Virus record (IMG/VR): IMGVR_UViG_2526164596_000016
Origin: a virus
Lineage: Duplodnaviria > Heunggongvirae > Uroviricota > Caudoviricetes
Length of the DNA stretch: 33,174 bases
Strand: one strand, 5' to 3'
The notes under the pieces are model-generated. The model saw only the letters and a list, made by a program, of their open reading frames with translations. It was not told the origin of the DNA and made no database searches. This document shows positions 1-33,174 of this stretch, piece after piece. Both the position numbers and the translations under genes were made by a program. Within the stretch, counting starts at the first letter, position 1. Each line of letters begins with the position of its first letter.

Positions 1-981
1 TTATAACGTCACTCCGCCTTTTAGTGGATTCAGAGCGACGGCATTTTGCAGGTAGTCAGGCGCAAGGTGCGCATAGGCCATCGTCTGCTGAATGCTCGCA
101 TGTCCCAGAATCTGTTGCAGTGCGATTATATTGCCCCCATTCATCATGAAATGGCTTGCGAATGTATGCCGCAGGATGTGGGTTGCCTGATTGGGTGGTA
201 TATCAGGTTTCACTCTGCGTAAAATCCCGCAAAATTTCTCATAATCAACTTTGAATAATTTGGCGCTGGCCTCCTCTTTAACTTTTTTCTCCAGTTCCTC
301 AGAAATCGGCACGGTTCGCTTTTTACCGTTTTTGGTTTTCAGGAAGGTAACCCTGCAATTTGTAATCTGTGCTGGTTTTAGCGTGGCAACTTCCGTCCAT
401 CTTCCTCCAGTGCTCAGACATAAAAGCGCGACAAGTAAGTCATCACCAGCCAAAACATTTAACAGTTTTTCGATTTCTGCTTTTTCCAGGAACGTCATTT
501 CAGGGTTGGCCTCCGCCAGTGGCGGCAGTCCGTGAATTGGGTGTTGCCCGGAAAATTCATCCAATTGAATTAATTTTGTGAACATGCCGGATAATCGGTA
601 CATGTCACGGTTTATCGTTGCGGCACTGATACCATCACGTAGTCGCATGGAACGATAATCCATCAAAGCCCTTTTGCTCATCCGGCTCACTGGTATATCA
701 CCTATGCCGCTGATGGTTTTGAGTAGATGATTAAACTCTTTTGTTCCATGCTCGTGGTTTTGCCCGTGATATTTCCACCAGATGTCCAGCAACTCACTCA
801 AAGTTCGGCGGTCTGCTCGCTGGCCTCCCCATTCTTTCTGACTGGCATTGGCGATTGTGTATCGCTCAAATGCTAGTGCTTCAGCTTTTCTTTCGAATTT
901 CCTGCGGATGCGTTTTCCGTCGCGACCGCGAGGTCTAATGTCCACTTCATAGCGACCGTCATCGAGCTTCTTAATTGCCAT
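1..981 (-). CDS. int: Tyrosine site-specific integrase (P2 Int-like)
   Basis: ORF 1-1011 minus; likely start at MAIKKLDDGRYEVDIRP (ATG at 981). C-terminal HxLRHTFAS...Y region typical of tyrosine recombinases. Position at prophage left end next to C. Confidence 0.9.
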   Translation of the reverse strand: MAIKKLDDGRYEVDIRPRGRDGKRIRRKFERKAEALAFERYTIANASQKEWGGQRADRRTLSELLDIWWKYHGQNHEHGTKEFNHLLKTISGIGDIPVSRMSKRALMDYRSMRLRDGISAATINRDMYRLSGMFTKLIQLDEFSGQHPIHGLPPLAEANPEMTFLEKAEIEKLLNVLAGDDLLVALLCLSTGGRWTEVATLKPAQITNCRVTFLKTKNGKKRTVPISEELEKKVKEEASAKLFKVDYEKFCGILRRVKPDIPPNQATHILRHTFASHFMMNGGNIIALQQILGHASIQQTMAYAHLAPDYLQNAVALNPLKGGVTL

Positions 982-1050
982 AAGAAAGCCCTCCGGCGCT
1001 GTATTCACCATCTTGGTAGCAAATGGTGAAAATGTAATCTTTATATAGAG

Positions 1051-1344
1051 TTAGCCAATCCTTTTCGCGGAGTGGTTGGACTCTGTTGACTCTGGCCCAA
1101 TGTGCGCGAGAGCCGGTGCGATTTGTCCTGCGTCCGGCGCGGTTTTATCTGTCATAAGCCATAGAGCATATTTTTGGAATGTGGGATGCATAGTGATTTT
1201 TAGCAAAGCTGTGCCACCGGGTTCAAAGTTTCCTCCTTCATATTTTTTAAGTGTGCTTAGCGGTAACTCTATGATTTCACAGAATTTTGATTGGCTTAGC
1301 CCTTCAGCCTCACGCAAGGCCTTAATCTTTTCGCTTAATTTCAT
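1051..1344 (-). CDS. C: Immunity repressor, P2 C-like helix-turn-helix protein
   Basis: 97-aa ORF with ATG at 1344; sequence FQKYALWLMTDKTAPDAGQIAPALAHIG resembles P2 C as recalled; transcribed divergently from cox. Confidence 0.8.
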   Translation of the reverse strand: MKLSEKIKALREAEGLSQSKFCEIIELPLSTLKKYEGGNFEPGGTALLKITMHPTFQKYALWLMTDKTAPDAGQIAPALAHIGPESTESNHSAKRIG

Positions 1345-1374
1345 TTGACATGGTGCCTATATAGGGACTAAATT
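1345..1374 (+). promoter_or_regulatory. Candidate early promoter Pe: TTGACA (1345-1350), 18-bp spacer, TAAATT (1369-1374)
   Basis: Read directly: consensus -35 hexamer directly abutting the C start codon, weaker -10; faces cox. Not verified experimentally. Confidence 0.4.
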
Positions 1375-1403
1375 CCCTCAAAACTGGAACCTATATAGGT
1401 TCC
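1356..1403. promoter_or_regulatory. Putative operator: two copies of CCTATATAGG (1356-1365 and 1390-1399), the second inside a perfect 18-bp palindrome GGAACCTATATAGGTTCC (1386-1403)
   Basis: Repeats read directly in the C/cox intergenic region, 34 bp centre to centre, overlapping the candidate Pe spacer and start region. Confidence 0.5.
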
Positions 1404-1465
1404 ATTGATTTGAGAATAAACCAGCGTCTAAACGGTTTTGAGTGGTTTAGAAAGGGCTGGATCCT

Positions 1466-1753
1466 ATGAGGGTACCATATATGGACGCTGAAAATTATGT
1501 GATTCAGTATCCGCTTGATGCGGTTCATGTGGATAAATTTGCTGATTTATTAGGGAAGCCAAAGACAGCCGTCAGTGAAATGGTGAAGGCAAATAAATTA
1601 CCAATTATTGAATTGCGTGATCCTTGCAAACCGAAGGCTCGTGCCGGTGAAAAATGGGTTTTCATTCCTGAGTTTAATCGCGCTGTACGTGAGGCGTTTT
1701 ATAACCGACCGGTTGAACAGCGTGATGCATGGCTTTTGTGGATGGGGTTGTGA
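1466..1753 (+). CDS. cox: Cox/Apl-like excision and switch regulator
   Basis: 95-aa ORF first in the rightward early operon; KLPIIELRDP...GEKWVFIPEFN...DAWLLWMGL resembles P2 Cox as recalled. Confidence 0.65.
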   Translation: MRVPYMDAENYVIQYPLDAVHVDKFADLLGKPKTAVSEMVKANKLPIIELRDPCKPKARAGEKWVFIPEFNRAVREAFYNRPVEQRDAWLLWMGL

Positions 1754-1755
1754 TT

Positions 1756-1926
1756 ATGAATGAGCCGCGTTGTATTGCTCAGTTACTGCGTAACGAAAGC
1801 CCCAGGGCGATTGACTTCACCATCACCCACGGGAAGGGTCGCAAGGGAATCATTATCCGCACCAAAAAACAGAGTCCGTTAAAAAAGGCTCTGACCTTTC
1901 TGAAAAGCCGGAGGGTCTGGAAATGA
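1756..1926 (+). CDS. Hypothetical small early protein
   Basis: ATG at 1756 three nt after cox stop, same frame as ORF 1729-1926; no recognisable motif. Confidence 0.4.
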   Translation: MNEPRCIAQLLRNESPRAIDFTITHGKGRKGIIIRTKKQSPLKKALTFLKSRRVWK

Positions 1927-2288
1927 CAGTGATGACGCTTAATCTCGTTGAAAAACAGCCAGCAACTATGCGCCGGATAATTGGTAAGCATCTTGCCGTC
2001 CCTCGCTGGCAGGAGACATGCGATTATTATAATCAGATGATGGAACGCGAACGGCTAACGGTTTGCTTTCATGCGCAGTTAAAACAGCGTCACGCAACGA
2101 TGCGTTTTGAAGAAATGAACGACGTCGAACGTGAACGACTGGTATGTGCAATTGATGAACTGCGTGGGGCATTCTCAAAACGCCGTCAGGTTGGCGCAAG
2201 TGAGTATGCATATATTAGTTTTTTAACAGTCAGTCAGCGCCGTACTTTATTTATGCACGCACGACTGACAGAAAAAGAATTTAACTAG
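1923..2288 (+). CDS. Hypothetical early protein (121 aa), in the position of P2 B/early genes
   Basis: ORF in track, start overlaps the previous stop (operon-like coupling). Function not recognisable from sequence. Confidence 0.5.
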   Translation: MTVMTLNLVEKQPATMRRIIGKHLAVPRWQETCDYYNQMMERERLTVCFHAQLKQRHATMRFEEMNDVERERLVCAIDELRGAFSKRRQVGASEYAYISFLTVSQRRTLFMHARLTEKEFN

Positions 2289-2486
2289 CCATACTGGCGA
2301 ATTAATGAAGAATCATGTTACTGGCGTGATGCTTTATTCCGTGCATTACGTGAATTATTCAGCCTGTTTGAGTATGCACCGACAATTCTGACGTCGGTAA
2401 AACCAGAGCAATATCTGCATTAAATAATTAATCAGAGTTTTTAACGCACTTAATCGTGCGGGGCTTCTTTTTGCCTGGAGAAAGTC

Positions 2487-2711
2487 ATGCATACAGTTTC
2501 TGAAAATCAGTGCGGTAAATTCGCATTACTGCTGCAACAGGCCAGAACCGAAGCACAGGCCGACGCTGCGACGCGCTTTTCTTCTCATCTTGACGCCATG
2601 ATTCGCCACATAACAAAGGCGGAGTTATCCCGCGTGGAGATAGTCGAGCTGCTCAGTCAGGAGTCGGAAAAATTTCACAATATCGGATTGTCTCGCGGGG
2701 AGGTGCTTTGA
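2487..2711 (+). CDS. Hypothetical early protein (74 aa)
   Basis: ORF in track; GGAG-containing leader (CCTGGAGAAAGTCATG); start of a run of overlapping early ORFs. Confidence 0.5.
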
Positions 2712-3013
2712 TGTCCTGTTCTCATTCAGTTGTATTACTGAATAACGCCTTAAAAATCGCCGTTATGGAAAATGGCGATTTGTCTCTTATTCAACTTTGT
2801 CTTGATAAAGAAAAACGCGACATCACTGAATCTGTTATCGCGATTTATCAGAATGAATTAAACCTCCTGTCTGATGTGGTCAATTTACTTGTTAAACGCG
2901 CTGTATTCCACAAGCAAATTTCCTCCGTGGATGAACTGACAAAATTAACGACAGAACTTGCCAGTTATTGCGCTGATGTATCCAGGATACTTAACGATAA
3001 AAGGAGCTGGTAA
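2708..3013 (+). CDS. Hypothetical early protein (101 aa)
   Basis: ORF in track; 4-nt overlap with the upstream gene. Confidence 0.5.
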
Positions 3014-3237
3014 TGCCGGACAACGTAGATTTTATTCAGGAACAACAGGCTGAATTACTGGAGCGCCAGATTAACGCGGCAAGGGTAAAACATTGCGGTG
3101 TTTCTTCGCTGGTTTGCGAAGAGTGTGACGCGCCAATACCTGCTGCCCGTCGTGCGGCTTATCCGTCAGCCACGCGTTGTGTTTCCTGTCAGTCAGTCTT
3201 TGAAGCAAAAAACAAACATTACCGGAGAACGGCATGA
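3013..3237 (+). CDS. TraR/DksA-family C4 zinc-finger protein
   Basis: 74-aa ORF with CxxC...CxxC (CEECDAPIP...RCVSCQ) characteristic of phage TraR/DksA-like zinc fingers. Confidence 0.65.
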   Translation: MPDNVDFIQEQQAELLERQINAARVKHCGVSSLVCEECDAPIPAARRAAYPSATRCVSCQSVFEAKNKHYRRTA

Positions 3238-3509
3238 GTATTCGTATTGAAATTGGCGAACGTTATGTCGTTACCAGTGACAGCTTTCAGTTTATTCTCC
3301 ACGAGAAAAAGAGAGCGGAAAGCGGTAAAAACGCCGGTCAGGAATGGCTGTCGGTGGTTGGTTATTACCCGAAATTAAGCCAGCTCGTTTCCGGCCTGAT
3401 GCATCACGATATTCTGACCGGAAGCGCAAAATCTTTTGCTGATTTAAACGCGCAGGTTGAGCAACTCAGCAAGCGTTGTTCAGAGGCTTTTGGCTCATAT
3501 GGCCGTTAA
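3234..3509 (+). CDS. Hypothetical early protein (91 aa)
   Basis: ORF in track, overlaps neighbours by a few nt; ends as gene A starts. Confidence 0.5.
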   Translation: MSIRIEIGERYVVTSDSFQFILHEKKRAESGKNAGQEWLSVVGYYPKLSQLVSGLMHHDILTGSAKSFADLNAQVEQLSKRCSEAFGSYGR

Positions 3510-5775
3510 AGCCTCCGGGCGTTTTGTCCCTCCGTCAGCATTTGCCGCAGGCACCGGTAAGACGTTTACCGGTGCTTATGCATGGAACGCGCCACGCGAG
3601 GCCGTCGGGCGCGAAAGACCCCTTACACGTGACGAGATGCGTCAGGTGCAAGGTGTTTTATCCACGATTAACCGCCTGCCTTACTTTTTGCGCTCGCTGT
3701 TTACTTCACGCTATGACTACATCCGGCGCAATAAAAGCCCGGTGCACGGGTTTTATTTTCTCACATCCACTTTTCAGCGTCGTTTATGGCCGCGCATTGA
3801 GCGTGTGAATCAGCGCCATGAAATGAACACCGACGCGTCGTTGCTGTTTCTGGCAGAGCGTGACCATTATGCGCGTCTGCCGGGGATGAATGACAAGGAG
3901 CTGAAAAAGTTTGCCGCCCGTATCTCATCGCAGCTTTTCATGATGTATGAGGAACTCTGCGATGCCTGGGTGGATGCGCATGGCGAAAAAGAATCGCTGT
4001 TTACGGATGAGGCGCAGGATCATCTGTATGGTCATGTTGCTGGCGCTGCACGTGCTTTCAATATTTCCCCGCTCTACTGGAAAAAATACCGTAAAGGACA
4101 GATAACCACGAGGCAGGCATATTCTGCCATTGCCCGTCTGTTTAACGATGAGTGGTGGACTCATCAGCTTAAAGGCCAGCGTATGCGCTGGCATGAGGCG
4201 TTACTGATTGCTGTCGGGGAGGTGAATAAAGACCGTTCTCCTTATGCCAGTAAACATGCCATTCGTGATGTACGTGCACGCCGCCAGGCAAATCTGGAAT
4301 TTCTTAAATCGTGTGACCTTGAAAACAGGGAAACCGGCGAGCGCATCGACCTTATCAGTAAGGTGATGGGCAGTATTTCTAATCCTGAAATTCGCCGGAT
4401 GGAGCTGATGAACACCATCGCCGGTATTGAGCGTTACGCCGCCGCAGAGGGTGATGTGGGGATGTTTATCACGCTGACCGCGCCGTCAAAGTATCATCCG
4501 ACACGTCAGGTCAGAAAAGGCGAAAGTAAAACCGTCCAGCTAAATCACGGCTGGAACGATGAGGCATTTAATCCAAAGGATGCGCAGCGTTATCTCTGCC
4601 GTATCTGGAGCCTGATGCGCACGGCATTCAAGGATAATGATTTACAGGTCTACGGGTTGCGAGTCGTCGAGCCACACCACGACGGAACGCCGCACTGGCA
4701 TATGATGCTTTTTTGTAATCCACGCCAGCGTAACCAGATTATCGAAATCATGCGTCGCTATGCGCTCAAAGAGGATGGCGACGAAAGAGGAGCCGCGCGA
4801 AACCGTTTTCAGGCGAAACACCTTAACCGGGGCGGTGCTGCGGGGTATATCGCGAAATACATCTCAAAAAATATCGACGGATATGCACTGGATGGTCAGC
4901 TCGATAATGATACCGGCAGACCGCTGAAAGACACTGCCGCGGCTGTTACCGCATGGGCGTCAACGTGGCGCATCCCGCAATTTAAAACGGTTGGTCTGCC
5001 GACAATGGGGGCTTACCGTGAACTACGCAAATTGCCTCGCGGCGTCAGCATTGCTCATGAGTTTGACGAGCGCGTCGAGGCTGCACGCGCCGCTGCAGAC
5101 AGTGGTGATTTTGCGTTGTATATCAGCGCGCAGGGCGGGGCAAATGTCCCGCGCGATTGTCAGACTGTCAGGGTCGCCCGTAGCCCGTCGGATGACGTTA
5201 ACGAGTACGAGGAAGAAGTCGAGAGAGTGGTCGGCATTTACGCGCCGCATCTCGGCGCGCGTCATATTCATATCACCAGAACGACGGACTGGCGCATTGT
5301 GCCGAAAGTTCCGGTCGTTGAGCCTTTGACTTTAAAAAGCGGCATCGCCGCGCCTCGGAGTCCTGTCAATAACTGTGGAAAGCTCACCGGTGGTGATACT
5401 TCGTTACCAGCTCCCACACCTTCTGAGCACGCCGCAGCAGTGCTTAATCTGGTTGATGACGGTGTCATCGAATGGAATGACCCGGAGGTCGTGAGGGCGC
5501 TCAGAGGTGCATTAAAACATGGCCTGAGAACACCAAATCGCCAGCAAAGAAACGGAAGCCCGTTAAAACCGCATGAAATGGCACCATCGGCCAGACTGAC
5601 CCGGTCGGAACGAATGCAAATTACCCGTATCCGCGTTGACCTTGCTCAGAACGGTATCAGGCCGCAGCGATGGGAGCTTGAGGCGCTGGCGCGTGGGGCA
5701 ACCGTAAATTATGACGGGAAAAAATTCACGTATCCGGTCGCTAATGAGTGGTCGGTTTTTTCAGTTAAACAATAA
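3499..5775 (+). CDS. A: Rolling-circle replication initiator/endonuclease, P2 gpA-like
   Basis: Start taken at MAVKASGRFVPP (ATG 3499). Contains HWHMMLF (HUH-type motif) and AAGYIAKYISK (active-site Tyr region); length and sequence match recalled P2 A. Confidence 0.9.
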   Translation: MAVKASGRFVPPSAFAAGTGKTFTGAYAWNAPREAVGRERPLTRDEMRQVQGVLSTINRLPYFLRSLFTSRYDYIRRNKSPVHGFYFLTSTFQRRLWPRIERVNQRHEMNTDASLLFLAERDHYARLPGMNDKELKKFAARISSQLFMMYEELCDAWVDAHGEKESLFTDEAQDHLYGHVAGAARAFNISPLYWKKYRKGQITTRQAYSAIARLFNDEWWTHQLKGQRMRWHEALLIAVGEVNKDRSPYASKHAIRDVRARRQANLEFLKSCDLENRETGERIDLISKVMGSISNPEIRRMELMNTIAGIERYAAAEGDVGMFITLTAPSKYHPTRQVRKGESKTVQLNHGWNDEAFNPKDAQRYLCRIWSLMRTAFKDNDLQVYGLRVVEPHHDGTPHWHMMLFCNPRQRNQIIEIMRRYALKEDGDERGAARNRFQAKHLNRGGAAGYIAKYISKNIDGYALDGQLDNDTGRPLKDTAAAVTAWASTWRIPQFKTVGLPTMGAYRELRKLPRGVSIAHEFDERVEAARAAADSGDFALYISAQGGANVPRDCQTVRVARSPSDDVNEYEEEVERVVGIYAPHLGARHIHITRTTDWRIVPKVPVVEPLTLKSGIAAPRSPVNNCGKLTGGDTSLPAPTPSEHAAAVLNLVDDGVIEWNDPEVVRALRGALKHGLRTPNRQQRNGSPLKPHEMAPSARLTRSERMQITRIRVDLAQNGIRPQRWELEALARGATVNYDGKKFTYPVANEWSVFSVKQ

Positions 5776-5827
5776 TGACTACTACTGCAGTGTTGTGGGA
5801 ATGTTATAGTGTTTGTGGGATTTTTCT

Positions 5828-5858
5828 ATGAAAAACAATGAATTAATCTGTTTTTCAT
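5828..5858. other. AT-rich hairpin: perfect 10-bp inverted repeat ATGAAAAACA / TGTTTTTCAT with 11-nt loop
   Basis: Read directly, between gene A stop and the methyltransferase promoter region; could act as a terminator or insulator at the cargo boundary. Confidence 0.3.
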
Positions 5859-5921
5859 ATTGAGCTAATTTTTTATGGCCACAGTTGTTAAAAAGTGAGA
5901 ACATAATCTTGTTCAAAACCT

Positions 5922-5951
5922 GCTTCTATATACGGAGGCTTTCGCTATAAT
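5922..5951 (+). promoter_or_regulatory. Candidate promoter for the methyltransferase: consensus -10 TATAAT at 5946-5951, poor -35
   Basis: Read directly; followed by strong SD AGGAGG (5966-5971) 5 nt before ATG 5977. Confidence 0.35.
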
Positions 5952-5976
5952 ACGCGGTCGGTTTTAGGAGGGGATA

Positions 5977-6921
5977 ATGCCAACAGTAGTTTCACTTTTT
6001 TCTGGATGCGGTGGTTCCGATGCGGGGGTTTTGAGAGCCGGCTTTGATGTGCTTATGGCCAACGATATCTTGCCGTATGCGCGCGATGTTTATATTGCCA
6101 ATCATCCAGAAACTGATTACATATTAGGCAATATTGCTGATGTAACTACTTTTCCTAAATCTGATTTGCTGGTAGGTTGTTATCCATGTCAGGGATTCAG
6201 CCAGGGTGGTGCGCGTAAAGCCGATCGAAAAATTAATACTCTTTATTTAGAGTTTGCTAGAGCTTTAAACAATATAAAGCCTAAAGCTTTTATAGTAGAA
6301 AACGTGTCTGGTATGGTTAGAAAAAATTTTGAGCATTTGTTATCTGACCAGATCAGGGTTTTTACTGAAGCAGGTTATACTGTTTCCGCAAAAGTTTTAA
6401 ATGCGGCTGAATATGGAGTAGCGCAGGAAAGAAAAAGAATATTTATCGTAGGAATCCGTAATGATTTCAAAGTTAAGTACGAGTTCCCTCAGCCAACTCA
6501 TGGGCCAGCAACTGGCGTCAACTATGTTACTATTAAAGATGCTATAGGGCATTTACCTGAATGGCCAGAAGGTGAATTTTATGATATGGGATTCCATTGG
6601 TATTATATGTCTCGCAATCGTCGCCAGGATTGGGATCAAATTTCAAAGACAATAGTTGCTAATGCAAGGCATATGCCGTTGCATCCTGTCAGTCCTCCGA
6701 TGGAGAAAGTAAGAACTGATGAATGGAGATTTGTTGAGGATCGGAGAGCTCGCAGATTCAGTTTTCGAGAGGCAGCACTATTACAAGGGTTTGAGGATCT
6801 AGTGTTTCCAGAAACAAATGCTGCAAGTCTTGGCATGAAATACACGGTGGTTGGTAATGCAGTGCCTCCGCCGCTTTTTGAAGCTGTAACGAAGGCATTG
6901 CCAATAGAATTATGGGATTGA
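5977..6921 (+). CDS. DNA (cytosine-5)-methyltransferase, Dcm-like
   Basis: 314-aa ORF with C5-MTase motifs in canonical order: FSGCGG (motif I, AdoMet), GCYPCQGFS (motif IV, catalytic Cys), ENV (VI), QERKRIFIVG (VIII), RRFSFREAALLQGF (IX), VGNAVPPPLF (X). Strong RBS. Confidence 0.85.
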   Translation: MPTVVSLFSGCGGSDAGVLRAGFDVLMANDILPYARDVYIANHPETDYILGNIADVTTFPKSDLLVGCYPCQGFSQGGARKADRKINTLYLEFARALNNIKPKAFIVENVSGMVRKNFEHLLSDQIRVFTEAGYTVSAKVLNAAEYGVAQERKRIFIVGIRNDFKVKYEFPQPTHGPATGVNYVTIKDAIGHLPEWPEGEFYDMGFHWYYMSRNRRQDWDQISKTIVANARHMPLHPVSPPMEKVRTDEWRFVEDRRARRFSFREAALLQGFEDLVFPETNAASLGMKYTVVGNAVPPPLFEAVTKALPIELWD

Positions 6922-6928
6922 TAAGCTA

Positions 6929-7924
6929 TTAAGGCTCTGGATTTAATGTATAAAGCTCTTCCTCAAATTCGCGAAACCAATCAGAGGTAGTTATCGCTTC
7001 CCATTGGTTTGCCTTATCAAGTAGATATATGATTCTCAACCTATCTAATAATAATACCCCAGCGGTTGCGTGTGTGCTTACCCATTCGCCATTTGCTTCC
7101 CGATAGAAAACAGGCGTGAACATTGTTGATGGATGCTGGAACGCAATTTGGAAATAGGTGGTCAGTTTTAACACGTTAGCCTCTAATGTTTTGCTTGGCC
7201 ACCCTGTTTCTTGTGCACCACATTGACCAAGAATTCCATAGTTGCTAGTTTGACCATCAGGAAATTCCACTGTAGCAATTAGGTCAAACCCGGCATCACC
7301 AGATGTGGGAGCTCTATTTATTTCCCTTGTGTTTAAACTACAAACTCCAAGATCTTTTCCTAAAGTTTGTAGAGCTGTCCGAAGATTTGTTCCATAATAA
7401 TTTTGCCTATCATCGGAGTTAGCATCAAAAATTCTTACGGTGCCATGTGCAGGTAAGAGAGAAATCATTGCTACTTTACATACTCTGGCAAAGCTCTTTG
7501 CCCAACGTTGTGCTGCTCCTTTAATCGACTTAAAGGATCTAAGTCTAGAGCAGCAAAGAAGAAAAACATATATTCGTTGTTGTTGGTTTAGATTTTCTTT
7601 AATAATTATCTCATCACCTGAAATTATAAATGGATATATTTTGCCAAGAGCACTTTCTCTATATTCGAGTTGTGTCCAAACATCTTCGAGTTGCTCTTCA
7701 AAACGATCATTTCTCTCAGCGTCTCCATTAATTTCTTCTTCAGAATTACATTCTTCATCAATTTCTTCAACGCTTGTTATGCCGAATTTTCTTACTGAAT
7801 CTAAATCATTTTTATGTAGTGAGTTACGTCCGGTATAATTAATTACCGTGAGTAACTCGGCTAAATCTGCAAACAAATGAGGAGAGTTGGGATGCATAAC
7901 TCCTACTTCAAAAGTCATCATCAC
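6929..7924 (-). CDS. Hypothetical protein (331 aa) with acidic N-terminal region; candidate effector or nuclease partner
   Basis: ORF in track; GTG/ATG start cluster (GAGGTGATGATGACT) overlaps the upstream frame stop, suggesting translational coupling; converges on the MTase with a 7-bp gap. No motif recognised. Confidence 0.6.
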   Translation of the reverse strand: MMMTFEVGVMHPNSPHLFADLAELLTVINYTGRNSLHKNDLDSVRKFGITSVEEIDEECNSEEEINGDAERNDRFEEQLEDVWTQLEYRESALGKIYPFIISGDEIIIKENLNQQQRIYVFLLCCSRLRSFKSIKGAAQRWAKSFARVCKVAMISLLPAHGTVRIFDANSDDRQNYYGTNLRTALQTLGKDLGVCSLNTREINRAPTSGDAGFDLIATVEFPDGQTSNYGILGQCGAQETGWPSKTLEANVLKLTTYFQIAFQHPSTMFTPVFYREANGEWVSTHATAGVLLLDRLRIIYLLDKANQWEAITTSDWFREFEEELYTLNPEP

Positions 7925-8438
7925 CTCTGCTATTTTTCTCTGCTATTTCAGAACCTATAAGCTTAATATGTTTATTGATTCTTCGTGCTACTTCATGGGC
8001 CTGTCTATCATACTCTACCGTGGCAACCATGCCTGCTGCATCTATCAAAGCTGCTTCAACTTGATAAAGTAACTGGAGAAAGTCCTTAGTAATATCAGAT
8101 GTCAATTGATAGGCAACTGCGAGTGGAGCCCCCATTCGGAATTGCTCCAATGCCTTAGGGCTACTTACAACAGCAGCTAGTTCTCTTAAATTACGTGATT
8201 CTCCTACACGAGTTTTTTTATCCTCGCCTTTTTTATATAACCATTCAGTTAGTTCTTTTATTTCTTTGTTCTTTAAACTCTTAGAATTGATGATAGGATG
8301 ACTTGGTATTGTGTCTCCATCGTCTTCGATTGAAACTCCGACAAACTGGCCTAACCGCTCATCAGCAAGTGCTGTTGATAATACTGAAAATTTAATCGTT
8401 TCTTCATCTAGCTTTTCAATACCATAAAAATCATTTTT
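7908..8438 (-). CDS. Open frame continuing the ParB-like gene after a -1 shift (C-terminal extension or frameshifted fragment)
   Basis: Hand translation: the frame is open from stop TAA (8439-8441) down to 7908 but has no ATG/GTG/TTG before 8150; an extra A in the A7 run (plus-strand T7 at 8434-8440) would fuse it to the ParB-like ORF. Confidence 0.35.
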   Translation of the reverse strand, partial: KNDFYGIEKLDEETIKFSVLSTALADERLGQFVGVSIEDDGDTIPSHPIINSKSLKNKEIKELTEWLYKKGEDKKTRVGESRNLRELAAVVSSPKALEQFRMGAPLAVAYQLTSDITKDFLQLLYQVEAALIDAAGMVATVEYDRQAHEVARRINKHIKLIGSEIAEKNSRGDDDF

Positions 8439-9028
8439 TTAATGATTTCATACACCGCTAAAGCGTCTAGGTTACGCTTGATATGATCCCTACGACTGCC
8501 AATAGCTCTGGCAACCTCATAGTAGCGTAGCATTGGATCCAGATTTGCATTGGTATAATCAAAAAGCTGTTTAATATATCGAGCTTTTGATAAGGGTTCC
8601 CATTGTTTGACACCAGTAATATGTCTGAAACCAAGGTACGGAAGAATCTCTTCTCTTGTTTGGCGCTCAATGACAGGAACACGATCGACCGTATGTTTTG
8701 CATTTGATGCAATTTCTCGTAGTCGAGCACTTGGATTTTCACATAGTGTCGGATCGCGTAATAATTTGACCGCGGATAGGCGACGGTTTCCTTCAACTAC
8801 AATGTACTTCCCCGGCGCTCCACTATCAGGAATGACAATCAATGGTTCTCCAGGGAAAAAACCATTTTCCGCAATAGCACTCATTAGGTCTTCGATAGAT
8901 GTTGAGGTTGCTATGTAGTTAATCATTCCCAATTGGTCACGAGACACGCCTTCAGGAAGTCTTGGGTTTTCTGTGTCAAGTTCCAAATCATCTAGCGGAA
9001 CATAAAGTATTTCTGAATCAGCAATCAT
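8408..9028 (-). CDS. ParB/Srx-like nuclease-domain protein (N-terminal part)
   Basis: Start taken at MIADSEILYVPLDD (ATG 9028, SD GGAG 6 nt upstream). Contains LELDTENPR and YIVVEGNRRLSAVKLL, the hallmark GxRR arginine motif of the ParB N-terminal fold. Terminates just after an A7 run. Confidence 0.7.
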   Translation of the reverse strand: MIADSEILYVPLDDLELDTENPRLPEGVSRDQLGMINYIATSTSIEDLMSAIAENGFFPGEPLIVIPDSGAPGKYIVVEGNRRLSAVKLLRDPTLCENPSARLREIASNAKHTVDRVPVIERQTREEILPYLGFRHITGVKQWEPLSKARYIKQLFDYTNANLDPMLRYYEVARAIGSRRDHIKRNLDALAVYEIIKKMIFMVLKS

Positions 9029-9075
9029 CTGGATCTCCGTTGAACATGTCCACGAGAAGGAGCACAAAGTTATTT

Positions 9076-9104
9076 CATAACATGCAATATACTCATTCTG
9101 TAGC
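9076..9104 (-). promoter_or_regulatory. Candidate sigma70 promoter for the leftward cargo operon: -35 TTCATT (plus 9099-9104), 17-bp spacer, -10 TATATT (plus 9076-9081)
   Basis: Read directly on the minus strand, about 50 nt upstream of the ParB-like start. Confidence 0.35.
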
Positions 9105-9254
9105 CATAAATGAATTATTCATGATGTAAGATTCGCGTTGATGTGCGTGAATTCGCAAGTAATTATACAGCAAGGTTTGATTGGGTATCGTCAGCACCAG
9201 TGCGGTTCCAACGTACTCATGCAACTGCATTAAAACCGCCCCATGAAGTGGGCG

Positions 9255-9273
9255 GGCGAGGCGGGGAAAGCAC
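9255..9273. other. cos cohesive-end sequence GGCGAGGCGGGGAAAGCAC
   Basis: 19-mer read directly; matches the P2/186/P4 cohesive end as I recall it, at the expected position upstream of Q. Confidence 0.6.
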
Positions 9274-9415
9274 TGCGCGCTGGCGGTGGTGCTGATTTTA
9301 TTTTTTCAGCGTCTGAGCGCGTCGTGATGGCGTTTAGAGTCTGCGCCGGGGCGTTGGTGTGTCTGCGGGGTGTTTTGTGCGGTGGTGAGCGTGTGAGGGT
9401 GTGATGACGGGGTGT

Positions 9416-9437
9416 AAAAAAGCCGCCCGCAGGCGGC
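9416..9437 (-). terminator. Rho-independent terminator downstream of Q (stem GCCGCC/GGCGGC, loop CGCA, then a T run on the minus strand)
   Basis: Read directly: plus-strand AAAAAA (9416-9421) followed by GCCGCCCGCAGGCGGC. Confidence 0.45.
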
Positions 9438-9442
9438 GATGT

Positions 9443-10477
9443 TCAGCCGTTGTCAGTGTCCAGTGAGTAGTTTTTAAAGCGGATGACCTCCTGACCGAGC
9501 CAGCCGTTTATTTCCCGAATCCTGTCCTGTAACGGGATAAGCTCATTGCGGACAAAGACCTTTGCCACTTTCTCAATATCACCCAGCGACCCGACGTTCT
9601 CCGGCTTGCCGCCCATCAACTGAAAGGGGATGCGGTGCGCGTCCAGCAGGTCAGCGGCGCTGGCTTTTTTGATATTAAAAAAATCGTCTTTCGTCGCCAC
9701 TTCACTGAGCGGGATAATTTTAATGCCGTCAGCTTTCCCCTGCGGGGCATAGAGAAACAGATTTTTAAAGTTATTGCGGCCTTTCGACTTAACCATGTTT
9801 TCGCGAAGCATTTCGATATCGTTGCGATCCTGCACGGCATCAGTGACGTACATGATGTATCCGGCATGTGCGCCGTTTTCGTAATACTTGCGGCGGAACA
9901 GCGTGGCCGACTCATTCAGCCAGGCAGAATTAAGGGCGCTGAGATATTCCGGCAGGCCGTACAGCTCCTGATTAATATCCGGCTCCAGCAGGTGAAACAC
10001 GGAGCCGGGCGTGAAAGGTGTCGGCTCGTTGAAGGACGGCACCCACCAGTAAACATCCTCTTCCACACCACGGCGGGTATATTTTGCCGGTGAGGTTTCC
10101 AGTCTGATGACCTTACCGGTGGTGCTGTAACGCTTTTCCAGAAACGCATTACCGAACACCAGAAAATCCAGCACAAAGCGGCTGAAATCCTGCTGGGAAA
10201 GCCACGGATGCGGGATAAATGTCGAGGCCAGAATATTACGTTTGACGTAAATCGGTGAGCTGTGATGCACGGCAGCACGCAGGCTTTTTGCCAGACCGGT
10301 AAAGCTGATCGGTGGCTCATACCATCTGCCGTTACTGATGCACTCGACGTAATCCAGAATGTCACGGCGGTCGAGTACCGGCACCGGCTCACCAAAGGTG
10401 AATGCTTCCATTTTCGGGGCGCTGGCGGTCATTGTTTTTGCCGCAGGTTGCGGTGTTTTCCCTTTTTTCTTGCTCAT
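9443..10477 (-). CDS. Q: Portal protein, P2 gpQ-like
   Basis: 344-aa ORF; N-terminus MSKKKGKTPQPAAKTMTASAPKMEAFTFGEP and length match recalled P2 Q; first gene leftward from cos. Confidence 0.9.
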   Translation of the reverse strand: MSKKKGKTPQPAAKTMTASAPKMEAFTFGEPVPVLDRRDILDYVECISNGRWYEPPISFTGLAKSLRAAVHHSSPIYVKRNILASTFIPHPWLSQQDFSRFVLDFLVFGNAFLEKRYSTTGKVIRLETSPAKYTRRGVEEDVYWWVPSFNEPTPFTPGSVFHLLEPDINQELYGLPEYLSALNSAWLNESATLFRRKYYENGAHAGYIMYVTDAVQDRNDIEMLRENMVKSKGRNNFKNLFLYAPQGKADGIKIIPLSEVATKDDFFNIKKASAADLLDAHRIPFQLMGGKPENVGSLGDIEKVAKVFVRNELIPLQDRIREINGWLGQEVIRFKNYSLDTDNG

Positions 10478-12249
10478 CAGTAAAACTCCAGAATGGTGGA
10501 TGTCAGCGGGGTGCTGATACCGGCGGTGAGTGGCTCATTTAACAGGGCGTGCATGGTCGCCCAGGCGAGGTCGGCGTGGCTGGCTTCCTCGCTGCGGCTG
10601 GCCTCATAGGTGGCGCTGCGTCCGCTGCTGGTCATGGTCTTGCGGATAGCCATAAACGAGCTGGTGATGTCGGTGGCGCTGACGTCATATTCCAGACAGC
10701 CACGGCGGATGACGTCTTTTGCCTTGAGCACCATTGCGGTTTTCATTTCCGGTGTGTAGCGGATATCACGCGCGGCGGGATAGAACGAGCGCACGAGCTG
10801 GAACACGCCGACACCGAGGCCGGTGGCATCAATTCCGATGTATTCGACGTTGTATTTTTCGGTGAGTTTGCGGATGGATTCCGCCTGGGTGGCAAAGTCC
10901 ATGCCTTTCCACTGGTGACGCTCAAGTATTCTGAATTTGCCACCGGCCACCACCGGCGGTGCCAGTACCACGCATCCGGCGCTGTCGCCACGGTGTGACG
11001 GGTCGTAACCAATCCATACCGGGCGGGAGCCGAACGGATTGGCGGCAAACGGCGCATAGTCTTCCCATTCTTCCAGCGTGTCGACCATGCAGCGTTGCAG
11101 CTCCTCGAACGGGAACACCGATGCCTTGTCGTCAACAAATTCACACATGAACAGGTTTTTAAAATCGTCGGCGCTGTTTTCACGTTTGAGCTGCTCAATG
11201 TCGAACAGCGTGCAGCCGCCTTTCAGGGCGTCCTCAATGGTGACAATCTGCCGCCACTGGCCGTCCGCACAGAGAAGCCCACCGGCAAGGGCGTTATGAC
11301 TGACGTCGATTTCCACGCGTTCGGCGGCGCTGGCGCGTCCCCGGTTAAACAGTTCACCCGACCAGAACGGGTAGGCGTCGTGCGCCAGTGTGGACGGGGT
11401 GGAGAAATAGGTCGAGCGCAGGTGACTCTGTGAGGCCATACCTGATGCCACCTTACGCAGTACCTGAAAATTCGGTATCCAGAAAATCTCGTCGACGTAC
11501 AGGTCGCCGTTATGGCTCTGCGCGGTGTTGGAGTTGGTGCCGAGAAAAATCAGTTTTGCGCCGTTATTGCCCAGGACAATCGGGTCACCGGTCAGGTCAA
11601 CGTCAACCAGCCGGGCAAAGGCGATGATGTATTCGCGGAACACATACGCCTGCGTTTTACTGGCCGACAGAAAAATCTGGTTATGACCGGTTTTCAGGGC
11701 GCGCAGCAGCGCCTCGCGGGAAAAATAAAACGTCGCGCCAATCTGGCGGGATTTCAGGATATCGCGGATGCGGTGCTCAAGCCCGGCGCGATACCAGTGC
11801 AACTGATAGTCGAAAGACTGCTCAAAGAAAATCTGCTCCAGCTTTTCGATAGCCTCGTCACTGAAAAAATTCTTTTTCGGTTTGCGACGCCCGCCTTTGT
11901 TGCGGTTAGCGACGTTCGGATTAAGGTCTGCCTCGTTGCCGGTCTGGCTGTAACGGTTGACCCGTGCCAGCCGTTCAATCTGGCGTCCGAGCAGGTCAAT
12001 TTCCTTGAAGTCACCGCCGGTTTTCTGCGGTTTGATGATGAGCTGGGTCAGCCGCGCTTCCAGACTCATTTCGACACGGCTGATGGGGGCAACGCTGTCC
12101 CAGCCGTCGCGCTGTTTCCAGCTCTGCACCGTCGGGCGTTTCATCTGCAACATGGCGGCAATCTGCGGCACGGAAAACCCCTGCCAGTACAGCAGCGCCG
12201 CCTGACGACGCGGATCGTGTAAAAGAGTGGTGTCTGTGGTGATGGTCAT
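10477..12249 (-). CDS. P: Terminase large (ATPase) subunit, P2 gpP-like
   Basis: ORF 10477-12279 minus; start chosen at MTITTDTTLL giving 590 aa as in P2; synteny Q-P. Confidence 0.9.
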   Translation of the reverse strand: MTITTDTTLLHDPRRQAALLYWQGFSVPQIAAMLQMKRPTVQSWKQRDGWDSVAPISRVEMSLEARLTQLIIKPQKTGGDFKEIDLLGRQIERLARVNRYSQTGNEADLNPNVANRNKGGRRKPKKNFFSDEAIEKLEQIFFEQSFDYQLHWYRAGLEHRIRDILKSRQIGATFYFSREALLRALKTGHNQIFLSASKTQAYVFREYIIAFARLVDVDLTGDPIVLGNNGAKLIFLGTNSNTAQSHNGDLYVDEIFWIPNFQVLRKVASGMASQSHLRSTYFSTPSTLAHDAYPFWSGELFNRGRASAAERVEIDVSHNALAGGLLCADGQWRQIVTIEDALKGGCTLFDIEQLKRENSADDFKNLFMCEFVDDKASVFPFEELQRCMVDTLEEWEDYAPFAANPFGSRPVWIGYDPSHRGDSAGCVVLAPPVVAGGKFRILERHQWKGMDFATQAESIRKLTEKYNVEYIGIDATGLGVGVFQLVRSFYPAARDIRYTPEMKTAMVLKAKDVIRRGCLEYDVSATDITSSFMAIRKTMTSSGRSATYEASRSEEASHADLAWATMHALLNEPLTAGISTPLTSTILEFY

Positions 12250-12422
12250 GAATACCTCGCCGTGATGAATACACGGCAAGGCTACTGAGTCGCGCCCCGC
12301 GATTCGCTAAGGTGCTGTTGTGTCAGTGATAAGCCATCCGGGACTGATGGCGGAGGATGCGCATCGTCGGGAAACTGATGCCGACATGTGACTCCTCTAA
12401 TCACTATTCAGGACTCCTGACA

Positions 12423-13277
12423 ATGGCAAAAAAAGTCTCAAAATTCTTTCGTATCGGCGTTGAGGGTGACACCTGTGACGGGCGTGTCATCAGTGCGCAG
12501 GATATTCAGGAAATGGCCGAAACCTTTGACCCGCGTGTCTATGGTTGCCGCATTAACCTGGAACATCTGCGCGGCATCCTGCCTGACGGTATTTTTAAGC
12601 GTTATGGCGATGTGGCCGAACTGAAGGCCGAAAAGATTGACGATGATTCGGCGCTGAAAGGCAAATGGGCGCTGTTTGCGAAAATCACCCCGACCGATGA
12701 CCTTATCGCGATGAACAAGGCCGCGCAGAAGGTCTATACCTCAATGGAAATTCAGCCGAACTTTGCCAATACAGGCAAATGTTATCTGGTGGGTCTGGCC
12801 GTCACCGATGACCCGGCAAGCCTCGGCACGGAATACCTGGAATTCTGCCGCACGGCAAAACACAACCCCCTGAACCGCTTCAAATTAAGCCCTGAAAACC
12901 TGATTTCAGTGGCAACGCCTGTTGAGCTGGAATTTGAAGACCTGCCTGAAACCGTGTTCACCGCCCTGACCGAAAAGGTGAAATCCATTTTTGGCCGCAA
13001 ACAGGCCAGCGATGACGCCCGTCTGAATGACGTGCATGAAGCGGTGACCGCTGTTGCTGAACATGTGCAGGAAAAACTGAGCGCCACTGAGCAGCGCCTC
13101 GCTGAGATGGAAACCGCCTTTTCCGCTCTTAAGCAGGAGGTGACTGACAGGGCGGATGAAACCAGCCAGGCATTCACCCGCCTGAAAAACAGTCTCGACA
13201 GCACCGAAAGTCTGACCCAGCAGCGCCGCAGCAAGGCCACCGGCGGTGGCGGTGACGCCCTGATGACGAACTGCTGA
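12423..13277 (+). CDS. O: Capsid scaffolding protein, P2 gpO-like
   Basis: Start at MAKKVSKFFRIGVEGDTCDG (284 aa); coiled-coil C-terminal part; divergent from P. Confidence 0.85.
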   Translation: MAKKVSKFFRIGVEGDTCDGRVISAQDIQEMAETFDPRVYGCRINLEHLRGILPDGIFKRYGDVAELKAEKIDDDSALKGKWALFAKITPTDDLIAMNKAAQKVYTSMEIQPNFANTGKCYLVGLAVTDDPASLGTEYLEFCRTAKHNPLNRFKLSPENLISVATPVELEFEDLPETVFTALTEKVKSIFGRKQASDDARLNDVHEAVTAVAEHVQEKLSATEQRLAEMETAFSALKQEVTDRADETSQAFTRLKNSLDSTESLTQQRRSKATGGGGDALMTNC

Positions 13278-13335
13278 CCGGCGTCAGCCAGTCCGGGAAA
13301 ACCTTCACGATTAACCCTTAATTTCAGGAAAAACT

Positions 13336-14409
13336 ATGCGCCAGGAAACCCGCTTTAAATTTAATGCCTACCTGTCCCGTGTTGCCGAACTGAACGGCAT
13401 CGACGCCGGTGATGTGTCGAAAAAATTCACCGTTGAACCGTCGGTCACCCAGACCCTGATGAACACCATGCAGGAGTCCTCTGACTTTCTGACCCGCATC
13501 AACATTGTGCCGGTCAGCGAAATGAAAGGGGAAAAAATTGGTATCGGTGTCACCGGCCCCATTGCCAGCACCACCGACACTGCAGGAGGCACCGAGCGTC
13601 AGCCGAAGGACTTCTCGAAGCTGGCGTCCAACAAGTACGAATGCGACCAGGTTAACTTCGATTTTTATATCCGCTACAAAACGCTGGACCTGTGGGCGCG
13701 TTATCAGGATTTCCAGCTCCGTATCCGTAACGCCATTATCAAACGCCAGTCCCTTGATTTCATCATGGCCGGTTTTAACGGCGTGAAGCGTGCCGAAACC
13801 TCTGACCGCAGCAGCAATCCGATGTTGCAGGATGTGGCGGTCGGCTGGCTGCAGAAATACCGCAATGAAGCCCCGGCGCGCGTGATGAGCAAGGTCACTG
13901 ACGAGGAAGGTCACACGACCTCTGAGGTCATCCGCGTGGGTAAGGGCGGTGATTATGCCAGCCTTGATGCACTGGTGATGGATGCGACCAACAACCTGAT
14001 CGAACCGTGGTATCAGGAAGACCCTGACCTTGTGGTGATAGTGGGACGTCAGTTACTGGCGGACAAGTATTTCCCCATCGTTAACAAGGAGCAGGACAAC
14101 AGCGAAATGCTGGCCGCTGACGTCATCATCAGCCAGAAACGCATCGGTAACCTGCCAGCGGTACGCGTCCCGTACTTCCCGGCGGATGCGATGCTCATCA
14201 CGAAGCTGGAAAACCTGTCCATCTACTACATGGATGACAGCCATCGCCGCGTGATTGAGGAAAACCCGAAACTCGACCGCGTGGAGAACTACGAGTCAAT
14301 GAACATTGATTACGTGGTGGAGGACTACGCCGCCGGTTGTCTGGTGGAAAAAATTAAGGTCGGTGATTTCTCCACACCGGCTAAGGCGACCGCAGAGCCG
14401 GGAGCGTAA
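13336..14409 (+). CDS. N: Major capsid protein, P2 gpN-like
   Basis: 357-aa ORF in the expected position and of the expected length. Confidence 0.9.
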   Translation: MRQETRFKFNAYLSRVAELNGIDAGDVSKKFTVEPSVTQTLMNTMQESSDFLTRINIVPVSEMKGEKIGIGVTGPIASTTDTAGGTERQPKDFSKLASNKYECDQVNFDFYIRYKTLDLWARYQDFQLRIRNAIIKRQSLDFIMAGFNGVKRAETSDRSSNPMLQDVAVGWLQKYRNEAPARVMSKVTDEEGHTTSEVIRVGKGGDYASLDALVMDATNNLIEPWYQEDPDLVVIVGRQLLADKYFPIVNKEQDNSEMLAADVIISQKRIGNLPAVRVPYFPADAMLITKLENLSIYYMDDSHRRVIEENPKLDRVENYESMNIDYVVEDYAAGCLVEKIKVGDFSTPAKATAEPGA

Positions 14410-14412
14410 CCG

Positions 14413-15156
14413 ATGACGAGTCCCGCACAGCGCCACATGATGCGGGTCTCGGCAGCGATGACCGCGCAGCGGGAAGCCGCCCCGCTGCGACATGCAACTG
14501 TCTATGAGCAGATGCTGGTTAAGCTCGCCGCAGACCAGCGCACACTGAAAGCGATTTATTCAAAAGAGCTGAAGGCCGCAAAAAAACGCGAACTGCTGCC
14601 GTTCTGGTTGCCGTGGGTGAACGGCGTGCTGGAGCAGGGCAAAGGTGCACAGGATGACATTCTGATGACGGTCATGCTGTGGCGTCTGGATACCGGCGAT
14701 ATTGCCGGTGCGCTGGAGATTGCCCGTTATGCCCTGAAGTACGGTCTGACCATGCCGGGTAAACACCGACGCACCCCGCCGTACATGTTCACCGAGGAGG
14801 TGGCGCTCGCGGCCATGCGCGCTCACGCTGCCGGTGAGTCTGTGGATACCCGCCTGCTGACGGAGACCCTTGAACTGACCGCTGCTGCTGACATGCCTGA
14901 TGAAGTGCGCGCAAAGCTGCACAAAATCACCGGTCTGTTTCTGCGTGACGCTGGTGATGCCGCCGGTGCGCTGGCTCACCTGCAACGTGCGACACAGCTC
15001 GACTGTCAGGCAGGCGTCAAAAAAGAGATTGAACGACTGGAGCGGGAGCTGAAACCGAAGCCGGAGCCGCAGCCCAAAGCGGCCACCCGCGCCCCGCGTA
15101 AGACCCGGAGCGTGACACCGGCAAAACGTGGACGCCCGAAAAAGAAAGCCAGTTAA
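14413..15156 (+). CDS. M: Terminase small (endonuclease) subunit, P2 gpM-like
   Basis: 247-aa ORF following N; basic C-terminal tail (PKRGRPKKKAS). Confidence 0.85.
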   Translation: MTSPAQRHMMRVSAAMTAQREAAPLRHATVYEQMLVKLAADQRTLKAIYSKELKAAKKRELLPFWLPWVNGVLEQGKGAQDDILMTVMLWRLDTGDIAGALEIARYALKYGLTMPGKHRRTPPYMFTEEVALAAMRAHAAGESVDTRLLTETLELTAAADMPDEVRAKLHKITGLFLRDAGDAAGALAHLQRATQLDCQAGVKKEIERLERELKPKPEPQPKAATRAPRKTRSVTPAKRGRPKKKAS

Positions 15157-15255
15157 CAACCGAATGCGCCCCGCGCCAGGGCGGCACGCCGGTCAGTGAG
15201 GGTGAATCACCTGACACTGCACCGGCGTCCACCGCCCGACTTTTCTGAGGTAGTC

Positions 15256-15765
15256 ATGATGACGCTGATTATTCCGCGAAAGGAGGCTCCCGTGTCCGGT
15301 GAGGGTACGGTGGTCATCCCGCAACCGGCAGGCGACGAGCCGGTGATTAAAAACACGTTCTTTTTTCCCGATATCGACCCGAAGCGCGTCCGGGAACGTA
15401 TGCGCCTTGAGCAGACCGTCGCCCCCGCCCGTCTGCGTGAGGCCATCAAGTCAGGCATGGCGGAGACAAATGCGGAGCTGTACGAGTACCGCGAACAGAA
15501 AATTGCCGCCGGTTTTACGTGTCTGGCGGACGTCCCGGCGGACGATATCGACGGTGAAAGCATCAAAGTTTTTTACTACGAGCGCGCCGTGTGTGCGATG
15601 GCGACCGCGTCGCTTTATGAGCGTTATCGCGGCGTGGATGCCAGTGCGAAAGGTGACAAGAAGGCTGACAGCATTGACAGCACCATTGATGAGCTGTGGC
15701 GGGATATGCGCTGGGCGGTGGCGCGTATCCAGGACAAACCGCGCTGCATCGTGAGTCAAATCTGA
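15256..15765 (+). CDS. L: Head completion/stabilisation protein, P2 gpL-like
   Basis: ORF 15196-15765; start taken at MMTLIIPRK giving 169 aa. Confidence 0.8.
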   Translation: MMTLIIPRKEAPVSGEGTVVIPQPAGDEPVIKNTFFFPDIDPKRVRERMRLEQTVAPARLREAIKSGMAETNAELYEYREQKIAAGFTCLADVPADDIDGESIKVFYYERAVCAMATASLYERYRGVDASAKGDKKADSIDSTIDELWRDMRWAVARIQDKPRCIVSQI

Positions 15766-15968
15766 TGAAGACCTTTGCGCTACAGGGCGACACGCTCGAC
15801 GCCATTTGTGTCCGGTATTACGGGCGCACTGAGGGCGTGGTCGAAGCCGTGCTCGCCGCAAATCCGGGACTGGCTGAACTGGGTGCAGTGCTGCCGCACG
15901 GCACCGCCGTCGAACTGCCCGACGTTCAGACCGCGCCCGTGGCTGAAACTGTCAATCTGTGGGAGTAA
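15765..15968 (+). CDS. X: Tail protein X
   Basis: 67-aa MKTFALQGDTLDAICVRYYG...; ATG overlaps the L stop (TGATG). Confidence 0.75.
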   Translation: MKTFALQGDTLDAICVRYYGRTEGVVEAVLAANPGLAELGAVLPHGTAVELPDVQTAPVAETVNLWE

Positions 15969-15971
15969 CGC

Positions 15972-16253
15972 ATGACAGCAGAAGAAAAAAGCGTCCTGTC
16001 GCTTTTTATGATTGGGGTGCTGATTGTTGTCGGCAAGGTGCTTGCCGGTGGTGAACCCATCACCCCGCGTCTGTTTATCGGGCGCATGTTGCTCGGTGGT
16101 TTTGTCTCGATGGTTGCCGGTGTTGTTCTGGTGCAGTTTCCTGACCTGTCACTGCCTGCGGTGTGCGGCATCGGCTCCATGCTGGGTATCGCCGGTTATC
16201 AGGTGATTGAGATTGCCATTCAGCGCCGCTTTAAGGGCAGGGGGAAACCGTAA
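15972..16253 (+). CDS. Y: Holin, P2 gpY-like
   Basis: 93-aa ORF with hydrophobic transmembrane segments and a basic C-terminus; precedes the endolysin. Confidence 0.8.
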   Translation: MTAEEKSVLSLFMIGVLIVVGKVLAGGEPITPRLFIGRMLLGGFVSMVAGVVLVQFPDLSLPAVCGIGSMLGIAGYQVIEIAIQRRFKGRGKP

Positions 16254-16750
16254 TGCCGGTAATTAACACGCATCAGAATATCGCCGCCTTTCTCGACATG
16301 CTGGCGGTGTCCGAAGGGACGGCAAATCATCCGCTGACGAAAAACCGGGGCTATGACGTGATAGTCACCGGACTGGACGGGAAGCCGGAAATTTTCACCG
16401 ACTACAGTGACCACCCGTTCGCGCATGGCCGACCGGCGAAGGTGTTTAACCGTCGCGGTGAAAAGTCCACGGCCTCCGGTCGCTATCAGCAGCTTTACCT
16501 GTTCTGGCCGCACTACCGCAAACAGCTTGCCCTGCCGGATTTCAGTCCGTTGTCACAGGACAGACTCGCCATTCAGTTGATCCGCGAACGCGGTGCACTG
16601 GATGACATCCGGGCGGGACGCATTGAGCGCGCCATTTCACGCTGTCGCAATATCTGGGCGTCCCTGCCGGGTGCCGGTTACGGTCAGCGTGAGCATTCAC
16701 TGGAAAAACTGGTCACCGTCTGGCGTACCGCTGGCGGCGTACCGGCTTAA
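16253..16750 (+). CDS. K: Endolysin, P2 gpK-like
   Basis: 165-aa ORF MPVINTHQNIAAFLDMLAVSEGT...; position after the holin. Confidence 0.85.
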   Translation: MPVINTHQNIAAFLDMLAVSEGTANHPLTKNRGYDVIVTGLDGKPEIFTDYSDHPFAHGRPAKVFNRRGEKSTASGRYQQLYLFWPHYRKQLALPDFSPLSQDRLAIQLIRERGALDDIRAGRIERAISRCRNIWASLPGAGYGQREHSLEKLVTVWRTAGGVPA

Positions 16751-16764
16751 ACGGAGTAAACACC

Positions 16765-17190
16765 ATGAAGAAATTATCCCTTTCACTGATGCTGAACGTG
16801 TCGCTGGTGATGATGCTGGCACTGTCCCTGATTTACCCGCAGAGCGTGGCCGTCAGTTTTGTCGCCGCCTGGGCGATTCTGGCGACGGTTATCTGTGTGG
16901 TTGCCGGTGGTGTCGGCGTGTATGCCACCGAGTATGTACTTGAACGCTACGGGCGGGAGCTGCCGCCGGAATCGCTGGCCGTGAAGATTGTCACGTCGCT
17001 GTTTTTGCAGCCGGTGCCGTGGCGCAGACGGGCGGCGGCTCTGGTGGTGATGGTGGCGACGTTTATCTCGCTGGTCGCTGCCGGGTGGATTTTTACTGCG
17101 CTGATTTACCTCGTGGCGTCGGTGTTCTTCCGGCTGATACGTACGGCCTGTCGTCAGCGTTTTGAGGGGCGGGAACCATGTCAAAGCTGA
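16765..17190 (+). CDS. lysA: Lysis regulatory membrane protein LysA
   Basis: 141-aa strongly hydrophobic ORF after K. Confidence 0.7.
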   Translation: MKKLSLSLMLNVSLVMMLALSLIYPQSVAVSFVAAWAILATVICVVAGGVGVYATEYVLERYGRELPPESLAVKIVTSLFLQPVPWRRRAAALVVMVATFISLVAAGWIFTALIYLVASVFFRLIRTACRQRFEGREPCQS

Positions 17191-17648
17191 TGATTGTGCT
17201 GGTCGTGTTGTTATCGCTGGCGGTGGCCGGTCTGTTTCTGGCGAAGCATGAAAACGCCAGCCTGCGCACCTCGCTGGACAGGGCGAACAACGTCGCCAGC
17301 GGGCAGCAGACGACCATCACCATGCTGAAAAATCAGCTTCATGTTGCCCTCACCAGAGCAGACAAAAACGAGCTGGCGCAGGTGGCACTGCGTCAGGAAC
17401 TGGAGAACGCGGCGAAGCGTGAAGCACAGCGCGAGAAAACCATCACGAGGTTACTGAATGAAAACGAAGATTTTCGCCGCTGGTACGGCGCTGACCTGCC
17501 TGATGCTGTGCGCCGGTTGCACCAGCGCCCCGCCTGCACCGACGCCAGTGATTGTCCCCAACGCCTGCCCGAAAGTGAGTCTTTGCCCGATGCCGGGCAG
17601 CGCCCCGGAGACGAACGGCGATTTAAGTGCCGATATCCGGCAGCTTGA
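17178..17648 (+). CDS. lysB: i-spanin (Rz-like) LysB
   Basis: N-terminal transmembrane anchor MSKLMIVLVVLLSLAVAGLFLA followed by a coiled-coil-like region; the exact 3' end is uncertain. Confidence 0.7.
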   Translation: MSKLMIVLVVLLSLAVAGLFLAKHENASLRTSLDRANNVASGQQTTITMLKNQLHVALTRADKNELAQVALRQELENAAKREAQREKTITRLLNENEDFRRWYGADLPDAVRRLHQRPACTDASDCPQRLPESESLPDAGQRPGDERRFKCRYPAA

Positions 17649-17748
17649 GAACGCGCTGGCGCGCTGTGCCAGCCAGGTAAAAATGATTAAACACTGTCAG
17701 GACGAAAACGATGCTCAAACCCGACAGCCTGCGCAGGGCGCTGACTGA
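17458..17748 (+). CDS. lysC: o-spanin (Rz1-like) lipoprotein LysC, embedded in and extending beyond lysB in another frame
   Basis: Signal peptide plus lipobox (LMLCAGC) and a Pro-rich mature part. Confidence 0.7.
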   Translation: MKTKIFAAGTALTCLMLCAGCTSAPPAPTPVIVPNACPKVSLCPMPGSAPETNGDLSADIRQLENALARCASQVKMIKHCQDENDAQTRQPAQGAD

Positions 17749-18178
17749 TGCCGTCACGGTGCTGAAAACCAGTCCCGAGATGCTGCGGATATTCGTGGAT
17801 AACGGGAGTATTGCCTCCACACTGGCGGCGTCGCTGTCATTTGAAAAGCGTTACACGCTCAATGTCATTGTGACCGACTTTACCGGTGATTTTGACCTGC
17901 TCATCGTGCCGGTGCTGGCGTGGCTGCGGGAAAATCAGCCCGACATCATGACCACCGACGAAGGCCAGAAAAAGGGCTTCACGTTTTATGCAGACATCAA
18001 CAATGACAGCAGCTTTGATATCAGCATCAGCCTGATGCTGACCGAGCGCACGCTGGTCAGTGAGGTTGACGGTGCGCTGCATGTGAAGAATATCCCGGAA
18101 CCCACGCCGCCGGAGCCGGTCACCCGCCCGGTGGAGCTTTATATCAATGGCGAACTGGTGAGCAAGTGGGATGAATGA
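17711..18178 (+). CDS. R: Tail completion protein R
   Basis: 155-aa ORF; position and size match P2 R. Confidence 0.8.
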   Translation: MLKPDSLRRALTDAVTVLKTSPEMLRIFVDNGSIASTLAASLSFEKRYTLNVIVTDFTGDFDLLIVPVLAWLRENQPDIMTTDEGQKKGFTFYADINNDSSFDISISLMLTERTLVSEVDGALHVKNIPEPTPPEPVTRPVELYINGELVSKWDE

Positions 18179-18623
18179 GTTTAAGCGTTTTGAAGACCGG
18201 CTGACCGGACTGACTGAATCGCTGTCACCGTCAGGGCGTCGGCGACTGAGCGCCGAACTGGCGAAACGTCTGCGGCAGAGTCAGCAACGTCGGGTGATGG
18301 CTCAGAAAGCCCCGGACGGCACACCCTACGCGCCACGCCAGCAGCAGAGCGCCAGAAAAAAGACTGGTCGTGTTAAGCGAAAAATGTTTGCGAAACTTAT
18401 CACCAGTCGTTTTTTGCATATCCGCGCCAGCCCGGAACAGGCATCAATGGAGTTTTACGGCGGGAAGTCACCGAAAATCGCCAGCGTGCATCAGTTCGGT
18501 CTGTCGGAAGAAACCCGGAAAGACGGTAAGAAAATTGATTATCCGGCGCGTCCTCTGCTCGGCTTTACCTGTGAGGATGTGCAGATGATTGAAGAGATTA
18601 TCCTGGCTCACCTTGAGCGTTAG
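18171..18623 (+). CDS. S: Tail completion protein S
   Basis: 150-aa ORF; position and size match P2 S. Confidence 0.8.
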   Translation: MNEFKRFEDRLTGLTESLSPSGRRRLSAELAKRLRQSQQRRVMAQKAPDGTPYAPRQQQSARKKTGRVKRKMFAKLITSRFLHIRASPEQASMEFYGGKSPKIASVHQFGLSEETRKDGKKIDYPARPLLGFTCEDVQMIEEIILAHLER

Positions 18624-18653
18624 TTTTATCCAGTCAGAGGCTGATGCGCAATT

Positions 18654-18688
18654 AAACATTGAGCGGCCATGCTGGTCGCTCAATGTTT
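18654..18688. terminator. Bidirectional hairpin: perfect 12-bp stem AAACATTGAGCG / CGCTCAATGTTT with 11-nt loop
   Basis: Read directly between convergent S (+) and the moron gene (-). Confidence 0.55.
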
Positions 18689-18694
18689 AGAGGT

Positions 18695-19252
18695 TTATGA
18701 GTGATTTTTATTTGATGCTTTGTATTCTAAAACCTTCTTATTGGCGTAAAAGAATTTTGTATATGACAGGAATATAACCAGACCTGAAGTGAAATAGACG
18801 AGGGATAGTATTAATAATGCTTTTTTGTGACTGTTATTATCTTTAATCTCCTGACTTAACCATTCGGAGTCCTCCTCGTTTAGCTGTAAGAGCTTATTGC
18901 AGGCGATCTCAGGAAGTGTGTCTTTTATAAATACGTTTTGCAGTCTCTTGCAATCGGCAAGGCTATAAGTTTTATTAAATTCAACTGCTTTATTTTTGAA
19001 GGATAAAAGAACTTTGTCACTATAAACATAGTACATCATGTTTTTATATGGTATGCCTATGGCATCCCTTACTATAACGGATTGTTCGTTGTGTATGTAA
19101 CATGCGAGAAGAATGTAAAAAATACTGGCCAGAATTACAATTATTGTTTTAATTATGTGTGGTGGTTTTGTTATGTCACCCCAGATGCGAGTAAGGAAAA
19201 AATACGATGTTTTTAGTTTTCCATCAATCAGTCCCTGCTGTATCATTCTCAC
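18695..19252 (-). CDS. Moron: small membrane protein (two predicted transmembrane helices), unknown function
   Basis: 185-aa ORF antisense to the tail operon in a visibly AT-rich insert between S and V; hydrophobic segments IIKTIIVILASIFYILLACYI and ALLILSLVYFTSGLVIFLSY. Start codon uncertain. Confidence 0.6.
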   Translation of the reverse strand: MRMIQQGLIDGKLKTSYFFLTRIWGDITKPPHIIKTIIVILASIFYILLACYIHNEQSVIVRDAIGIPYKNMMYYVYSDKVLLSFKNKAVEFNKTYSLADCKRLQNVFIKDTLPEIACNKLLQLNEEDSEWLSQEIKDNNSHKKALLILSLVYFTSGLVIFLSYTKFFYANKKVLEYKASNKNHS

Positions 19253-19561
19253 ATTTTCAATGCCTGATACATTGATTCCGTTAATTATTTTAAATAGTTG
19301 AATGTCGCGCCACTCGCGGTCAAGTCTTTTTAATTTTTGTCTGAATATCCAAAATTGAAATAATGTGCAATAAGCCTCATAAGGTTACTTTTACCAAAGC
19401 TAAAAAATGCTAATACTGCAAAGCTACAAAGGAAAAAACGATTAGCCCCCACACATTAGTCACATTATAGCTGACCATTACGCTCTCCTTGAATGTTGTC
19501 TGGTAGTTCTACAAATGAATCCAGATAGCATAACTTTTATATATTGTGCAATCTCACATGC

Positions 19562-20197
19562 ATGAACACTCTCGCAAATATTCAGGAACTCGCGCGCGCA
19601 CTGCGCAACATGATTCGTACCGGCCTAGTCGTCGAAACCGACCTTAACGCCGGTCGCTGCCGTGTGCAGACCGGCGGCATGTGCACTGACTGGCTTCAGT
19701 GGCTGACCCATCGTGCCGGTCGTTCGCGCACATGGTGGGCACCTTCCGTGGGGGAGCAGGTGCTGATTCTGGCCGTGGGCGGTGAACTCGACACGGCGTT
19801 CGTTCTGCCGGGGATTTATTCCGGCGATAACCCCTCGCCGTCTGTGTCGGCGGATGCCCTGCATATCCGTTTCCCTGACGGGGCGGTGATTGAGTATGAA
19901 CCCGAAACCAGTGCACTCACGGTAAGCGGAATTAAAACGGCCAGCGTGACGGCTTCTGATTCTGTTACTGCCACGGTACCGGTGGTCACGGTGAAAGCGT
20001 CAACCCGTGTCACCCTGGACACACCGGAAGTGGTCTGCACTAACAAACTGACTACCGGCACGCTGGAAGTGCAGAAGGGCGGGACGATGCGCGGCAACAT
20101 TGAACACACCGGCGGTGAACTCTCATCAAACGGTAAGGTACTGCATACCCATAAACACCCCGGCGACAGCGGCGGCACAACCGGGGGACCTCTATGA
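19562..20197 (+). CDS. V: Baseplate spike protein V
   Basis: ORF 19544-20197; start taken at MNTLANIQELARAL giving 211 aa. Confidence 0.85.
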   Translation: MNTLANIQELARALRNMIRTGLVVETDLNAGRCRVQTGGMCTDWLQWLTHRAGRSRTWWAPSVGEQVLILAVGGELDTAFVLPGIYSGDNPSPSVSADALHIRFPDGAVIEYEPETSALTVSGIKTASVTASDSVTATVPVVTVKASTRVTLDTPEVVCTNKLTTGTLEVQKGGTMRGNIEHTGGELSSNGKVLHTHKHPGDSGGTTGGPL

Positions 20198-20541
20198 CTG
20201 CGCGTTATCTCGGAATGAATCGCAGTGATGGCCTGACTGTCACTGACCTTGAGCATATCAGCCAGAGTATCGGCGATATCCTGCGCACGCCGGTCGGCTC
20301 ACGGGTGATGCGTCGTGATTACGGCTCGTTGCTGGCATCAATGATTGACCAGCCGCAGACCCCGGCGCTTGAGTTGCAGATTAAGGTCGCCTGTTACATG
20401 GCGGTGCTGAAATGGGAACCCCGCGTCACCCTGTCATCCGTCACCACTGAGCGCAGTTTTGACGGGCGAATGACGGTCACGTTAACCGGCCAGCACAACG
20501 ACACCGGCCAGCCACTTTCGTTAACCATCCCTGTGAGTTGA
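20194..20541 (+). CDS. W: Baseplate wedge protein W
   Basis: 115-aa ORF overlapping the V stop. Confidence 0.85.
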   Translation: MTARYLGMNRSDGLTVTDLEHISQSIGDILRTPVGSRVMRRDYGSLLASMIDQPQTPALELQIKVACYMAVLKWEPRVTLSSVTTERSFDGRMTVTLTGQHNDTGQPLSLTIPVS

Positions 20542-20545
20542 AACC

Positions 20546-21454
20546 ATGCCGATTATCGACCTGAACCAGCTACCCGCACCGGATGTGGTCGAGGAGCTGG
20601 ATTTTGAAACCATTCTCGCCGAACGCAAGGCGACACTGATTTCCCTTTACCCGGAAGACCAGCAGGAGGCGGTCGCCCGTACCCTGACGCTGGAATCTGA
20701 GCCTCTCGTCAAACTGCTGGAGGAAAATGCTTATCGTGAGCTTATCTGGCGTCAGCGTGTGAATGAGGCCGCACGGGCGGTGATGCTGGCCTGTGCTGCC
20801 GGTAATGACCTTGATGTGATTGGTGCCAATTACAACACCACGCGCCTGACTATCACCCCGGCAGATGATTCGACCATCCCGCCGACACCGGCAGTGATGG
20901 AGTCTGACACCGATTATCGTCTGCGTATTCAGCAGGCGTTTGAAGGTTTAAGCGTCGCCGGGTCGGTGGGAGCCTATCAGTATCATGGTCGCAGTGCCGA
21001 CGGGCGTGTCGCGGATATCTCTGTCACCAGTCCGTCTCCGGCCTGCGTCACCATCTCCGTACTGTCACGTGAAAATAACGGTGTCGCATCCGAAGACCTG
21101 CTGGCTGTGGTGCGTAACGCCCTTAATGGCGAGGACGTCAGGCCGGTGGCCGACCGCGTGACCGTGCAGTCTGCCGCCATCGTTGAATACCAGATAAACG
21201 CCACGCTTTACCTTTACCCTGGTCCCGAAAGCGAACCCATACGCGCTGCCGCCGTGAAAAAACTGGAAGCGTACATCACGGCACAGCACCGGCTGGGGCG
21301 CGACATCCGTCTGTCTGCCATTTATGCCGCTTTGCATGTGGAAGGTGTGCAGCGTGTCGAACTGGCTGCACCACTGGCCGACATCGTGCTCAACAGTACG
21401 CAGGCGTCTTTCTGTACCGAATACCGCGTCGTGACCGGAGGCTCGGATGAGTGA
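20546..21454 (+). CDS. J: Baseplate protein J
   Basis: 302-aa ORF, size and position as in P2. Confidence 0.85.
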   Translation: MPIIDLNQLPAPDVVEELDFETILAERKATLISLYPEDQQEAVARTLTLESEPLVKLLEENAYRELIWRQRVNEAARAVMLACAAGNDLDVIGANYNTTRLTITPADDSTIPPTPAVMESDTDYRLRIQQAFEGLSVAGSVGAYQYHGRSADGRVADISVTSPSPACVTISVLSRENNGVASEDLLAVVRNALNGEDVRPVADRVTVQSAAIVEYQINATLYLYPGPESEPIRAAAVKKLEAYITAQHRLGRDIRLSAIYAALHVEGVQRVELAAPLADIVLNSTQASFCTEYRVVTGGSDE

Positions 21455-22058
21455 TTCGCGACTGCTGCCGACCGGCTCATCACCGCTTGAAGTTGCCGCC
21501 GCAAAAGCCTGTGCGGAAATTGAAAAAACGCCGGTCAGTATTCGTGAGCTGTGGAACCCGGACACCTGCCCGGCAAATCTGCTGCCGTGGCTGGCGTGGT
21601 CATTTTCGGTTGACCGCTGGGATGATAAGTGGCCGGAAGCGACAAAACGCGCTGTTATCCGCGATGCGTATTTCATTCACTGCCATAAGGGCACTATAGG
21701 CGCAATCCGGCGTGTGGTGGAGCCGCTCGGCTATCTGATTGAGGTGAGGGAGTGGTGGCAGCTCAACGAGGAGCCGGGGACGTTCCGCATCGTTGTTGGC
21801 GTGCTTGAGCAGGGTATTACCGAGGAAATGTATCAGGAGCTGGAGCGCCTCGTTGCTGATGCAAAACCGGCAAGCCGCCATCTGACGGGACTGGCTATCA
21901 GTTTAAGTACAACCGGCAACATTTTTGCCGGTGCGGGATGCTATCACGGCGACGCCCTGACGGTTTATCCCTACACCCCGGAGGCCATTATTGTCGGAGG
22001 GGATTATTTCCCGGCCTCGGCCATTCATTTAATTGATAACCTGAGAGTAAACGCATGA
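21447..22058 (+). CDS. I: Baseplate protein I
   Basis: ORF overlapping the J stop; start may lie further in. Confidence 0.8.
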   Translation: MSDSRLLPTGSSPLEVAAAKACAEIEKTPVSIRELWNPDTCPANLLPWLAWSFSVDRWDDKWPEATKRAVIRDAYFIHCHKGTIGAIRRVVEPLGYLIEVREWWQLNEEPGTFRIVVGVLEQGITEEMYQELERLVADAKPASRHLTGLAISLSTTGNIFAGAGCYHGDALTVYPYTPEAIIVGGDYFPASAIHLIDNLRVNA

Positions 22059-23347
22059 CAGTGAAATACTACGCCATTCTGACTAATCAGGGCGCAGCAC
22101 GGCTGGCTAACGCGACGATGCTCGGCAGTAAGCTGAATCTGACGCAAATGGCCGTTGGTGATGCGAATGGTGTCTTGCCGACACCAGACCCGGCACAGAC
22201 AAAACTGATTAACCAGAAACGCATTGCGCCGCTGAATCTTCTGAGTGTTGACCCGAACAACCAGAGCCAGATTATTGCGGAGCAAATCATCCCTGAGAAC
22301 GAGGGCGGATTCTGGATCCGTGAGATTGGGCTTTATGATGAAGAAGGCGTACTCATTGCGGTGGCGAACTGCCCGGAAACGTACAAACCGCAGTTGCAGG
22401 AAGGCAGTGGTCGTACCCAGACTATCCGCATGATTCTGGTTGTCACGAATACCGAAGCTATTACGCTGAAAATCGACCCGTCGGTGGTACTGGCGACCCG
22501 TAAATACGTGGATGATGAAGTCCTGGAATTAAGGCTGTATGTGGATGACCAGATGAGAAACCACATTGCCGCACAGGATCCTCATACCCAGTATGCACAG
22601 AAACATAATCCGACATTTACCGGAGAACCAAAAGCGCCGACGCCTGCCGCAGGAAATAACACCACGCGGATTGCGACCACTGAGTTTGTTCAGGCCGCTA
22701 TTACCGCTCTGATTAACGGTGCGCCAGCCACACTGGACACACTGAAAGAAATTGCCGCGGCCATTAACAATGACCCGAAATTCAGCACCACCATTAACAA
22801 TGCGCTGGCAGGTAAACAACCGCTGGACAATACGCTGACTCATTTGAGTGGAAAGGATGTTGCCGGTCTTCTCGTATACCTTGGTTTGGGAGAAGGTTCG
22901 GCATTACCCGTTGGTGTGCCTGTTCCGTGGCCTTCAGCCACACCGCCTACTGGCTGGCTGAAATGCAACGGTGCGGCTTTTTCTGCTGAAGAATACCCGG
23001 AACTGGCAAAGGTTTATCCGACAAATAAATTGCCTGATTTACGCGGTGAATTTATTCGTGGCTGGGATGACGGACGTGGAGTGGATGCCGGGCGACAATT
23101 ATTATCTTCACAGGGGGATGCAATAAGAAATATTGAGGGATTCGCAGATGGCGGGATCGGTATGTCTTTTGATGCAATCAGAGGGGCTTTTTATGATGCA
23201 GGAACACGATCTGCGAGAATGCCGAATAACACAACTGATATAGGCAAAACCGATGACCTTGGATTCGACGCCTCTCGTGTCGTGCCAACAGCTAATGAAA
23301 ACCGTCCACGTAACATCGCCTTTAATTATATTGTGAGGGCTGCATAA
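22055..23347 (+). CDS. H: Tail fibre protein H (constant N-terminal part plus the currently expressed variable C-terminus)
   Basis: 430-aa ORF; N-terminal YAILTNQGAARLANA...MAVGDANG...GGFWIREIGLYDEEGVLIAVAN typical of P2 H / Mu S-type fibres; crosses the hix-like site at 22881. Confidence 0.85.
   Translation: MTVKYYAILTNQGAARLANATMLGSKLNLTQMAVGDANGVLPTPDPAQTKLINQKRIAPLNLLSVDPNNQSQIIAEQIIPENEGGFWIREIGLYDEEGVLIAVANCPETYKPQLQEGSGRTQTIRMILVVTNTEAITLKIDPSVVLATRKYVDDEVLELRLYVDDQMRNHIAAQDPHTQYAQKHNPTFTGEPKAPTPAAGNNTTRIATTEFVQAAITALINGAPATLDTLKEIAAAINNDPKFSTTINNALAGKQPLDNTLTHLSGKDVAGLLVYLGLGEGSALPVGVPVPWPSATPPTGWLKCNGAAFSAEEYPELAKVYPTNKLPDLRGEFIRGWDDGRGVDAGRQLLSSQGDAIRNIEGFADGGIGMSFDAIRGAFYDAGTRSARMPNNTTDIGKTDDLGFDASRVVPTANENRPRNIAFNYIVRAA
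22869..22894. repeat. hix/gix-like inversion site (left): TTCTCGTATACC TT GGTTTGGGAGAA
   Basis: Read directly; 15-bp core TTGGTTTGGGAGAAG (22881-22895) recurs in inverted orientation at 24699-24713; half-sites resemble hixL as recalled. Confidence 0.6.
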
Positions 23348-23940
23348 TGAAACCTGTTTTTGATGAAAATGGGCTGACTACAGTGCCGGGTGATATGCGT
23401 TGTTTTTATTATGATGCAGTAACGTCTGAATATTCGGGCTGGTCTGATGAATATATTAATACTGGCGTAAGTATGCCCGCCTGTTCCACTGGTATTGACC
23501 CGGGCGAATACATTCCGGGGAAAGTGGCAGTATTTACGGGTAAGGGATGGAGCCATGAAGAAGACCACCGCAATGAGACTGTTTACTCAATCGAAAATGG
23601 CGTAGCTGTTACAGTGGATTATATCGGTGCCATCAAAGACGGTTATGTCACGCTTTCACCGTTAACGCCATACGATAAATGGGATGGTGAGAAATGGGTG
23701 ACAGATACTGAGGCACAGCATAGTGCCGCACTAGACGCGGCAGAAGCACAGCGCCAGTCGCTGATTGATGCTGCAATGGCTTCCATCAGTCTGATTCAAC
23801 TGAAATTACAGGCCGGGCGGAAGCTGACGCAGGCAGAAACAACCCGACTTAACGCCGTGCTGGATTATATTGACGCGGTGACGGTAACAGATACCAGCAC
23901 TGCGCCGGATGTCATCTGGCCTGAACTGCCGAAGGCGTAG
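23347..23940 (+). CDS. G: Tail fibre assembly chaperone G (expressed orientation)
   Basis: 197-aa ORF immediately after H with a conserved Tfa-type C-terminus (...DTSTAPDVIWPELPKA). Confidence 0.8.
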   Translation: MKPVFDENGLTTVPGDMRCFYYDAVTSEYSGWSDEYINTGVSMPACSTGIDPGEYIPGKVAVFTGKGWSHEEDHRNETVYSIENGVAVTVDYIGAIKDGYVTLSPLTPYDKWDGEKWVTDTEAQHSAALDAAEAQRQSLIDAAMASISLIQLKLQAGRKLTQAETTRLNAVLDYIDAVTVTDTSTAPDVIWPELPKA

Positions 23941-24352
23941 GCCATTCAATATCTGGCGCACCGGAAGTATCGACCAGTTCCAGTGTGTCCAGATAATCCA
24001 GCCACAAATTATATTGCGCCAGTTCCTCACCTTTCAGGCGACCAATCGCCGCTTTACCAGGCCATTGCTTACTGTTTATGTATTCGTTGACCTGATTAAT
24101 CAATTGCTGCTTTTCCAGTTCGGCTGCGGCAATTTGTTCCTCATGAGTTGGCGGTGGAATATCAATCCATGCAGGCATTCCGTCGATGACACCTCTGTAT
24201 TTTCCTTCTGGTGCTTCCTTCATAAATTCGGCGGCAACAGTGTCGTCAATTTCGATTCCATCATCGGGCCATTCGCCGGATTCCTGATAAGCGATTTTAA
24301 GCTCCACAGGGAAAAACGCATTTTTATCGGCACTGAAAATATATTTCTGCAT
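23912..24352 (-). CDS. Alternative tail fibre assembly chaperone (silent inverted copy)
   Basis: 146-aa minus-strand ORF with the same Tfa-type C-terminus (...DTSGAPDIEWPTPSAVQAR), converging on G. Confidence 0.75.
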   Translation of the reverse strand: MQKYIFSADKNAFFPVELKIAYQESGEWPDDGIEIDDTVAAEFMKEAPEGKYRGVIDGMPAWIDIPPPTHEEQIAAAELEKQQLINQVNEYINSKQWPGKAAIGRLKGEELAQYNLWLDYLDTLELVDTSGAPDIEWPTPSAVQAR

Positions 24353-24354
24353 TT

Positions 24355-24711
24355 CTACCGTCCTATCGAAATATAACTGAATCTGTATTGCTGTGAGATA
24401 TCACTGGTTGCCACACGCCACGCTGAATTACTGATATGTTCAAAATTTACAGACAAAACCTGCGGGGCAGGATTCGACGGGTCTGACTGAACGGCATCAG
24501 ACATAACACTGACTGAAACCATCGGCCGATTAGGGAATGGTATAGGGAAATGTCCACTGATAAAGCGGGTCGTGTTTCCTGAAAAAGTGCCAAACTGAAC
24601 AATATATCCACCTGGTAGCCTGAACCATCCCGAACCAGAAGCGAATGCTCCCATATCCGGTATCTGATTATCTCCTGTGCCCACATCCCTTTTCGCCGCT
24701 TCTCCCAAACC
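24355..24711 (-). CDS. Alternative tail fibre C-terminal cassette (promoterless; would fuse to H after inversion)
   Basis: Minus-strand frame begins ...VGLGEAAKRD..., sharing the GLGE junction with H; the crossover dinucleotide sits at codon positions 2-3 in both copies, so inversion keeps the frame. Confidence 0.7.
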   Translation of the reverse strand, partial: GLGEAAKRDVGTGDNQIPDMGAFASGSGWFRLPGGYIVQFGTFSGNTTRFISGHFPIPFPNRPMVSVSVMSDAVQSDPSNPAPQVLSVNFEHISNSAWRVATSDISQQYRFSYISIGR

Positions 24712-24725
24712 AACGTTTATGAAAA
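24700..24725. repeat. hix/gix-like inversion site (right), read on the minus strand as TTTTCATAAACG TT GGTTTGGGAGAA
   Basis: Read directly; right half identical to the left site, left half close to the hix half-site as recalled. Confidence 0.6.
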
Positions 24726-24780
24726 TGCAGAGATAACGGCTAACTGGCATCATCTCCGGTTTTTATTCAGGGGGATGATC

Positions 24781-25374
24781 ATGCTTATTGGCTATGTACG
24801 CGTGTCAACAAATGACCAGAACACGGAATTGCAGAGTAATGCGCTGGAGTGTGCAGGATGTGAGCTGATTTTTGAGGATAAAATCAGCGGCTCGAAGTCC
24901 GACAGGCCGGGGCTGAAAAAACTGCTCAGGACACTATCGGCAGGAGACACGTTGGTTGTCTGGAAGCTGGACAGACTGGGGCGCAGTATGCGGCATCTCG
25001 TTACGCTGATAGAAGAGTTGCGCCAGCGTGGTGTGAATTTCAGAAGCCTGACTGACAGTATTGATACCAGTACCCCAATGGGCCGTTTCTTTTTTCATGT
25101 CATGGGTGCCCTGGCTGAAATGGAGCGAGAACTCATTGTCGAGCGGACACGCGCAGGACTGGAAGCGGCCAGAGCCAAAGGTCGTATTGGTGGCAGACGA
25201 CCGAAACTCACCGCGAGAGAGTGGGAGCAGGCAGGACGGTTGCTGGCTGCGGGGGAATCTCGTCAACGTGTGGCGCTGATTTTTGATATTGGCCTGTCCA
25301 CGCTCTATAAAAAATTCCCCTCATCAGCGACAAAGAATAAATTGTGTCATCCCTTAGCCAACCGGGACAAATAG
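24781..25374 (+). CDS. Serine DNA invertase, Hin/Gin/Pin/Cin family
   Basis: MLIGYVRVSTNDQNTELQ...DTLVVWKLDRLGRS...GRFFFHVMGALAEMERELIVERT...GRIGGRRPKLT: the serine recombinase catalytic core and C-terminal HTH, strongly resembling Gin as recalled. Confidence 0.9.
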   Translation: MLIGYVRVSTNDQNTELQSNALECAGCELIFEDKISGSKSDRPGLKKLLRTLSAGDTLVVWKLDRLGRSMRHLVTLIEELRQRGVNFRSLTDSIDTSTPMGRFFFHVMGALAEMERELIVERTRAGLEAARAKGRIGGRRPKLTAREWEQAGRLLAAGESRQRVALIFDIGLSTLYKKFPSSATKNKLCHPLANRDK

Positions 25375-25433
25375 CCTGACATCTCCGGCACAACTGAAAA
25401 TACCACTCACCCATTAACCACGGAGTTAAACGG

Positions 25434-26624
25434 ATGAGTGACTATCATCACGGCGTGCAGGTGCTGGAGATTAACGACGGCACCCGCGTCATTTCCACCG
25501 TATCCACTGCCATTGTCGGCATGGTCTGCACGGCCAGCGATGCGGATGCGGAAATCTTCCCCCTCAATAAACCGGTGCTGATCACCAATGTGCAGAGCGC
25601 GATTGCAAAGGCCGGTAAAAAAGGCACGCTGGCGGCATCGTTGCAGGCCATCGCTGACCAGTCAAAACCGGTCACCGTTGTCGTGCGCGTGGAAGACGGC
25701 ACCGGCGACGACGAAGAAACGAAACTCGCGCAGACCGTTTCCAATATCATCGGCACCACTGACGAAAACGGTCAGTACACCGGACTGAAAGCCCTGCTGG
25801 CGGCGGAGTCGGTTACCGGTGTTAAACCGCGTATTCTCGGTGTGCCGGGACTGGACACCAAAGAGGTGGCGGTTGCACTGGCATCAGTCTGTCAGAAGCT
25901 GCGCGCTTTCGGGTATATCAGCGCATGGGGCTGTAAAACCATTTCCGAGGTGAAAGCCTACCGCCAGAATTTCAGCCAGCGTGAGCTGATGGTCATCTGG
26001 CCGGATTTCCTCGCATGGGATACGGTCGCCAGTACCACCGCCACCGCGTATGCCACCGCCCGTGCGCTGGGCCTGCGCGCTAAAATCGACCAGGAGCAGG
26101 GCTGGCATAAAACGCTGTCCAACGTCGGGGTAAACGGTGTTACCGGCATCAGTGCCTCTGTATTCTGGGATTTGCAGGAGTCCGGCACCGATGCTGACCT
26201 GTTGAACGAGTCAGGTGTCACAACGCTGATTCGCCGTGACGGTTTCCGATTCTGGGGTAACCGTACCTGCTCTGATGACCCGCTGTTCCTCTTTGAAAAC
26301 TACACCCGCACCGCGCAGGTGCTGGCCGACACGATGGCTGAGGCGCACATGTGGGCGGTGGACAAGCCCATCACCGCAACGCTGATTCGCGACATCGTTG
26401 ACGGCATCAATGCCAAATTTCGTGAGCTGAAAACAAACGGCTATATCGTGGATGCGACCTGCTGGTTCAGCGAAGAATCCAACGATGCGGAAACCCTTAA
26501 GGCCGGAAAACTGTATATCGACTACGACTATACCCCGGTTCCTCCTCTTGAAAACCTGACCCTGCGCCAGCGTATTACCGATAAATACCTGGCAAATCTG
26601 GTCACCTCGGTTAACAGCAATTAA
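25434..26624 (+). CDS. FI: Tail sheath protein FI
   Basis: 396-aa ORF; size and position as in P2. Confidence 0.9.
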   Translation: MSDYHHGVQVLEINDGTRVISTVSTAIVGMVCTASDADAEIFPLNKPVLITNVQSAIAKAGKKGTLAASLQAIADQSKPVTVVVRVEDGTGDDEETKLAQTVSNIIGTTDENGQYTGLKALLAAESVTGVKPRILGVPGLDTKEVAVALASVCQKLRAFGYISAWGCKTISEVKAYRQNFSQRELMVIWPDFLAWDTVASTTATAYATARALGLRAKIDQEQGWHKTLSNVGVNGVTGISASVFWDLQESGTDADLLNESGVTTLIRRDGFRFWGNRTCSDDPLFLFENYTRTAQVLADTMAEAHMWAVDKPITATLIRDIVDGINAKFRELKTNGYIVDATCWFSEESNDAETLKAGKLYIDYDYTPVPPLENLTLRQRITDKYLANLVTSVNSN

Positions 26625-26636
26625 GGAGCCTGACCG

Positions 26637-27155
26637 ATGGCAATGCCGCGCAAACTCAAGTTAATGAACGTCTTTCTGAACGGCTACAGCTATCAGGGCG
26701 TTGCAAAGTCCGTCACGCTGCCAAAACTGACCCGTAAACTCGAAAACTATCGCGGTGCGGGGATGAACGGAAGCGCACCGGTAGACCTCGGCCTTGATGA
26801 CGATGCGCTGTCAATGGAGTGGTCGCTCGGGGGCTTCCCGGATTCGGTTATCTGGGAGCTTTACGCCGCAACCGGCGTGGATGCCGTACCGATTCGTTTT
26901 GCAGGCTCTTACCAGCGCGACGATACCGGCGAAACGGTAGCCGTTGAAGTGGTCATGCGTGGACGTCAGAAAGAAATCGACACCGGCGAGGGTAAACAGG
27001 GAGAAGACACCGAGTCGAAAATCTCCGTAGTCTGCACCTATTTCCGGCTGACGATGGACGGTAAGGAGCTGGTCGAAATCGACACCATCAACATGATTGA
27101 GAAGGTGAACGGCGTCGACCGGCTGGAGCAACACCGCCGCAATATCGGCCTGTAA
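26637..27155 (+). CDS. FII: Tail tube protein FII
   Basis: 172-aa ORF following FI. Confidence 0.9.
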   Translation: MAMPRKLKLMNVFLNGYSYQGVAKSVTLPKLTRKLENYRGAGMNGSAPVDLGLDDDALSMEWSLGGFPDSVIWELYAATGVDAVPIRFAGSYQRDDTGETVAVEVVMRGRQKEIDTGEGKQGEDTESKISVVCTYFRLTMDGKELVEIDTINMIEKVNGVDRLEQHRRNIGL

Positions 27156-27211
27156 TTTTCATCCGGTCAGTCAGGCTGACCGGTTAACCCCGATTCAGAA
27201 GTGAGAAAACC

Positions 27212-27487
27212 ATGAACAAAGAAAATGTCATTACCCTGGACAATCCGGTCAAACGTGGTGAGCAGGTTATCGAACAGGTCACGCTGATGAAACCCAATGC
27301 CGGGACGCTGCGCGGTGTCAGTCTGGCAGCGGTCGCGAACTCCGAAGTCGATGCACTGATTAAGGTGCTGCCGCGCATGACGGCACCGATGCTGACCGAG
27401 CAGGAAGTCGCCGCGCTGGAACTGCCTGACCTTGTGGCGCTGGCCGGTAAGGTGGTCGGTTTTTTGTCGCCGAACTCGGTGCAGTGA
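27212..27487 (+). CDS. E: Tail assembly chaperone E
   Basis: 91-aa ORF upstream of the tape measure gene. Confidence 0.8.
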   Translation: MNKENVITLDNPVKRGEQVIEQVTLMKPNAGTLRGVSLAAVANSEVDALIKVLPRMTAPMLTEQEVAALELPDLVALAGKVVGFLSPNSVQ

Positions 27488-27639
27488 CGTTTCCAAAAAA
27501 TCTCTCGGTCGATGACCTGATGGCGGATGTGGCAGTGATATTTCACTGGCCGCCATCAGAACTGTATCCCATGAGCCTGACCGAACTCATCACATGGCGC
27601 GAAAAGGCGCTCCGGCGAAGCGGAAACACGAATGAGTAA
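27212..27639 (+). CDS. Tail assembly chaperone E+E' fusion made by -1 programmed frameshift at T TTT TTG (27460-27466)
   Basis: Slippery heptamer read directly; the -1 frame is open from 27466 to TAA at 27637-27639, overlapping the T start codon. Confidence 0.65.
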
Positions 27640-30079
27640 CAATGTAAAATTACAGGTATTGCTCAGGGCTGTTGACCAGGCATCCCGCCCGTTTAAATCC
27701 ATCCGCACAGCGAGTAAGTCGCTGTCGGGGGATATCCGGGAAACACAAAAATCACTGCGCGAGCTGAACGGTCAGGCATCCCGTATTGAGGGATTCCGCA
27801 AGACCAGTGCACAGCTCGCCGTGACTGGTCATGCACTTGAAAAGGCACGGCAGGAGGCCGAAGCCCTTGCCACACAGTTTAAAAATACCGAACGTCCGAC
27901 CCGTGCTCAGGCGAAAGTGCTGGAATCCGCAAAGCGTGCGGCGGAGGACTTACAGGCGAAATATAACCGCCTGACGGATTCCGTTAAACGCCAGCAGCGG
28001 GAACTGGCCGCTGTGGGAATTAATGCCCGCAATCTTGCACATGATGAGCAGGGACTGAAAAACCGTATCAGTGAAACCACCGCACAACTTAACCGTCAGC
28101 GCGACGCGCTGGCGCGTGTCAGTGCGCAACAGGCAAAACTTAACGCAGTAAAACAGCGTTATCAGGCCGGAAAGGAACTGGCCGGAAATATGGCCTCAGT
28201 AGGCGCTGCCGGTGTGGGGATTGCGGCGGCGGGAACGATGGCCGGAGTTAAGTTGCTGATGCCCGGTTATGAGTTTGCGCAGAAAAACTCAGAATTGCAG
28301 GCCGTGCTAGGTGTGGCAAAAGACTCCGCCGAAATGGCTGCACTACGCAAGCAGGCGCGCCAGCTCGGCGACAACACCGCCGCCTCGGCGGATGATGCTG
28401 CCGGTGCACAGATTATTATCGCGAAAGCCGGTGGGGATGTTGATGCCATTCAGGCGGCAACGCCGGTCACGCTGAATATGGCGCTGGCGAACCGTCGCAC
28501 GATGGAAGAAAACGCCGCCCTGCTGATGGGGATGAAATCCGCCTTTCAGCTTTCAAACGATAAGGTCGCTCATATCGGGGATGTTCTCTCCATGACGATG
28601 AACAAAACCGCCGCCGATTTTGACGGCATGAGCGATGCGCTGACCTATGCCGCACCTGTGGCAAAAAATGCCGGTGTCAGCATTGAAGAAACCGCCGCAA
28701 TGGTCGGGGCGCTGCATGATGCAAAAATCACAGGCTCAATGGCGGGGACGGGAAGCCGTGCCGTGTTAAGCCGCCTGCAGGCACCGACGGGAAAAGCATG
28801 GGATGCACTCAAAGAGCTTGGAGTGAAAACCTCAGACAGCAAGGGAAACACCCGACCAGTATTTACCATTCTGAAAGAAATGCAGGCCAGTTTTGAGAAA
28901 AACCGGCTCGGTACTGCCCAGCAGGCTGAATACATGAAAACTATTTTCGGGGAGGAGGCCAGCTCAGCCGCCGCCGTGCTGATGACTGCCGCCTCAACCG
29001 GAAAGCTGGACAAACTGACCGCTGCGTTTAAAGCCTCAGACGGGAAGACCGCCGAGCTGGTAAATATCATGCAGGACAACCTCGGCGGTGACTTTAAAGA
29101 GTTTCAGTCCGCTTATGAGGCGGTGGGGACTGACCTGTTTGACCAGCAGGAAGGCGCACTGCGTAAGCTCACGCAGACGGCCACAAAGTATGTGTTAAAA
29201 CTCGACGGCTGGATACAGAAAAACAAATCACTGGCGTCAACCATCGGCATCATTGTCGGTGGTGCACTGGCACTGATTGGTGTCATCGGTGCCATTGGCC
29301 TCGTAGCCTGGCCGGTTATCACCGGCATCAATGCCATCATCGCGGCAGCAGGCGCAATGGGGGCAGTCTTCACGACGGTTGGCAGTGCTGTTATGACCGC
29401 CATCGGGGCTATTAGCTGGCCGGTTGTGGCCGTGGTGGCCGCAATTGTCGCCGGGGCGTTGCTTATCCGTAAATACTGGGAGCCTGTCAGCACATTCTTT
29501 GGCGGTGTGGTGGAAGGGCTGAAAGCGGCATTTGCGCCGGTGGGGGAACTGTTCACGCCACTTAAGCCGGTGTTTGACTGGCTGGGCGAAAAGTTACAGG
29601 CCGCGTGGCAGTGGTTTAAAAACCTGATCGCCCCGGTTAAAGCCATCCAGGACACCCTGAACCGTTGCCGTGACACGGGCGTCATGTTCGGGCAGGCACT
29701 GGCTGACGCGTTGATGCTGCCGCTTAATGCGTTCAACAAACTGCGCAGTGGTATTGACTGGGTACTGGAAAAACTCGGTGTTATCAACAAAGAGTCAGAC
29801 ACACTTGACCAGACCGCCGCCAGAACTCATGCCGCCACGTATGGCACCGGTGGTTATATTCCGGCGACCAGCTCTTATGCAGGCTATCAGGCTTATCAGC
29901 CGGTTACGGCACCGGCTGGCCGCTCTTATGTGGACCAGAGTAAAAACGAATATCACATCAGTCTGACGGGCGGTACTGCGCCGGGGACTCAGCTCGACCG
30001 CCAGTTACAGGATGCGCTCGAAAAATACGAGCGGGATAAACGTGCGCGCGCCCGTGCCAGCATGATGCATGACGGTTAA
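27632..30079 (+). CDS. T: Tail tape measure protein T
   Basis: 815-aa ORF with a coiled-coil N-terminal region and Gly/Ala-rich hydrophobic segments. Confidence 0.9.
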   Translation: MSNNVKLQVLLRAVDQASRPFKSIRTASKSLSGDIRETQKSLRELNGQASRIEGFRKTSAQLAVTGHALEKARQEAEALATQFKNTERPTRAQAKVLESAKRAAEDLQAKYNRLTDSVKRQQRELAAVGINARNLAHDEQGLKNRISETTAQLNRQRDALARVSAQQAKLNAVKQRYQAGKELAGNMASVGAAGVGIAAAGTMAGVKLLMPGYEFAQKNSELQAVLGVAKDSAEMAALRKQARQLGDNTAASADDAAGAQIIIAKAGGDVDAIQAATPVTLNMALANRRTMEENAALLMGMKSAFQLSNDKVAHIGDVLSMTMNKTAADFDGMSDALTYAAPVAKNAGVSIEETAAMVGALHDAKITGSMAGTGSRAVLSRLQAPTGKAWDALKELGVKTSDSKGNTRPVFTILKEMQASFEKNRLGTAQQAEYMKTIFGEEASSAAAVLMTAASTGKLDKLTAAFKASDGKTAELVNIMQDNLGGDFKEFQSAYEAVGTDLFDQQEGALRKLTQTATKYVLKLDGWIQKNKSLASTIGIIVGGALALIGVIGAIGLVAWPVITGINAIIAAAGAMGAVFTTVGSAVMTAIGAISWPVVAVVAAIVAGALLIRKYWEPVSTFFGGVVEGLKAAFAPVGELFTPLKPVFDWLGEKLQAAWQWFKNLIAPVKAIQDTLNRCRDTGVMFGQALADALMLPLNAFNKLRSGIDWVLEKLGVINKESDTLDQTAARTHAATYGTGGYIPATSSYAGYQAYQPVTAPAGRSYVDQSKNEYHISLTGGTAPGTQLDRQLQDALEKYERDKRARARASMMHDG

Positions 30080-30093
30080 GGAGGTGACGAAAA

Positions 30094-30573
30094 ATGATGC
30101 TCGCGTTAGGTATGTTTGTTTTTATGCGCCAGACGCTGCCACACCAGACCATGCAGCGTGAATCAGATTATCGCTGGCCGTCAAATTCCCGTATCGGTAA
30201 ACGGGATGCCTTTCAGTTTCTCGGTGTTGGCGAGGAAAACATCACGCTTGCCGGTGTGCTTTATCCCGAACTGACCGGCGGAAAGCTGACGATGACCACG
30301 CTCAGGCTGATGGCAGAGGAAGGCCGGGCGTGGCCGTTGCTGGATGGCACAGGCATGATTTACGGCATGTATGTCATCAGCAGGGTGAGTGAAACAGGGA
30401 GTATTTTCTTTGCAGACGGCACACCCCGGAAAATTGATTTTACGCTGTCGCTCACCCGCGTGGATGAATCACTGGCCGCGCTTTATGGCGATATCGGTAA
30501 ACAGGCGGAGTCGCTCATCGGTAAAGCTGGCAGTATGGCGACCAGATTCACGGGTATGACGGGGGCGGGATAA
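30094..30573 (+). CDS. U: Tail protein U
   Basis: 159-aa ORF after T. Confidence 0.85.
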   Translation: MMLALGMFVFMRQTLPHQTMQRESDYRWPSNSRIGKRDAFQFLGVGEENITLAGVLYPELTGGKLTMTTLRLMAEEGRAWPLLDGTGMIYGMYVISRVSETGSIFFADGTPRKIDFTLSLTRVDESLAALYGDIGKQAESLIGKAGSMATRFTGMTGAG

Positions 30574-31736
30574 TGCTGGATGCACTGACATTTGATGCAG
30601 GCAGTACGCTGACGCCGGATTACATGCTGATGCTCGACAGCAGGGATATTACCGGCAATATCAGCGACCGTCTGATGAGTATGACCCTGACGGATAGCCG
30701 GGGCTTTGAGGCTGACCAGCTTGATATTGAACTGAACGATGCCGACGGGCAGGTCGGGCTGCCGGTTCGTGGTGCTGTTCTGACGGTGTATATCGGCTGG
30801 AAAGGTTTTGCCCTGGTATGCAAAGGGAAATTCACCGTTGATGAGGTTGAACACCGGGGCGCGCCGGATGTTGTCACCATCCGCGCCCGGAGTGCAGATT
30901 TTCGCGGGACGCTCAATTCCCGCCGTGAAGGCTCATGGCATGACACCACGCTCGGTGCGATTGTTGAGGCGATAGCCTCCCGTAACAGGCTGAAAGCCAG
31001 TGTCGCTCCGTCACTGGCCGGAATTAAAATCCCGCACATCGACCAGTCGCAGGAGTCTGATGCGAAATTCCTGACCCGTCTTGCAGAACGCAACGGCGGT
31101 GAGGTGTCGGTAAAAATGGGAAAACTGTTGTTTCTCAAAGCGGGGCAGGGGGTGACGGCCAGCGGTAAAAAAATCCCGCAGATTACCATCACCCGCAGCG
31201 ACGGCGACCGCCATCATTTTGCGATTGCTGACCGTGGAGCCTATACCGGCGTAACGGCAAAGTGGTTACACACCAAAGACCCGAAGCCGCAAAAGCAGAA
31301 GGTAAAACTGAAACGCAAAAAGAAAGAAAAACACCTGCGCGCACTGGAGCACCCGAAAGCAAAACCGGTCAGGCAGAAGAAAGCGCCAAAAGTACCGGAA
31401 GCGCGCGAAGGTGAATACATGGCCGGTGAGGCTGACAACGTTTTTGCCCTGACCACGGTATATGCCACGAAAGCACAGGCCATGCGTGCCGCTCAGGCGA
31501 AGTGGGATAAACTGCAACGGGGCGTTGCGGAGTTCTCCATCAGCCTGGCTACCGGTCGTGCAGATATTTACACGGAAACACCGGTCAGAGTGTCAGGCTT
31601 TAAGCGCGTCATAGACGAGCAGGACTGGACCATCACTAAGGTGACACATTTTCTGAATAATAGCGGCTTCACGACGTCCTTAGAGCTTGAGGTCAGGCTT
31701 TCTGATGTGGAGTACGAAACAGAAGATGATGAGTGA
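30573..31736 (+). CDS. D: Tail protein D (late control gene D)
   Basis: 387-aa ORF, start overlapping the U stop. Confidence 0.85.
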   Translation: MLDALTFDAGSTLTPDYMLMLDSRDITGNISDRLMSMTLTDSRGFEADQLDIELNDADGQVGLPVRGAVLTVYIGWKGFALVCKGKFTVDEVEHRGAPDVVTIRARSADFRGTLNSRREGSWHDTTLGAIVEAIASRNRLKASVAPSLAGIKIPHIDQSQESDAKFLTRLAERNGGEVSVKMGKLLFLKAGQGVTASGKKIPQITITRSDGDRHHFAIADRGAYTGVTAKWLHTKDPKPQKQKVKLKRKKKEKHLRALEHPKAKPVRQKKAPKVPEAREGEYMAGEADNVFALTTVYATKAQAMRAAQAKWDKLQRGVAEFSISLATGRADIYTETPVRVSGFKRVIDEQDWTITKVTHFLNNSGFTTSLELEVRLSDVEYETEDDE

Positions 31737-31817
31737 CGTTTTTATTTTATCTATTTGTTTTATAAGGATAAATTAACTAAAATGGCACCATCAACAAAAC
31801 CGGAAGAGGTGCTCGCG

Positions 31818-32036
31818 ATGTTTCATTGTCCTTTATGCCAGCATGCCGCACATGCGCGTACAAGCCGCTATATCACTGACACGACAAAAGAGCGTTATCA
31901 TCAGTGCCAGAACGTGAATTGCAGTGCCACGTTCATCACTTATGAGTCGGTACAGCGATACATCGTGAAGCCGGGAGAAGTCCACGCCGTAAGGCCGCAC
32001 CCGTTGCCGTCAGGGCAGCAAATTATGTGGATGTGA
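31818..32036 (+). CDS. ogr: Late gene transcriptional activator Ogr (zinc finger)
   Basis: ORF 31755-32036; start taken at MFHCPLCQHAAHARTSRYI (72 aa); CPLC...CQNVNC zinc-binding motif. Confidence 0.85.
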   Translation: MFHCPLCQHAAHARTSRYITDTTKERYHQCQNVNCSATFITYESVQRYIVKPGEVHAVRPHPLPSGQQIMWM

Positions 32037-32045
32037 TCACAAAAA

Positions 32046-32071
32046 TAGCCCCTCAGTTGAGGGGCTTTATT
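32046..32071 (+). terminator. Rho-independent terminator after ogr (stem AGCCCCTC/GAGGGGCT, loop AGTT, then TTATTT)
   Basis: Read directly 10 nt after the ogr stop. Confidence 0.7.
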
Positions 32072-32077
32072 TATGGT

Positions 32078-32098
32078 CGATGTGGACGTTATGTGGAC
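32078..32098 (+). promoter_or_regulatory. Tandem direct repeats ATGTGGAC (32079-32086 and 32090-32097); candidate integrase arm-type sites in the attR P arm
   Basis: Repeats read directly one helical turn apart; the link to Int arm binding is a tentative recollection. Confidence 0.3.
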
Positions 32099-32163
32099 AG
32101 TGGTTGATATAAATCCATTTATATCATCAGGTTAGGTGCTTTTTTGTGACACCATCCCTGTCT

Positions 32164-32189
32164 TCCCCCACATGATGTGGGGGTTTTTT
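32164..32189 (+). terminator. Hairpin CCCCCAC-ATGAT-GTGGGGG followed by T7; rho-independent terminator of uncertain (phage or host) origin
   Basis: Read directly upstream of fieF. Confidence 0.55.
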
Positions 32190-32271
32190 TATCCTCAATT
32201 TGCCTGCTGCTTAATGCATTGCAGATGATTTGCTTCCGTTATACTAGCGTCAGTTGATAGCGGGAGTATTT

Positions 32272-33174
32272 ATGAATCAATCTTATGGACGGCTGGTCAG
32301 TCGGGCGGCGATTGCTGCGACGGCGATGGCTTCGTTGCTATTGCTGATTAAAATTTTTGCATGGTGGTATACCGGGTCGGTGAGTATTCTCGCCGCGCTG
32401 GTGGATTCGCTGGTGGATATCGGCGCGTCGTTGACGAATTTACTGGTGGTGCGATATTCCCTGCAACCTGCCGACGATAATCACTCGTTTGGTCACGGTA
32501 AAGCAGAGTCCCTCGCGGCGCTGGCGCAAAGTATGTTTATCTCCGGTTCGGCACTATTCCTGTTTTTGACGGGTATTCAACATCTGATATCTCCAACACC
32601 GATGACAGATCCAGGCGTCGGGGTTATCGTGACAATTGTGGCGCTAATTTGTACGATTATCCTTGTCTCGTTTCAGCGTTGGGTGGTGCGCCGGACGCAA
32701 AGCCAGGCGGTGCGGGCTGATATGCTACATTACCAGTCTGATGTTATGATGAACGGCGCAATTCTGCTGGCGCTGGGGTTGTCCTGGTACGGCTGGCATC
32801 GCGCCGATGCTCTGTTTGCATTGGGAATCGGCATCTATATTTTATATAGCGCGTTACGCATGGGATATGAGGCGGTACAGTCATTACTGGATCGCGCATT
32901 GCCTGATGAGGAACGGCAAGAAATTATTGATATCGTGACTTCCTGGCCGGGTGTTAGCGGCGCTCACGATCTTCGCACGCGGCAGTCAGGGCCGACCCGC
33001 TTTATTCAGATTCATTTGGAAATGGAAGACTCTCTGCCTTTGGTTCAGGCACATATGGTGGCGGATCAGGTAGAGCAGGCTATTTTACGGCGTTTTCCGG
33101 GATCGGATGTAATTATCCATCAGGACCCCTGTTCCGTCGTACCCAGGGAGGGTAAACGGTCTATGCTTTCATAA
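32272..33174 (+). CDS. fieF: Cation-diffusion-facilitator ferrous iron/zinc efflux transporter FieF (YiiP), host chromosomal gene
   Basis: ORF 32254-33174; start taken at [27 protein letters not shown] giving 300 aa; matches E. coli FieF as recalled, with CDF transmembrane organisation. Confidence 0.9.

Follow-up and report, generated by a model that had tools for sequence, protein, structure and literature searches.

We propose that the low-GC block between gene A and cos of this P2-like prophage constitutes a restriction-modification-like cassette against phages, self-contained, horizontally mobile and made of three parts, a reading that sequence comparison leads us to favour with moderate confidence. 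The parts are a C5 cytosine DNA methyltransferase, a ParB-like protein and a partner protein with a nuclease-like domain. In the window, by which we mean the whole 33,174-nt stretch analysed, the ParB-like gene carries a frameshift (A8→A7), and for this reason the module as present there is probably no working system, its restriction arm being inactive unless the missing base reflects an error of sequencing.

The block spans positions 5776–9254, starting directly after the end of the gene A reading frame at 5775, while the portal gene starts at 10477 on the minus strand. Its right boundary is the cohesive-end sequence at 9255–9273 (plus strand), recognized by an exact 19-nt match, where none is expected by chance, to GGCGAGGCGGGGAAAGCAC, which we take to be the cos sequence of P2. 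GC content is 0.35–0.44 over 5600–9200 against 0.52–0.59 in both flanks. Reading-frame ends, cos match and base composition together bear out the sequence-only reading that a low-GC block has replaced the phage backbone between gene A and cos, at the variable position occupied by tin and old. Yersinia phage HQ103 carries the same block, as do 48 of 5426 complete E. coli genomes (99.9–100% identity), and every time it is flanked by the replication endonuclease and portal genes. The contents of this dispensable slot are swapped among otherwise near-identical P2-like phages, and the P2 A-to-portal hotspot is known to house defence systems (PMC9519451). Upstream of the methyltransferase gene lies a 44-aa reading frame (5782–5916, minus strand), which is annotated as hypothetical in HQ103 and had no match in PHROG. 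The block had been credited with promoters of its own; a scan for sigma-70 promoters gave no excess to bear this out (8 sites with 9.2 expected), although a perfect TATAAT and an AGGAGG are present upstream of the methyltransferase start.

The methyltransferase gene (5977–6921, plus strand) encodes an intact protein of 314 aa with PCQ and ENV motifs, and the expected rightward C5 enzyme was recovered at full length by both Pfam (PF00145 DNA_methylase, 5.5e-65) and TIGR00675 (dcm, 1.4e-56), with further matches to the DruM2/MTase_II models of PADLOC. Among solved structures its nearest relative is M.HaeIII (E 1.4e-48), a GGCC C5 methyltransferase to which it aligns from end to end, including the MSRNR segment of the target-recognition region, and by sequence its membership of the HaeIII-like C5 enzyme class is established. 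The two are nevertheless separate families, with an identity that we estimate from the alignment at roughly 40%.

Convergent with the methyltransferase gene and 7 bp from it lies the partner gene (6929–7918, minus strand), which encodes 329 aa from the ATG at 7918, the RefSeq start, or 331 aa from the GTG at 7924. The 331-aa reading frame that had been called at 6929–7924 on the minus strand is thus real, and it overlaps the ParB-like frame as described. The partner family comprises 1175 clusters at 50% identity, all of them stand-alone proteins of about 310–365 aa; no Pfam, PADLOC or NCBIfam model covers it, and PHROG 3984 lists it as 'unknown function'. The earlier statement that this protein has no recognisable motifs does not hold, as a signature of the Mrr/MspJI type, SGDxGxD…QC, is conserved in its C-terminal half, with D210, G212, D214, Q234, C235, P271, D294, R295 and R297 invariant in the family. 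When the family profile was compared with PDB sequences, MspJI was the sole match (E 0.008), on its catalytic motif, and altogether four independent weak signals agree on an MspJI/Mrr-type nuclease domain. We accordingly describe the partner as an N-terminal helical/winged-helix part followed by a C-terminal Mrr/MspJI-like domain of PD-(D/E)xK type without the canonical lysine. The catalytic D…(Q/E)xK triad is incomplete: D214 and Q234 do not vary, but the lysine position holds Gly, Ala or Cys in 25 of 26 aligned sequences and keeps the lysine in one locus only (L022). This replacement (QxG/A) means that the protein could be catalytically altered or inactive. Another lysine, K245, is nearly invariant and sits in a low-confidence loop of the model. 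The partner thus departs from MspJI, AspBHI and Mrr in having Gly or Ala for their QxK lysine, in lacking an SRA-like domain, and in its obligate pairing with a ParB-like protein, usually together with a C5 methyltransferase.

The third gene, when intact, encodes a ParB-like protein of 373 aa, the end of whose reading frame overlaps the partner start by 11 nt. In the window its 5' part (8408–9028, minus strand) covers residues 1 to about 197 and then runs through out-of-frame codons to a TAG at 8410–8408; it matches the PADLOC model PD-Lambda-5_A (1.1e-28) and TIGR00180 (parB_part, 4.8e-8). The 3' part lies in another frame of the minus strand at 7908–8433 (to about 8440) and supplies the HTH/middle and C-terminal helical regions; its translation, KNDFYGIEKLDEE…RGDDDF*, is identical to residues ~199–373 of WP_000559725.1. 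Twenty-five PD-Lambda-5_A models match the ParB protein over its N-terminal 160–280 residues, the best of them (6e-29) aligning residues 9–282 with positions 7–277 of a 440-position profile. Across 20 homologues an ENPR (box I-like) and an EGNRRL (box II-like GNRR) are invariant, and the AF2 model (pLDDT 86.5) is matched by Foldseek to ParB, KorB and Noc with E values of 2e-6 to 1e-5 over some 260 columns of N-domain plus DNA-binding-domain constructs, although target TM scores are only 0.35–0.56 and the rmsd is high. The protein therefore models as a ParB/KorB/Noc-like nucleotide-binding domain with an HTH, that is, with the predicted fold of these CTP clamps; unlike them, it has no partition context and ends in two long helices. 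ParB CTPases carry an E-N pair in box III, in place of which the alignment shows FRHITG, making CTP use by this protein uncertain.

The frameshift maps to a homopolymer at 8434–8440 (T7 on the plus strand, A7 on the coding strand), where comparison with relatives indicates a 1-nt deletion. The tract measures 8 in E. coli 15A and phage HQ103, and match spans imply 8 bases in 47 of the 48 block-carrying complete E. coli genomes; in NCTC8623 it measures 9 and the gene is split there too. We see a little under an even chance that the deletion arose in assembly or in the sequencing of the homopolymer and that the module is intact in the source organism. Over 3479 nt nothing else differs from E. coli 15A, the base is missing from an 8-nt homopolymer, and an NCTC assembly of the PacBio era has the opposite type of error (A9) in the same tract. 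Against an error, PHROGs holds separate families that match the N- and C-terminal fragments of the ParB protein, implying that the protein is split in more than one independent phage record, and phage L-413C retains nothing of the cassette but a ParB gene remnant. Moreover, restriction-modification systems commonly decay by losing the restriction arm while keeping the methylase. Were the frameshift real, the methylase alone, perhaps with the partner protein, would be made, and the restriction arm would be off.

The sequence-only reading had called for a survey of whether the ParB-like and 331-aa genes travel with a C5 methyltransferase in other P2-like hotspots. Of the genomic loci with space for both genes, all 35 have the ParB gene directly upstream of the partner gene, usually with an overlap, and the pair occurs in Proteobacteria, Chloroflexota, Acidobacteriota, Bacteroidota, Actinobacteria and Campylobacterota. 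Each of the 52 informative viral contigs has a C5 methyltransferase, and that class only, alongside the pair, and 25 of about 32 genomic loci have one as well; all three genes occur together in 25/25 and 31/31 informative IMG/VR loci and also in phages Wφ, vB_EcoM-12474III and Pseudomonas vB_PaeM-D14A, the Wφ genes orf98/orf96/mth being the same cassette as that of the window. Since the methyltransferase gene takes four different positions or orientations relative to the pair, the linkage appears functional rather than accidental. Copies also reside at non-phage chromosomal sites and in defence-gene neighbourhoods. These counts support the view of a conserved, mobile three-gene cassette and not of a chance neighbourhood. 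ParB and partner are fast-diverging, at 34% and 25% identity against 65–77% for the methyltransferase, and the identities of ParB and partner co-vary (r = 0.99) with the methyltransferase decoupled (r = 0.59); this suggests that the pair evolves as one unit to which the methylase is an exchangeable module. In at least six genomic loci (L004, L009, L012, L016, L029 and L040) the pair is intact with no DNA methylase within 3–8 kb, as judged on the fetched flanks and not on the remainder of each genome; such copies adjoin Type I S subunit, GmrSD and Mrr genes.

How might such a cassette act? The HaeIII-like methyltransferase would mark host and prophage DNA, the ParB-like protein could serve as a DNA-sensing nucleotide-switch subunit that engages DNA without the mark, and it may then recruit or activate the Mrr/MspJI-type partner, which would cut the unmarked DNA. 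Precedents for such a scheme are a phage ParB-like protein that activates a DNA-modifying enzyme on dsDNA (PMC13229309) and the site-specific multi-gene restriction complexes LlaI and BsuMI. The suggestion that the methyltransferase is the protection arm and the leftward operon the effector arm is upheld in part, by the conserved linkage, the homology to PD-Lambda-5_A, the nuclease-like domain and the restriction genes that neighbour methyltransferase-less copies; it is weakened by the frameshift in the window operon and by the at least six loci that hold the pair with no methyltransferase nearby. These loci fit poorly with a methyltransferase that protects against a constitutive nuclease, and they indicate that the pair cannot be constitutively lethal. 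As a more specific and rather doubtful possibility, the cassette may represent a distinct class of restriction-modification in which a ParB clamp loads on DNA without 5-methylcytosine and licenses a nuclease with an incomplete active site. If so, the clamp would replace both the helicase or translocase and the conventional specificity subunit.

Other functions must be weighed against this. An abortive mode of the combined RM+Abi kind, in which the ParB protein and its partner form a latent toxin that is triggered by phage, degrades DNA indiscriminately and kills the cell, with the methylase secondary or independent (e.g. a protective mark or an epigenetic role), seems to us unlikely. It would account for the methyltransferase-less loci, it agrees with the RM+Abi framing that the authors of PD-λ-5 gave their system, and the divergence of ParB and partner relative to the methyltransferase is what is expected of arms-race sensors. 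However, every informative viral copy retains a C5 enzyme, which speaks for a pair that reads the mark, and neither a HEPN nor another typical Abi toxin domain was found in the cassette, the RRINKH motif of the window not being conserved in the family (its His varies across the 20 ParB homologues).

A modification-dependent system (Type IV/IIM-like), in which partner and ParB attack foreign DNA that carries modifications and the C5 methylase is separate cargo shielding phage DNA or altering host expression, is distinctly improbable in our estimation. The nearest nuclease domains (MspJI, AspBHI and Mrr) do all come from modification-dependent enzymes, and one of the methyltransferase-less copies sits between GmrSD and Mrr genes. 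Yet the N-terminal part of the partner models as helical/winged-helix, with no SRA-like reader, and were the C5 methyltransferase functionally unrelated, its near-obligate linkage to the pair in several gene orders would be difficult to account for; a pair cutting 5mC-containing DNA beside a C5 methyltransferase would also be dangerous. We likewise assign a low probability to a role outside defence, as a DNA-modification or regulatory module with ParB as a loading activator or a partition or silencing factor and the partner as a dead DNA binder. Here the missing catalytic lysine, the precedent of a phage ParB-like protein that activates a DNA dioxygenase (PMC13229309) and the usual employment of ParB-family proteins in partition or silencing would be in favour, but the cassette occupies a swapped, dispensable hotspot as well as non-phage sites among defence genes, and the invariant or near-invariant polar residues D214, Q234, K245, D294, R295 and R297 look like a maintained active site.

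With respect to known systems, a methyltransferase genetically linked to a nuclease-like gene, a linkage conserved in 75 loci, is what a Type II system would display. A classical Type II pair is nonetheless rejected, as the sequence-only reading had anticipated, since such an endonuclease is a single, homodimeric protein with a complete catalytic motif and no NTP-binding partner, whereas the nuclease-like protein here lacks the QxK lysine and comes in every case with a ParB-like nucleotide-binding protein. Systems of the LlaI and BsuMI type, which pair with methylases, share the concept of a restriction complex built from separate DNA-binding, NTP-dependent and nuclease modules; these McrBC-like systems are multi-gene complexes assembled from Type IV-like parts that target specific sites and not modified DNA. 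Their NTPase, however, is an AAA+ motor of the McrB type with no ParB fold, and no sequence relationship between them and the cassette was found. The phage ParB-like protein that activates the 5mYOX thymine dioxygenase on dsDNA (PMC13229309) is likewise a cognate partner enabling a DNA-acting enzyme on this substrate, but it has no obvious DNA-binding domain, and the enzyme that it serves is a DNA-modifying dioxygenase and not a methylase-linked nuclease-like protein. The module had been called undescribed; this needs qualification, as its ParB arm falls within a family that already has a name and the Wφ record contains orf98/orf96/mth; the searchable literature yielded no report of its activity.

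The closest relative is PD-λ-5 of ECOR7 (RCQ13837.1 and RCQ13838.1), an experimentally validated broad defence system that its authors regard as a compacted RM+Abi system and whose cloning needed an mrr-deleted host (Vassallo et al. 2022); published HHpred analysis of PD-λ-5A places ParBc at residues 6–89. The two have in common carriage by prophages and the combination of a protein with an N-terminal ParB/Srx domain and a DNA methyltransferase. We reject an identification of the module with PD-λ-5, which is a ParB-HEPN fusion with a Dam-like methylase. PD-λ-5A is about 500 aa long with a C-terminal HEPN-like region, whereas the 373-aa cassette protein has no conserved Rx4-6H motif, no Pfam match to HEPN, and a PD-Lambda-5_A match that stops at profile position 277 of 440. 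PD-λ-5B is a Dam-like adenine enzyme (PF02086, MethyltransfD12) in a two-gene system, while the cassette has a C5 enzyme (PF00145) and a third, translationally coupled REase-like gene that lies outside every PADLOC model and is absent from PD-λ-5. The cassette may be viewed as a sister design to PD-λ-5 that shares its ParB front end but has a REase-like effector as a separate protein where PD-λ-5 has a fused HEPN, and a C5 methylase where PD-λ-5 has a Dam-like one. Should the clamp proposal prove correct, the ParB front end would be a reusable defence sensor, joined on two or more occasions to different effectors and methylases, REase-like plus C5 here and HEPN plus Dam-like in PD-λ-5.

The window holds a P2-like (Peduovirus) prophage, with an integrase (1-1011, minus strand), the replication gene A ORF (3457-5775, plus strand) and a portal gene (9443-10477, minus strand), and Yersinia phage HQ103 is 98% identical to it across most of its length. 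At 9255-9273 there is an exact match to the 19-nt cos sequence of P2. From gene A to cos the GC content is 0.35-0.44, compared with 0.52-0.59 on either side, and this drop, together with a Pfam match to DNA_methylase, a ParB-N-domain gene and overlapping genes, confirms the AT-rich block in which a sequence-only reading had placed a methyltransferase converging on a ParB/partner operon. That reading also gave the block its own promoters; a scan returned 8 promoter-like sites against 9.2 expected from shuffled sequence, and thus no excess, a perfect TATAAT and a strong Shine-Dalgarno sequence nonetheless preceding the methyltransferase start. No RNA element in the block matched Rfam at E <= 0.1, and a 44-aa ORF in the AT-rich region upstream of the methylase (5782-5916, minus strand), called 'hypothetical' in HQ103 and without a family match, could be a small regulator or spurious. 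Of 5426 complete E. coli genomes, 48 (about 0.9%) carry the 3.48-kb block at 99.9-100% identity, as does HQ103, and the gene A-to-portal slot is its position in every one of these carriers. The block of E. coli 15A differs from that of the window once in 3479 nt, by a single homopolymer base absent from the window. At its right end (32254-33174) the window consists of a cation-efflux (fieF-like) gene of the host, and in E. coli 15A the same prophage borders cpxP, which together place the prophage site in the cpxP-fieF region.

Elsewhere in the window, between the tail-fibre genes and an ORF at 25434, the stretch 23912-25374 looks like an invertible host-range segment. It comprises a tail-fibre assembly gene (23912-24352, minus strand), an alternative tail-fibre C-terminus (Gp53-like_C; 24355-24753, minus strand) and, adjoining the latter in opposite orientation, a Hin/Gin-type serine invertase (Resolvase and HTH_7; 24775-25374, plus strand). 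This is roughly the position of the second (Z/fun) hotspot of P2.

The C5 DNA methyltransferase (5977-6921, plus strand; Pfam DNA_methylase, 5.5e-65) is complete and has every hallmark of a C5 enzyme. Among solved structures M.HaeIII is its nearest relative; the two align from end to end, target-recognition segment included (E 1.4e-48). GATC is by a wide margin the 4-bp palindrome most depleted in the window, with 35 occurrences where trinucleotide frequencies predict 133 (O/E 0.26); GGCC comes second, and its weak depletion in the window (O/E 0.70) does not reveal the methylase target.

The gene for the ParB-like protein lies on the minus strand upstream of the partner gene, whose start it overlaps, and in the window it is split (8408-9028 and 7908-~8440); the intact gene encodes 373 aa (WP_000559725.1). 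An AlphaFold2 model with a mean pLDDT of 86.5, made from a 91%-identical family member, aligns with structures of ParB, KorB and Noc over the nucleotide-binding N-domain and a putative HTH region (E 2e-6, ~260 columns), after which come two long C-terminal helices. Two motifs, the box I-like ENPR and the box II-like EGNRRL, do not vary among 20 homologues (57-86% identity), in which FRHITGVKQWEP and GESRN also vary little or not at all; the predicted fold is of ParB type, with conserved nucleotide-binding-type motifs. Defence loci repeatedly include ParB/Srx domains whose part in them is not clear. The C-terminal RRINKH was considered as a HEPN Rx4-6H motif and set aside, since its histidine is not kept in the family and Pfam gives no hit. 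In PADLOC, the protein matches 25 PD-Lambda-5_A models, the best at 6e-29 with residues 9-282 on profile positions 7-277 of 440, as well as the candidate PDC-M38A (715 aa), which within the cassette matches this protein only.

The partner (329 or 331 aa, depending on the start; 6929-7918/7924, minus strand) ends 7 bp from the methyltransferase gene. It has no match in Pfam, NCBIfam or PADLOC and belongs to PHROG 3984, of 'unknown function', yet the earlier view that it has no recognisable motifs has to be revised. A word-indexed search gave 273 hits and an exhaustive one (E <= 1e-3) 1175 representatives at 50% identity, the family covering at least six phyla. The best 150 of these 1175 are stand-alone proteins of ~310-365 aa, bar a few shorter fragments; none of them exceeds ~365 aa, and no ParB-partner fusion that would constitute Rosetta-stone evidence occurs among them. 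Across phyla, the invariant core reads S-G-D-g-G-l-D…(~18 residues)…Q-C-[G/A], followed by W..K, P271 and D-R-x-R. A profile of 23 diverse members, run against PDB sequences, produced a single hit, MspJI (E 0.008), at its catalytic segment SGDGGVDFIG…LGQAKC. From these weak but converging signals we conclude that the C-terminal half is probably a restriction endonuclease-like, Mrr/MspJI-type PD-(D/E)xK domain without the canonical lysine, which is present in only 1 of 26 aligned sequences; the site might be completed by K245, a nearly invariant residue in a low-confidence loop, or by the ParB partner. Kinship with MAE_28990, a HEPN family whose description reads 'in operon with ParB nuclease and DNA methylase', was also considered but found no support, as 23 diverse partner members gave no HEPN hit in Pfam at E <= 1.

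The linkage of these genes was followed across genomes. Scanning GTDB, at one genome per species, with partner-family patterns yielded 38 loci, and in all 35 with enough upstream DNA, from Proteobacteria, Chloroflexota, Acidobacteriota, Bacteroidota, Actinobacteria and Campylobacterota, a ParB homologue lies directly upstream of the partner, usually overlapping it. The sequence-only reading had proposed a survey of co-occurrence with a C5 methyltransferase, and the outcome favours the association: such an enzyme is found within the fetched flanks of 25 of the 35 pairs, and the full triad is present in 25/25 and 31/31 informative loci on IMG/VR viral contigs, 52 of them distinct after removal of overlap. 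Six genomic loci (L004, L009, L012, L016, L029 and L040) lack the methyltransferase despite ample flanks; neighbours in the methyltransferase-less loci are a Type I specificity subunit and an AAA ATPase, GmrSD upstream with Mrr downstream, or plain housekeeping genes. Coliphage Wφ carries the cassette as orf98, orf96 and mth (orf96: hhalign probability 100%, E 7e-60), as does vB_EcoM-12474III, and Pseudomonas phage vB_PaeM-D14A has it at a different genomic position. In the same slot, Yersinia phage L-413C has a truncated ParB-like ORF (207-1199 of locus L043; 62% identity over residues 9-303, the 5' part), with neither partner nor methylase, all that is left there of a decayed cassette. A 1633-aa HerA/DUF87-type ATPase protein precedes the ParB-partner pair, with overlapping ends, in a Helicobacter cetorum MAG (L025, 1976-6877), where it stands in place of the methylase; the same pair may there serve a system of different architecture.

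Over 75 loci from the GTDB and IMG/VR sets (among L003-L103), which are not phylogenetically independent, identity to the window copies is tightly correlated between ParB and partner (r = 0.99), with the methyltransferase decoupled (r = 0.59). ParB is <45% identical in 37 loci, 29 of which still have a methyltransferase >=60% identical; in many loci the C5 methylase is 65-77% identical to the window enzyme where ParB is at ~34% and the partner at ~25%. Recombination of one methylase family with different ParB-partner lineages would explain this, as would a much higher rate of evolution in the pair. The methyltransferase is placed downstream and convergent in 64 cases, upstream and co-directional in 7, downstream and co-directional in 4, and upstream and divergent in 4. 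Such a pattern is that of a two-gene ParB-partner unit that appears functionally tied to an exchangeable C5 methylase.

How might the cassette act? We lean, on comparative sequence evidence, towards a restriction-modification-like system in which the methylase would mark self DNA, ParB would engage unmarked DNA, possibly as an NTP-gated clamp, and the partner, recruited or activated by ParB, would cleave the unmarked DNA. The partner is co-translated and co-evolving with ParB and has a probable Mrr/MspJI-like domain, the linkage of the three genes is near-obligate, on mobile elements and in defence contexts, and the ParB arm is homologous to a validated defence protein. Chief difficulties for the restriction-modification-like reading include the methyltransferase-less loci and the missing catalytic lysine. 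An Abi-type latent toxin strikes us as an unlikely account of the same three genes; that the nuclease is modification-dependent and the methylase unrelated to it seems quite improbable, and so, to the same degree, does a role outside defence, in DNA modification or regulation.

The frameshift in the ParB gene is real in the sequence as given. Its coding-strand homopolymer (window 8434-8440; 2758-2766 in locus L070) is A7 in the window and A8 in E. coli 15A and HQ103, A8 also being the length implied by match spans in 47 of the 48 block-carrying E. coli genomes; NCTC8623 has A9 at the same tract, and its ParB gene is split too. The A7 allele is predicted to cut ParB off after ~197 native residues and to uncouple translation of the partner. 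The chances that the deletion is a homopolymer sequencing error are about evenly balanced; unless it is, the restriction arm would be off and the prophage would carry what is in effect an orphan methylase. Since A9 occurs in another assembly and PHROGs holds separate families for N-terminal (aa 1-226) and C-terminal (aa 299-373) ParB fragments, the tract may be a recurrent slippage point; the three tract lengths and the PHROGs fragments point either to such a hot spot or to homopolymer sequencing errors that recur at this site. Because ParB homologues do not conserve the tract, it is unlikely to be a designed phase-variation switch. The defence-module interpretation in the sequence-only reading is largely supported by the comparative evidence, but the copy in the window is itself probably inactive.

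We rate the cassette as a widespread, unnamed and putatively defensive ParB-associated, methylase-linked type. It is carried by a phage infecting Yersinia pestis and, in pathogenic E. coli (O103, O111, ETEC), by P2-like prophages; there it would add a further 5mC methylome and might hinder phage therapy or DNA transfer. The partner is labelled 'hypothetical' everywhere and has no Pfam model, and the Mrr/MspJI-like assignment is directly useful for its annotation. Within incomplete literature coverage, searches by concept, by RefSeq and Wφ protein accessions and by PDC-M38 found no paper on the cassette; Rousset et al. (2022), writing on P2 hotspots, mention neither ParB nor methylases in their main text, and a Pectobacteriaceae Tn-seq paper, followed as a lead, deals with other R-M systems. 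'Undescribed' does not apply in full: the ParB arm belongs to the PD-λ-5_A family, and the Wφ record already contains the cassette.

PD-λ-5 was validated as a broad defence system by Vassallo et al. (PMC9519451), who termed it a compacted prophage RM+Abi system, needed an mrr-deleted host to clone it, and list it as 'ParB/HEPN, methyltransferase', two genes; its A protein has an N-terminal ParBc domain and weak HEPN hits near residues 390-500, and B is a D12-class (Dam-like) methylase. No description of its mechanism was found there or in the other literature searched. Common to both is the ParB front end alone: PD-λ-5 is a ParB-HEPN fusion with a D12 adenine methylase, whereas the window module has a C5 methyltransferase, an extra gene and no conserved HEPN motif, and since it lacks two of the three sequence-level features that define PD-λ-5 we do not file it there. 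PADLOC places the ParB protein with PD-Lambda-5_A and cannot call a system, since the partner is covered by none of its models and PD-Lambda-5 B is absent. Nor is the module a classical Type II pair, as had been anticipated, since its nuclease-like protein, besides having a non-canonical catalytic motif, is tied obligately to a protein with a nucleotide-binding fold. Conceptual precedents are a ParB homologue of a phage, which switches on a DNA dioxygenase on dsDNA (PMC13229309), and McrBC-like LlaI/BsuMI, in which Type IV-like machinery serves as a site-specific multi-gene restriction complex. The cassette would represent a second, much more widespread architecture on the ParB module of PD-λ-5, and the comparison suggests ParB as the sensing part, with effector and methylase exchangeable.

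Follow-up and report, generated by a model that had tools for sequence, protein, structure and literature searches.

The window (the whole stretch of 33,174 bp that was analysed) carries, in P2 defence hotspot #1, a three-gene module that is related to PD-lambda-5 and that consists of the genes for a ParB-like protein, a predicted restriction-type nuclease and a C5 methyltransferase. The gene encoding the C5 cytosine DNA methyltransferase (5977..6921, plus strand) is intact, and its product was recognized by PF00145 (5.5e-65), by TIGR00675 and by the DruM/MTase_II models. It is convergent with the other two genes, which are located on the minus strand: a gene encoding a partner protein of 329 aa (6929..7918), with a predicted winged-helix domain and a predicted nuclease domain of the restriction-endonuclease fold, and the ParB-like gene itself (7908..9028). 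The partner gene, with its ATG, reaches 11 nt into the end of the ParB-like gene, an arrangement that suggests translational coupling of the two. Conserved residues of the partner include D208, D212, D221, E237 and K243.

As assembled, the ParB-like gene is split. The reading frame that starts at ATG 9028 (preceded by GGAG at 6 nt; an alternative in-frame TTG is found further upstream, at 9067) ends at the TAG at 8410-8408 and thus covers 8408..9028 on the minus strand. Its product of 206 aa comprises the ParB N-terminal domain and the beginning of a helical domain, and its last 8 residues (MIFMVLKS) are out-of-frame. Direct reading confirmed what the sequence-only reading had described, namely that this stop lies 25 nt past a run of seven A residues (A7, T7 on the plus strand; 8434..8440, minus strand), and that the -1 frame has no stop from 8438 until a TGA ending at 7908 (7908..8438, minus strand, 177 codons) and has no start codon before 8150. 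In this frame a TAA is located directly upstream of 8438, and the first ATG, GTG or TTG is the TTG at 8150. The chance of finding 177 stop-free codons in a fixed frame at around 40% GC was estimated from the base composition at about 1e-5, and the open stretch is therefore not due to chance; it represents the C-terminal half of the ParB-like gene. When the run is restored to A8 the two parts form one CDS of 1122 nt, encoding 373 aa identical to WP_000559725.1, which in the window is interrupted by a 1-nt deletion. An extra A had been expected to give a fusion protein with the ParB domain at its N-terminus, and it does, with a length of 373 aa instead of the 375-385 aa that had been proposed.

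Comparison with relatives established that the gene with A8 in frame is the norm in related prophages, where the length of the A-run had been named as something to compare. Among 48 complete Escherichia coli genomes that carry the gene, 45 matched the A8 version exactly, one (NCTC8623) has A9, two have an interrupted run and none has A7, and all four IMG/VR contigs have A8. The intact protein WP_000559725.1 is encoded on at least 1000 public contigs and is annotated as a single CDS in the relatives, while the exact 206-aa product of the A7 version (WP_244428397.1) was found on about 8-11 contigs. In the close allele of TW10590/ATCC 8739 the run is interrupted (AAAGAAAA) and the gene is still intact. 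WP_000559725.1 is described as a 'ParB N-terminal domain-containing protein' of E. coli P2-like prophages. Its locus has the same neighbours as the window (the portal gene, the 329-aa hypothetical protein, the C5 methyltransferase and the replication endonuclease), and both are inserted between cpxP and fieF. With one A restored, the sequences of the two genes are identical; the difference is the A7 of the window, which splits the CDS, in place of A8. A scan of the GTDB representative genomes for the context of the run gave no match.

The conservation extends to more distant homologues. About 2000 of them have a length of 359-392 aa as one protein, with conservation continuing right through the junction, and a split gene was found in none of 120 full-length homologues. 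An alignment of homologues revealed invariant residues past the junction (L207, K213, F214, S218-A220, W263 and G276-R279), whereas the two Lys codons at the run are variable in the family (E or K at position 197; D, E, A or S at position 198) and homologues at 86-91% identity, with IIKDN or IIKNN, have no A tract. In line with the earlier doubt that the downstream frame could be an independent gene, there is no start before 8150 and the C-terminus is conserved in 120 of 120 homologues, as part of one protein. We rejected a separate downstream gene on these grounds and also since the junction is located at the end of a helix, within a single fold that was confidently predicted for a homologue of 91% identity. 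This full-length homologue (P0001), modelled with AF2 in place of the repaired 373-aa protein, gave a pLDDT of 91.2 and a pTM of 0.83, so that the type of protein obtained after repair appears to fold as one unit, as had been suggested for the fusion. Foldseek related the fold to ParB, KorB and Noc (probability 1.0, E-value of about 2e-6, 220-275 columns), and in the alignment the nucleotide-binding box GxxRxxA was recognized, with E79-G80-N81-R82-R83 invariant and A86 nearly so. Both the fold and the nucleotide-binding box agree with membership of the ParB/Srx superfamily. The scores stayed below the curated cut-offs of PF02195 (13 bits vs 26.3) and TIGR00180 (33 bits vs 58.45), and a Pfam search of the ParB-like protein and the 329-aa partner yielded no significant domain.

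A further finding came from a census of indels over the 33,174 bp of the window, for which the complete genome of the near-identical O111:H21 strain 15A served as the reference. The window differs from 15A by two substitutions and four one-base deletions, and all four deletions are located in A/T homopolymers. Besides the run in the ParB-like gene, these are a T5 run (T6 in relatives; 19334..19338) and an A6 run (A7 in relatives; 19433..19438), both inside a cargo gene for a protein of 261 aa, and an intergenic T7 run (T8 in relatives; 32184..32190). The fraction of shortened runs rises with run length, from none of 122 5-mers via 1 of 45 6-mers and 1 of 6 7-mers to both of the 8-mers, one of which is in the ParB-like gene and one non-coding; no homopolymer of 8 or longer is present anywhere in the window. 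The three deletions outside the ParB-like gene are shared by none of the complete E. coli genomes. Judged by E. coli mutation-accumulation studies, a ratio of four real homopolymer indels to two substitutions in 33 kb would be far off what is expected of mutation, even for a mismatch-repair mutator. Both substitutions relative to 15A share a CCAGCC motif, which is suggestive of methylation-linked miscalls (a post hoc observation, with an estimate of about 2%).

The same A7 was observed in three data sets of one lineage (NCBI GCA_000250495.2, Logan SRR099150 and Logan SRR099145), and the reads of each must therefore contain it; inheritance, rather than a repeated error, could account for this. 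Apart from the A7 base, two sister drafts are identical to 15A, AIHO01000050.1 over 20,541 bp and SRR099145 over 10,584 bp. Both deletions in the 261-aa cargo gene are missing from AIHO01000050.1, where the gene encodes 261 aa as compared to 185 aa in SRR099150, and these two deletions are therefore sporadic. Some of the other contigs with A7 are noisy assemblies, one (L015) having five further homopolymer deletions in 3.4 kb and another (L016) many indels. A7 was also found in two or more distinct prophage backgrounds with data of uncertain quality (L011 and L017), and it recurs in L014. The closest complete genome to L011 (SRR9324333) is only 98.3% identical, too distant for an error census.

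Observed directly are the missing base, its uniqueness compared to the relatives, and indels that are confined to homopolymers, depend on their length and are all deletions. The frameshift is most likely not a real feature but an ordinary gene from which one A is missing in a run of eight, and we consider it probable that the base was lost by under-calling of the homopolymer, a technical cause that we infer from sequence comparison. The normal gene encodes a single protein of 373 aa, with A8 on the sense strand read as AAA AAA AAT (Lys-Lys-Asn), and one A was dropped in the assembly, most probably by a sequencing chemistry or base-caller that under-calls long A/T homopolymers; the stop at 8408-8410 and the start-less frame of 177 codons both follow from this one absent base. 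The pattern is the one expected of an artefact, with indels that are restricted to homopolymers, rise with length and go in one direction, and with an A7 that is absent from near-identical assemblies of high quality. Tracts of A8 are also genuine slippage hotspots, which is a point against an artefact. The alternative of a real and recent slippage from A8 to A7, fixed in the lineage as an inactivating deletion, is unlikely, though it comes second among the readings. The ParB-like protein would then be truncated at residue 198 and the defence module disabled with the methyltransferase kept, and the expression of the downstream nuclease would probably be lowered because the 11-nt start/stop overlap no longer couples translation. 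It would account for the presence of A7 in three near-identical data sets, independent Logan assemblies among them, for its recurrence in the other backgrounds (L011, L014 and L017) and for the intact ORFs of the methyltransferase and the 329-aa partner. A familiar way for RM-like modules to decay is to lose the nuclease arm, which may be toxic, and to keep the methylase. A real mutation is less easily reconciled with sister drafts that have zero substitutions relative to the intact 15A over 20.5 kb, with three more homopolymer-only deletions in the window (a sister draft lacks two of these), with the shortening of both 8-mers, one of them non-coding, and with the absence of A7 from all 48 complete genomes. 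The sequence-only reading had listed a homopolymer sequencing error and a recent inactivating mutation among its alternatives, and these two fit best. In place of raw reads, whose showing A8 would by that reading make this a simple assembly error, the nearest evidence comes from near-identical genomes, in which the run is A8, and from the further homopolymer-confined deletions of the window.

Its other proposals, a -1 ribosomal frameshift, transcriptional slippage and phase variation, found no support in the comparisons: the relatives have A8 in frame, a close allele is intact with an interrupted run, the Lys-Lys codons are not conserved and 0 of 120 full-length homologues are split. We regard it as highly improbable that the poly-A run is a contingency locus, at which slipped-strand mispairing would switch a defence module between ON (A8) and OFF (A7 or A9). 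Three tract lengths (A7, A8 and A9) do exist in public data, and a gene in a defence hotspot, such as this one, could benefit from being switched reversibly, but A8 predominates very strongly (at least 1000 contigs, compared to 8-11 with A7 and one with A9; 45, 0 and 1 of the complete genomes for A8, A7 and A9, respectively), so that ON and OFF are not both common, and the tract is not maintained, being interrupted in TW10590/ATCC 8739 and absent at 86-91% identity. An A tract of 8 nt is also short for a contingency locus. Programmed recoding, by which the A7 allele would yield the full-length protein because either the ribosome slips by -1 on T AAA AAA A or the RNA polymerase slips, is hardly credible at all. 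In its favour, such a ribosomal slip at the Lys-Lys codons would give exactly the wild-type IKKNDF, and an AU-rich hairpin begins 9 nt downstream of the run (-16.3 kcal/mol, z = -2.3; a fold as good was obtained with 2 of 200 shuffles). The in-frame gene is the norm of the family and no orthologue requires recoding, the heptamer is non-canonical in that a T precedes the run, and neither the slippery codons nor the two-frame arrangement are conserved in orthologues. An Rfam search at the run detected no frameshift element, and efficient slippage of the E. coli RNA polymerase requires runs longer than A7. A mixed scenario seems very unlikely, in which A8 is a real and recurrent slippage hotspot that switches off the ParB-nuclease-methylase module of P2 prophages in minority lineages, in which the DEC15-like lineage and SRR9324333/ERR8007796 truly have A7, and in which hairpin-aided ribosomal or transcriptional slippage at a low level might provide a leaky rescue.

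The site is reminiscent of the -1 frameshift in dnaX (A AAA AAG, a hairpin and an early stop), with which it shares a poly-A Lys-Lys site and a hairpin at a spacing of 9 nt. In contrast to the dnaX site, the run varies among orthologues, and these need no shift to stay in frame; moreover, the shift in dnaX leads to an alternative protein, whereas here a shift would be needed for the normal one. One may speculate that the intact A8 allele produces a dnaX-like short isoform by -1 slippage (IKKK-stop, 199 aa). The resemblance to the homopolymer errors of 454, Ion Torrent, PacBio CLR and Nanopore extends to their restriction to homopolymers, the steep dependency on length and the fact that all are deletions, and, as is seen with flow-based and long-read platforms, the result is an apparent frameshift in AT-rich cargo genes. 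A difference from such errors is that the same A7 occurs in three related data sets. A frameshift next to a homopolymer in an AT-rich prophage cargo gene calls for a comparison with relatives before it is read as recoding or phase variation.

The relation of the module to PD-lambda-5 is of moderate interest independently of the frameshift. PD-lambda-5 consists of a ParB/HEPN protein and a methyltransferase, and was identified as an anti-phage system in a prophage of ECOR7 (Vassallo et al. 2022, PMC9519451); its authors described it as RM+Abi in a compacted form. Four of the systems in that paper are located in the P2 hotspot, in the interval between the replication endonuclease and portal genes (PMC9519451); the module in the window occupies the same hotspot as these four. 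The main text of Rousset et al. 2022 does not mention a ParB-type system. The 25 best PADLOC matches of the methyltransferase were DruM, MTase_II, DrmMII and orphan-MTase models, with PD-Lambda-5_B not one of them, and the 329-aa partner had no match in PADLOC. The repaired ParB-like protein matches the PD-Lambda-5_A models (best 6e-29, residues 9-282) and both systems include a DNA methyltransferase, but the match covers just the N-terminal 280 residues or so (profile positions 7-277 of 440). Towards the C-terminus the two proteins differ, and a HEPN domain was not found in this part of the ParB-like protein. Unlike the two-gene PD-lambda-5, the module contains three genes, the extra one encoding the 329-aa winged-helix/restriction-endonuclease-like protein. 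As a relative of PD-lambda-5 it is uncharacterised, and it is found widely among the Proteobacteria.

As assembled, the ParB-like gene is an ORF of 206 aa on the minus strand, running from an ATG at 9028 (with GGAG 6 nt upstream) to the TAG at 8410-8408, with a run of seven A residues in the sense strand (A7, 8440-8434) and a -1 frame that is open for 177 codons, from 8438 to a stop ending at 7908. This frame has a TAA directly upstream and no start codon before the TTG at 8150. Addition of a single A to the run yields a continuous protein of 373 aa and, since all of these features could be read directly, the interruption described in the sequence-only reading was correctly observed. An open frame of 177 codons at 40% GC has a chance probability of about 1e-5 (a rough estimate from base composition) and, judged from the sequence, is not fortuitous. 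The split most likely reflects a homopolymer error at the level of the assembly; at most, a recent slip of a trivial kind has turned the gene into a pseudogene.

That this is one gene broken at the A run is borne out by its relatives, which carry a single CDS with eight A residues (A8). The DNA of the ParB-like region was found in 48 of 5426 complete E. coli genomes, and a 106-nt probe bearing A8 matched at 100% in 45 of these; A7 occurred in none of the 48. All four IMG/VR contigs examined also carry A8. The other three genomes were NCTC8623 (A9, with the gene split) and TW10590 and ATCC 8739, which differ from the probe by substitutions only (ATT AAA GAA AAT, I-K-E-N), so that the run is interrupted and the 373-aa ORF is still whole. 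In the A8 genomes one CDS of 1122 nt is annotated (WP_000559725.1, "ParB N-terminal domain-containing protein"). Homologues (about 2000) occur across the Proteobacteria, and the best 120 of these are 359-392 aa long with a query coverage of 91-100% (91% for the 339-aa P0002). In an alignment of 119 of these 120 (query coverage 95-100%) conservation runs unbroken over the junction, with L207, K213, F214, S218-A220, W263 and G276-R279 invariant downstream, and the residues encoded by the run vary (E/K at 197 and D/E/A/S/K at 198). Among the homologues compared, which are full-length over the junction, there was no split orthologue and none that ends at the TAG of the window, the finding that would have spoken for two separate genes.

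The structure model points the same way. A full-length homologue (P0001, 91% identical), modelled with 119 sequences in place of the repaired protein, gave a single confident fold (mean pLDDT 91.2, pTM 0.83), which bears on the question, raised earlier, whether the fusion folds as one unit. The GxxRxxA box is kept in the homologue alignment as E79-G80-N81-R82-R83...A86. The junction (around residue 198) falls where helix 180-198 ends, within the fold, and Foldseek matched the model to ParB, KorB and Noc with probability 1.0 over 220-275 columns, comprising the N-terminal nucleotide-binding domain and the central helical DNA-binding domain and thus extending beyond the truncation point. Given both observations, the 206-aa product would be a broken protein and not a natural domain.

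When aligned end to end with the near-identical complete genome of E. coli O111:H21 strain 15A (NZ_CP077477.1), the window showed only two substitutions and four gaps of one base. Each gap is a base missing from the window within an A/T homopolymer: at 8434-8440 in the ParB-like gene (T8 to T7), at 19334-19338 (T6 to T5), at 19433-19438 (A7 to A6) and at 32184-32190 (T8 to T7), an intergenic site near the ogr/fieF end that holds the only other 8-mer of the region. By their length in 15A, 2/2 8-mers, 1/6 7-mers, 1/45 6-mers and 0/122 5-mers were shortened. None of the other three deletions was shared with any complete E. coli genome; every best-matching one has T8 at 32184-32190, and best matches had extra bases (253 versus 251 nt in 463 genomes and 172 versus 171 nt in 786 full-length matches). 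The deletions at 19334-19338 and 19433-19438 break the reading of a hypothetical gene of 261 aa (18690-19478, minus strand, 34% GC) at the second P2 cargo locus; the gene thereby passes through all three frames, and it is whole in 15A. Both substitutions (2286 and 23377) are C-to-T-type transitions within the hexamer CCAGCC/GGCTGG (33 copies in the window; chance about 2%, estimated post hoc), and could be methylation-linked miscalls or 5mC deamination.

Several other contigs carry A7. Logan SRR099150 matches the window at every position over 19,028 bp (100% identity), and thus comes from the same strain or data. AIHO01000050.1 (NCBI draft GCA_000250495.2) and Logan SRR099145 are one SNP from the window and equal to 15A over 20,541 and 10,584 bp, respectively, except for one missing A. 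The 261-aa cargo gene is whole in AIHO01000050.1, by its gene table, and cut to 185 aa in SRR099150, so the deletions around 19.3 kb are not shared even within the lineage. The further A7 contigs include clearly error-laden assemblies, one with five additional homopolymer deletions in 3.4 kb (L015), one with many indels (L016) and one, Logan SRR18681730, in which the C5 methyltransferase gene is split. In the last, errors cluster at two TGGCCA sites within that gene (aligned to window 6059-6060 and 6562-6564), which may hint that the target motif of the methylase disturbs base-calling.

Of the explanations offered earlier, homopolymer error fits best, and we consider it probable that the missing A was under-called, because every indel is a deletion within a homopolymer and their frequency depends on run length, the sister drafts lack any substitution relative to 15A, the extra deletions are sporadic and other sequences universally carry the longer runs. 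Given E. coli mutation-accumulation data, even a mismatch-repair mutator would not be expected to gain four genuine run indels for two substitutions within 33 kb. A real, recent inactivating deletion seems unlikely; the main argument for it is that A7 recurs in three related data sets of the window's lineage and is thus present at the read level, which fits equally a systematic under-call of the 8-mer on one platform and a mutation inherited in the lineage.

Recoding or phase variation at the run, both raised earlier, are together very improbable. A -1 slip on the two Lys codons would restore the wild-type IKKNDF, and an AU-rich 12-bp hairpin (8355-8424, minus strand; -16.3 kcal/mol, z = -2.3) starts 9 nt downstream of the run; however, the heptamer is non-canonical because a T precedes the run, no Rfam element was found at the site, and the run, in frame as A8 in most relatives, is not conserved, and no relative requires it. 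Speaking against phase variation are very skewed tract lengths (by exact protein look-up, the intact product on at least 1000 contigs, the A7 product on 8-11 and the A9 product on one) and the loss of the tract in close alleles. A -1 slip on the intact A8 allele would end translation at IKKK-stop, for a product of 199 aa; with the hairpin downstream this layout resembles dnaX. The likeness is speculative, and the run is not conserved in close alleles.

The window, a P2-like prophage of E. coli, sits between cpxP and fieF, and its ParB-like gene is flanked by the replication endonuclease gene on one side and the cos/portal end on the other, an interval known as "P2 defence hotspot #1" (Vassallo et al. 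2022, PMC9519451, with citation of Rousset et al. 2022). Elsewhere (around 23350-25380) a serine recombinase (invertase-type) gene adjoins oppositely oriented tail-fibre and tail-fibre-assembly genes in the annotation of a relative, which suggests an invertible host-range segment in this prophage. Two genes follow one another in the same direction, the ParB-like gene leading; the ATG of the second, encoding a partner of 329 aa (6929-7918, minus strand), overlaps the end of the first by 11 nt, and a C5 cytosine methyltransferase gene (5977-6921, plus strand; PF00145, 5.5e-65) is convergent. These three genes have a GC content of 40% versus 52% for the whole window, and A/T runs at least 6 nt long are twice as dense in them. 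The partner had no match in Pfam, NCBIfam or PADLOC, and is confidently predicted from modelling to combine a winged-helix domain with a restriction-endonuclease-fold nuclease. It has about 250 homologues (Entero-, Beta- and Gammaproteobacteria), many on contigs equal in size to those bearing ParB-like homologues, which suggests that both genes travel together. We infer that the three genes form a restriction-modification-like defence module, in which the methyltransferase would shield self DNA, the winged-helix/PD-(D/E)xK partner would be the putative nuclease and the ParB-like protein a putative nucleotide-dependent DNA-binding or loading partner. In PADLOC, the repaired protein matched PD-Lambda-5_A models (best 6e-29) over its first ~280 residues only (profile 7-277 of 440). 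PD-lambda-5 of ECOR7 was described as "ParB/HEPN, methyltransferase", and by its authors as a compacted prophage RM+Abi system, the cloning of which required an mrr-deleted host (Vassallo et al. 2022, PMC9519451). The putative module described here is a three-gene relative of PD-lambda-5 and, by architecture, not a member of it.

Follow-up and report, generated by a model that had tools for sequence, protein, structure and literature searches.

The question raised by this locus is what a gene carrying no functional name does when it lies tail to tail with a DNA methyltransferase gene inside a prophage. The window, that is, the whole stretch of 33,174 nucleotides that was analysed, is a P2-like Escherichia coli prophage, and the gene, called X below, occupies its minus strand. 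The sequence-only reading had seen in X a toxin-like effector kept in check by the methylase. The features of the region are the following.

3457-5775: gpA, replication gene A
5776-9254: low-GC insert, the P2 old/tin defence hotspot from gene A to the cos/portal side (GC content, flanking genes)
5977-6921, plus strand: C5 cytosine DNA methyltransferase, HaeIII-like, 314 aa (Pfam, TIGR00675, M.HaeIII, WP_001143636)
6922-6928: gap of 7 bp between the convergent stop codons, no terminator (sequence, terminator scan)
6929-7918, minus strand: X, candidate nuclease subunit, 329 aa (ORF, WP_000142509, phrog_3984, AlphaFold model)
7004-7453, minus strand: predicted Mrr-like PD-(D/E)xK domain of X, C-terminal, residues ~156-305
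7190-7297, minus strand: motif block of X, from D208 to K243
7682-7768, minus strand: acidic stretch of X, residues 51-79 (translation)
7908-7918, minus strand: overlap of 11 nt between the stop of the ParB-like gene (TGA 7910-7908) and the start of X (ATG 7918-7916) (sequence)
7908-9028, minus strand: ParB/KorB-like gene, 373 aa if intact, split into ORFs 8408-9028 and 7908-8150
8434-8440: homopolymer T7 (A7 on the coding strand), site of a 1-bp deletion (alignment with locus L002 and phage HQ103)
9443-10477: portal gene

Gene X, its borders and its family

The minus-strand ORF at 6929-7924 is real and has 331 codons when counted from GTG. The sequence bears out the start cluster reported in AGAGGTGATGATGACTTTTGA (GTG 7924-7922, ATG 7921-7919, ATG 7918-7916), the stop of the upstream frame inside X (TGA, 7908-7910), and the convergent stops of X (TAA, 6929-6931) and the methylase (TGA, 6919-6921), which leave positions 6922-6928 between them. 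The earlier claim that no terminator separates these stops also holds, as a scan of 5977-9028 on both strands returned no terminator-like site; overlap of the convergent X and methylase transcripts can reasonably be supposed. Translation of X likely begins at ATG 7918, giving 329 aa (331 aa if GTG 7924 were used), because the RefSeq product (WP_000142509, "hypothetical protein") has 329 aa, a Shine-Dalgarno sequence (GAGG, 7927-7924) lies 5 nt upstream of this ATG, and the homologues of X start with M-x-F. The upstream stop is thus inside X as described, but the overlap, counted from ATG 7918, is 11 nt and not 16. The acidic stretch pointed out by the sequence-only reading is present in the 329-aa product; it is predicted to be helical with reduced confidence (pLDDT 73-77, AlphaFold), and it differs in length and sequence between homologues.

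X is not a chance ORF: a 90%-identity collection yielded 273 homologues (E <= 1e-3), the family has 1,257 representatives in clusters at 50% identity, and among 43 non-redundant junctions with the upstream gene, 35 show the 11-nt overlap. Hosts include enterobacteria, Pseudomonas, Burkholderia, Acinetobacter and methanotrophs, to which 55 IMG/VR viral contigs are added. The three-gene cassette that comprises the methylase, X and the ParB-like gene is found in 48 of 5,426 complete E. coli genomes and, at 99.9% identity, in HQ103, an isolated phage of Yersinia pestis whose linear record ends at about window position 9254.

None of the libraries searched gives the X family a name or a function. 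Against Pfam, no match of X rises above any family's curated cut-off (best sub-threshold match W_rich_C, E 0.09); NCBIfam and PADLOC yield no match, and the PHROG matches are all to unnamed families, with X itself falling in phrog_3984 (unknown function). Single-sequence and profile searches of X against PDB sequences returned chance matches only. The window gave no match to Rfam and no tRNA.

The ParB-like partner and the methylase

The frame upstream of X, treated as no more than that in the sequence-only reading, belongs to a ParB-like gene of 373 aa, of which it forms the 3' end. The corresponding protein matches ParB_N and TIGR00180; its N-domain is of the ParB/Srx type, with an intact invariant Box-II arginine motif (EGNRRL), and is followed by an HTH-like middle part and helical C-terminal hairpins. 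Its predicted model resembles KorB, ParB and PadC and holds no nuclease domain. No gene of a ParA-type family was noted among the neighbouring genes listed or family-scanned around the pair.

The ParB-like gene stands directly upstream of X in all 82 fetched loci that hold upstream sequence, namely 27/27 among loci L003-L036 and 55/55 from viruses. The pairwise identities of the two proteins are also correlated (r = 0.88, Mantel p ~0.0005). The window is peculiar in one respect: 48/48 complete cassette-bearing E. coli genomes and phage HQ103 have T8 where the window alone has T7. On the window sequence, translation of the ParB-like gene would end at 8408. The family does have the geometry of translational coupling described in the sequence-only reading, but the window, as sequenced, does not preserve it intact, and the cassette may be inactive here.

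On the other side of X, the methylase has the complete set of C5-methylase motifs; it matches the Pfam family DNA_methylase (PF00145, E 5.5e-65, residues 3-308) and TIGR00675 (dcm), and it aligns end to end with M.HaeIII (1dct, E 1.4e-48, residues 4-308), including the variable target-recognition region (the "MSRNR" segment). Given this likeness, its target is probably GGCC. Counts of this tetranucleotide in the window fall somewhat short of expectation (127 observed against 182 expected), a shortfall of little weight, and GATC is depleted far more. PADLOC matches of the methylase to DruM of Druantia type II reflect generic C5-methylase similarity, with no DruE, DruF or DruG present.

In 55/55 viral loci, even those where X is at 22-28% identity, the pair has a HaeIII-like C5 methylase next to it. 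Of the closer loci from genomes and metagenomes, 19 distinct ones extend far enough downstream, and 13 of these have the methylase. In loci other than the window, the methylase and X abut or overlap by 4 bp, this 4-bp overlap of the stops being frequent; in one distant locus the methylase is co-directional with the pair. An intact pair with no adjacent C5 methylase was found in six closer loci (L013, L017, L018, L023, L024, and L025) and in three distant ones (L033, L035, and L036). Since L013 retains a 13-residue remnant of the methylase C-terminus, the methylase was deleted there while the pair survived. Co-variation of X with the methylase is weak (r = 0.40). Survival of an intact pair in these loci is not expected of a restriction enzyme of the classical, lethal kind, unless the host is shielded by a methylase encoded elsewhere, and the comparison of loci favours a module that would be non-lethal by itself.

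Predicted fold and active site of X

Structure prediction and a fold search, which the sequence-only reading had proposed for X, gave a confident AlphaFold model (pLDDT 87, pTM 0.88) with a winged helix. All of its nuclease-type matches are restriction-enzyme chains, from MspJI, AspBHI, NgoMIV and LlaBIII. Judged from this model and from the conserved motifs, X is most likely a winged helix joined to a divergent Mrr-type PD-(D/E)xK nuclease domain. In the models, X is the sole nuclease-fold protein of the cassette, its partner having ParB/KorB-type domains only.

The arrangement predicted for X, a winged helix followed by a C-terminal PD-(D/E)xK domain, is found in Mrr, MspJI, AspBHI and LlaBIII (Mrr_cat, PF04471). 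Four motifs of X align in order with E. coli Mrr: GDxGxD, a strand ending in Q, an F(I/T)P-type strand, and an LxD(G/R)xR(L/I) strand-helix. An hhalign comparison of X with Mrr reached a probability of 53-79%, with the confident alignment limited to the last 22 columns; a relaxed alignment puts the GD..D and FIP motifs where expected and does not raise the score. The Mrr homologues listed were at least 70% identical to each other, so that no deep Mrr profile was available for this comparison. X of the window gave no match to Mrr_cat, and hence none above the gathering score; among 76 family members, Mrr_cat was the best weak Pfam match, for one member (E 0.005).

Among these 76 members, which reach down to 22% identity, D208, D212 and Q232 are invariant. 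The position of the QxK lysine of Mrr is occupied by Ala or Gly in 66/76 and by Lys in four, so that the canonical residue is missing in 72/76, whereas a lysine 11 residues downstream, K243, is conserved in 74/76. The only two members without K243 both carry the canonical lysine. This complementary pattern, together with the three invariant residues, is the one expected of a working metal site. Catalytic activity of X would depend on an assumed migrated lysine, with K243 in the role of the canonical residue. X also differs from Mrr in its long helical N-terminal region, in which D18, E21 and R87 are invariant.

A candidate restriction module and its rivals

We give an even chance to the reading in which the ParB-like protein and X form a two-protein restriction module, with X as the nuclease and the ParB-like protein as its obligate partner, and in which this module and the methylase make up a three-gene defence cassette of the restriction-modification (RM) type. 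P2-like and other prophages and islands would carry the cassette as cargo. The methylase would mark resident DNA, probably at GGCC; the ParB-like protein would bind DNA in an NTP-dependent manner and, in complex with X, recruit or license it; X would then cut incoming unmarked DNA through its winged helix and a Mrr-type site made of D208, D212, Q232 and K243. Methylation could block cutting, as in classical RM, or it could be sensed as "self" and license the module, in the way that SspE senses phosphorothioate.

The setting argues for a defence role, because the cassette is a low-GC insert (39.9% GC, versus 53.1% elsewhere) in the P2 old/tin locus, a known defence hotspot (PMC9122126, PMC9519451). 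It is also found in integrase-borne islands of chromosomally integrated elements, one copy (L035) lying within a dnd island.

As an effector candidate, X keeps part of what had been claimed for it, owing to its Mrr-like motifs, its position as the sole nuclease fold and its link to a methylase in most loci. What is not supported is the stand-alone toxin held by the methylase, because X is always paired, and co-evolves, with the ParB-like gene and the pairs that lack a methylase are intact. The same observations bear on the view that X is a stand-alone HaeIII isoschizomer checked by the methylase, with the ParB-like gene as an incidental neighbour, which we consider very improbable. In its favour, type II systems typically show such a close convergent arrangement, here with a HaeIII-like methylase, and the adjacent methyltransferase that characterises them is present (window gap 7 bp). 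The endonuclease of such systems acts alone, as a homodimer or tetramer with no NTPase partner, whereas the comparative evidence couples the ParB-like gene to X wherever a locus includes upstream sequence, and adds the strong co-variation of the two. In addition, Pfam and PADLOC both hold restriction-endonuclease models and neither recognises X, and intact X copies persist with no methylase.

A type IV-like reading, in which the ParB-like protein and X are a modification-dependent pair that attacks foreign modified DNA and the methylase is a passenger, seems unlikely to us, though clearly less so than the type II view. Under this reading the pair would correspond to GmrS/GmrD or to Mrr in split form, and the methylase would, for example, shield the phage from HaeIII-type restriction by the host. 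A ParB-fold NTPase plus a nuclease is indeed the GmrSD-type architecture of type IV systems (PMC12373910); the nearest nuclease folds of X (MspJI, AspBHI) and its motif relative Mrr are modification-dependent; the pair outlives both the absence and the deletion of the methylase; and X co-varies with the methylase only weakly. Yet a near-identical methylase family is kept in 55/55 viral loci while X diverges to 22-28%, which makes chance co-travel unlikely. A nuclease dependent on m5C would, beside a methylase that makes m5C, destroy its own carrier, except where the two differ in specificity. Enzymes that cut unmodified DNA, such as LlaBIII and NgoMIV, also have the Mrr-type fold.

Less probable than the type IV-like reading in our estimation, X could be no nuclease at all but a DNA-binding or regulatory partner of the ParB-like protein, serving element maintenance, partition, silencing or control of the methylase. 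The loss of the canonical QxK lysine in 72/76 members, the winged helix, and a partner that resembles bona fide ParB/KorB, with its HTH-like domain and helical C-terminus, would all suit this role, as would the plasmid-like carrier state in which HQ103, with its nearly identical cassette, persists (PMC10321612, PMC11177050). Against it stand the invariance of D208, D212 and Q232 with the complementary lysine pattern, the lack of any ParA gene noted among the neighbouring genes listed or scanned, the fact that no recognisable repeats of the parS type were noted, and the position of the cassette in a defence hotspot and in islands of integrated elements. The text of the HQ103 paper in PLoS Pathogens makes no mention of ParB, partition or methylation, and a partition role tied to the carrier state was dropped for this reason.

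Known systems share parts of the preferred RM-type arrangement. In SspABCD-SspE, SspE works beside a DNA-modification module whose loss is not lethal, a tolerance that would fit the methylase-less loci described above. LlaJI and BsuMI bring together one or more m5C methylases, an NTPase subunit and, as a distinct subunit, a nuclease drawn from type IV machinery; the logic, as these systems are generally described, is that of the cassette, but they use McrB-type AAA+ GTPases and McrC-type nucleases where the cassette has a ParB-fold protein and a Mrr-type candidate nuclease. Mrr acts alone on methylated DNA, whereas X always has its ParB-like partner and usually an adjoining methylase. GmrSD and SspE combine ParB-fold NTPase and nuclease modules, fused or encoded by neighbouring genes (PMC12373910), as the pair studied here would. 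Their nuclease is of the His-Me/HNH type (DUF1524), as opposed to the PD-(D/E)xK candidate of the cassette, and neither X nor the ParB-like protein has a DUF1524/HNH match or fold. Their NTPase is DUF262 (PF03235) with a DGQQR motif, whereas the ParB-like partner lacks DUF262 and has EGNRR, the ParB/Srx fold being common to both. The modification also differs, with phosphorothioate or target hypermodification on one side and m5C on the other.

PD-lambda-5 (Vassallo et al., 2022), a two-gene prophage system for which PMC9519451 uses the label of a compact "RM+Abi", is also comparable, as the N-domain of the ParB-like partner matches PD-Lambda-5_A at E 1e-28. This match is confined to the N-terminal ~165 positions of a profile of ~440, and thus is not full-length; X matches neither PD-Lambda-5_B nor any other PADLOC model. 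A methyltransferase is involved in both, being the top domain prediction for PD-lambda-5, and from the PADLOC profiles of 440-508 positions we infer that it follows the ParB-like N-terminus within protein A. The partner shares with the ParB, KorB and PadC clamps an N-domain with the Box-II arginine, an HTH-like domain and a helical C-terminus, but, unlike these, it is always paired with X, lies in defence hotspots and has no ParA noted among the neighbouring genes listed or scanned. The ParB/Srx-type fold binds CTP, ATP or GTP, depending on the family (PMC12704722).

A bolder form of the preferred reading can be offered tentatively, namely that an NTP-gated clamp of the ParB type reads m5C and licenses a Mrr-derived nuclease with a relocated lysine, which would make the cassette the founder of a new, modification-linked class of immunity, and its module portable between modification systems. 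Restriction would then, on the same speculative footing, be driven by a sliding or spreading ParB-like switch, in place of a helicase motor or an enzyme bound at its site. It is conceivable, at a similarly low level of confidence, that the modification partners are m5C methylases in phages and possibly phosphorothioation elsewhere, as the dnd-island copy hints.

The locus that the cassette occupies has yielded old, tin and many newer defence systems. The cassette is catalogued in Table S5 of Rousset (2022), is missing from the table of tested systems in that study, and met with no test or characterisation in the literature searched (by accessions, by ParB with methylase and P2, and by ParB-like CTPase defence). 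Should the pair be methyl-dependent, or X not be a nuclease, what would then need explaining is why a HaeIII-like methylase is so strictly linked to the pair. If the restriction reading is true, a ParB-fold NTP switch joins the engines that drive restriction, and the cassette offers a small three-gene system in which to ask how a ParB-type protein reads DNA modification. It would also account for the abundance of ParB-like genes on prophages.

A low-GC insert in a P2-like prophage

The window is a P2-like (Peduovirus) E. coli prophage with the following features.

1-1011: integrase
3457-5775: replication gene A (Pfam Phage_GPA)
5977-6921, plus strand: C5 methylase
6929-7918, minus strand: 329-aa protein under study, here X
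7908-9028, minus strand: ParB-like gene (373 aa when intact)
9443-10477: portal, then terminase, capsid and tail genes
22055-23347, plus strand: tail fibre
23347-23940, plus strand: fibre assembly gene
24355-24753, minus strand: alternative fibre C-terminus in opposite orientation (Gp53-like_C)
24775-25374, plus strand: Hin/Gin-type serine invertase (Resolvase + HTH_7)
32254-33174: cation-efflux gene (Cation_efflux + ZT_dimer), running off the right end

The cation-efflux gene probably belongs to the host chromosome beside the prophage. A three-gene insert separates gene A from the cos/portal side; its GC content is 39.9%, against 53.1% elsewhere in the window. The same P2 locus holds old and tin and has been described as an anti-phage hotspot (PMC9122126, PMC9519451). 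The stretch 5900-9500 is that of E. coli O111:H21 strain 15A, save one extra T in 15A, and was found at 80% coverage or more in 48 of 5,426 complete E. coli genomes. It is also 99.9% identical to Yersinia phage HQ103 (MZ420230.2), whose linear record stops at about window position 9254. In that record, the methylase ORF (positions 3078-4022 of the locus) is unannotated in GenBank, and its intact translation is the same as the window's. HQ103 is said to persist in Y. pestis in a plasmid-like carrier state; the ParB-like gene is not discussed in that literature (PMC10321612, PMC11177050).

Two other observations concern the whole window. By trinucleotide counts, GATC is strongly depleted (35 observed, 133 expected) and GGCC mildly so (127 observed, 182 expected). 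In addition, the gene content of 22055-25374 is that of an apparent tail-fibre inversion module, suggestive of host-range switching like that of Mu and P1.

Gene junctions and linkage across loci

The sequence-only reading had described a minus-strand ORF at 6929-7924 that opens in a GTG-ATG-ATG cluster, contains the TGA of the upstream frame (7908-7910) and ends (TAA, 6929-6931) 7 bp from the methylase stop (TGA, 6919-6921) with no intervening terminator. These elements are all present, and the terminator scan was empty both between the convergent genes and inside all three genes of the cassette. What changes is the start within the cluster: instead of GTG, ATG 7918 is likelier (329 aa), because RefSeq places its call there, a GAGG is found 5 nt before it and homologues open with M-x-F. 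With this start, the ParB-like gene and X overlap by 11 nt. Of 43 non-redundant homologous junctions, 35 have exactly the same overlap, which indicates that the coupling geometry is conserved across the family and is no accident of the window sequence. The gene of X is real and, as an ORF, ordinary.

What the sequence-only reading took for an upstream frame belongs to the 3' end of the 373-aa gene, whose annotation in other records is "ParB N-terminal domain-containing protein". This gene is frameshifted in the window: the T run at 8434-8440 is T7, versus T8 in strain 15A and HQ103, and translation ends at 8408, leaving some 490 nt to the start of X. T8 is found in 48/48 complete E. coli genomes with the cassette, and T7, a 1-bp deletion, in the window only. 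The T7 allele reflects either an error in sequencing the homopolymer or an inactivating mutation specific to this strain, and because of the frameshift the system in this window may be non-functional. Split versions of the ParB-like gene seem to recur in phage records, as PHROGs holds two fragment families, phrog_18017 (residues 1-226) and phrog_25440 (residues 299-373).

Neighbourhoods were compared in 27 genome or metagenome loci and 55 IMG/VR viral loci. All loci with upstream sequence have the ParB-like gene immediately before X and in the same orientation, and the pairwise identities of the two proteins correlate (r = 0.88, Mantel p about 0.0005; 12 loci). A C5 methylase of one family adjoins the pair in 55/55 viral loci, and in 54 of these it converges on X. 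It stays highly similar (E 1e-138 or better) even in viral loci where X has only 22-28% identity to the window protein. This methylase can be aligned with M.HaeIII end to end, including the variable target-recognition region, from which we infer GGCC or a similar site as its probable target. In two Methylophilaceae loci (L005/L006; 7165-7929 and 3165-4097), an additional HNH_2 (PF13391) endonuclease gene separates X from the methylase.

Other arrangements also exist. In a distant metagenomic member all three genes are co-directional, with an integrase alongside, and two distant members have no methylase alongside the pair. In six closer loci, all from methanotrophs (L013, L017, L018, L023, L024 and L025) both genes are intact and no C5 methylase is adjacent. 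One of these, the Methylococcaceae MAG L013, retains 13 codons from the C-terminal end of the methylase (FEAVAKALPPILN*, 6045-6086) on the opposite strand just downstream of X, which indicates that the methylase was deleted and the pair retained. Finally, a distant pair (L035, GCA_040777565.1 contig, 1-10963), with its ParB-like gene split in two, sits within a dnd phosphorothioation island that contains DndC/D/E, a cysteine desulfurase, a dnd-associated protein and, adjoining the pair, a GmrSD gene. Next after the pair comes a 373-aa protein of unknown family. This copy is a hint that other DNA-modification systems, too, can be associated with the pair.

Fold and motifs of X

X had no match in NCBIfam or PADLOC, a single sub-threshold chance match in Pfam and no relative in a PDB sequence search; PHROGs places it in phrog_3984, "unknown function". 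The family is large and well conserved, with 273 clusters when grouped at 90% identity and 1,257 representatives when grouped at 50% (E <= 1e-3); nearly all members have 315-350 aa. A confident AlphaFold model (pLDDT 87, pTM 0.88; 45 homologues) has three parts: a helical N-terminus, a small strand/helix unit that we take to be a winged helix, and a C-terminal alpha/beta domain. The acidic stretch of the sequence-only reading (residues 51-79) forms a helical segment of lower confidence whose length varies among homologues. The sole Foldseek match of note was MspJI, with weak scores (E 0.011, probability 0.94).

The sequence motifs agree with this match. In an alignment of 76 members, down to 22% identity, D208, D212, Q232, W240, D292, R293 and R295 are among the invariant residues, and the motifs of X correspond in order to those of E. 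coli Mrr.

Motifs of X and their counterparts in Mrr
GDxGxD(L/I)(V/I): GDGGIDGV
(F/L)GQC(A/G): YVQAK (pairing with Q232 is our own reading, not from hhalign)
F(I/T)P: FIT
LxDRxRI: LVDGERL

Against an Mrr alignment, hhalign aligned the last motif confidently (probability 62-79%); at a relaxed threshold GDxGxD and F(I/T)P also paired, and Mrr QAK was set against X 236-240, not against Q232. Mrr_cat was the top weak match in a Pfam scan of all 76 members (E 0.005, one member). The QxK lysine position holds Ala or Gly in 66/76 members and Lys in four, and K243 is kept in 74/76; both members without K243 fall among those four. This complementary pattern, in a small sample, suggests that the catalytic lysine was relocated rather than lost.

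A proposed restriction-like cassette

These features fit a three-gene, restriction-modification-like cassette. The methylase would mark resident DNA, and restriction would be the joint task of the ParB-like protein and X: X is the putative nuclease, and its partner would bind DNA in an NTP-dependent manner. This logic recalls LlaJI/BsuMI-type systems, in which m5C methylases work with an NTPase subunit and a nuclease subunit, and GmrSD/SspE-type enzymes, in which a ParB-fold NTPase is joined to a nuclease. The parts differ: here a ParB_N-type protein with an HTH-like domain is found with a putative Mrr-type nuclease. The loci without a methylase argue that the pair is non-lethal by itself; they fit licensing by a sensed modification and also protection by an unlinked methylase.

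In the main alternative, the methylase is a passenger with no relation to the pair, which would itself be a type IV-like enzyme that depends on modification. The closest folds (MspJI, AspBHI, Mrr) are of the modification-dependent kind, but the long-term linkage of one methylase family to the pair, often with overlapping genes, argues against this alternative. X may instead lack nuclease activity and serve in regulation or maintenance, a role against which its invariant acidic and glutamine residues speak. Least likely is the picture from the sequence-only reading, in which a toxin acts alone and the methylase restrains it, since the ParB-like gene is always present. Our confidence in the restriction mechanism is moderate, evenly balanced, because the data show linkage, fold and conservation, and all further steps are inferred; the cassette is best classed as modification-linked restriction.

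Rousset 2022 enumerates P2-hotspot loci in Table S5, this cassette among them (PMC9122126); neither "ParB" nor "DNA_methylase" occurs in Table S2, which lists the systems tested. A survey of ParB-fold proteins notes orphan ParB-like proteins on prophages and does not include the cassette (PMC12704722), and our literature searches found no paper naming or testing it. A "DUF262 + DNA_methylase + HEPN" trio (WP_000351260, WP_001697730 and WP_000373633; Table S5, supplementary file 6, PMC9122126) likewise occurs in this hotspot, so the theme of a ParB-fold protein, a C5 methylase and an effector may recur with different effectors. The cassette is an uncharacterised combination of parts, and a widespread one.

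Follow-up and report, generated by a model that had tools for sequence, protein, structure and literature searches.

The nearest characterised relative of the locus described here is the P segment of e14 in E. coli K-12 (stfP-tfaP / tfaE-stfE, with pinE), which is flanked by 5'-TTGGTTTGGGAGAAGG-3' and for which qPCR has measured inversion by PinE and PinQ (PMC12529663). Inversion by PinQ/PinE creates the StfE2 fibre chimera, which blocks T2 adsorption (PMC12529663). In EPEC, WGS and PCR have shown phase variation at invertible loci of P2-like prophages (PMC4272514), and the Z/fun hotspot of P2, a swapping region for receptor-binding proteins, frequently holds an invertase with neighbouring genes inverted (bioRxiv 10.1101/2024.10.15.618418). 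Further systems compared here are the Mu G segment with its invertase Gin, the P1 C segment with Cin (and p15B Min) and Salmonella Hin. Fels-2 Fin, from work by Kutsukake in 2006, is reportedly another parallel.

The locus lies in a stretch of viral DNA of 33,174 nucleotides (the window, numbered from its first base) and is very probably a functional switch of the Pin/Gin type, working by site-specific inversion within the tail-fibre region of a P2-like prophage. Its features are the following.

22055..23347, + strand: tail-fibre gene H in its present state, 430 aa (ORF, Pfam, PHROG and RefSeq)
22869..22894, unstranded: left 26-bp recombination site, TTCTCGTATACC TT GGTTTGGGAGAA, within H
22883..24711, unstranded: invertible segment, 1829 bp between the core dinucleotides
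22883..23347, + strand: variable tip A, a collar-type receptor-binding C-terminus now fused to H (e14 StfE and structure matches)
23347..23940, + strand: tail-fibre assembly chaperone A (Tfa), 197 aa, cognate to tip A (Caudo_TAP 3.1e-26, PHROG 105)
23912..24352, - strand: alternative chaperone B (Tfa'), 146 aa (Pfam Caudo_TAP 1.1e-33)
24355..24711, - strand: alternative tip B, about 118 aa from the crossover (Pfam Gp53-like_C 4.7e-09)
24700..24725, unstranded: right 26-bp recombination site, TTCTCCCAAACC AA CGTTTATGAAAA, its outer half-site degenerate
24726..24780, + strand: conserved spacer from the right site to the invertase start, with the invertase ribosome-binding site
24781..25374, + strand: serine DNA invertase of the Pin/Gin/Cin/Hin family, 197 aa (Pfam Resolvase 2.2e-52 and HTH_7)
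24799..24870, unstranded: candidate recombinational enhancer, nt 19-90 of the invertase gene, homologous to the annotated P1 Cin enhancer
24802-24816: first Fis-like G-N13-C 15-mer, GTGTCAACAAATGAC
24851-24865: second Fis-like G-N13-C 15-mer, GTGCAGGATGTGAGC
25342..25433, + strand: right boundary of the inserted module, where homology to the P2 pF (FI operon) promoter resumes in the last invertase codons

Both gene order and sequence similarity to P2 place the prophage among the P2-like (Peduovirus) phages, which also provide the top phage matches of the window. The order reads int-C-cox...A / Q P O N M L X Y K ... V W J I H G / FI FII E T U D ogr in the RefSeq annotation of a 99.98%-identical prophage in strain 15A, from which the window differs by 2 SNPs and 4 homopolymer indels (BLAST). 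Alignment to P2 17509-17664 is near-identical from about 25354 to the FI start codon, and the pF activator site and transcription start are given in the P2 annotation. The switch lies between G and FI, in the position that Z/fun occupies in P2. By their published description, the EPEC E2348/69 P2-like loci belong to the same phage family and occupy the same position between the fibre genes and FI. These loci and those of the P2 hotspot share an invertase, two chaperones and alternative tips with the locus studied here, although there are three repeats and four variants at one EPEC locus, as opposed to two sites and two states here. Similar annotated phages are Escherichia phage pro483, 500465-2 and Salmonella phage MET_P1_103_31, with a tip pair that varies by phage.

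The preliminary description had located a 15-bp repeat at 22881-22895 and, inverted, at 24699-24713, with each copy inside a 26-bp hix-like site, and we reproduced both positions and their orientation. The 15-mer TTGGTTTGGGAGAAG has two exact occurrences in the 33-kb window, on the + strand at the first position and on the - strand at the second, whereas 0.09 matches would be expected by chance with up to 2 mismatches allowed. It is part of a longer inverted repeat of 27 nt (22869-22895 and 24699-24725) with 85% complementarity. Scored out of 20 against the family consensus TTCTCNNAAACCNNGGTTTNNGAGAA, the left site reached 19 and the right site 18. No other site in the 33-kb window scored 16 or more, and 100 shuffled windows gave none scoring at least 18. 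The core dinucleotides, TT at 22881-22882 and AA at 24712-24713, are one dinucleotide in inverted orientation. The two imperfectly palindromic 26-bp sites are inverted with identical 2-bp cores read oppositely, the arrangement used by Fis/enhancer-dependent DNA invertases (the Hin/Gin/Cin/Pin subclass of small serine recombinases). In most of 79 related loci the left site also lies within H, and the right site starts 80-81 bp before the invertase. A multi-site shufflon found no support in the consensus scan of the window, which gave two strong sites. A third hix-like match at 8621-8646 (15/20) was taken as chance because each shuffled window is expected to contain about 0.16 such matches.

The H product (PHROG 327 tail protein; RefSeq name 'phage tail protein') carries the Pfam domains Phage_tail_fib at aa 1-150 (1.5e-62) and Collar at aa 287-334 (1.5e-14). 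Its constant N-terminal part ends at the crossover, 22881-22882, leaving the collar-type tip as the variable part. Tip A matches solved short and long tail-fibre proteins, namely 9cuy (4e-32) and T4 gp37 2xgf (2.6e-15). A PDB sequence search with the gp53-like tip B gave no match, and in NCBIfam none of the five proteins of the locus matched above cutoff, with no equivalog cutoff reached for the invertase. The ORF and Pfam calls agree with the earlier assignment of the H C-terminus and chaperone G to the forward strand and of an alternative pair to the reverse strand. The alternative C-terminus had been called promoterless, and indeed tip B has neither a promoter nor a start codon of its own and joins H only upon inversion.

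The reading frame is consistent with such a junction. As proposed before, the crossover TT falls on codon positions 2-3 in both contexts: the codon is CTT in H, read in the frame from 22055, and GTT in the cassette on the reverse strand. Inversion of the roughly 1.8-kb segment had been said to keep the frame, and in-silico inversion of 22883-24711 gave an H' of 394 aa with no interruption; the ATG of the alternative chaperone then stands 2 nt past the H' stop. A protein of almost this sequence is already annotated, because the in-silico H' is identical at 386 of 394 residues (98%) to the tail protein WP_112872542.1 from E. coli LT2-3. The locus therefore has the composition of a tail-fibre inversion cassette, with a constant N-terminus outside the segment and two convergent in-frame C-termini, each followed by its own chaperone.

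The e14 switch has the same four-gene layout, including the 29-bp overlap at the 3' ends of the convergent chaperone genes (tfaP and tfaE in e14, chaperones A and B here), and the segment is of similar length (1829 bp here vs a published 1797 bp in e14). The right site is identical at 26 of 26 positions to the invertase-proximal site of e14, the left site shares the same inner half and the TT core, and the 15-mer is contained in the published e14 repeat. Identity to the e14 proteins is 60% for tip A (StfE), 62% for chaperone A (TfaE) and 54% for chaperone B (TfaP), but tip B has no detectable match to the StfP C-terminus. The elements carrying these switches also differ, e14 being lambdoid and defective, its fibre N-terminus short (StfP, 209 aa), whereas the present locus lies in an apparently complete P2-type tail operon and has a P2-type H N-terminal domain.

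This likeness in the 15-mer, the right site, tip A and chaperone A raises the possibility that the switch mainly serves the lysogen rather than the virion. One orientation would then give a fibre protein that shields the host against other phages, in line with the recombinase-activated defence shown for e14 (PMC12529663). By analogy the switch might then also be a host-side anti-phage toggle, flippable in trans by other host Pin-family invertases. H or H' might be expressed at a low level in lysogens. However, the fibre gene here is part of a P2 late operon (V W J I H G) that appears complete, and this operon needs Ogr and is silent in P2 lysogens. The e14 effect arose from a chimera of the StfE N-terminus and the StfP C-terminus. 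We regard a function of the inversion switch in protecting the lysogen as very unlikely, and its use as a toggle open to other host invertases as equally so.

We compared the orientation of the segment among related genomes. In complete E. coli genomes, the 2.4-kb region was flipped in 33 cases and oriented as here in 34, either orientation appearing as a single collinear megablast match of about 96-97% identity, and three genomes hold one copy in each orientation. Among 79 related viral loci the collar tip is reverse in 28 and forward in 20-26. One of these loci (L045) has the same set of four genes as L036 and L066 (95-100% aa) but flipped. When the window is aligned with another flipped relative (L002), divergence starts directly after the common 15-mer; the collar tip of this relative is 40% identical and the other three genes are 95-99% identical. 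The near-equal frequencies of the two orientations at about 97% identity suggest recent and repeated switching. Together with the e14 homologue, the genomes in both orientations give strong but indirect support for inversion of the segment.

Alternatively, the two orientations might have been distributed among genomes by homologous recombination or cassette exchange between prophages rather than by site-specific inversion. The cassettes are clearly mosaic, as the collar tip of L002 illustrates (40% vs 95-99% for the others), many cassette combinations occur and the P2 Z/fun hotspot is known to swap receptor-binding proteins. Nevertheless, the flips are precise, with breakpoints within the 15-bp repeat of the 26-bp sites, and the matches are collinear over the whole segment in both orientations with the same four genes. 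Inversion through homologous recombination over a 15-bp repeat would be very inefficient, and a dedicated invertase adjoins the segment. It is thus extremely improbable that exchange between prophages accounts for the orientations in place of inversion, although mosaicism and inversion can both hold.

The invertase gene is placed outside the segment. Its product matches the Mu Gin crystal structures 3UJ3 and 4M6F along its full length (E 7e-93, residues 1-182) and PHROG 125 'DNA invertase' (1e-99), and has the build of a small serine recombinase, with an N-terminal catalytic domain containing the catalytic Ser and an Arg/Asp cluster and with a C-terminal HTH. The catalytic set is intact (Y5, R7, S9, D64, R65 and R68 all present). 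The residues H106 and M114 are those of the wild type, and three basic residues stand at K46, K47 and R50. Over about 181-186 aa it is 86% identical to PinE and 78% identical to both Mu Gin and P1 Cin. A Gin-like gene adjacent to the segment, as first described, is therefore present, but the assignment to the Hin/Gin type is better replaced by e14 Pin as the nearest relative. The gap of 68 bp originally given holds when counting starts at 24713, where the 15-bp repeat ends, and runs up to the invertase ATG (24781); from the end of the 26-bp site it is 55 bp. In a MAFFT alignment of 84 upstream regions, most columns of this spacer have a majority of at least 90%. A terminator-like hairpin at 24742-24761 and a hairpin sequestering the ribosome-binding site (fold of 24726-24785) were considered and dismissed, being no more stable than shuffles (z = -0.65).

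A sigma-70 consensus scan between the right site and the invertase found no promoter match, which would fit a switch whose parts are recognisable but whose segment no longer inverts, leaving the fibre fixed in the collar-tip state, for example because invertase expression is too low or because the prophage is decaying. The window and the strain 15A prophage share one and the same orientation. In addition, two cargo ORFs in the window are broken by homopolymer indels, and the annotation of the near-identical prophage lists lysB as a pseudogene, so that full phage viability is not certain. Such a loss of inversion nevertheless seems unlikely. The invertase ORF is intact with all of its catalytic residues, both sites are near-consensus with matching cores, the ORFs of the silent cassette are intact and orientations are about equally frequent among cassettes of about 97% identity. 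Moreover, an assembly shows the majority orientation only, and other host Pin-family invertases could act in trans, as PinQ does on e14.

We infer instead that the segment inverts in the present strain. Invertase dimers would bind the two 26-bp sites, and host Fis, acting on an enhancer within the 5' end of the invertase gene, would aid assembly of the invertasome. All four strands would be cleaved at the central TT/AA, and subunit rotation would invert the 1829-bp segment. The crossover lies within the conserved coding motif (L/V)-G-L-G-E, by which the constant 275-residue H N-terminus would join either tip in frame. In one state, H would consist of this N-terminus and the collar-type tip A and be followed by the 197-aa chaperone; in the other, it would carry the gp53-like tip B and be followed by the 146-aa chaperone. 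Expression would be confined to whichever cassette faces the late V-W-J-I-H operon, the other remaining silent. If the two tips recognise different receptors and give two host-range states, as in Mu and P1, a lysogen population would yield virions with two adsorption specificities, a form of host-range bet-hedging.

The feature is real and the preliminary interpretation of it right, but the mechanism is an ordinary one, known for Mu, P1, e14 and P2-like prophages. Its value as a discovery is low, since the mechanism is a textbook one and earlier reports have described it in this phage family. For annotation, a fragment named 'gp53-like domain-containing protein' and a second chaperone should be read as the silent half of a switch and not as pseudogenes. 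Assemblies of such prophages show one of two coexisting states, and two receptor-binding tips should be weighed when host range is predicted for the present P2-like prophage, which comes from a pathogenic E. coli lineage.

Comparison with Mu, P1 and Hin extends to the control region. Mu follows the same logic, with a constant N-terminus and alternative C-termini that each have a chaperone, its 26-bp sites belong to the same half-site family and the spacing from site to invertase start is 69 bp compared with 68 bp here. However, Mu has TC/GA rather than TT/AA as its core dinucleotide, much longer variable parts within a G segment of about 3 kb and a different phage backbone, and its tips and chaperones are unrelated or weakly related (U' 32% identical over 65 aa). 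The cix core of P1 is TT/AA as here, but the fibre proteins are different, the C segment measures 4.2 kb and cin is on the opposite side with respect to the fibre gene. Hin is of the same DNA invertase subclass and has 26-bp hix sites and a Fis-bound enhancer within the invertase gene, and its enhancer-contact helix-B residues K47, R48 and K51 correspond to K46, K47 and R50 here. Unlike the present switch, Hin flips a promoter instead of coding cassettes, and hin is inside the segment.

In Mu the enhancer region likewise lies in the 5' coding sequence of the invertase, and the annotated P1 enhancer (cin nt 19-90) is identical to window 24799-24870 at 55 of 72 positions. The two Fis-like 15-mers are 49 bp apart from centre to centre, with the first 96.5 bp from the centre of the right site, and both agree with Mu and e14 in 14 of 15 positions and with P1 in 13-14 of 15. 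Their homology and conservation make them candidate Fis sites, in a region also conserved at the protein level, and inversion may depend on Fis. Coding constraint confounds the conservation signal of these 15-mers. Among 72 distinct related genes their joint variability was in the lowest 1.3% of equivalent placements, a rank that is no probability because related sequences lack phylogenetic independence. In these 72 genes the G and C that flank each 15-mer are invariant, and P1 cin, outside this set, has A as the last base of site I.

The invertible segment supplies the fibre gene H with one of two C-termini, namely tip A, a collar-type variable C-terminus now fused to H, and tip B, a silent gp53-like C-terminus on the reverse strand, each accompanied by a chaperone gene. 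The genes are laid out as follows:

22055-23347, + strand (the frame of H): H, 430 aa, Pfam Phage_tail_fib N-terminal domain and Collar
23347-23940, + strand: chaperone A, 197 aa, Pfam Caudo_TAP
23912-24352, - strand: chaperone B, 146 aa, Pfam Caudo_TAP
24355-24711, - strand: tip B, Pfam Gp53-like_C
24781-25374, outside the right site: invertase, 197 aa, Pfam Resolvase and HTH_7

These ORFs and their Pfam domains, with which the PHROGs assignments agree, bear out the preliminary description in setting a forward H C-terminus and chaperone against a reverse alternative C-terminus and chaperone, and in placing a Gin-like serine invertase outside the right site. The 3' ends of the chaperone genes overlap on opposite strands by 29 bp (23912-23940), and an overlap of exactly this length is shared by e14 tfaP/tfaE and related loci.

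The 33,174-bp window contains exactly two copies of the 15-mer TTGGTTTGGGAGAAG, at 22881-22895 (+) and 24699-24713 (-), where 0.09 matches with up to two mismatches are expected by chance. A repeat finder returned a 27-nt inverted repeat (22869-22895 and 24699-24725) with arms that are 85% complementary and 1803 nt apart. Scored against the family consensus TTCTCNNAAACCNNGGTTTNNGAGAA (maximum score 20), the 26-bp hix-like sites that had been proposed to contain the 15-bp repeat are:

22869-22894: left site, TTCTCGTATACC TT GGTTTGGGAGAA, 19/20
24700-24725: right site, TTCTCCCAAACC AA CGTTTATGAAAA, 18/20

A consensus scan found no further site scoring at least 16/20 elsewhere in the window, and across 100 shuffled windows matches scoring at least 15 averaged 0.16 per window and none reached 18. 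A sequence at 8621-8646 within the PD-Lambda-5_A-like gene (ATGTCTGAAACC AA GGTACGGAAGAA, 15/20) was set aside as chance level (0.16 expected per shuffle). The core dinucleotides TT and AA are one sequence in opposite orientations, which is what inversion by a serine invertase requires. The crossover TT forms the second and third bases of a CTT codon in H and of a GTT codon in the reverse cassette, and inverting 22883-24711 (1829 bp) in silico gave an unbroken 394-aa fibre, H' (constant H plus tip B), as expected from the suggestion that inversion of about 1.8 kb keeps the frame; in the inverted sequence the chaperone B ATG lies 2 nt after the H' stop. Because sites, ORFs, codon phase and H' all check out, the structural statements of the preliminary description are all correct. 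The switch is real, its interpretation there is correct, and it very probably works, as a Pin-type switch between two receptor-binding tips, each with its own chaperone, under the P2 late operon. Inversion would place tip A or tip B on H, each with its own chaperone, and the late operon would drive whichever tip and chaperone were in place.

The predicted inverted sequence was built and then searched against complete E. coli genomes. Full-length (100%) matches to the 600-nt inverted left junction show 97-98% identity, and 21 genomes cover it to at least 80%; the current junction is covered to that extent in 272. For the 2.4-kb region containing both junctions, the flipped form was present in 33 genomes and the current form in 34 (at least 80% coverage), the best matches being single and collinear at about 96-97% identity and 99-100% coverage. 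GPEC1222, ERP001 and OY754349 appear in both orientation lists at different coordinates, and each carries two prophages in opposite states. The roughly 1:1 ratio of orientations among close relatives, together with the intact ORFs and near-consensus sites, makes it unlikely that the switch is a fossil.

H' is also represented by a real protein, the annotated 394-aa tail protein WP_112872542.1 of strain LT2-3 (locus L002), with which it shares 386 of 394 residues. The window equals L002 through ...GGTTTGGGAGAAG, save for one T/C substitution (22875, outer half of the left site). Directly past GGTTTGGGAGAAG the two diverge, L002 reading the right inner flank of the window as its reverse complement, and this places the breakpoint within the repeat. 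Such precise breakpoints in a 15-bp repeat beside a dedicated invertase make it extremely improbable that homologous recombination, rather than the Pin-type switch, produced the orientation polymorphism. In almost all of 79 related IMG/VR loci the fibre gene contains a TT-core site and an AA-core site is also present; in most of them the invertase starts 80-81 bp downstream of the start of the AA-core site. The collar-type tip points in the reverse direction in 28 of these 79 loci and in the forward direction in 20-26, and one locus (L045) carries the window's four genes (95-100% aa identity) flipped relative to two others (L036 and L066). L045 also contains both H-constant/tip A and H-constant/tip B junctions, and among L020, L026, L039, L042 and L045 some have two opposed invertase copies, or three to four sites with duplicated cassettes; such contigs look like mixed-orientation cultures or two prophages assembled together rather than true structures.

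The nearest characterised system is the P segment of e14. Its invertase-proximal site matches the right site at 26/26 positions, its left site has the inner half and TT core in common with the left site of the window, and its layout (stfP-tfaP / tfaE-stfE / pinE) is that of the window, including the 29-bp convergent chaperone overlap. Tip A and chaperone A share 60-62% identity with StfE and TfaE, and chaperone B shares 54% with TfaP. The published e14 repeat, 5'-TTGGTTTGGGAGAAGG-3', includes the window's 15-mer, and the 1797-bp e14 segment was inverted by PinE and PinQ as measured by qPCR (Kirigo et al. 2025, PMC12529663). The switch is an ordinary member of a long-known class, and in the P2-like family the same arrangement has already been described and phase variation shown: sequencing and PCR demonstrated that the invertible loci of two P2-like prophages of EPEC E2348/69, one two-state and one four-state, are phase-variable (Goldberg et al. 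2014, PMC4272514). Deposited annotations of the P2-like phages pro483, 500465-2 and MET_P1_103_31 show the window's gene set. Mu G/Gin and P1 C/Cin both act in the same mode but differ from the window in segment size, fibre sequences and phage backbone, and Mu also in its core (TC/GA instead of TT/AA). Hin, in contrast, flips a promoter, and its gene lies inside its own segment.

The crystal structures 3UJ3 and 4M6F of Mu Gin align with residues 1-182 of the invertase (E 7e-93), and the protein shares 86% identity with e14 PinE and 78% with both P1 Cin and Mu Gin. Equivalents of the catalytic set of gamma-delta resolvase (R8, S10, D67, R68 and R71) are all present (R7, S9, D64, R65 and R68). 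H106 and M114 are wild-type. Enhancer-independent mutants are marked by Hin H107 (H107Y; PMC3798978) and likewise by position 114, which is Val in the Gin structure sequences, and the wild-type residues suggest that the invertase is regulated. In Hin the enhancer is contacted by the basic helix-B residues K47, R48 and K51 (PMC3798978), to which K46, K47 and R50 of the invertase correspond.

The Cin enhancer is annotated at cin nt 19-90 in the P1 record, and the homologous interval of the window, 24799-24870 (72 nt), agrees with e14 at 62 positions, with P1 at 55 and with Mu at 53. Two Fis-like G-N13-C 15-mers lie within it:

24802-24816: first, GTGTCAACAAATGAC
24851-24865: second, GTGCAGGATGTGAGC

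Each shares 14/15 positions with Mu and with e14 and 13-14/15 with P1; their centres are 49 bp apart, and the first lies 96.5 bp away from the centre of the right site. In 72 distinct related invertase genes, which are mutually related and whose N-terminus also encodes the catalytic motif, confounding a DNA-level signal, synonymous-codon entropy falls to 0.29-0.36 at gene nt 1-36 and 73-90 (mean 0.82), and joint per-nucleotide entropy of the two 15-mers is 0.128 against a mean of 0.401, within the lowest 1.3% of equivalent placements. In this set the flanking G and C never vary; the one exception seen is P1 cin, outside the set, whose site I ends in A. These patterns support, short of proof, extra DNA-level constraint on the predicted Fis-like 15-mers. 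Inversion in this prophage, Fis dependence and two host ranges are all predicted parts of the switch reading.

The spacer between right site and invertase start (24726-24780) is highly conserved in relatives including e14. A possible 9-bp hairpin (24749-24757 with 24771-24779) covers the invertase ribosome-binding site, although the fold of this spacer is no more stable than shuffles (z -0.65); translational damping of the invertase is only hinted at.

The genes follow the order of P2 (int, C, cox, A, cargo, Q P O N M L X Y K lys, R S, V W J I H G, FI FII E T U D ogr). The P2 late operon is Ogr-dependent and should be silent in lysogens, and the location of the fibre gene there makes a host-defence role akin to that of e14 StfE2, which would be compatible with a switch, very improbable. 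P2-like prophages are not induced by the SOS response. In P2 the G-FI interval is annotated with a terminator, the Z/fun gene for lysogenic conversion and the pF promoter, whereas in the window the Z/fun slot holds the second cassette and invertase. P2 homology restarts at about 25342-25354, within the last invertase codons, and is near-perfect up to the FI start. The last ~10 invertase codons and stop come from sequence homologous to the P2 pF promoter/activator site (25342-25433), and the non-homologous C-terminal tail of the invertase (197 aa vs 184 aa in PinE) arises because the ORF end reads into this pF-like sequence. In the distal part of the activator-binding region the P2 sequence has been replaced.

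A P2-like prophage beside fieF in E. coli O111:H21 strain 15A (NZ_CP077477.1) is 99.98% identical to the window and differs by two SNPs (2286 and 23377) and four homopolymer indels. The latter are 1-nt deletions in the window (8440, 19338, 19438 and 32190) and could be sequencing errors or true frameshifts. Two cargo ORFs are broken by such deletions: a 261-aa gene inserted in 15A between tail-completion S and baseplate V (~18693-19478, - strand), for which no Pfam or PADLOC match was found, is reduced to 185 aa (18695-19252), and the PD-Lambda-5_A-like gene from 373 to 219 aa. The Rz-like spanin lysB (~17178-17537, + strand) is annotated as an incomplete pseudogene in this near-identical RefSeq prophage, which could bear on phage lysis efficiency. 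The P2 old/tin hotspot (5977-9067), bounded by A (replication) and Q (portal), holds three cargo genes that may form a defence or anti-restriction island:

5977-6921, + strand: Dcm-type C5 cytosine methyltransferase, PADLOC DruM2-like (1e-113), Pfam DNA_methylase
6929-7924, - strand: ~330-aa protein, no family match
8408-9067: 219-aa ORF, ParB-N / PD-Lambda-5_A-like (6e-29)
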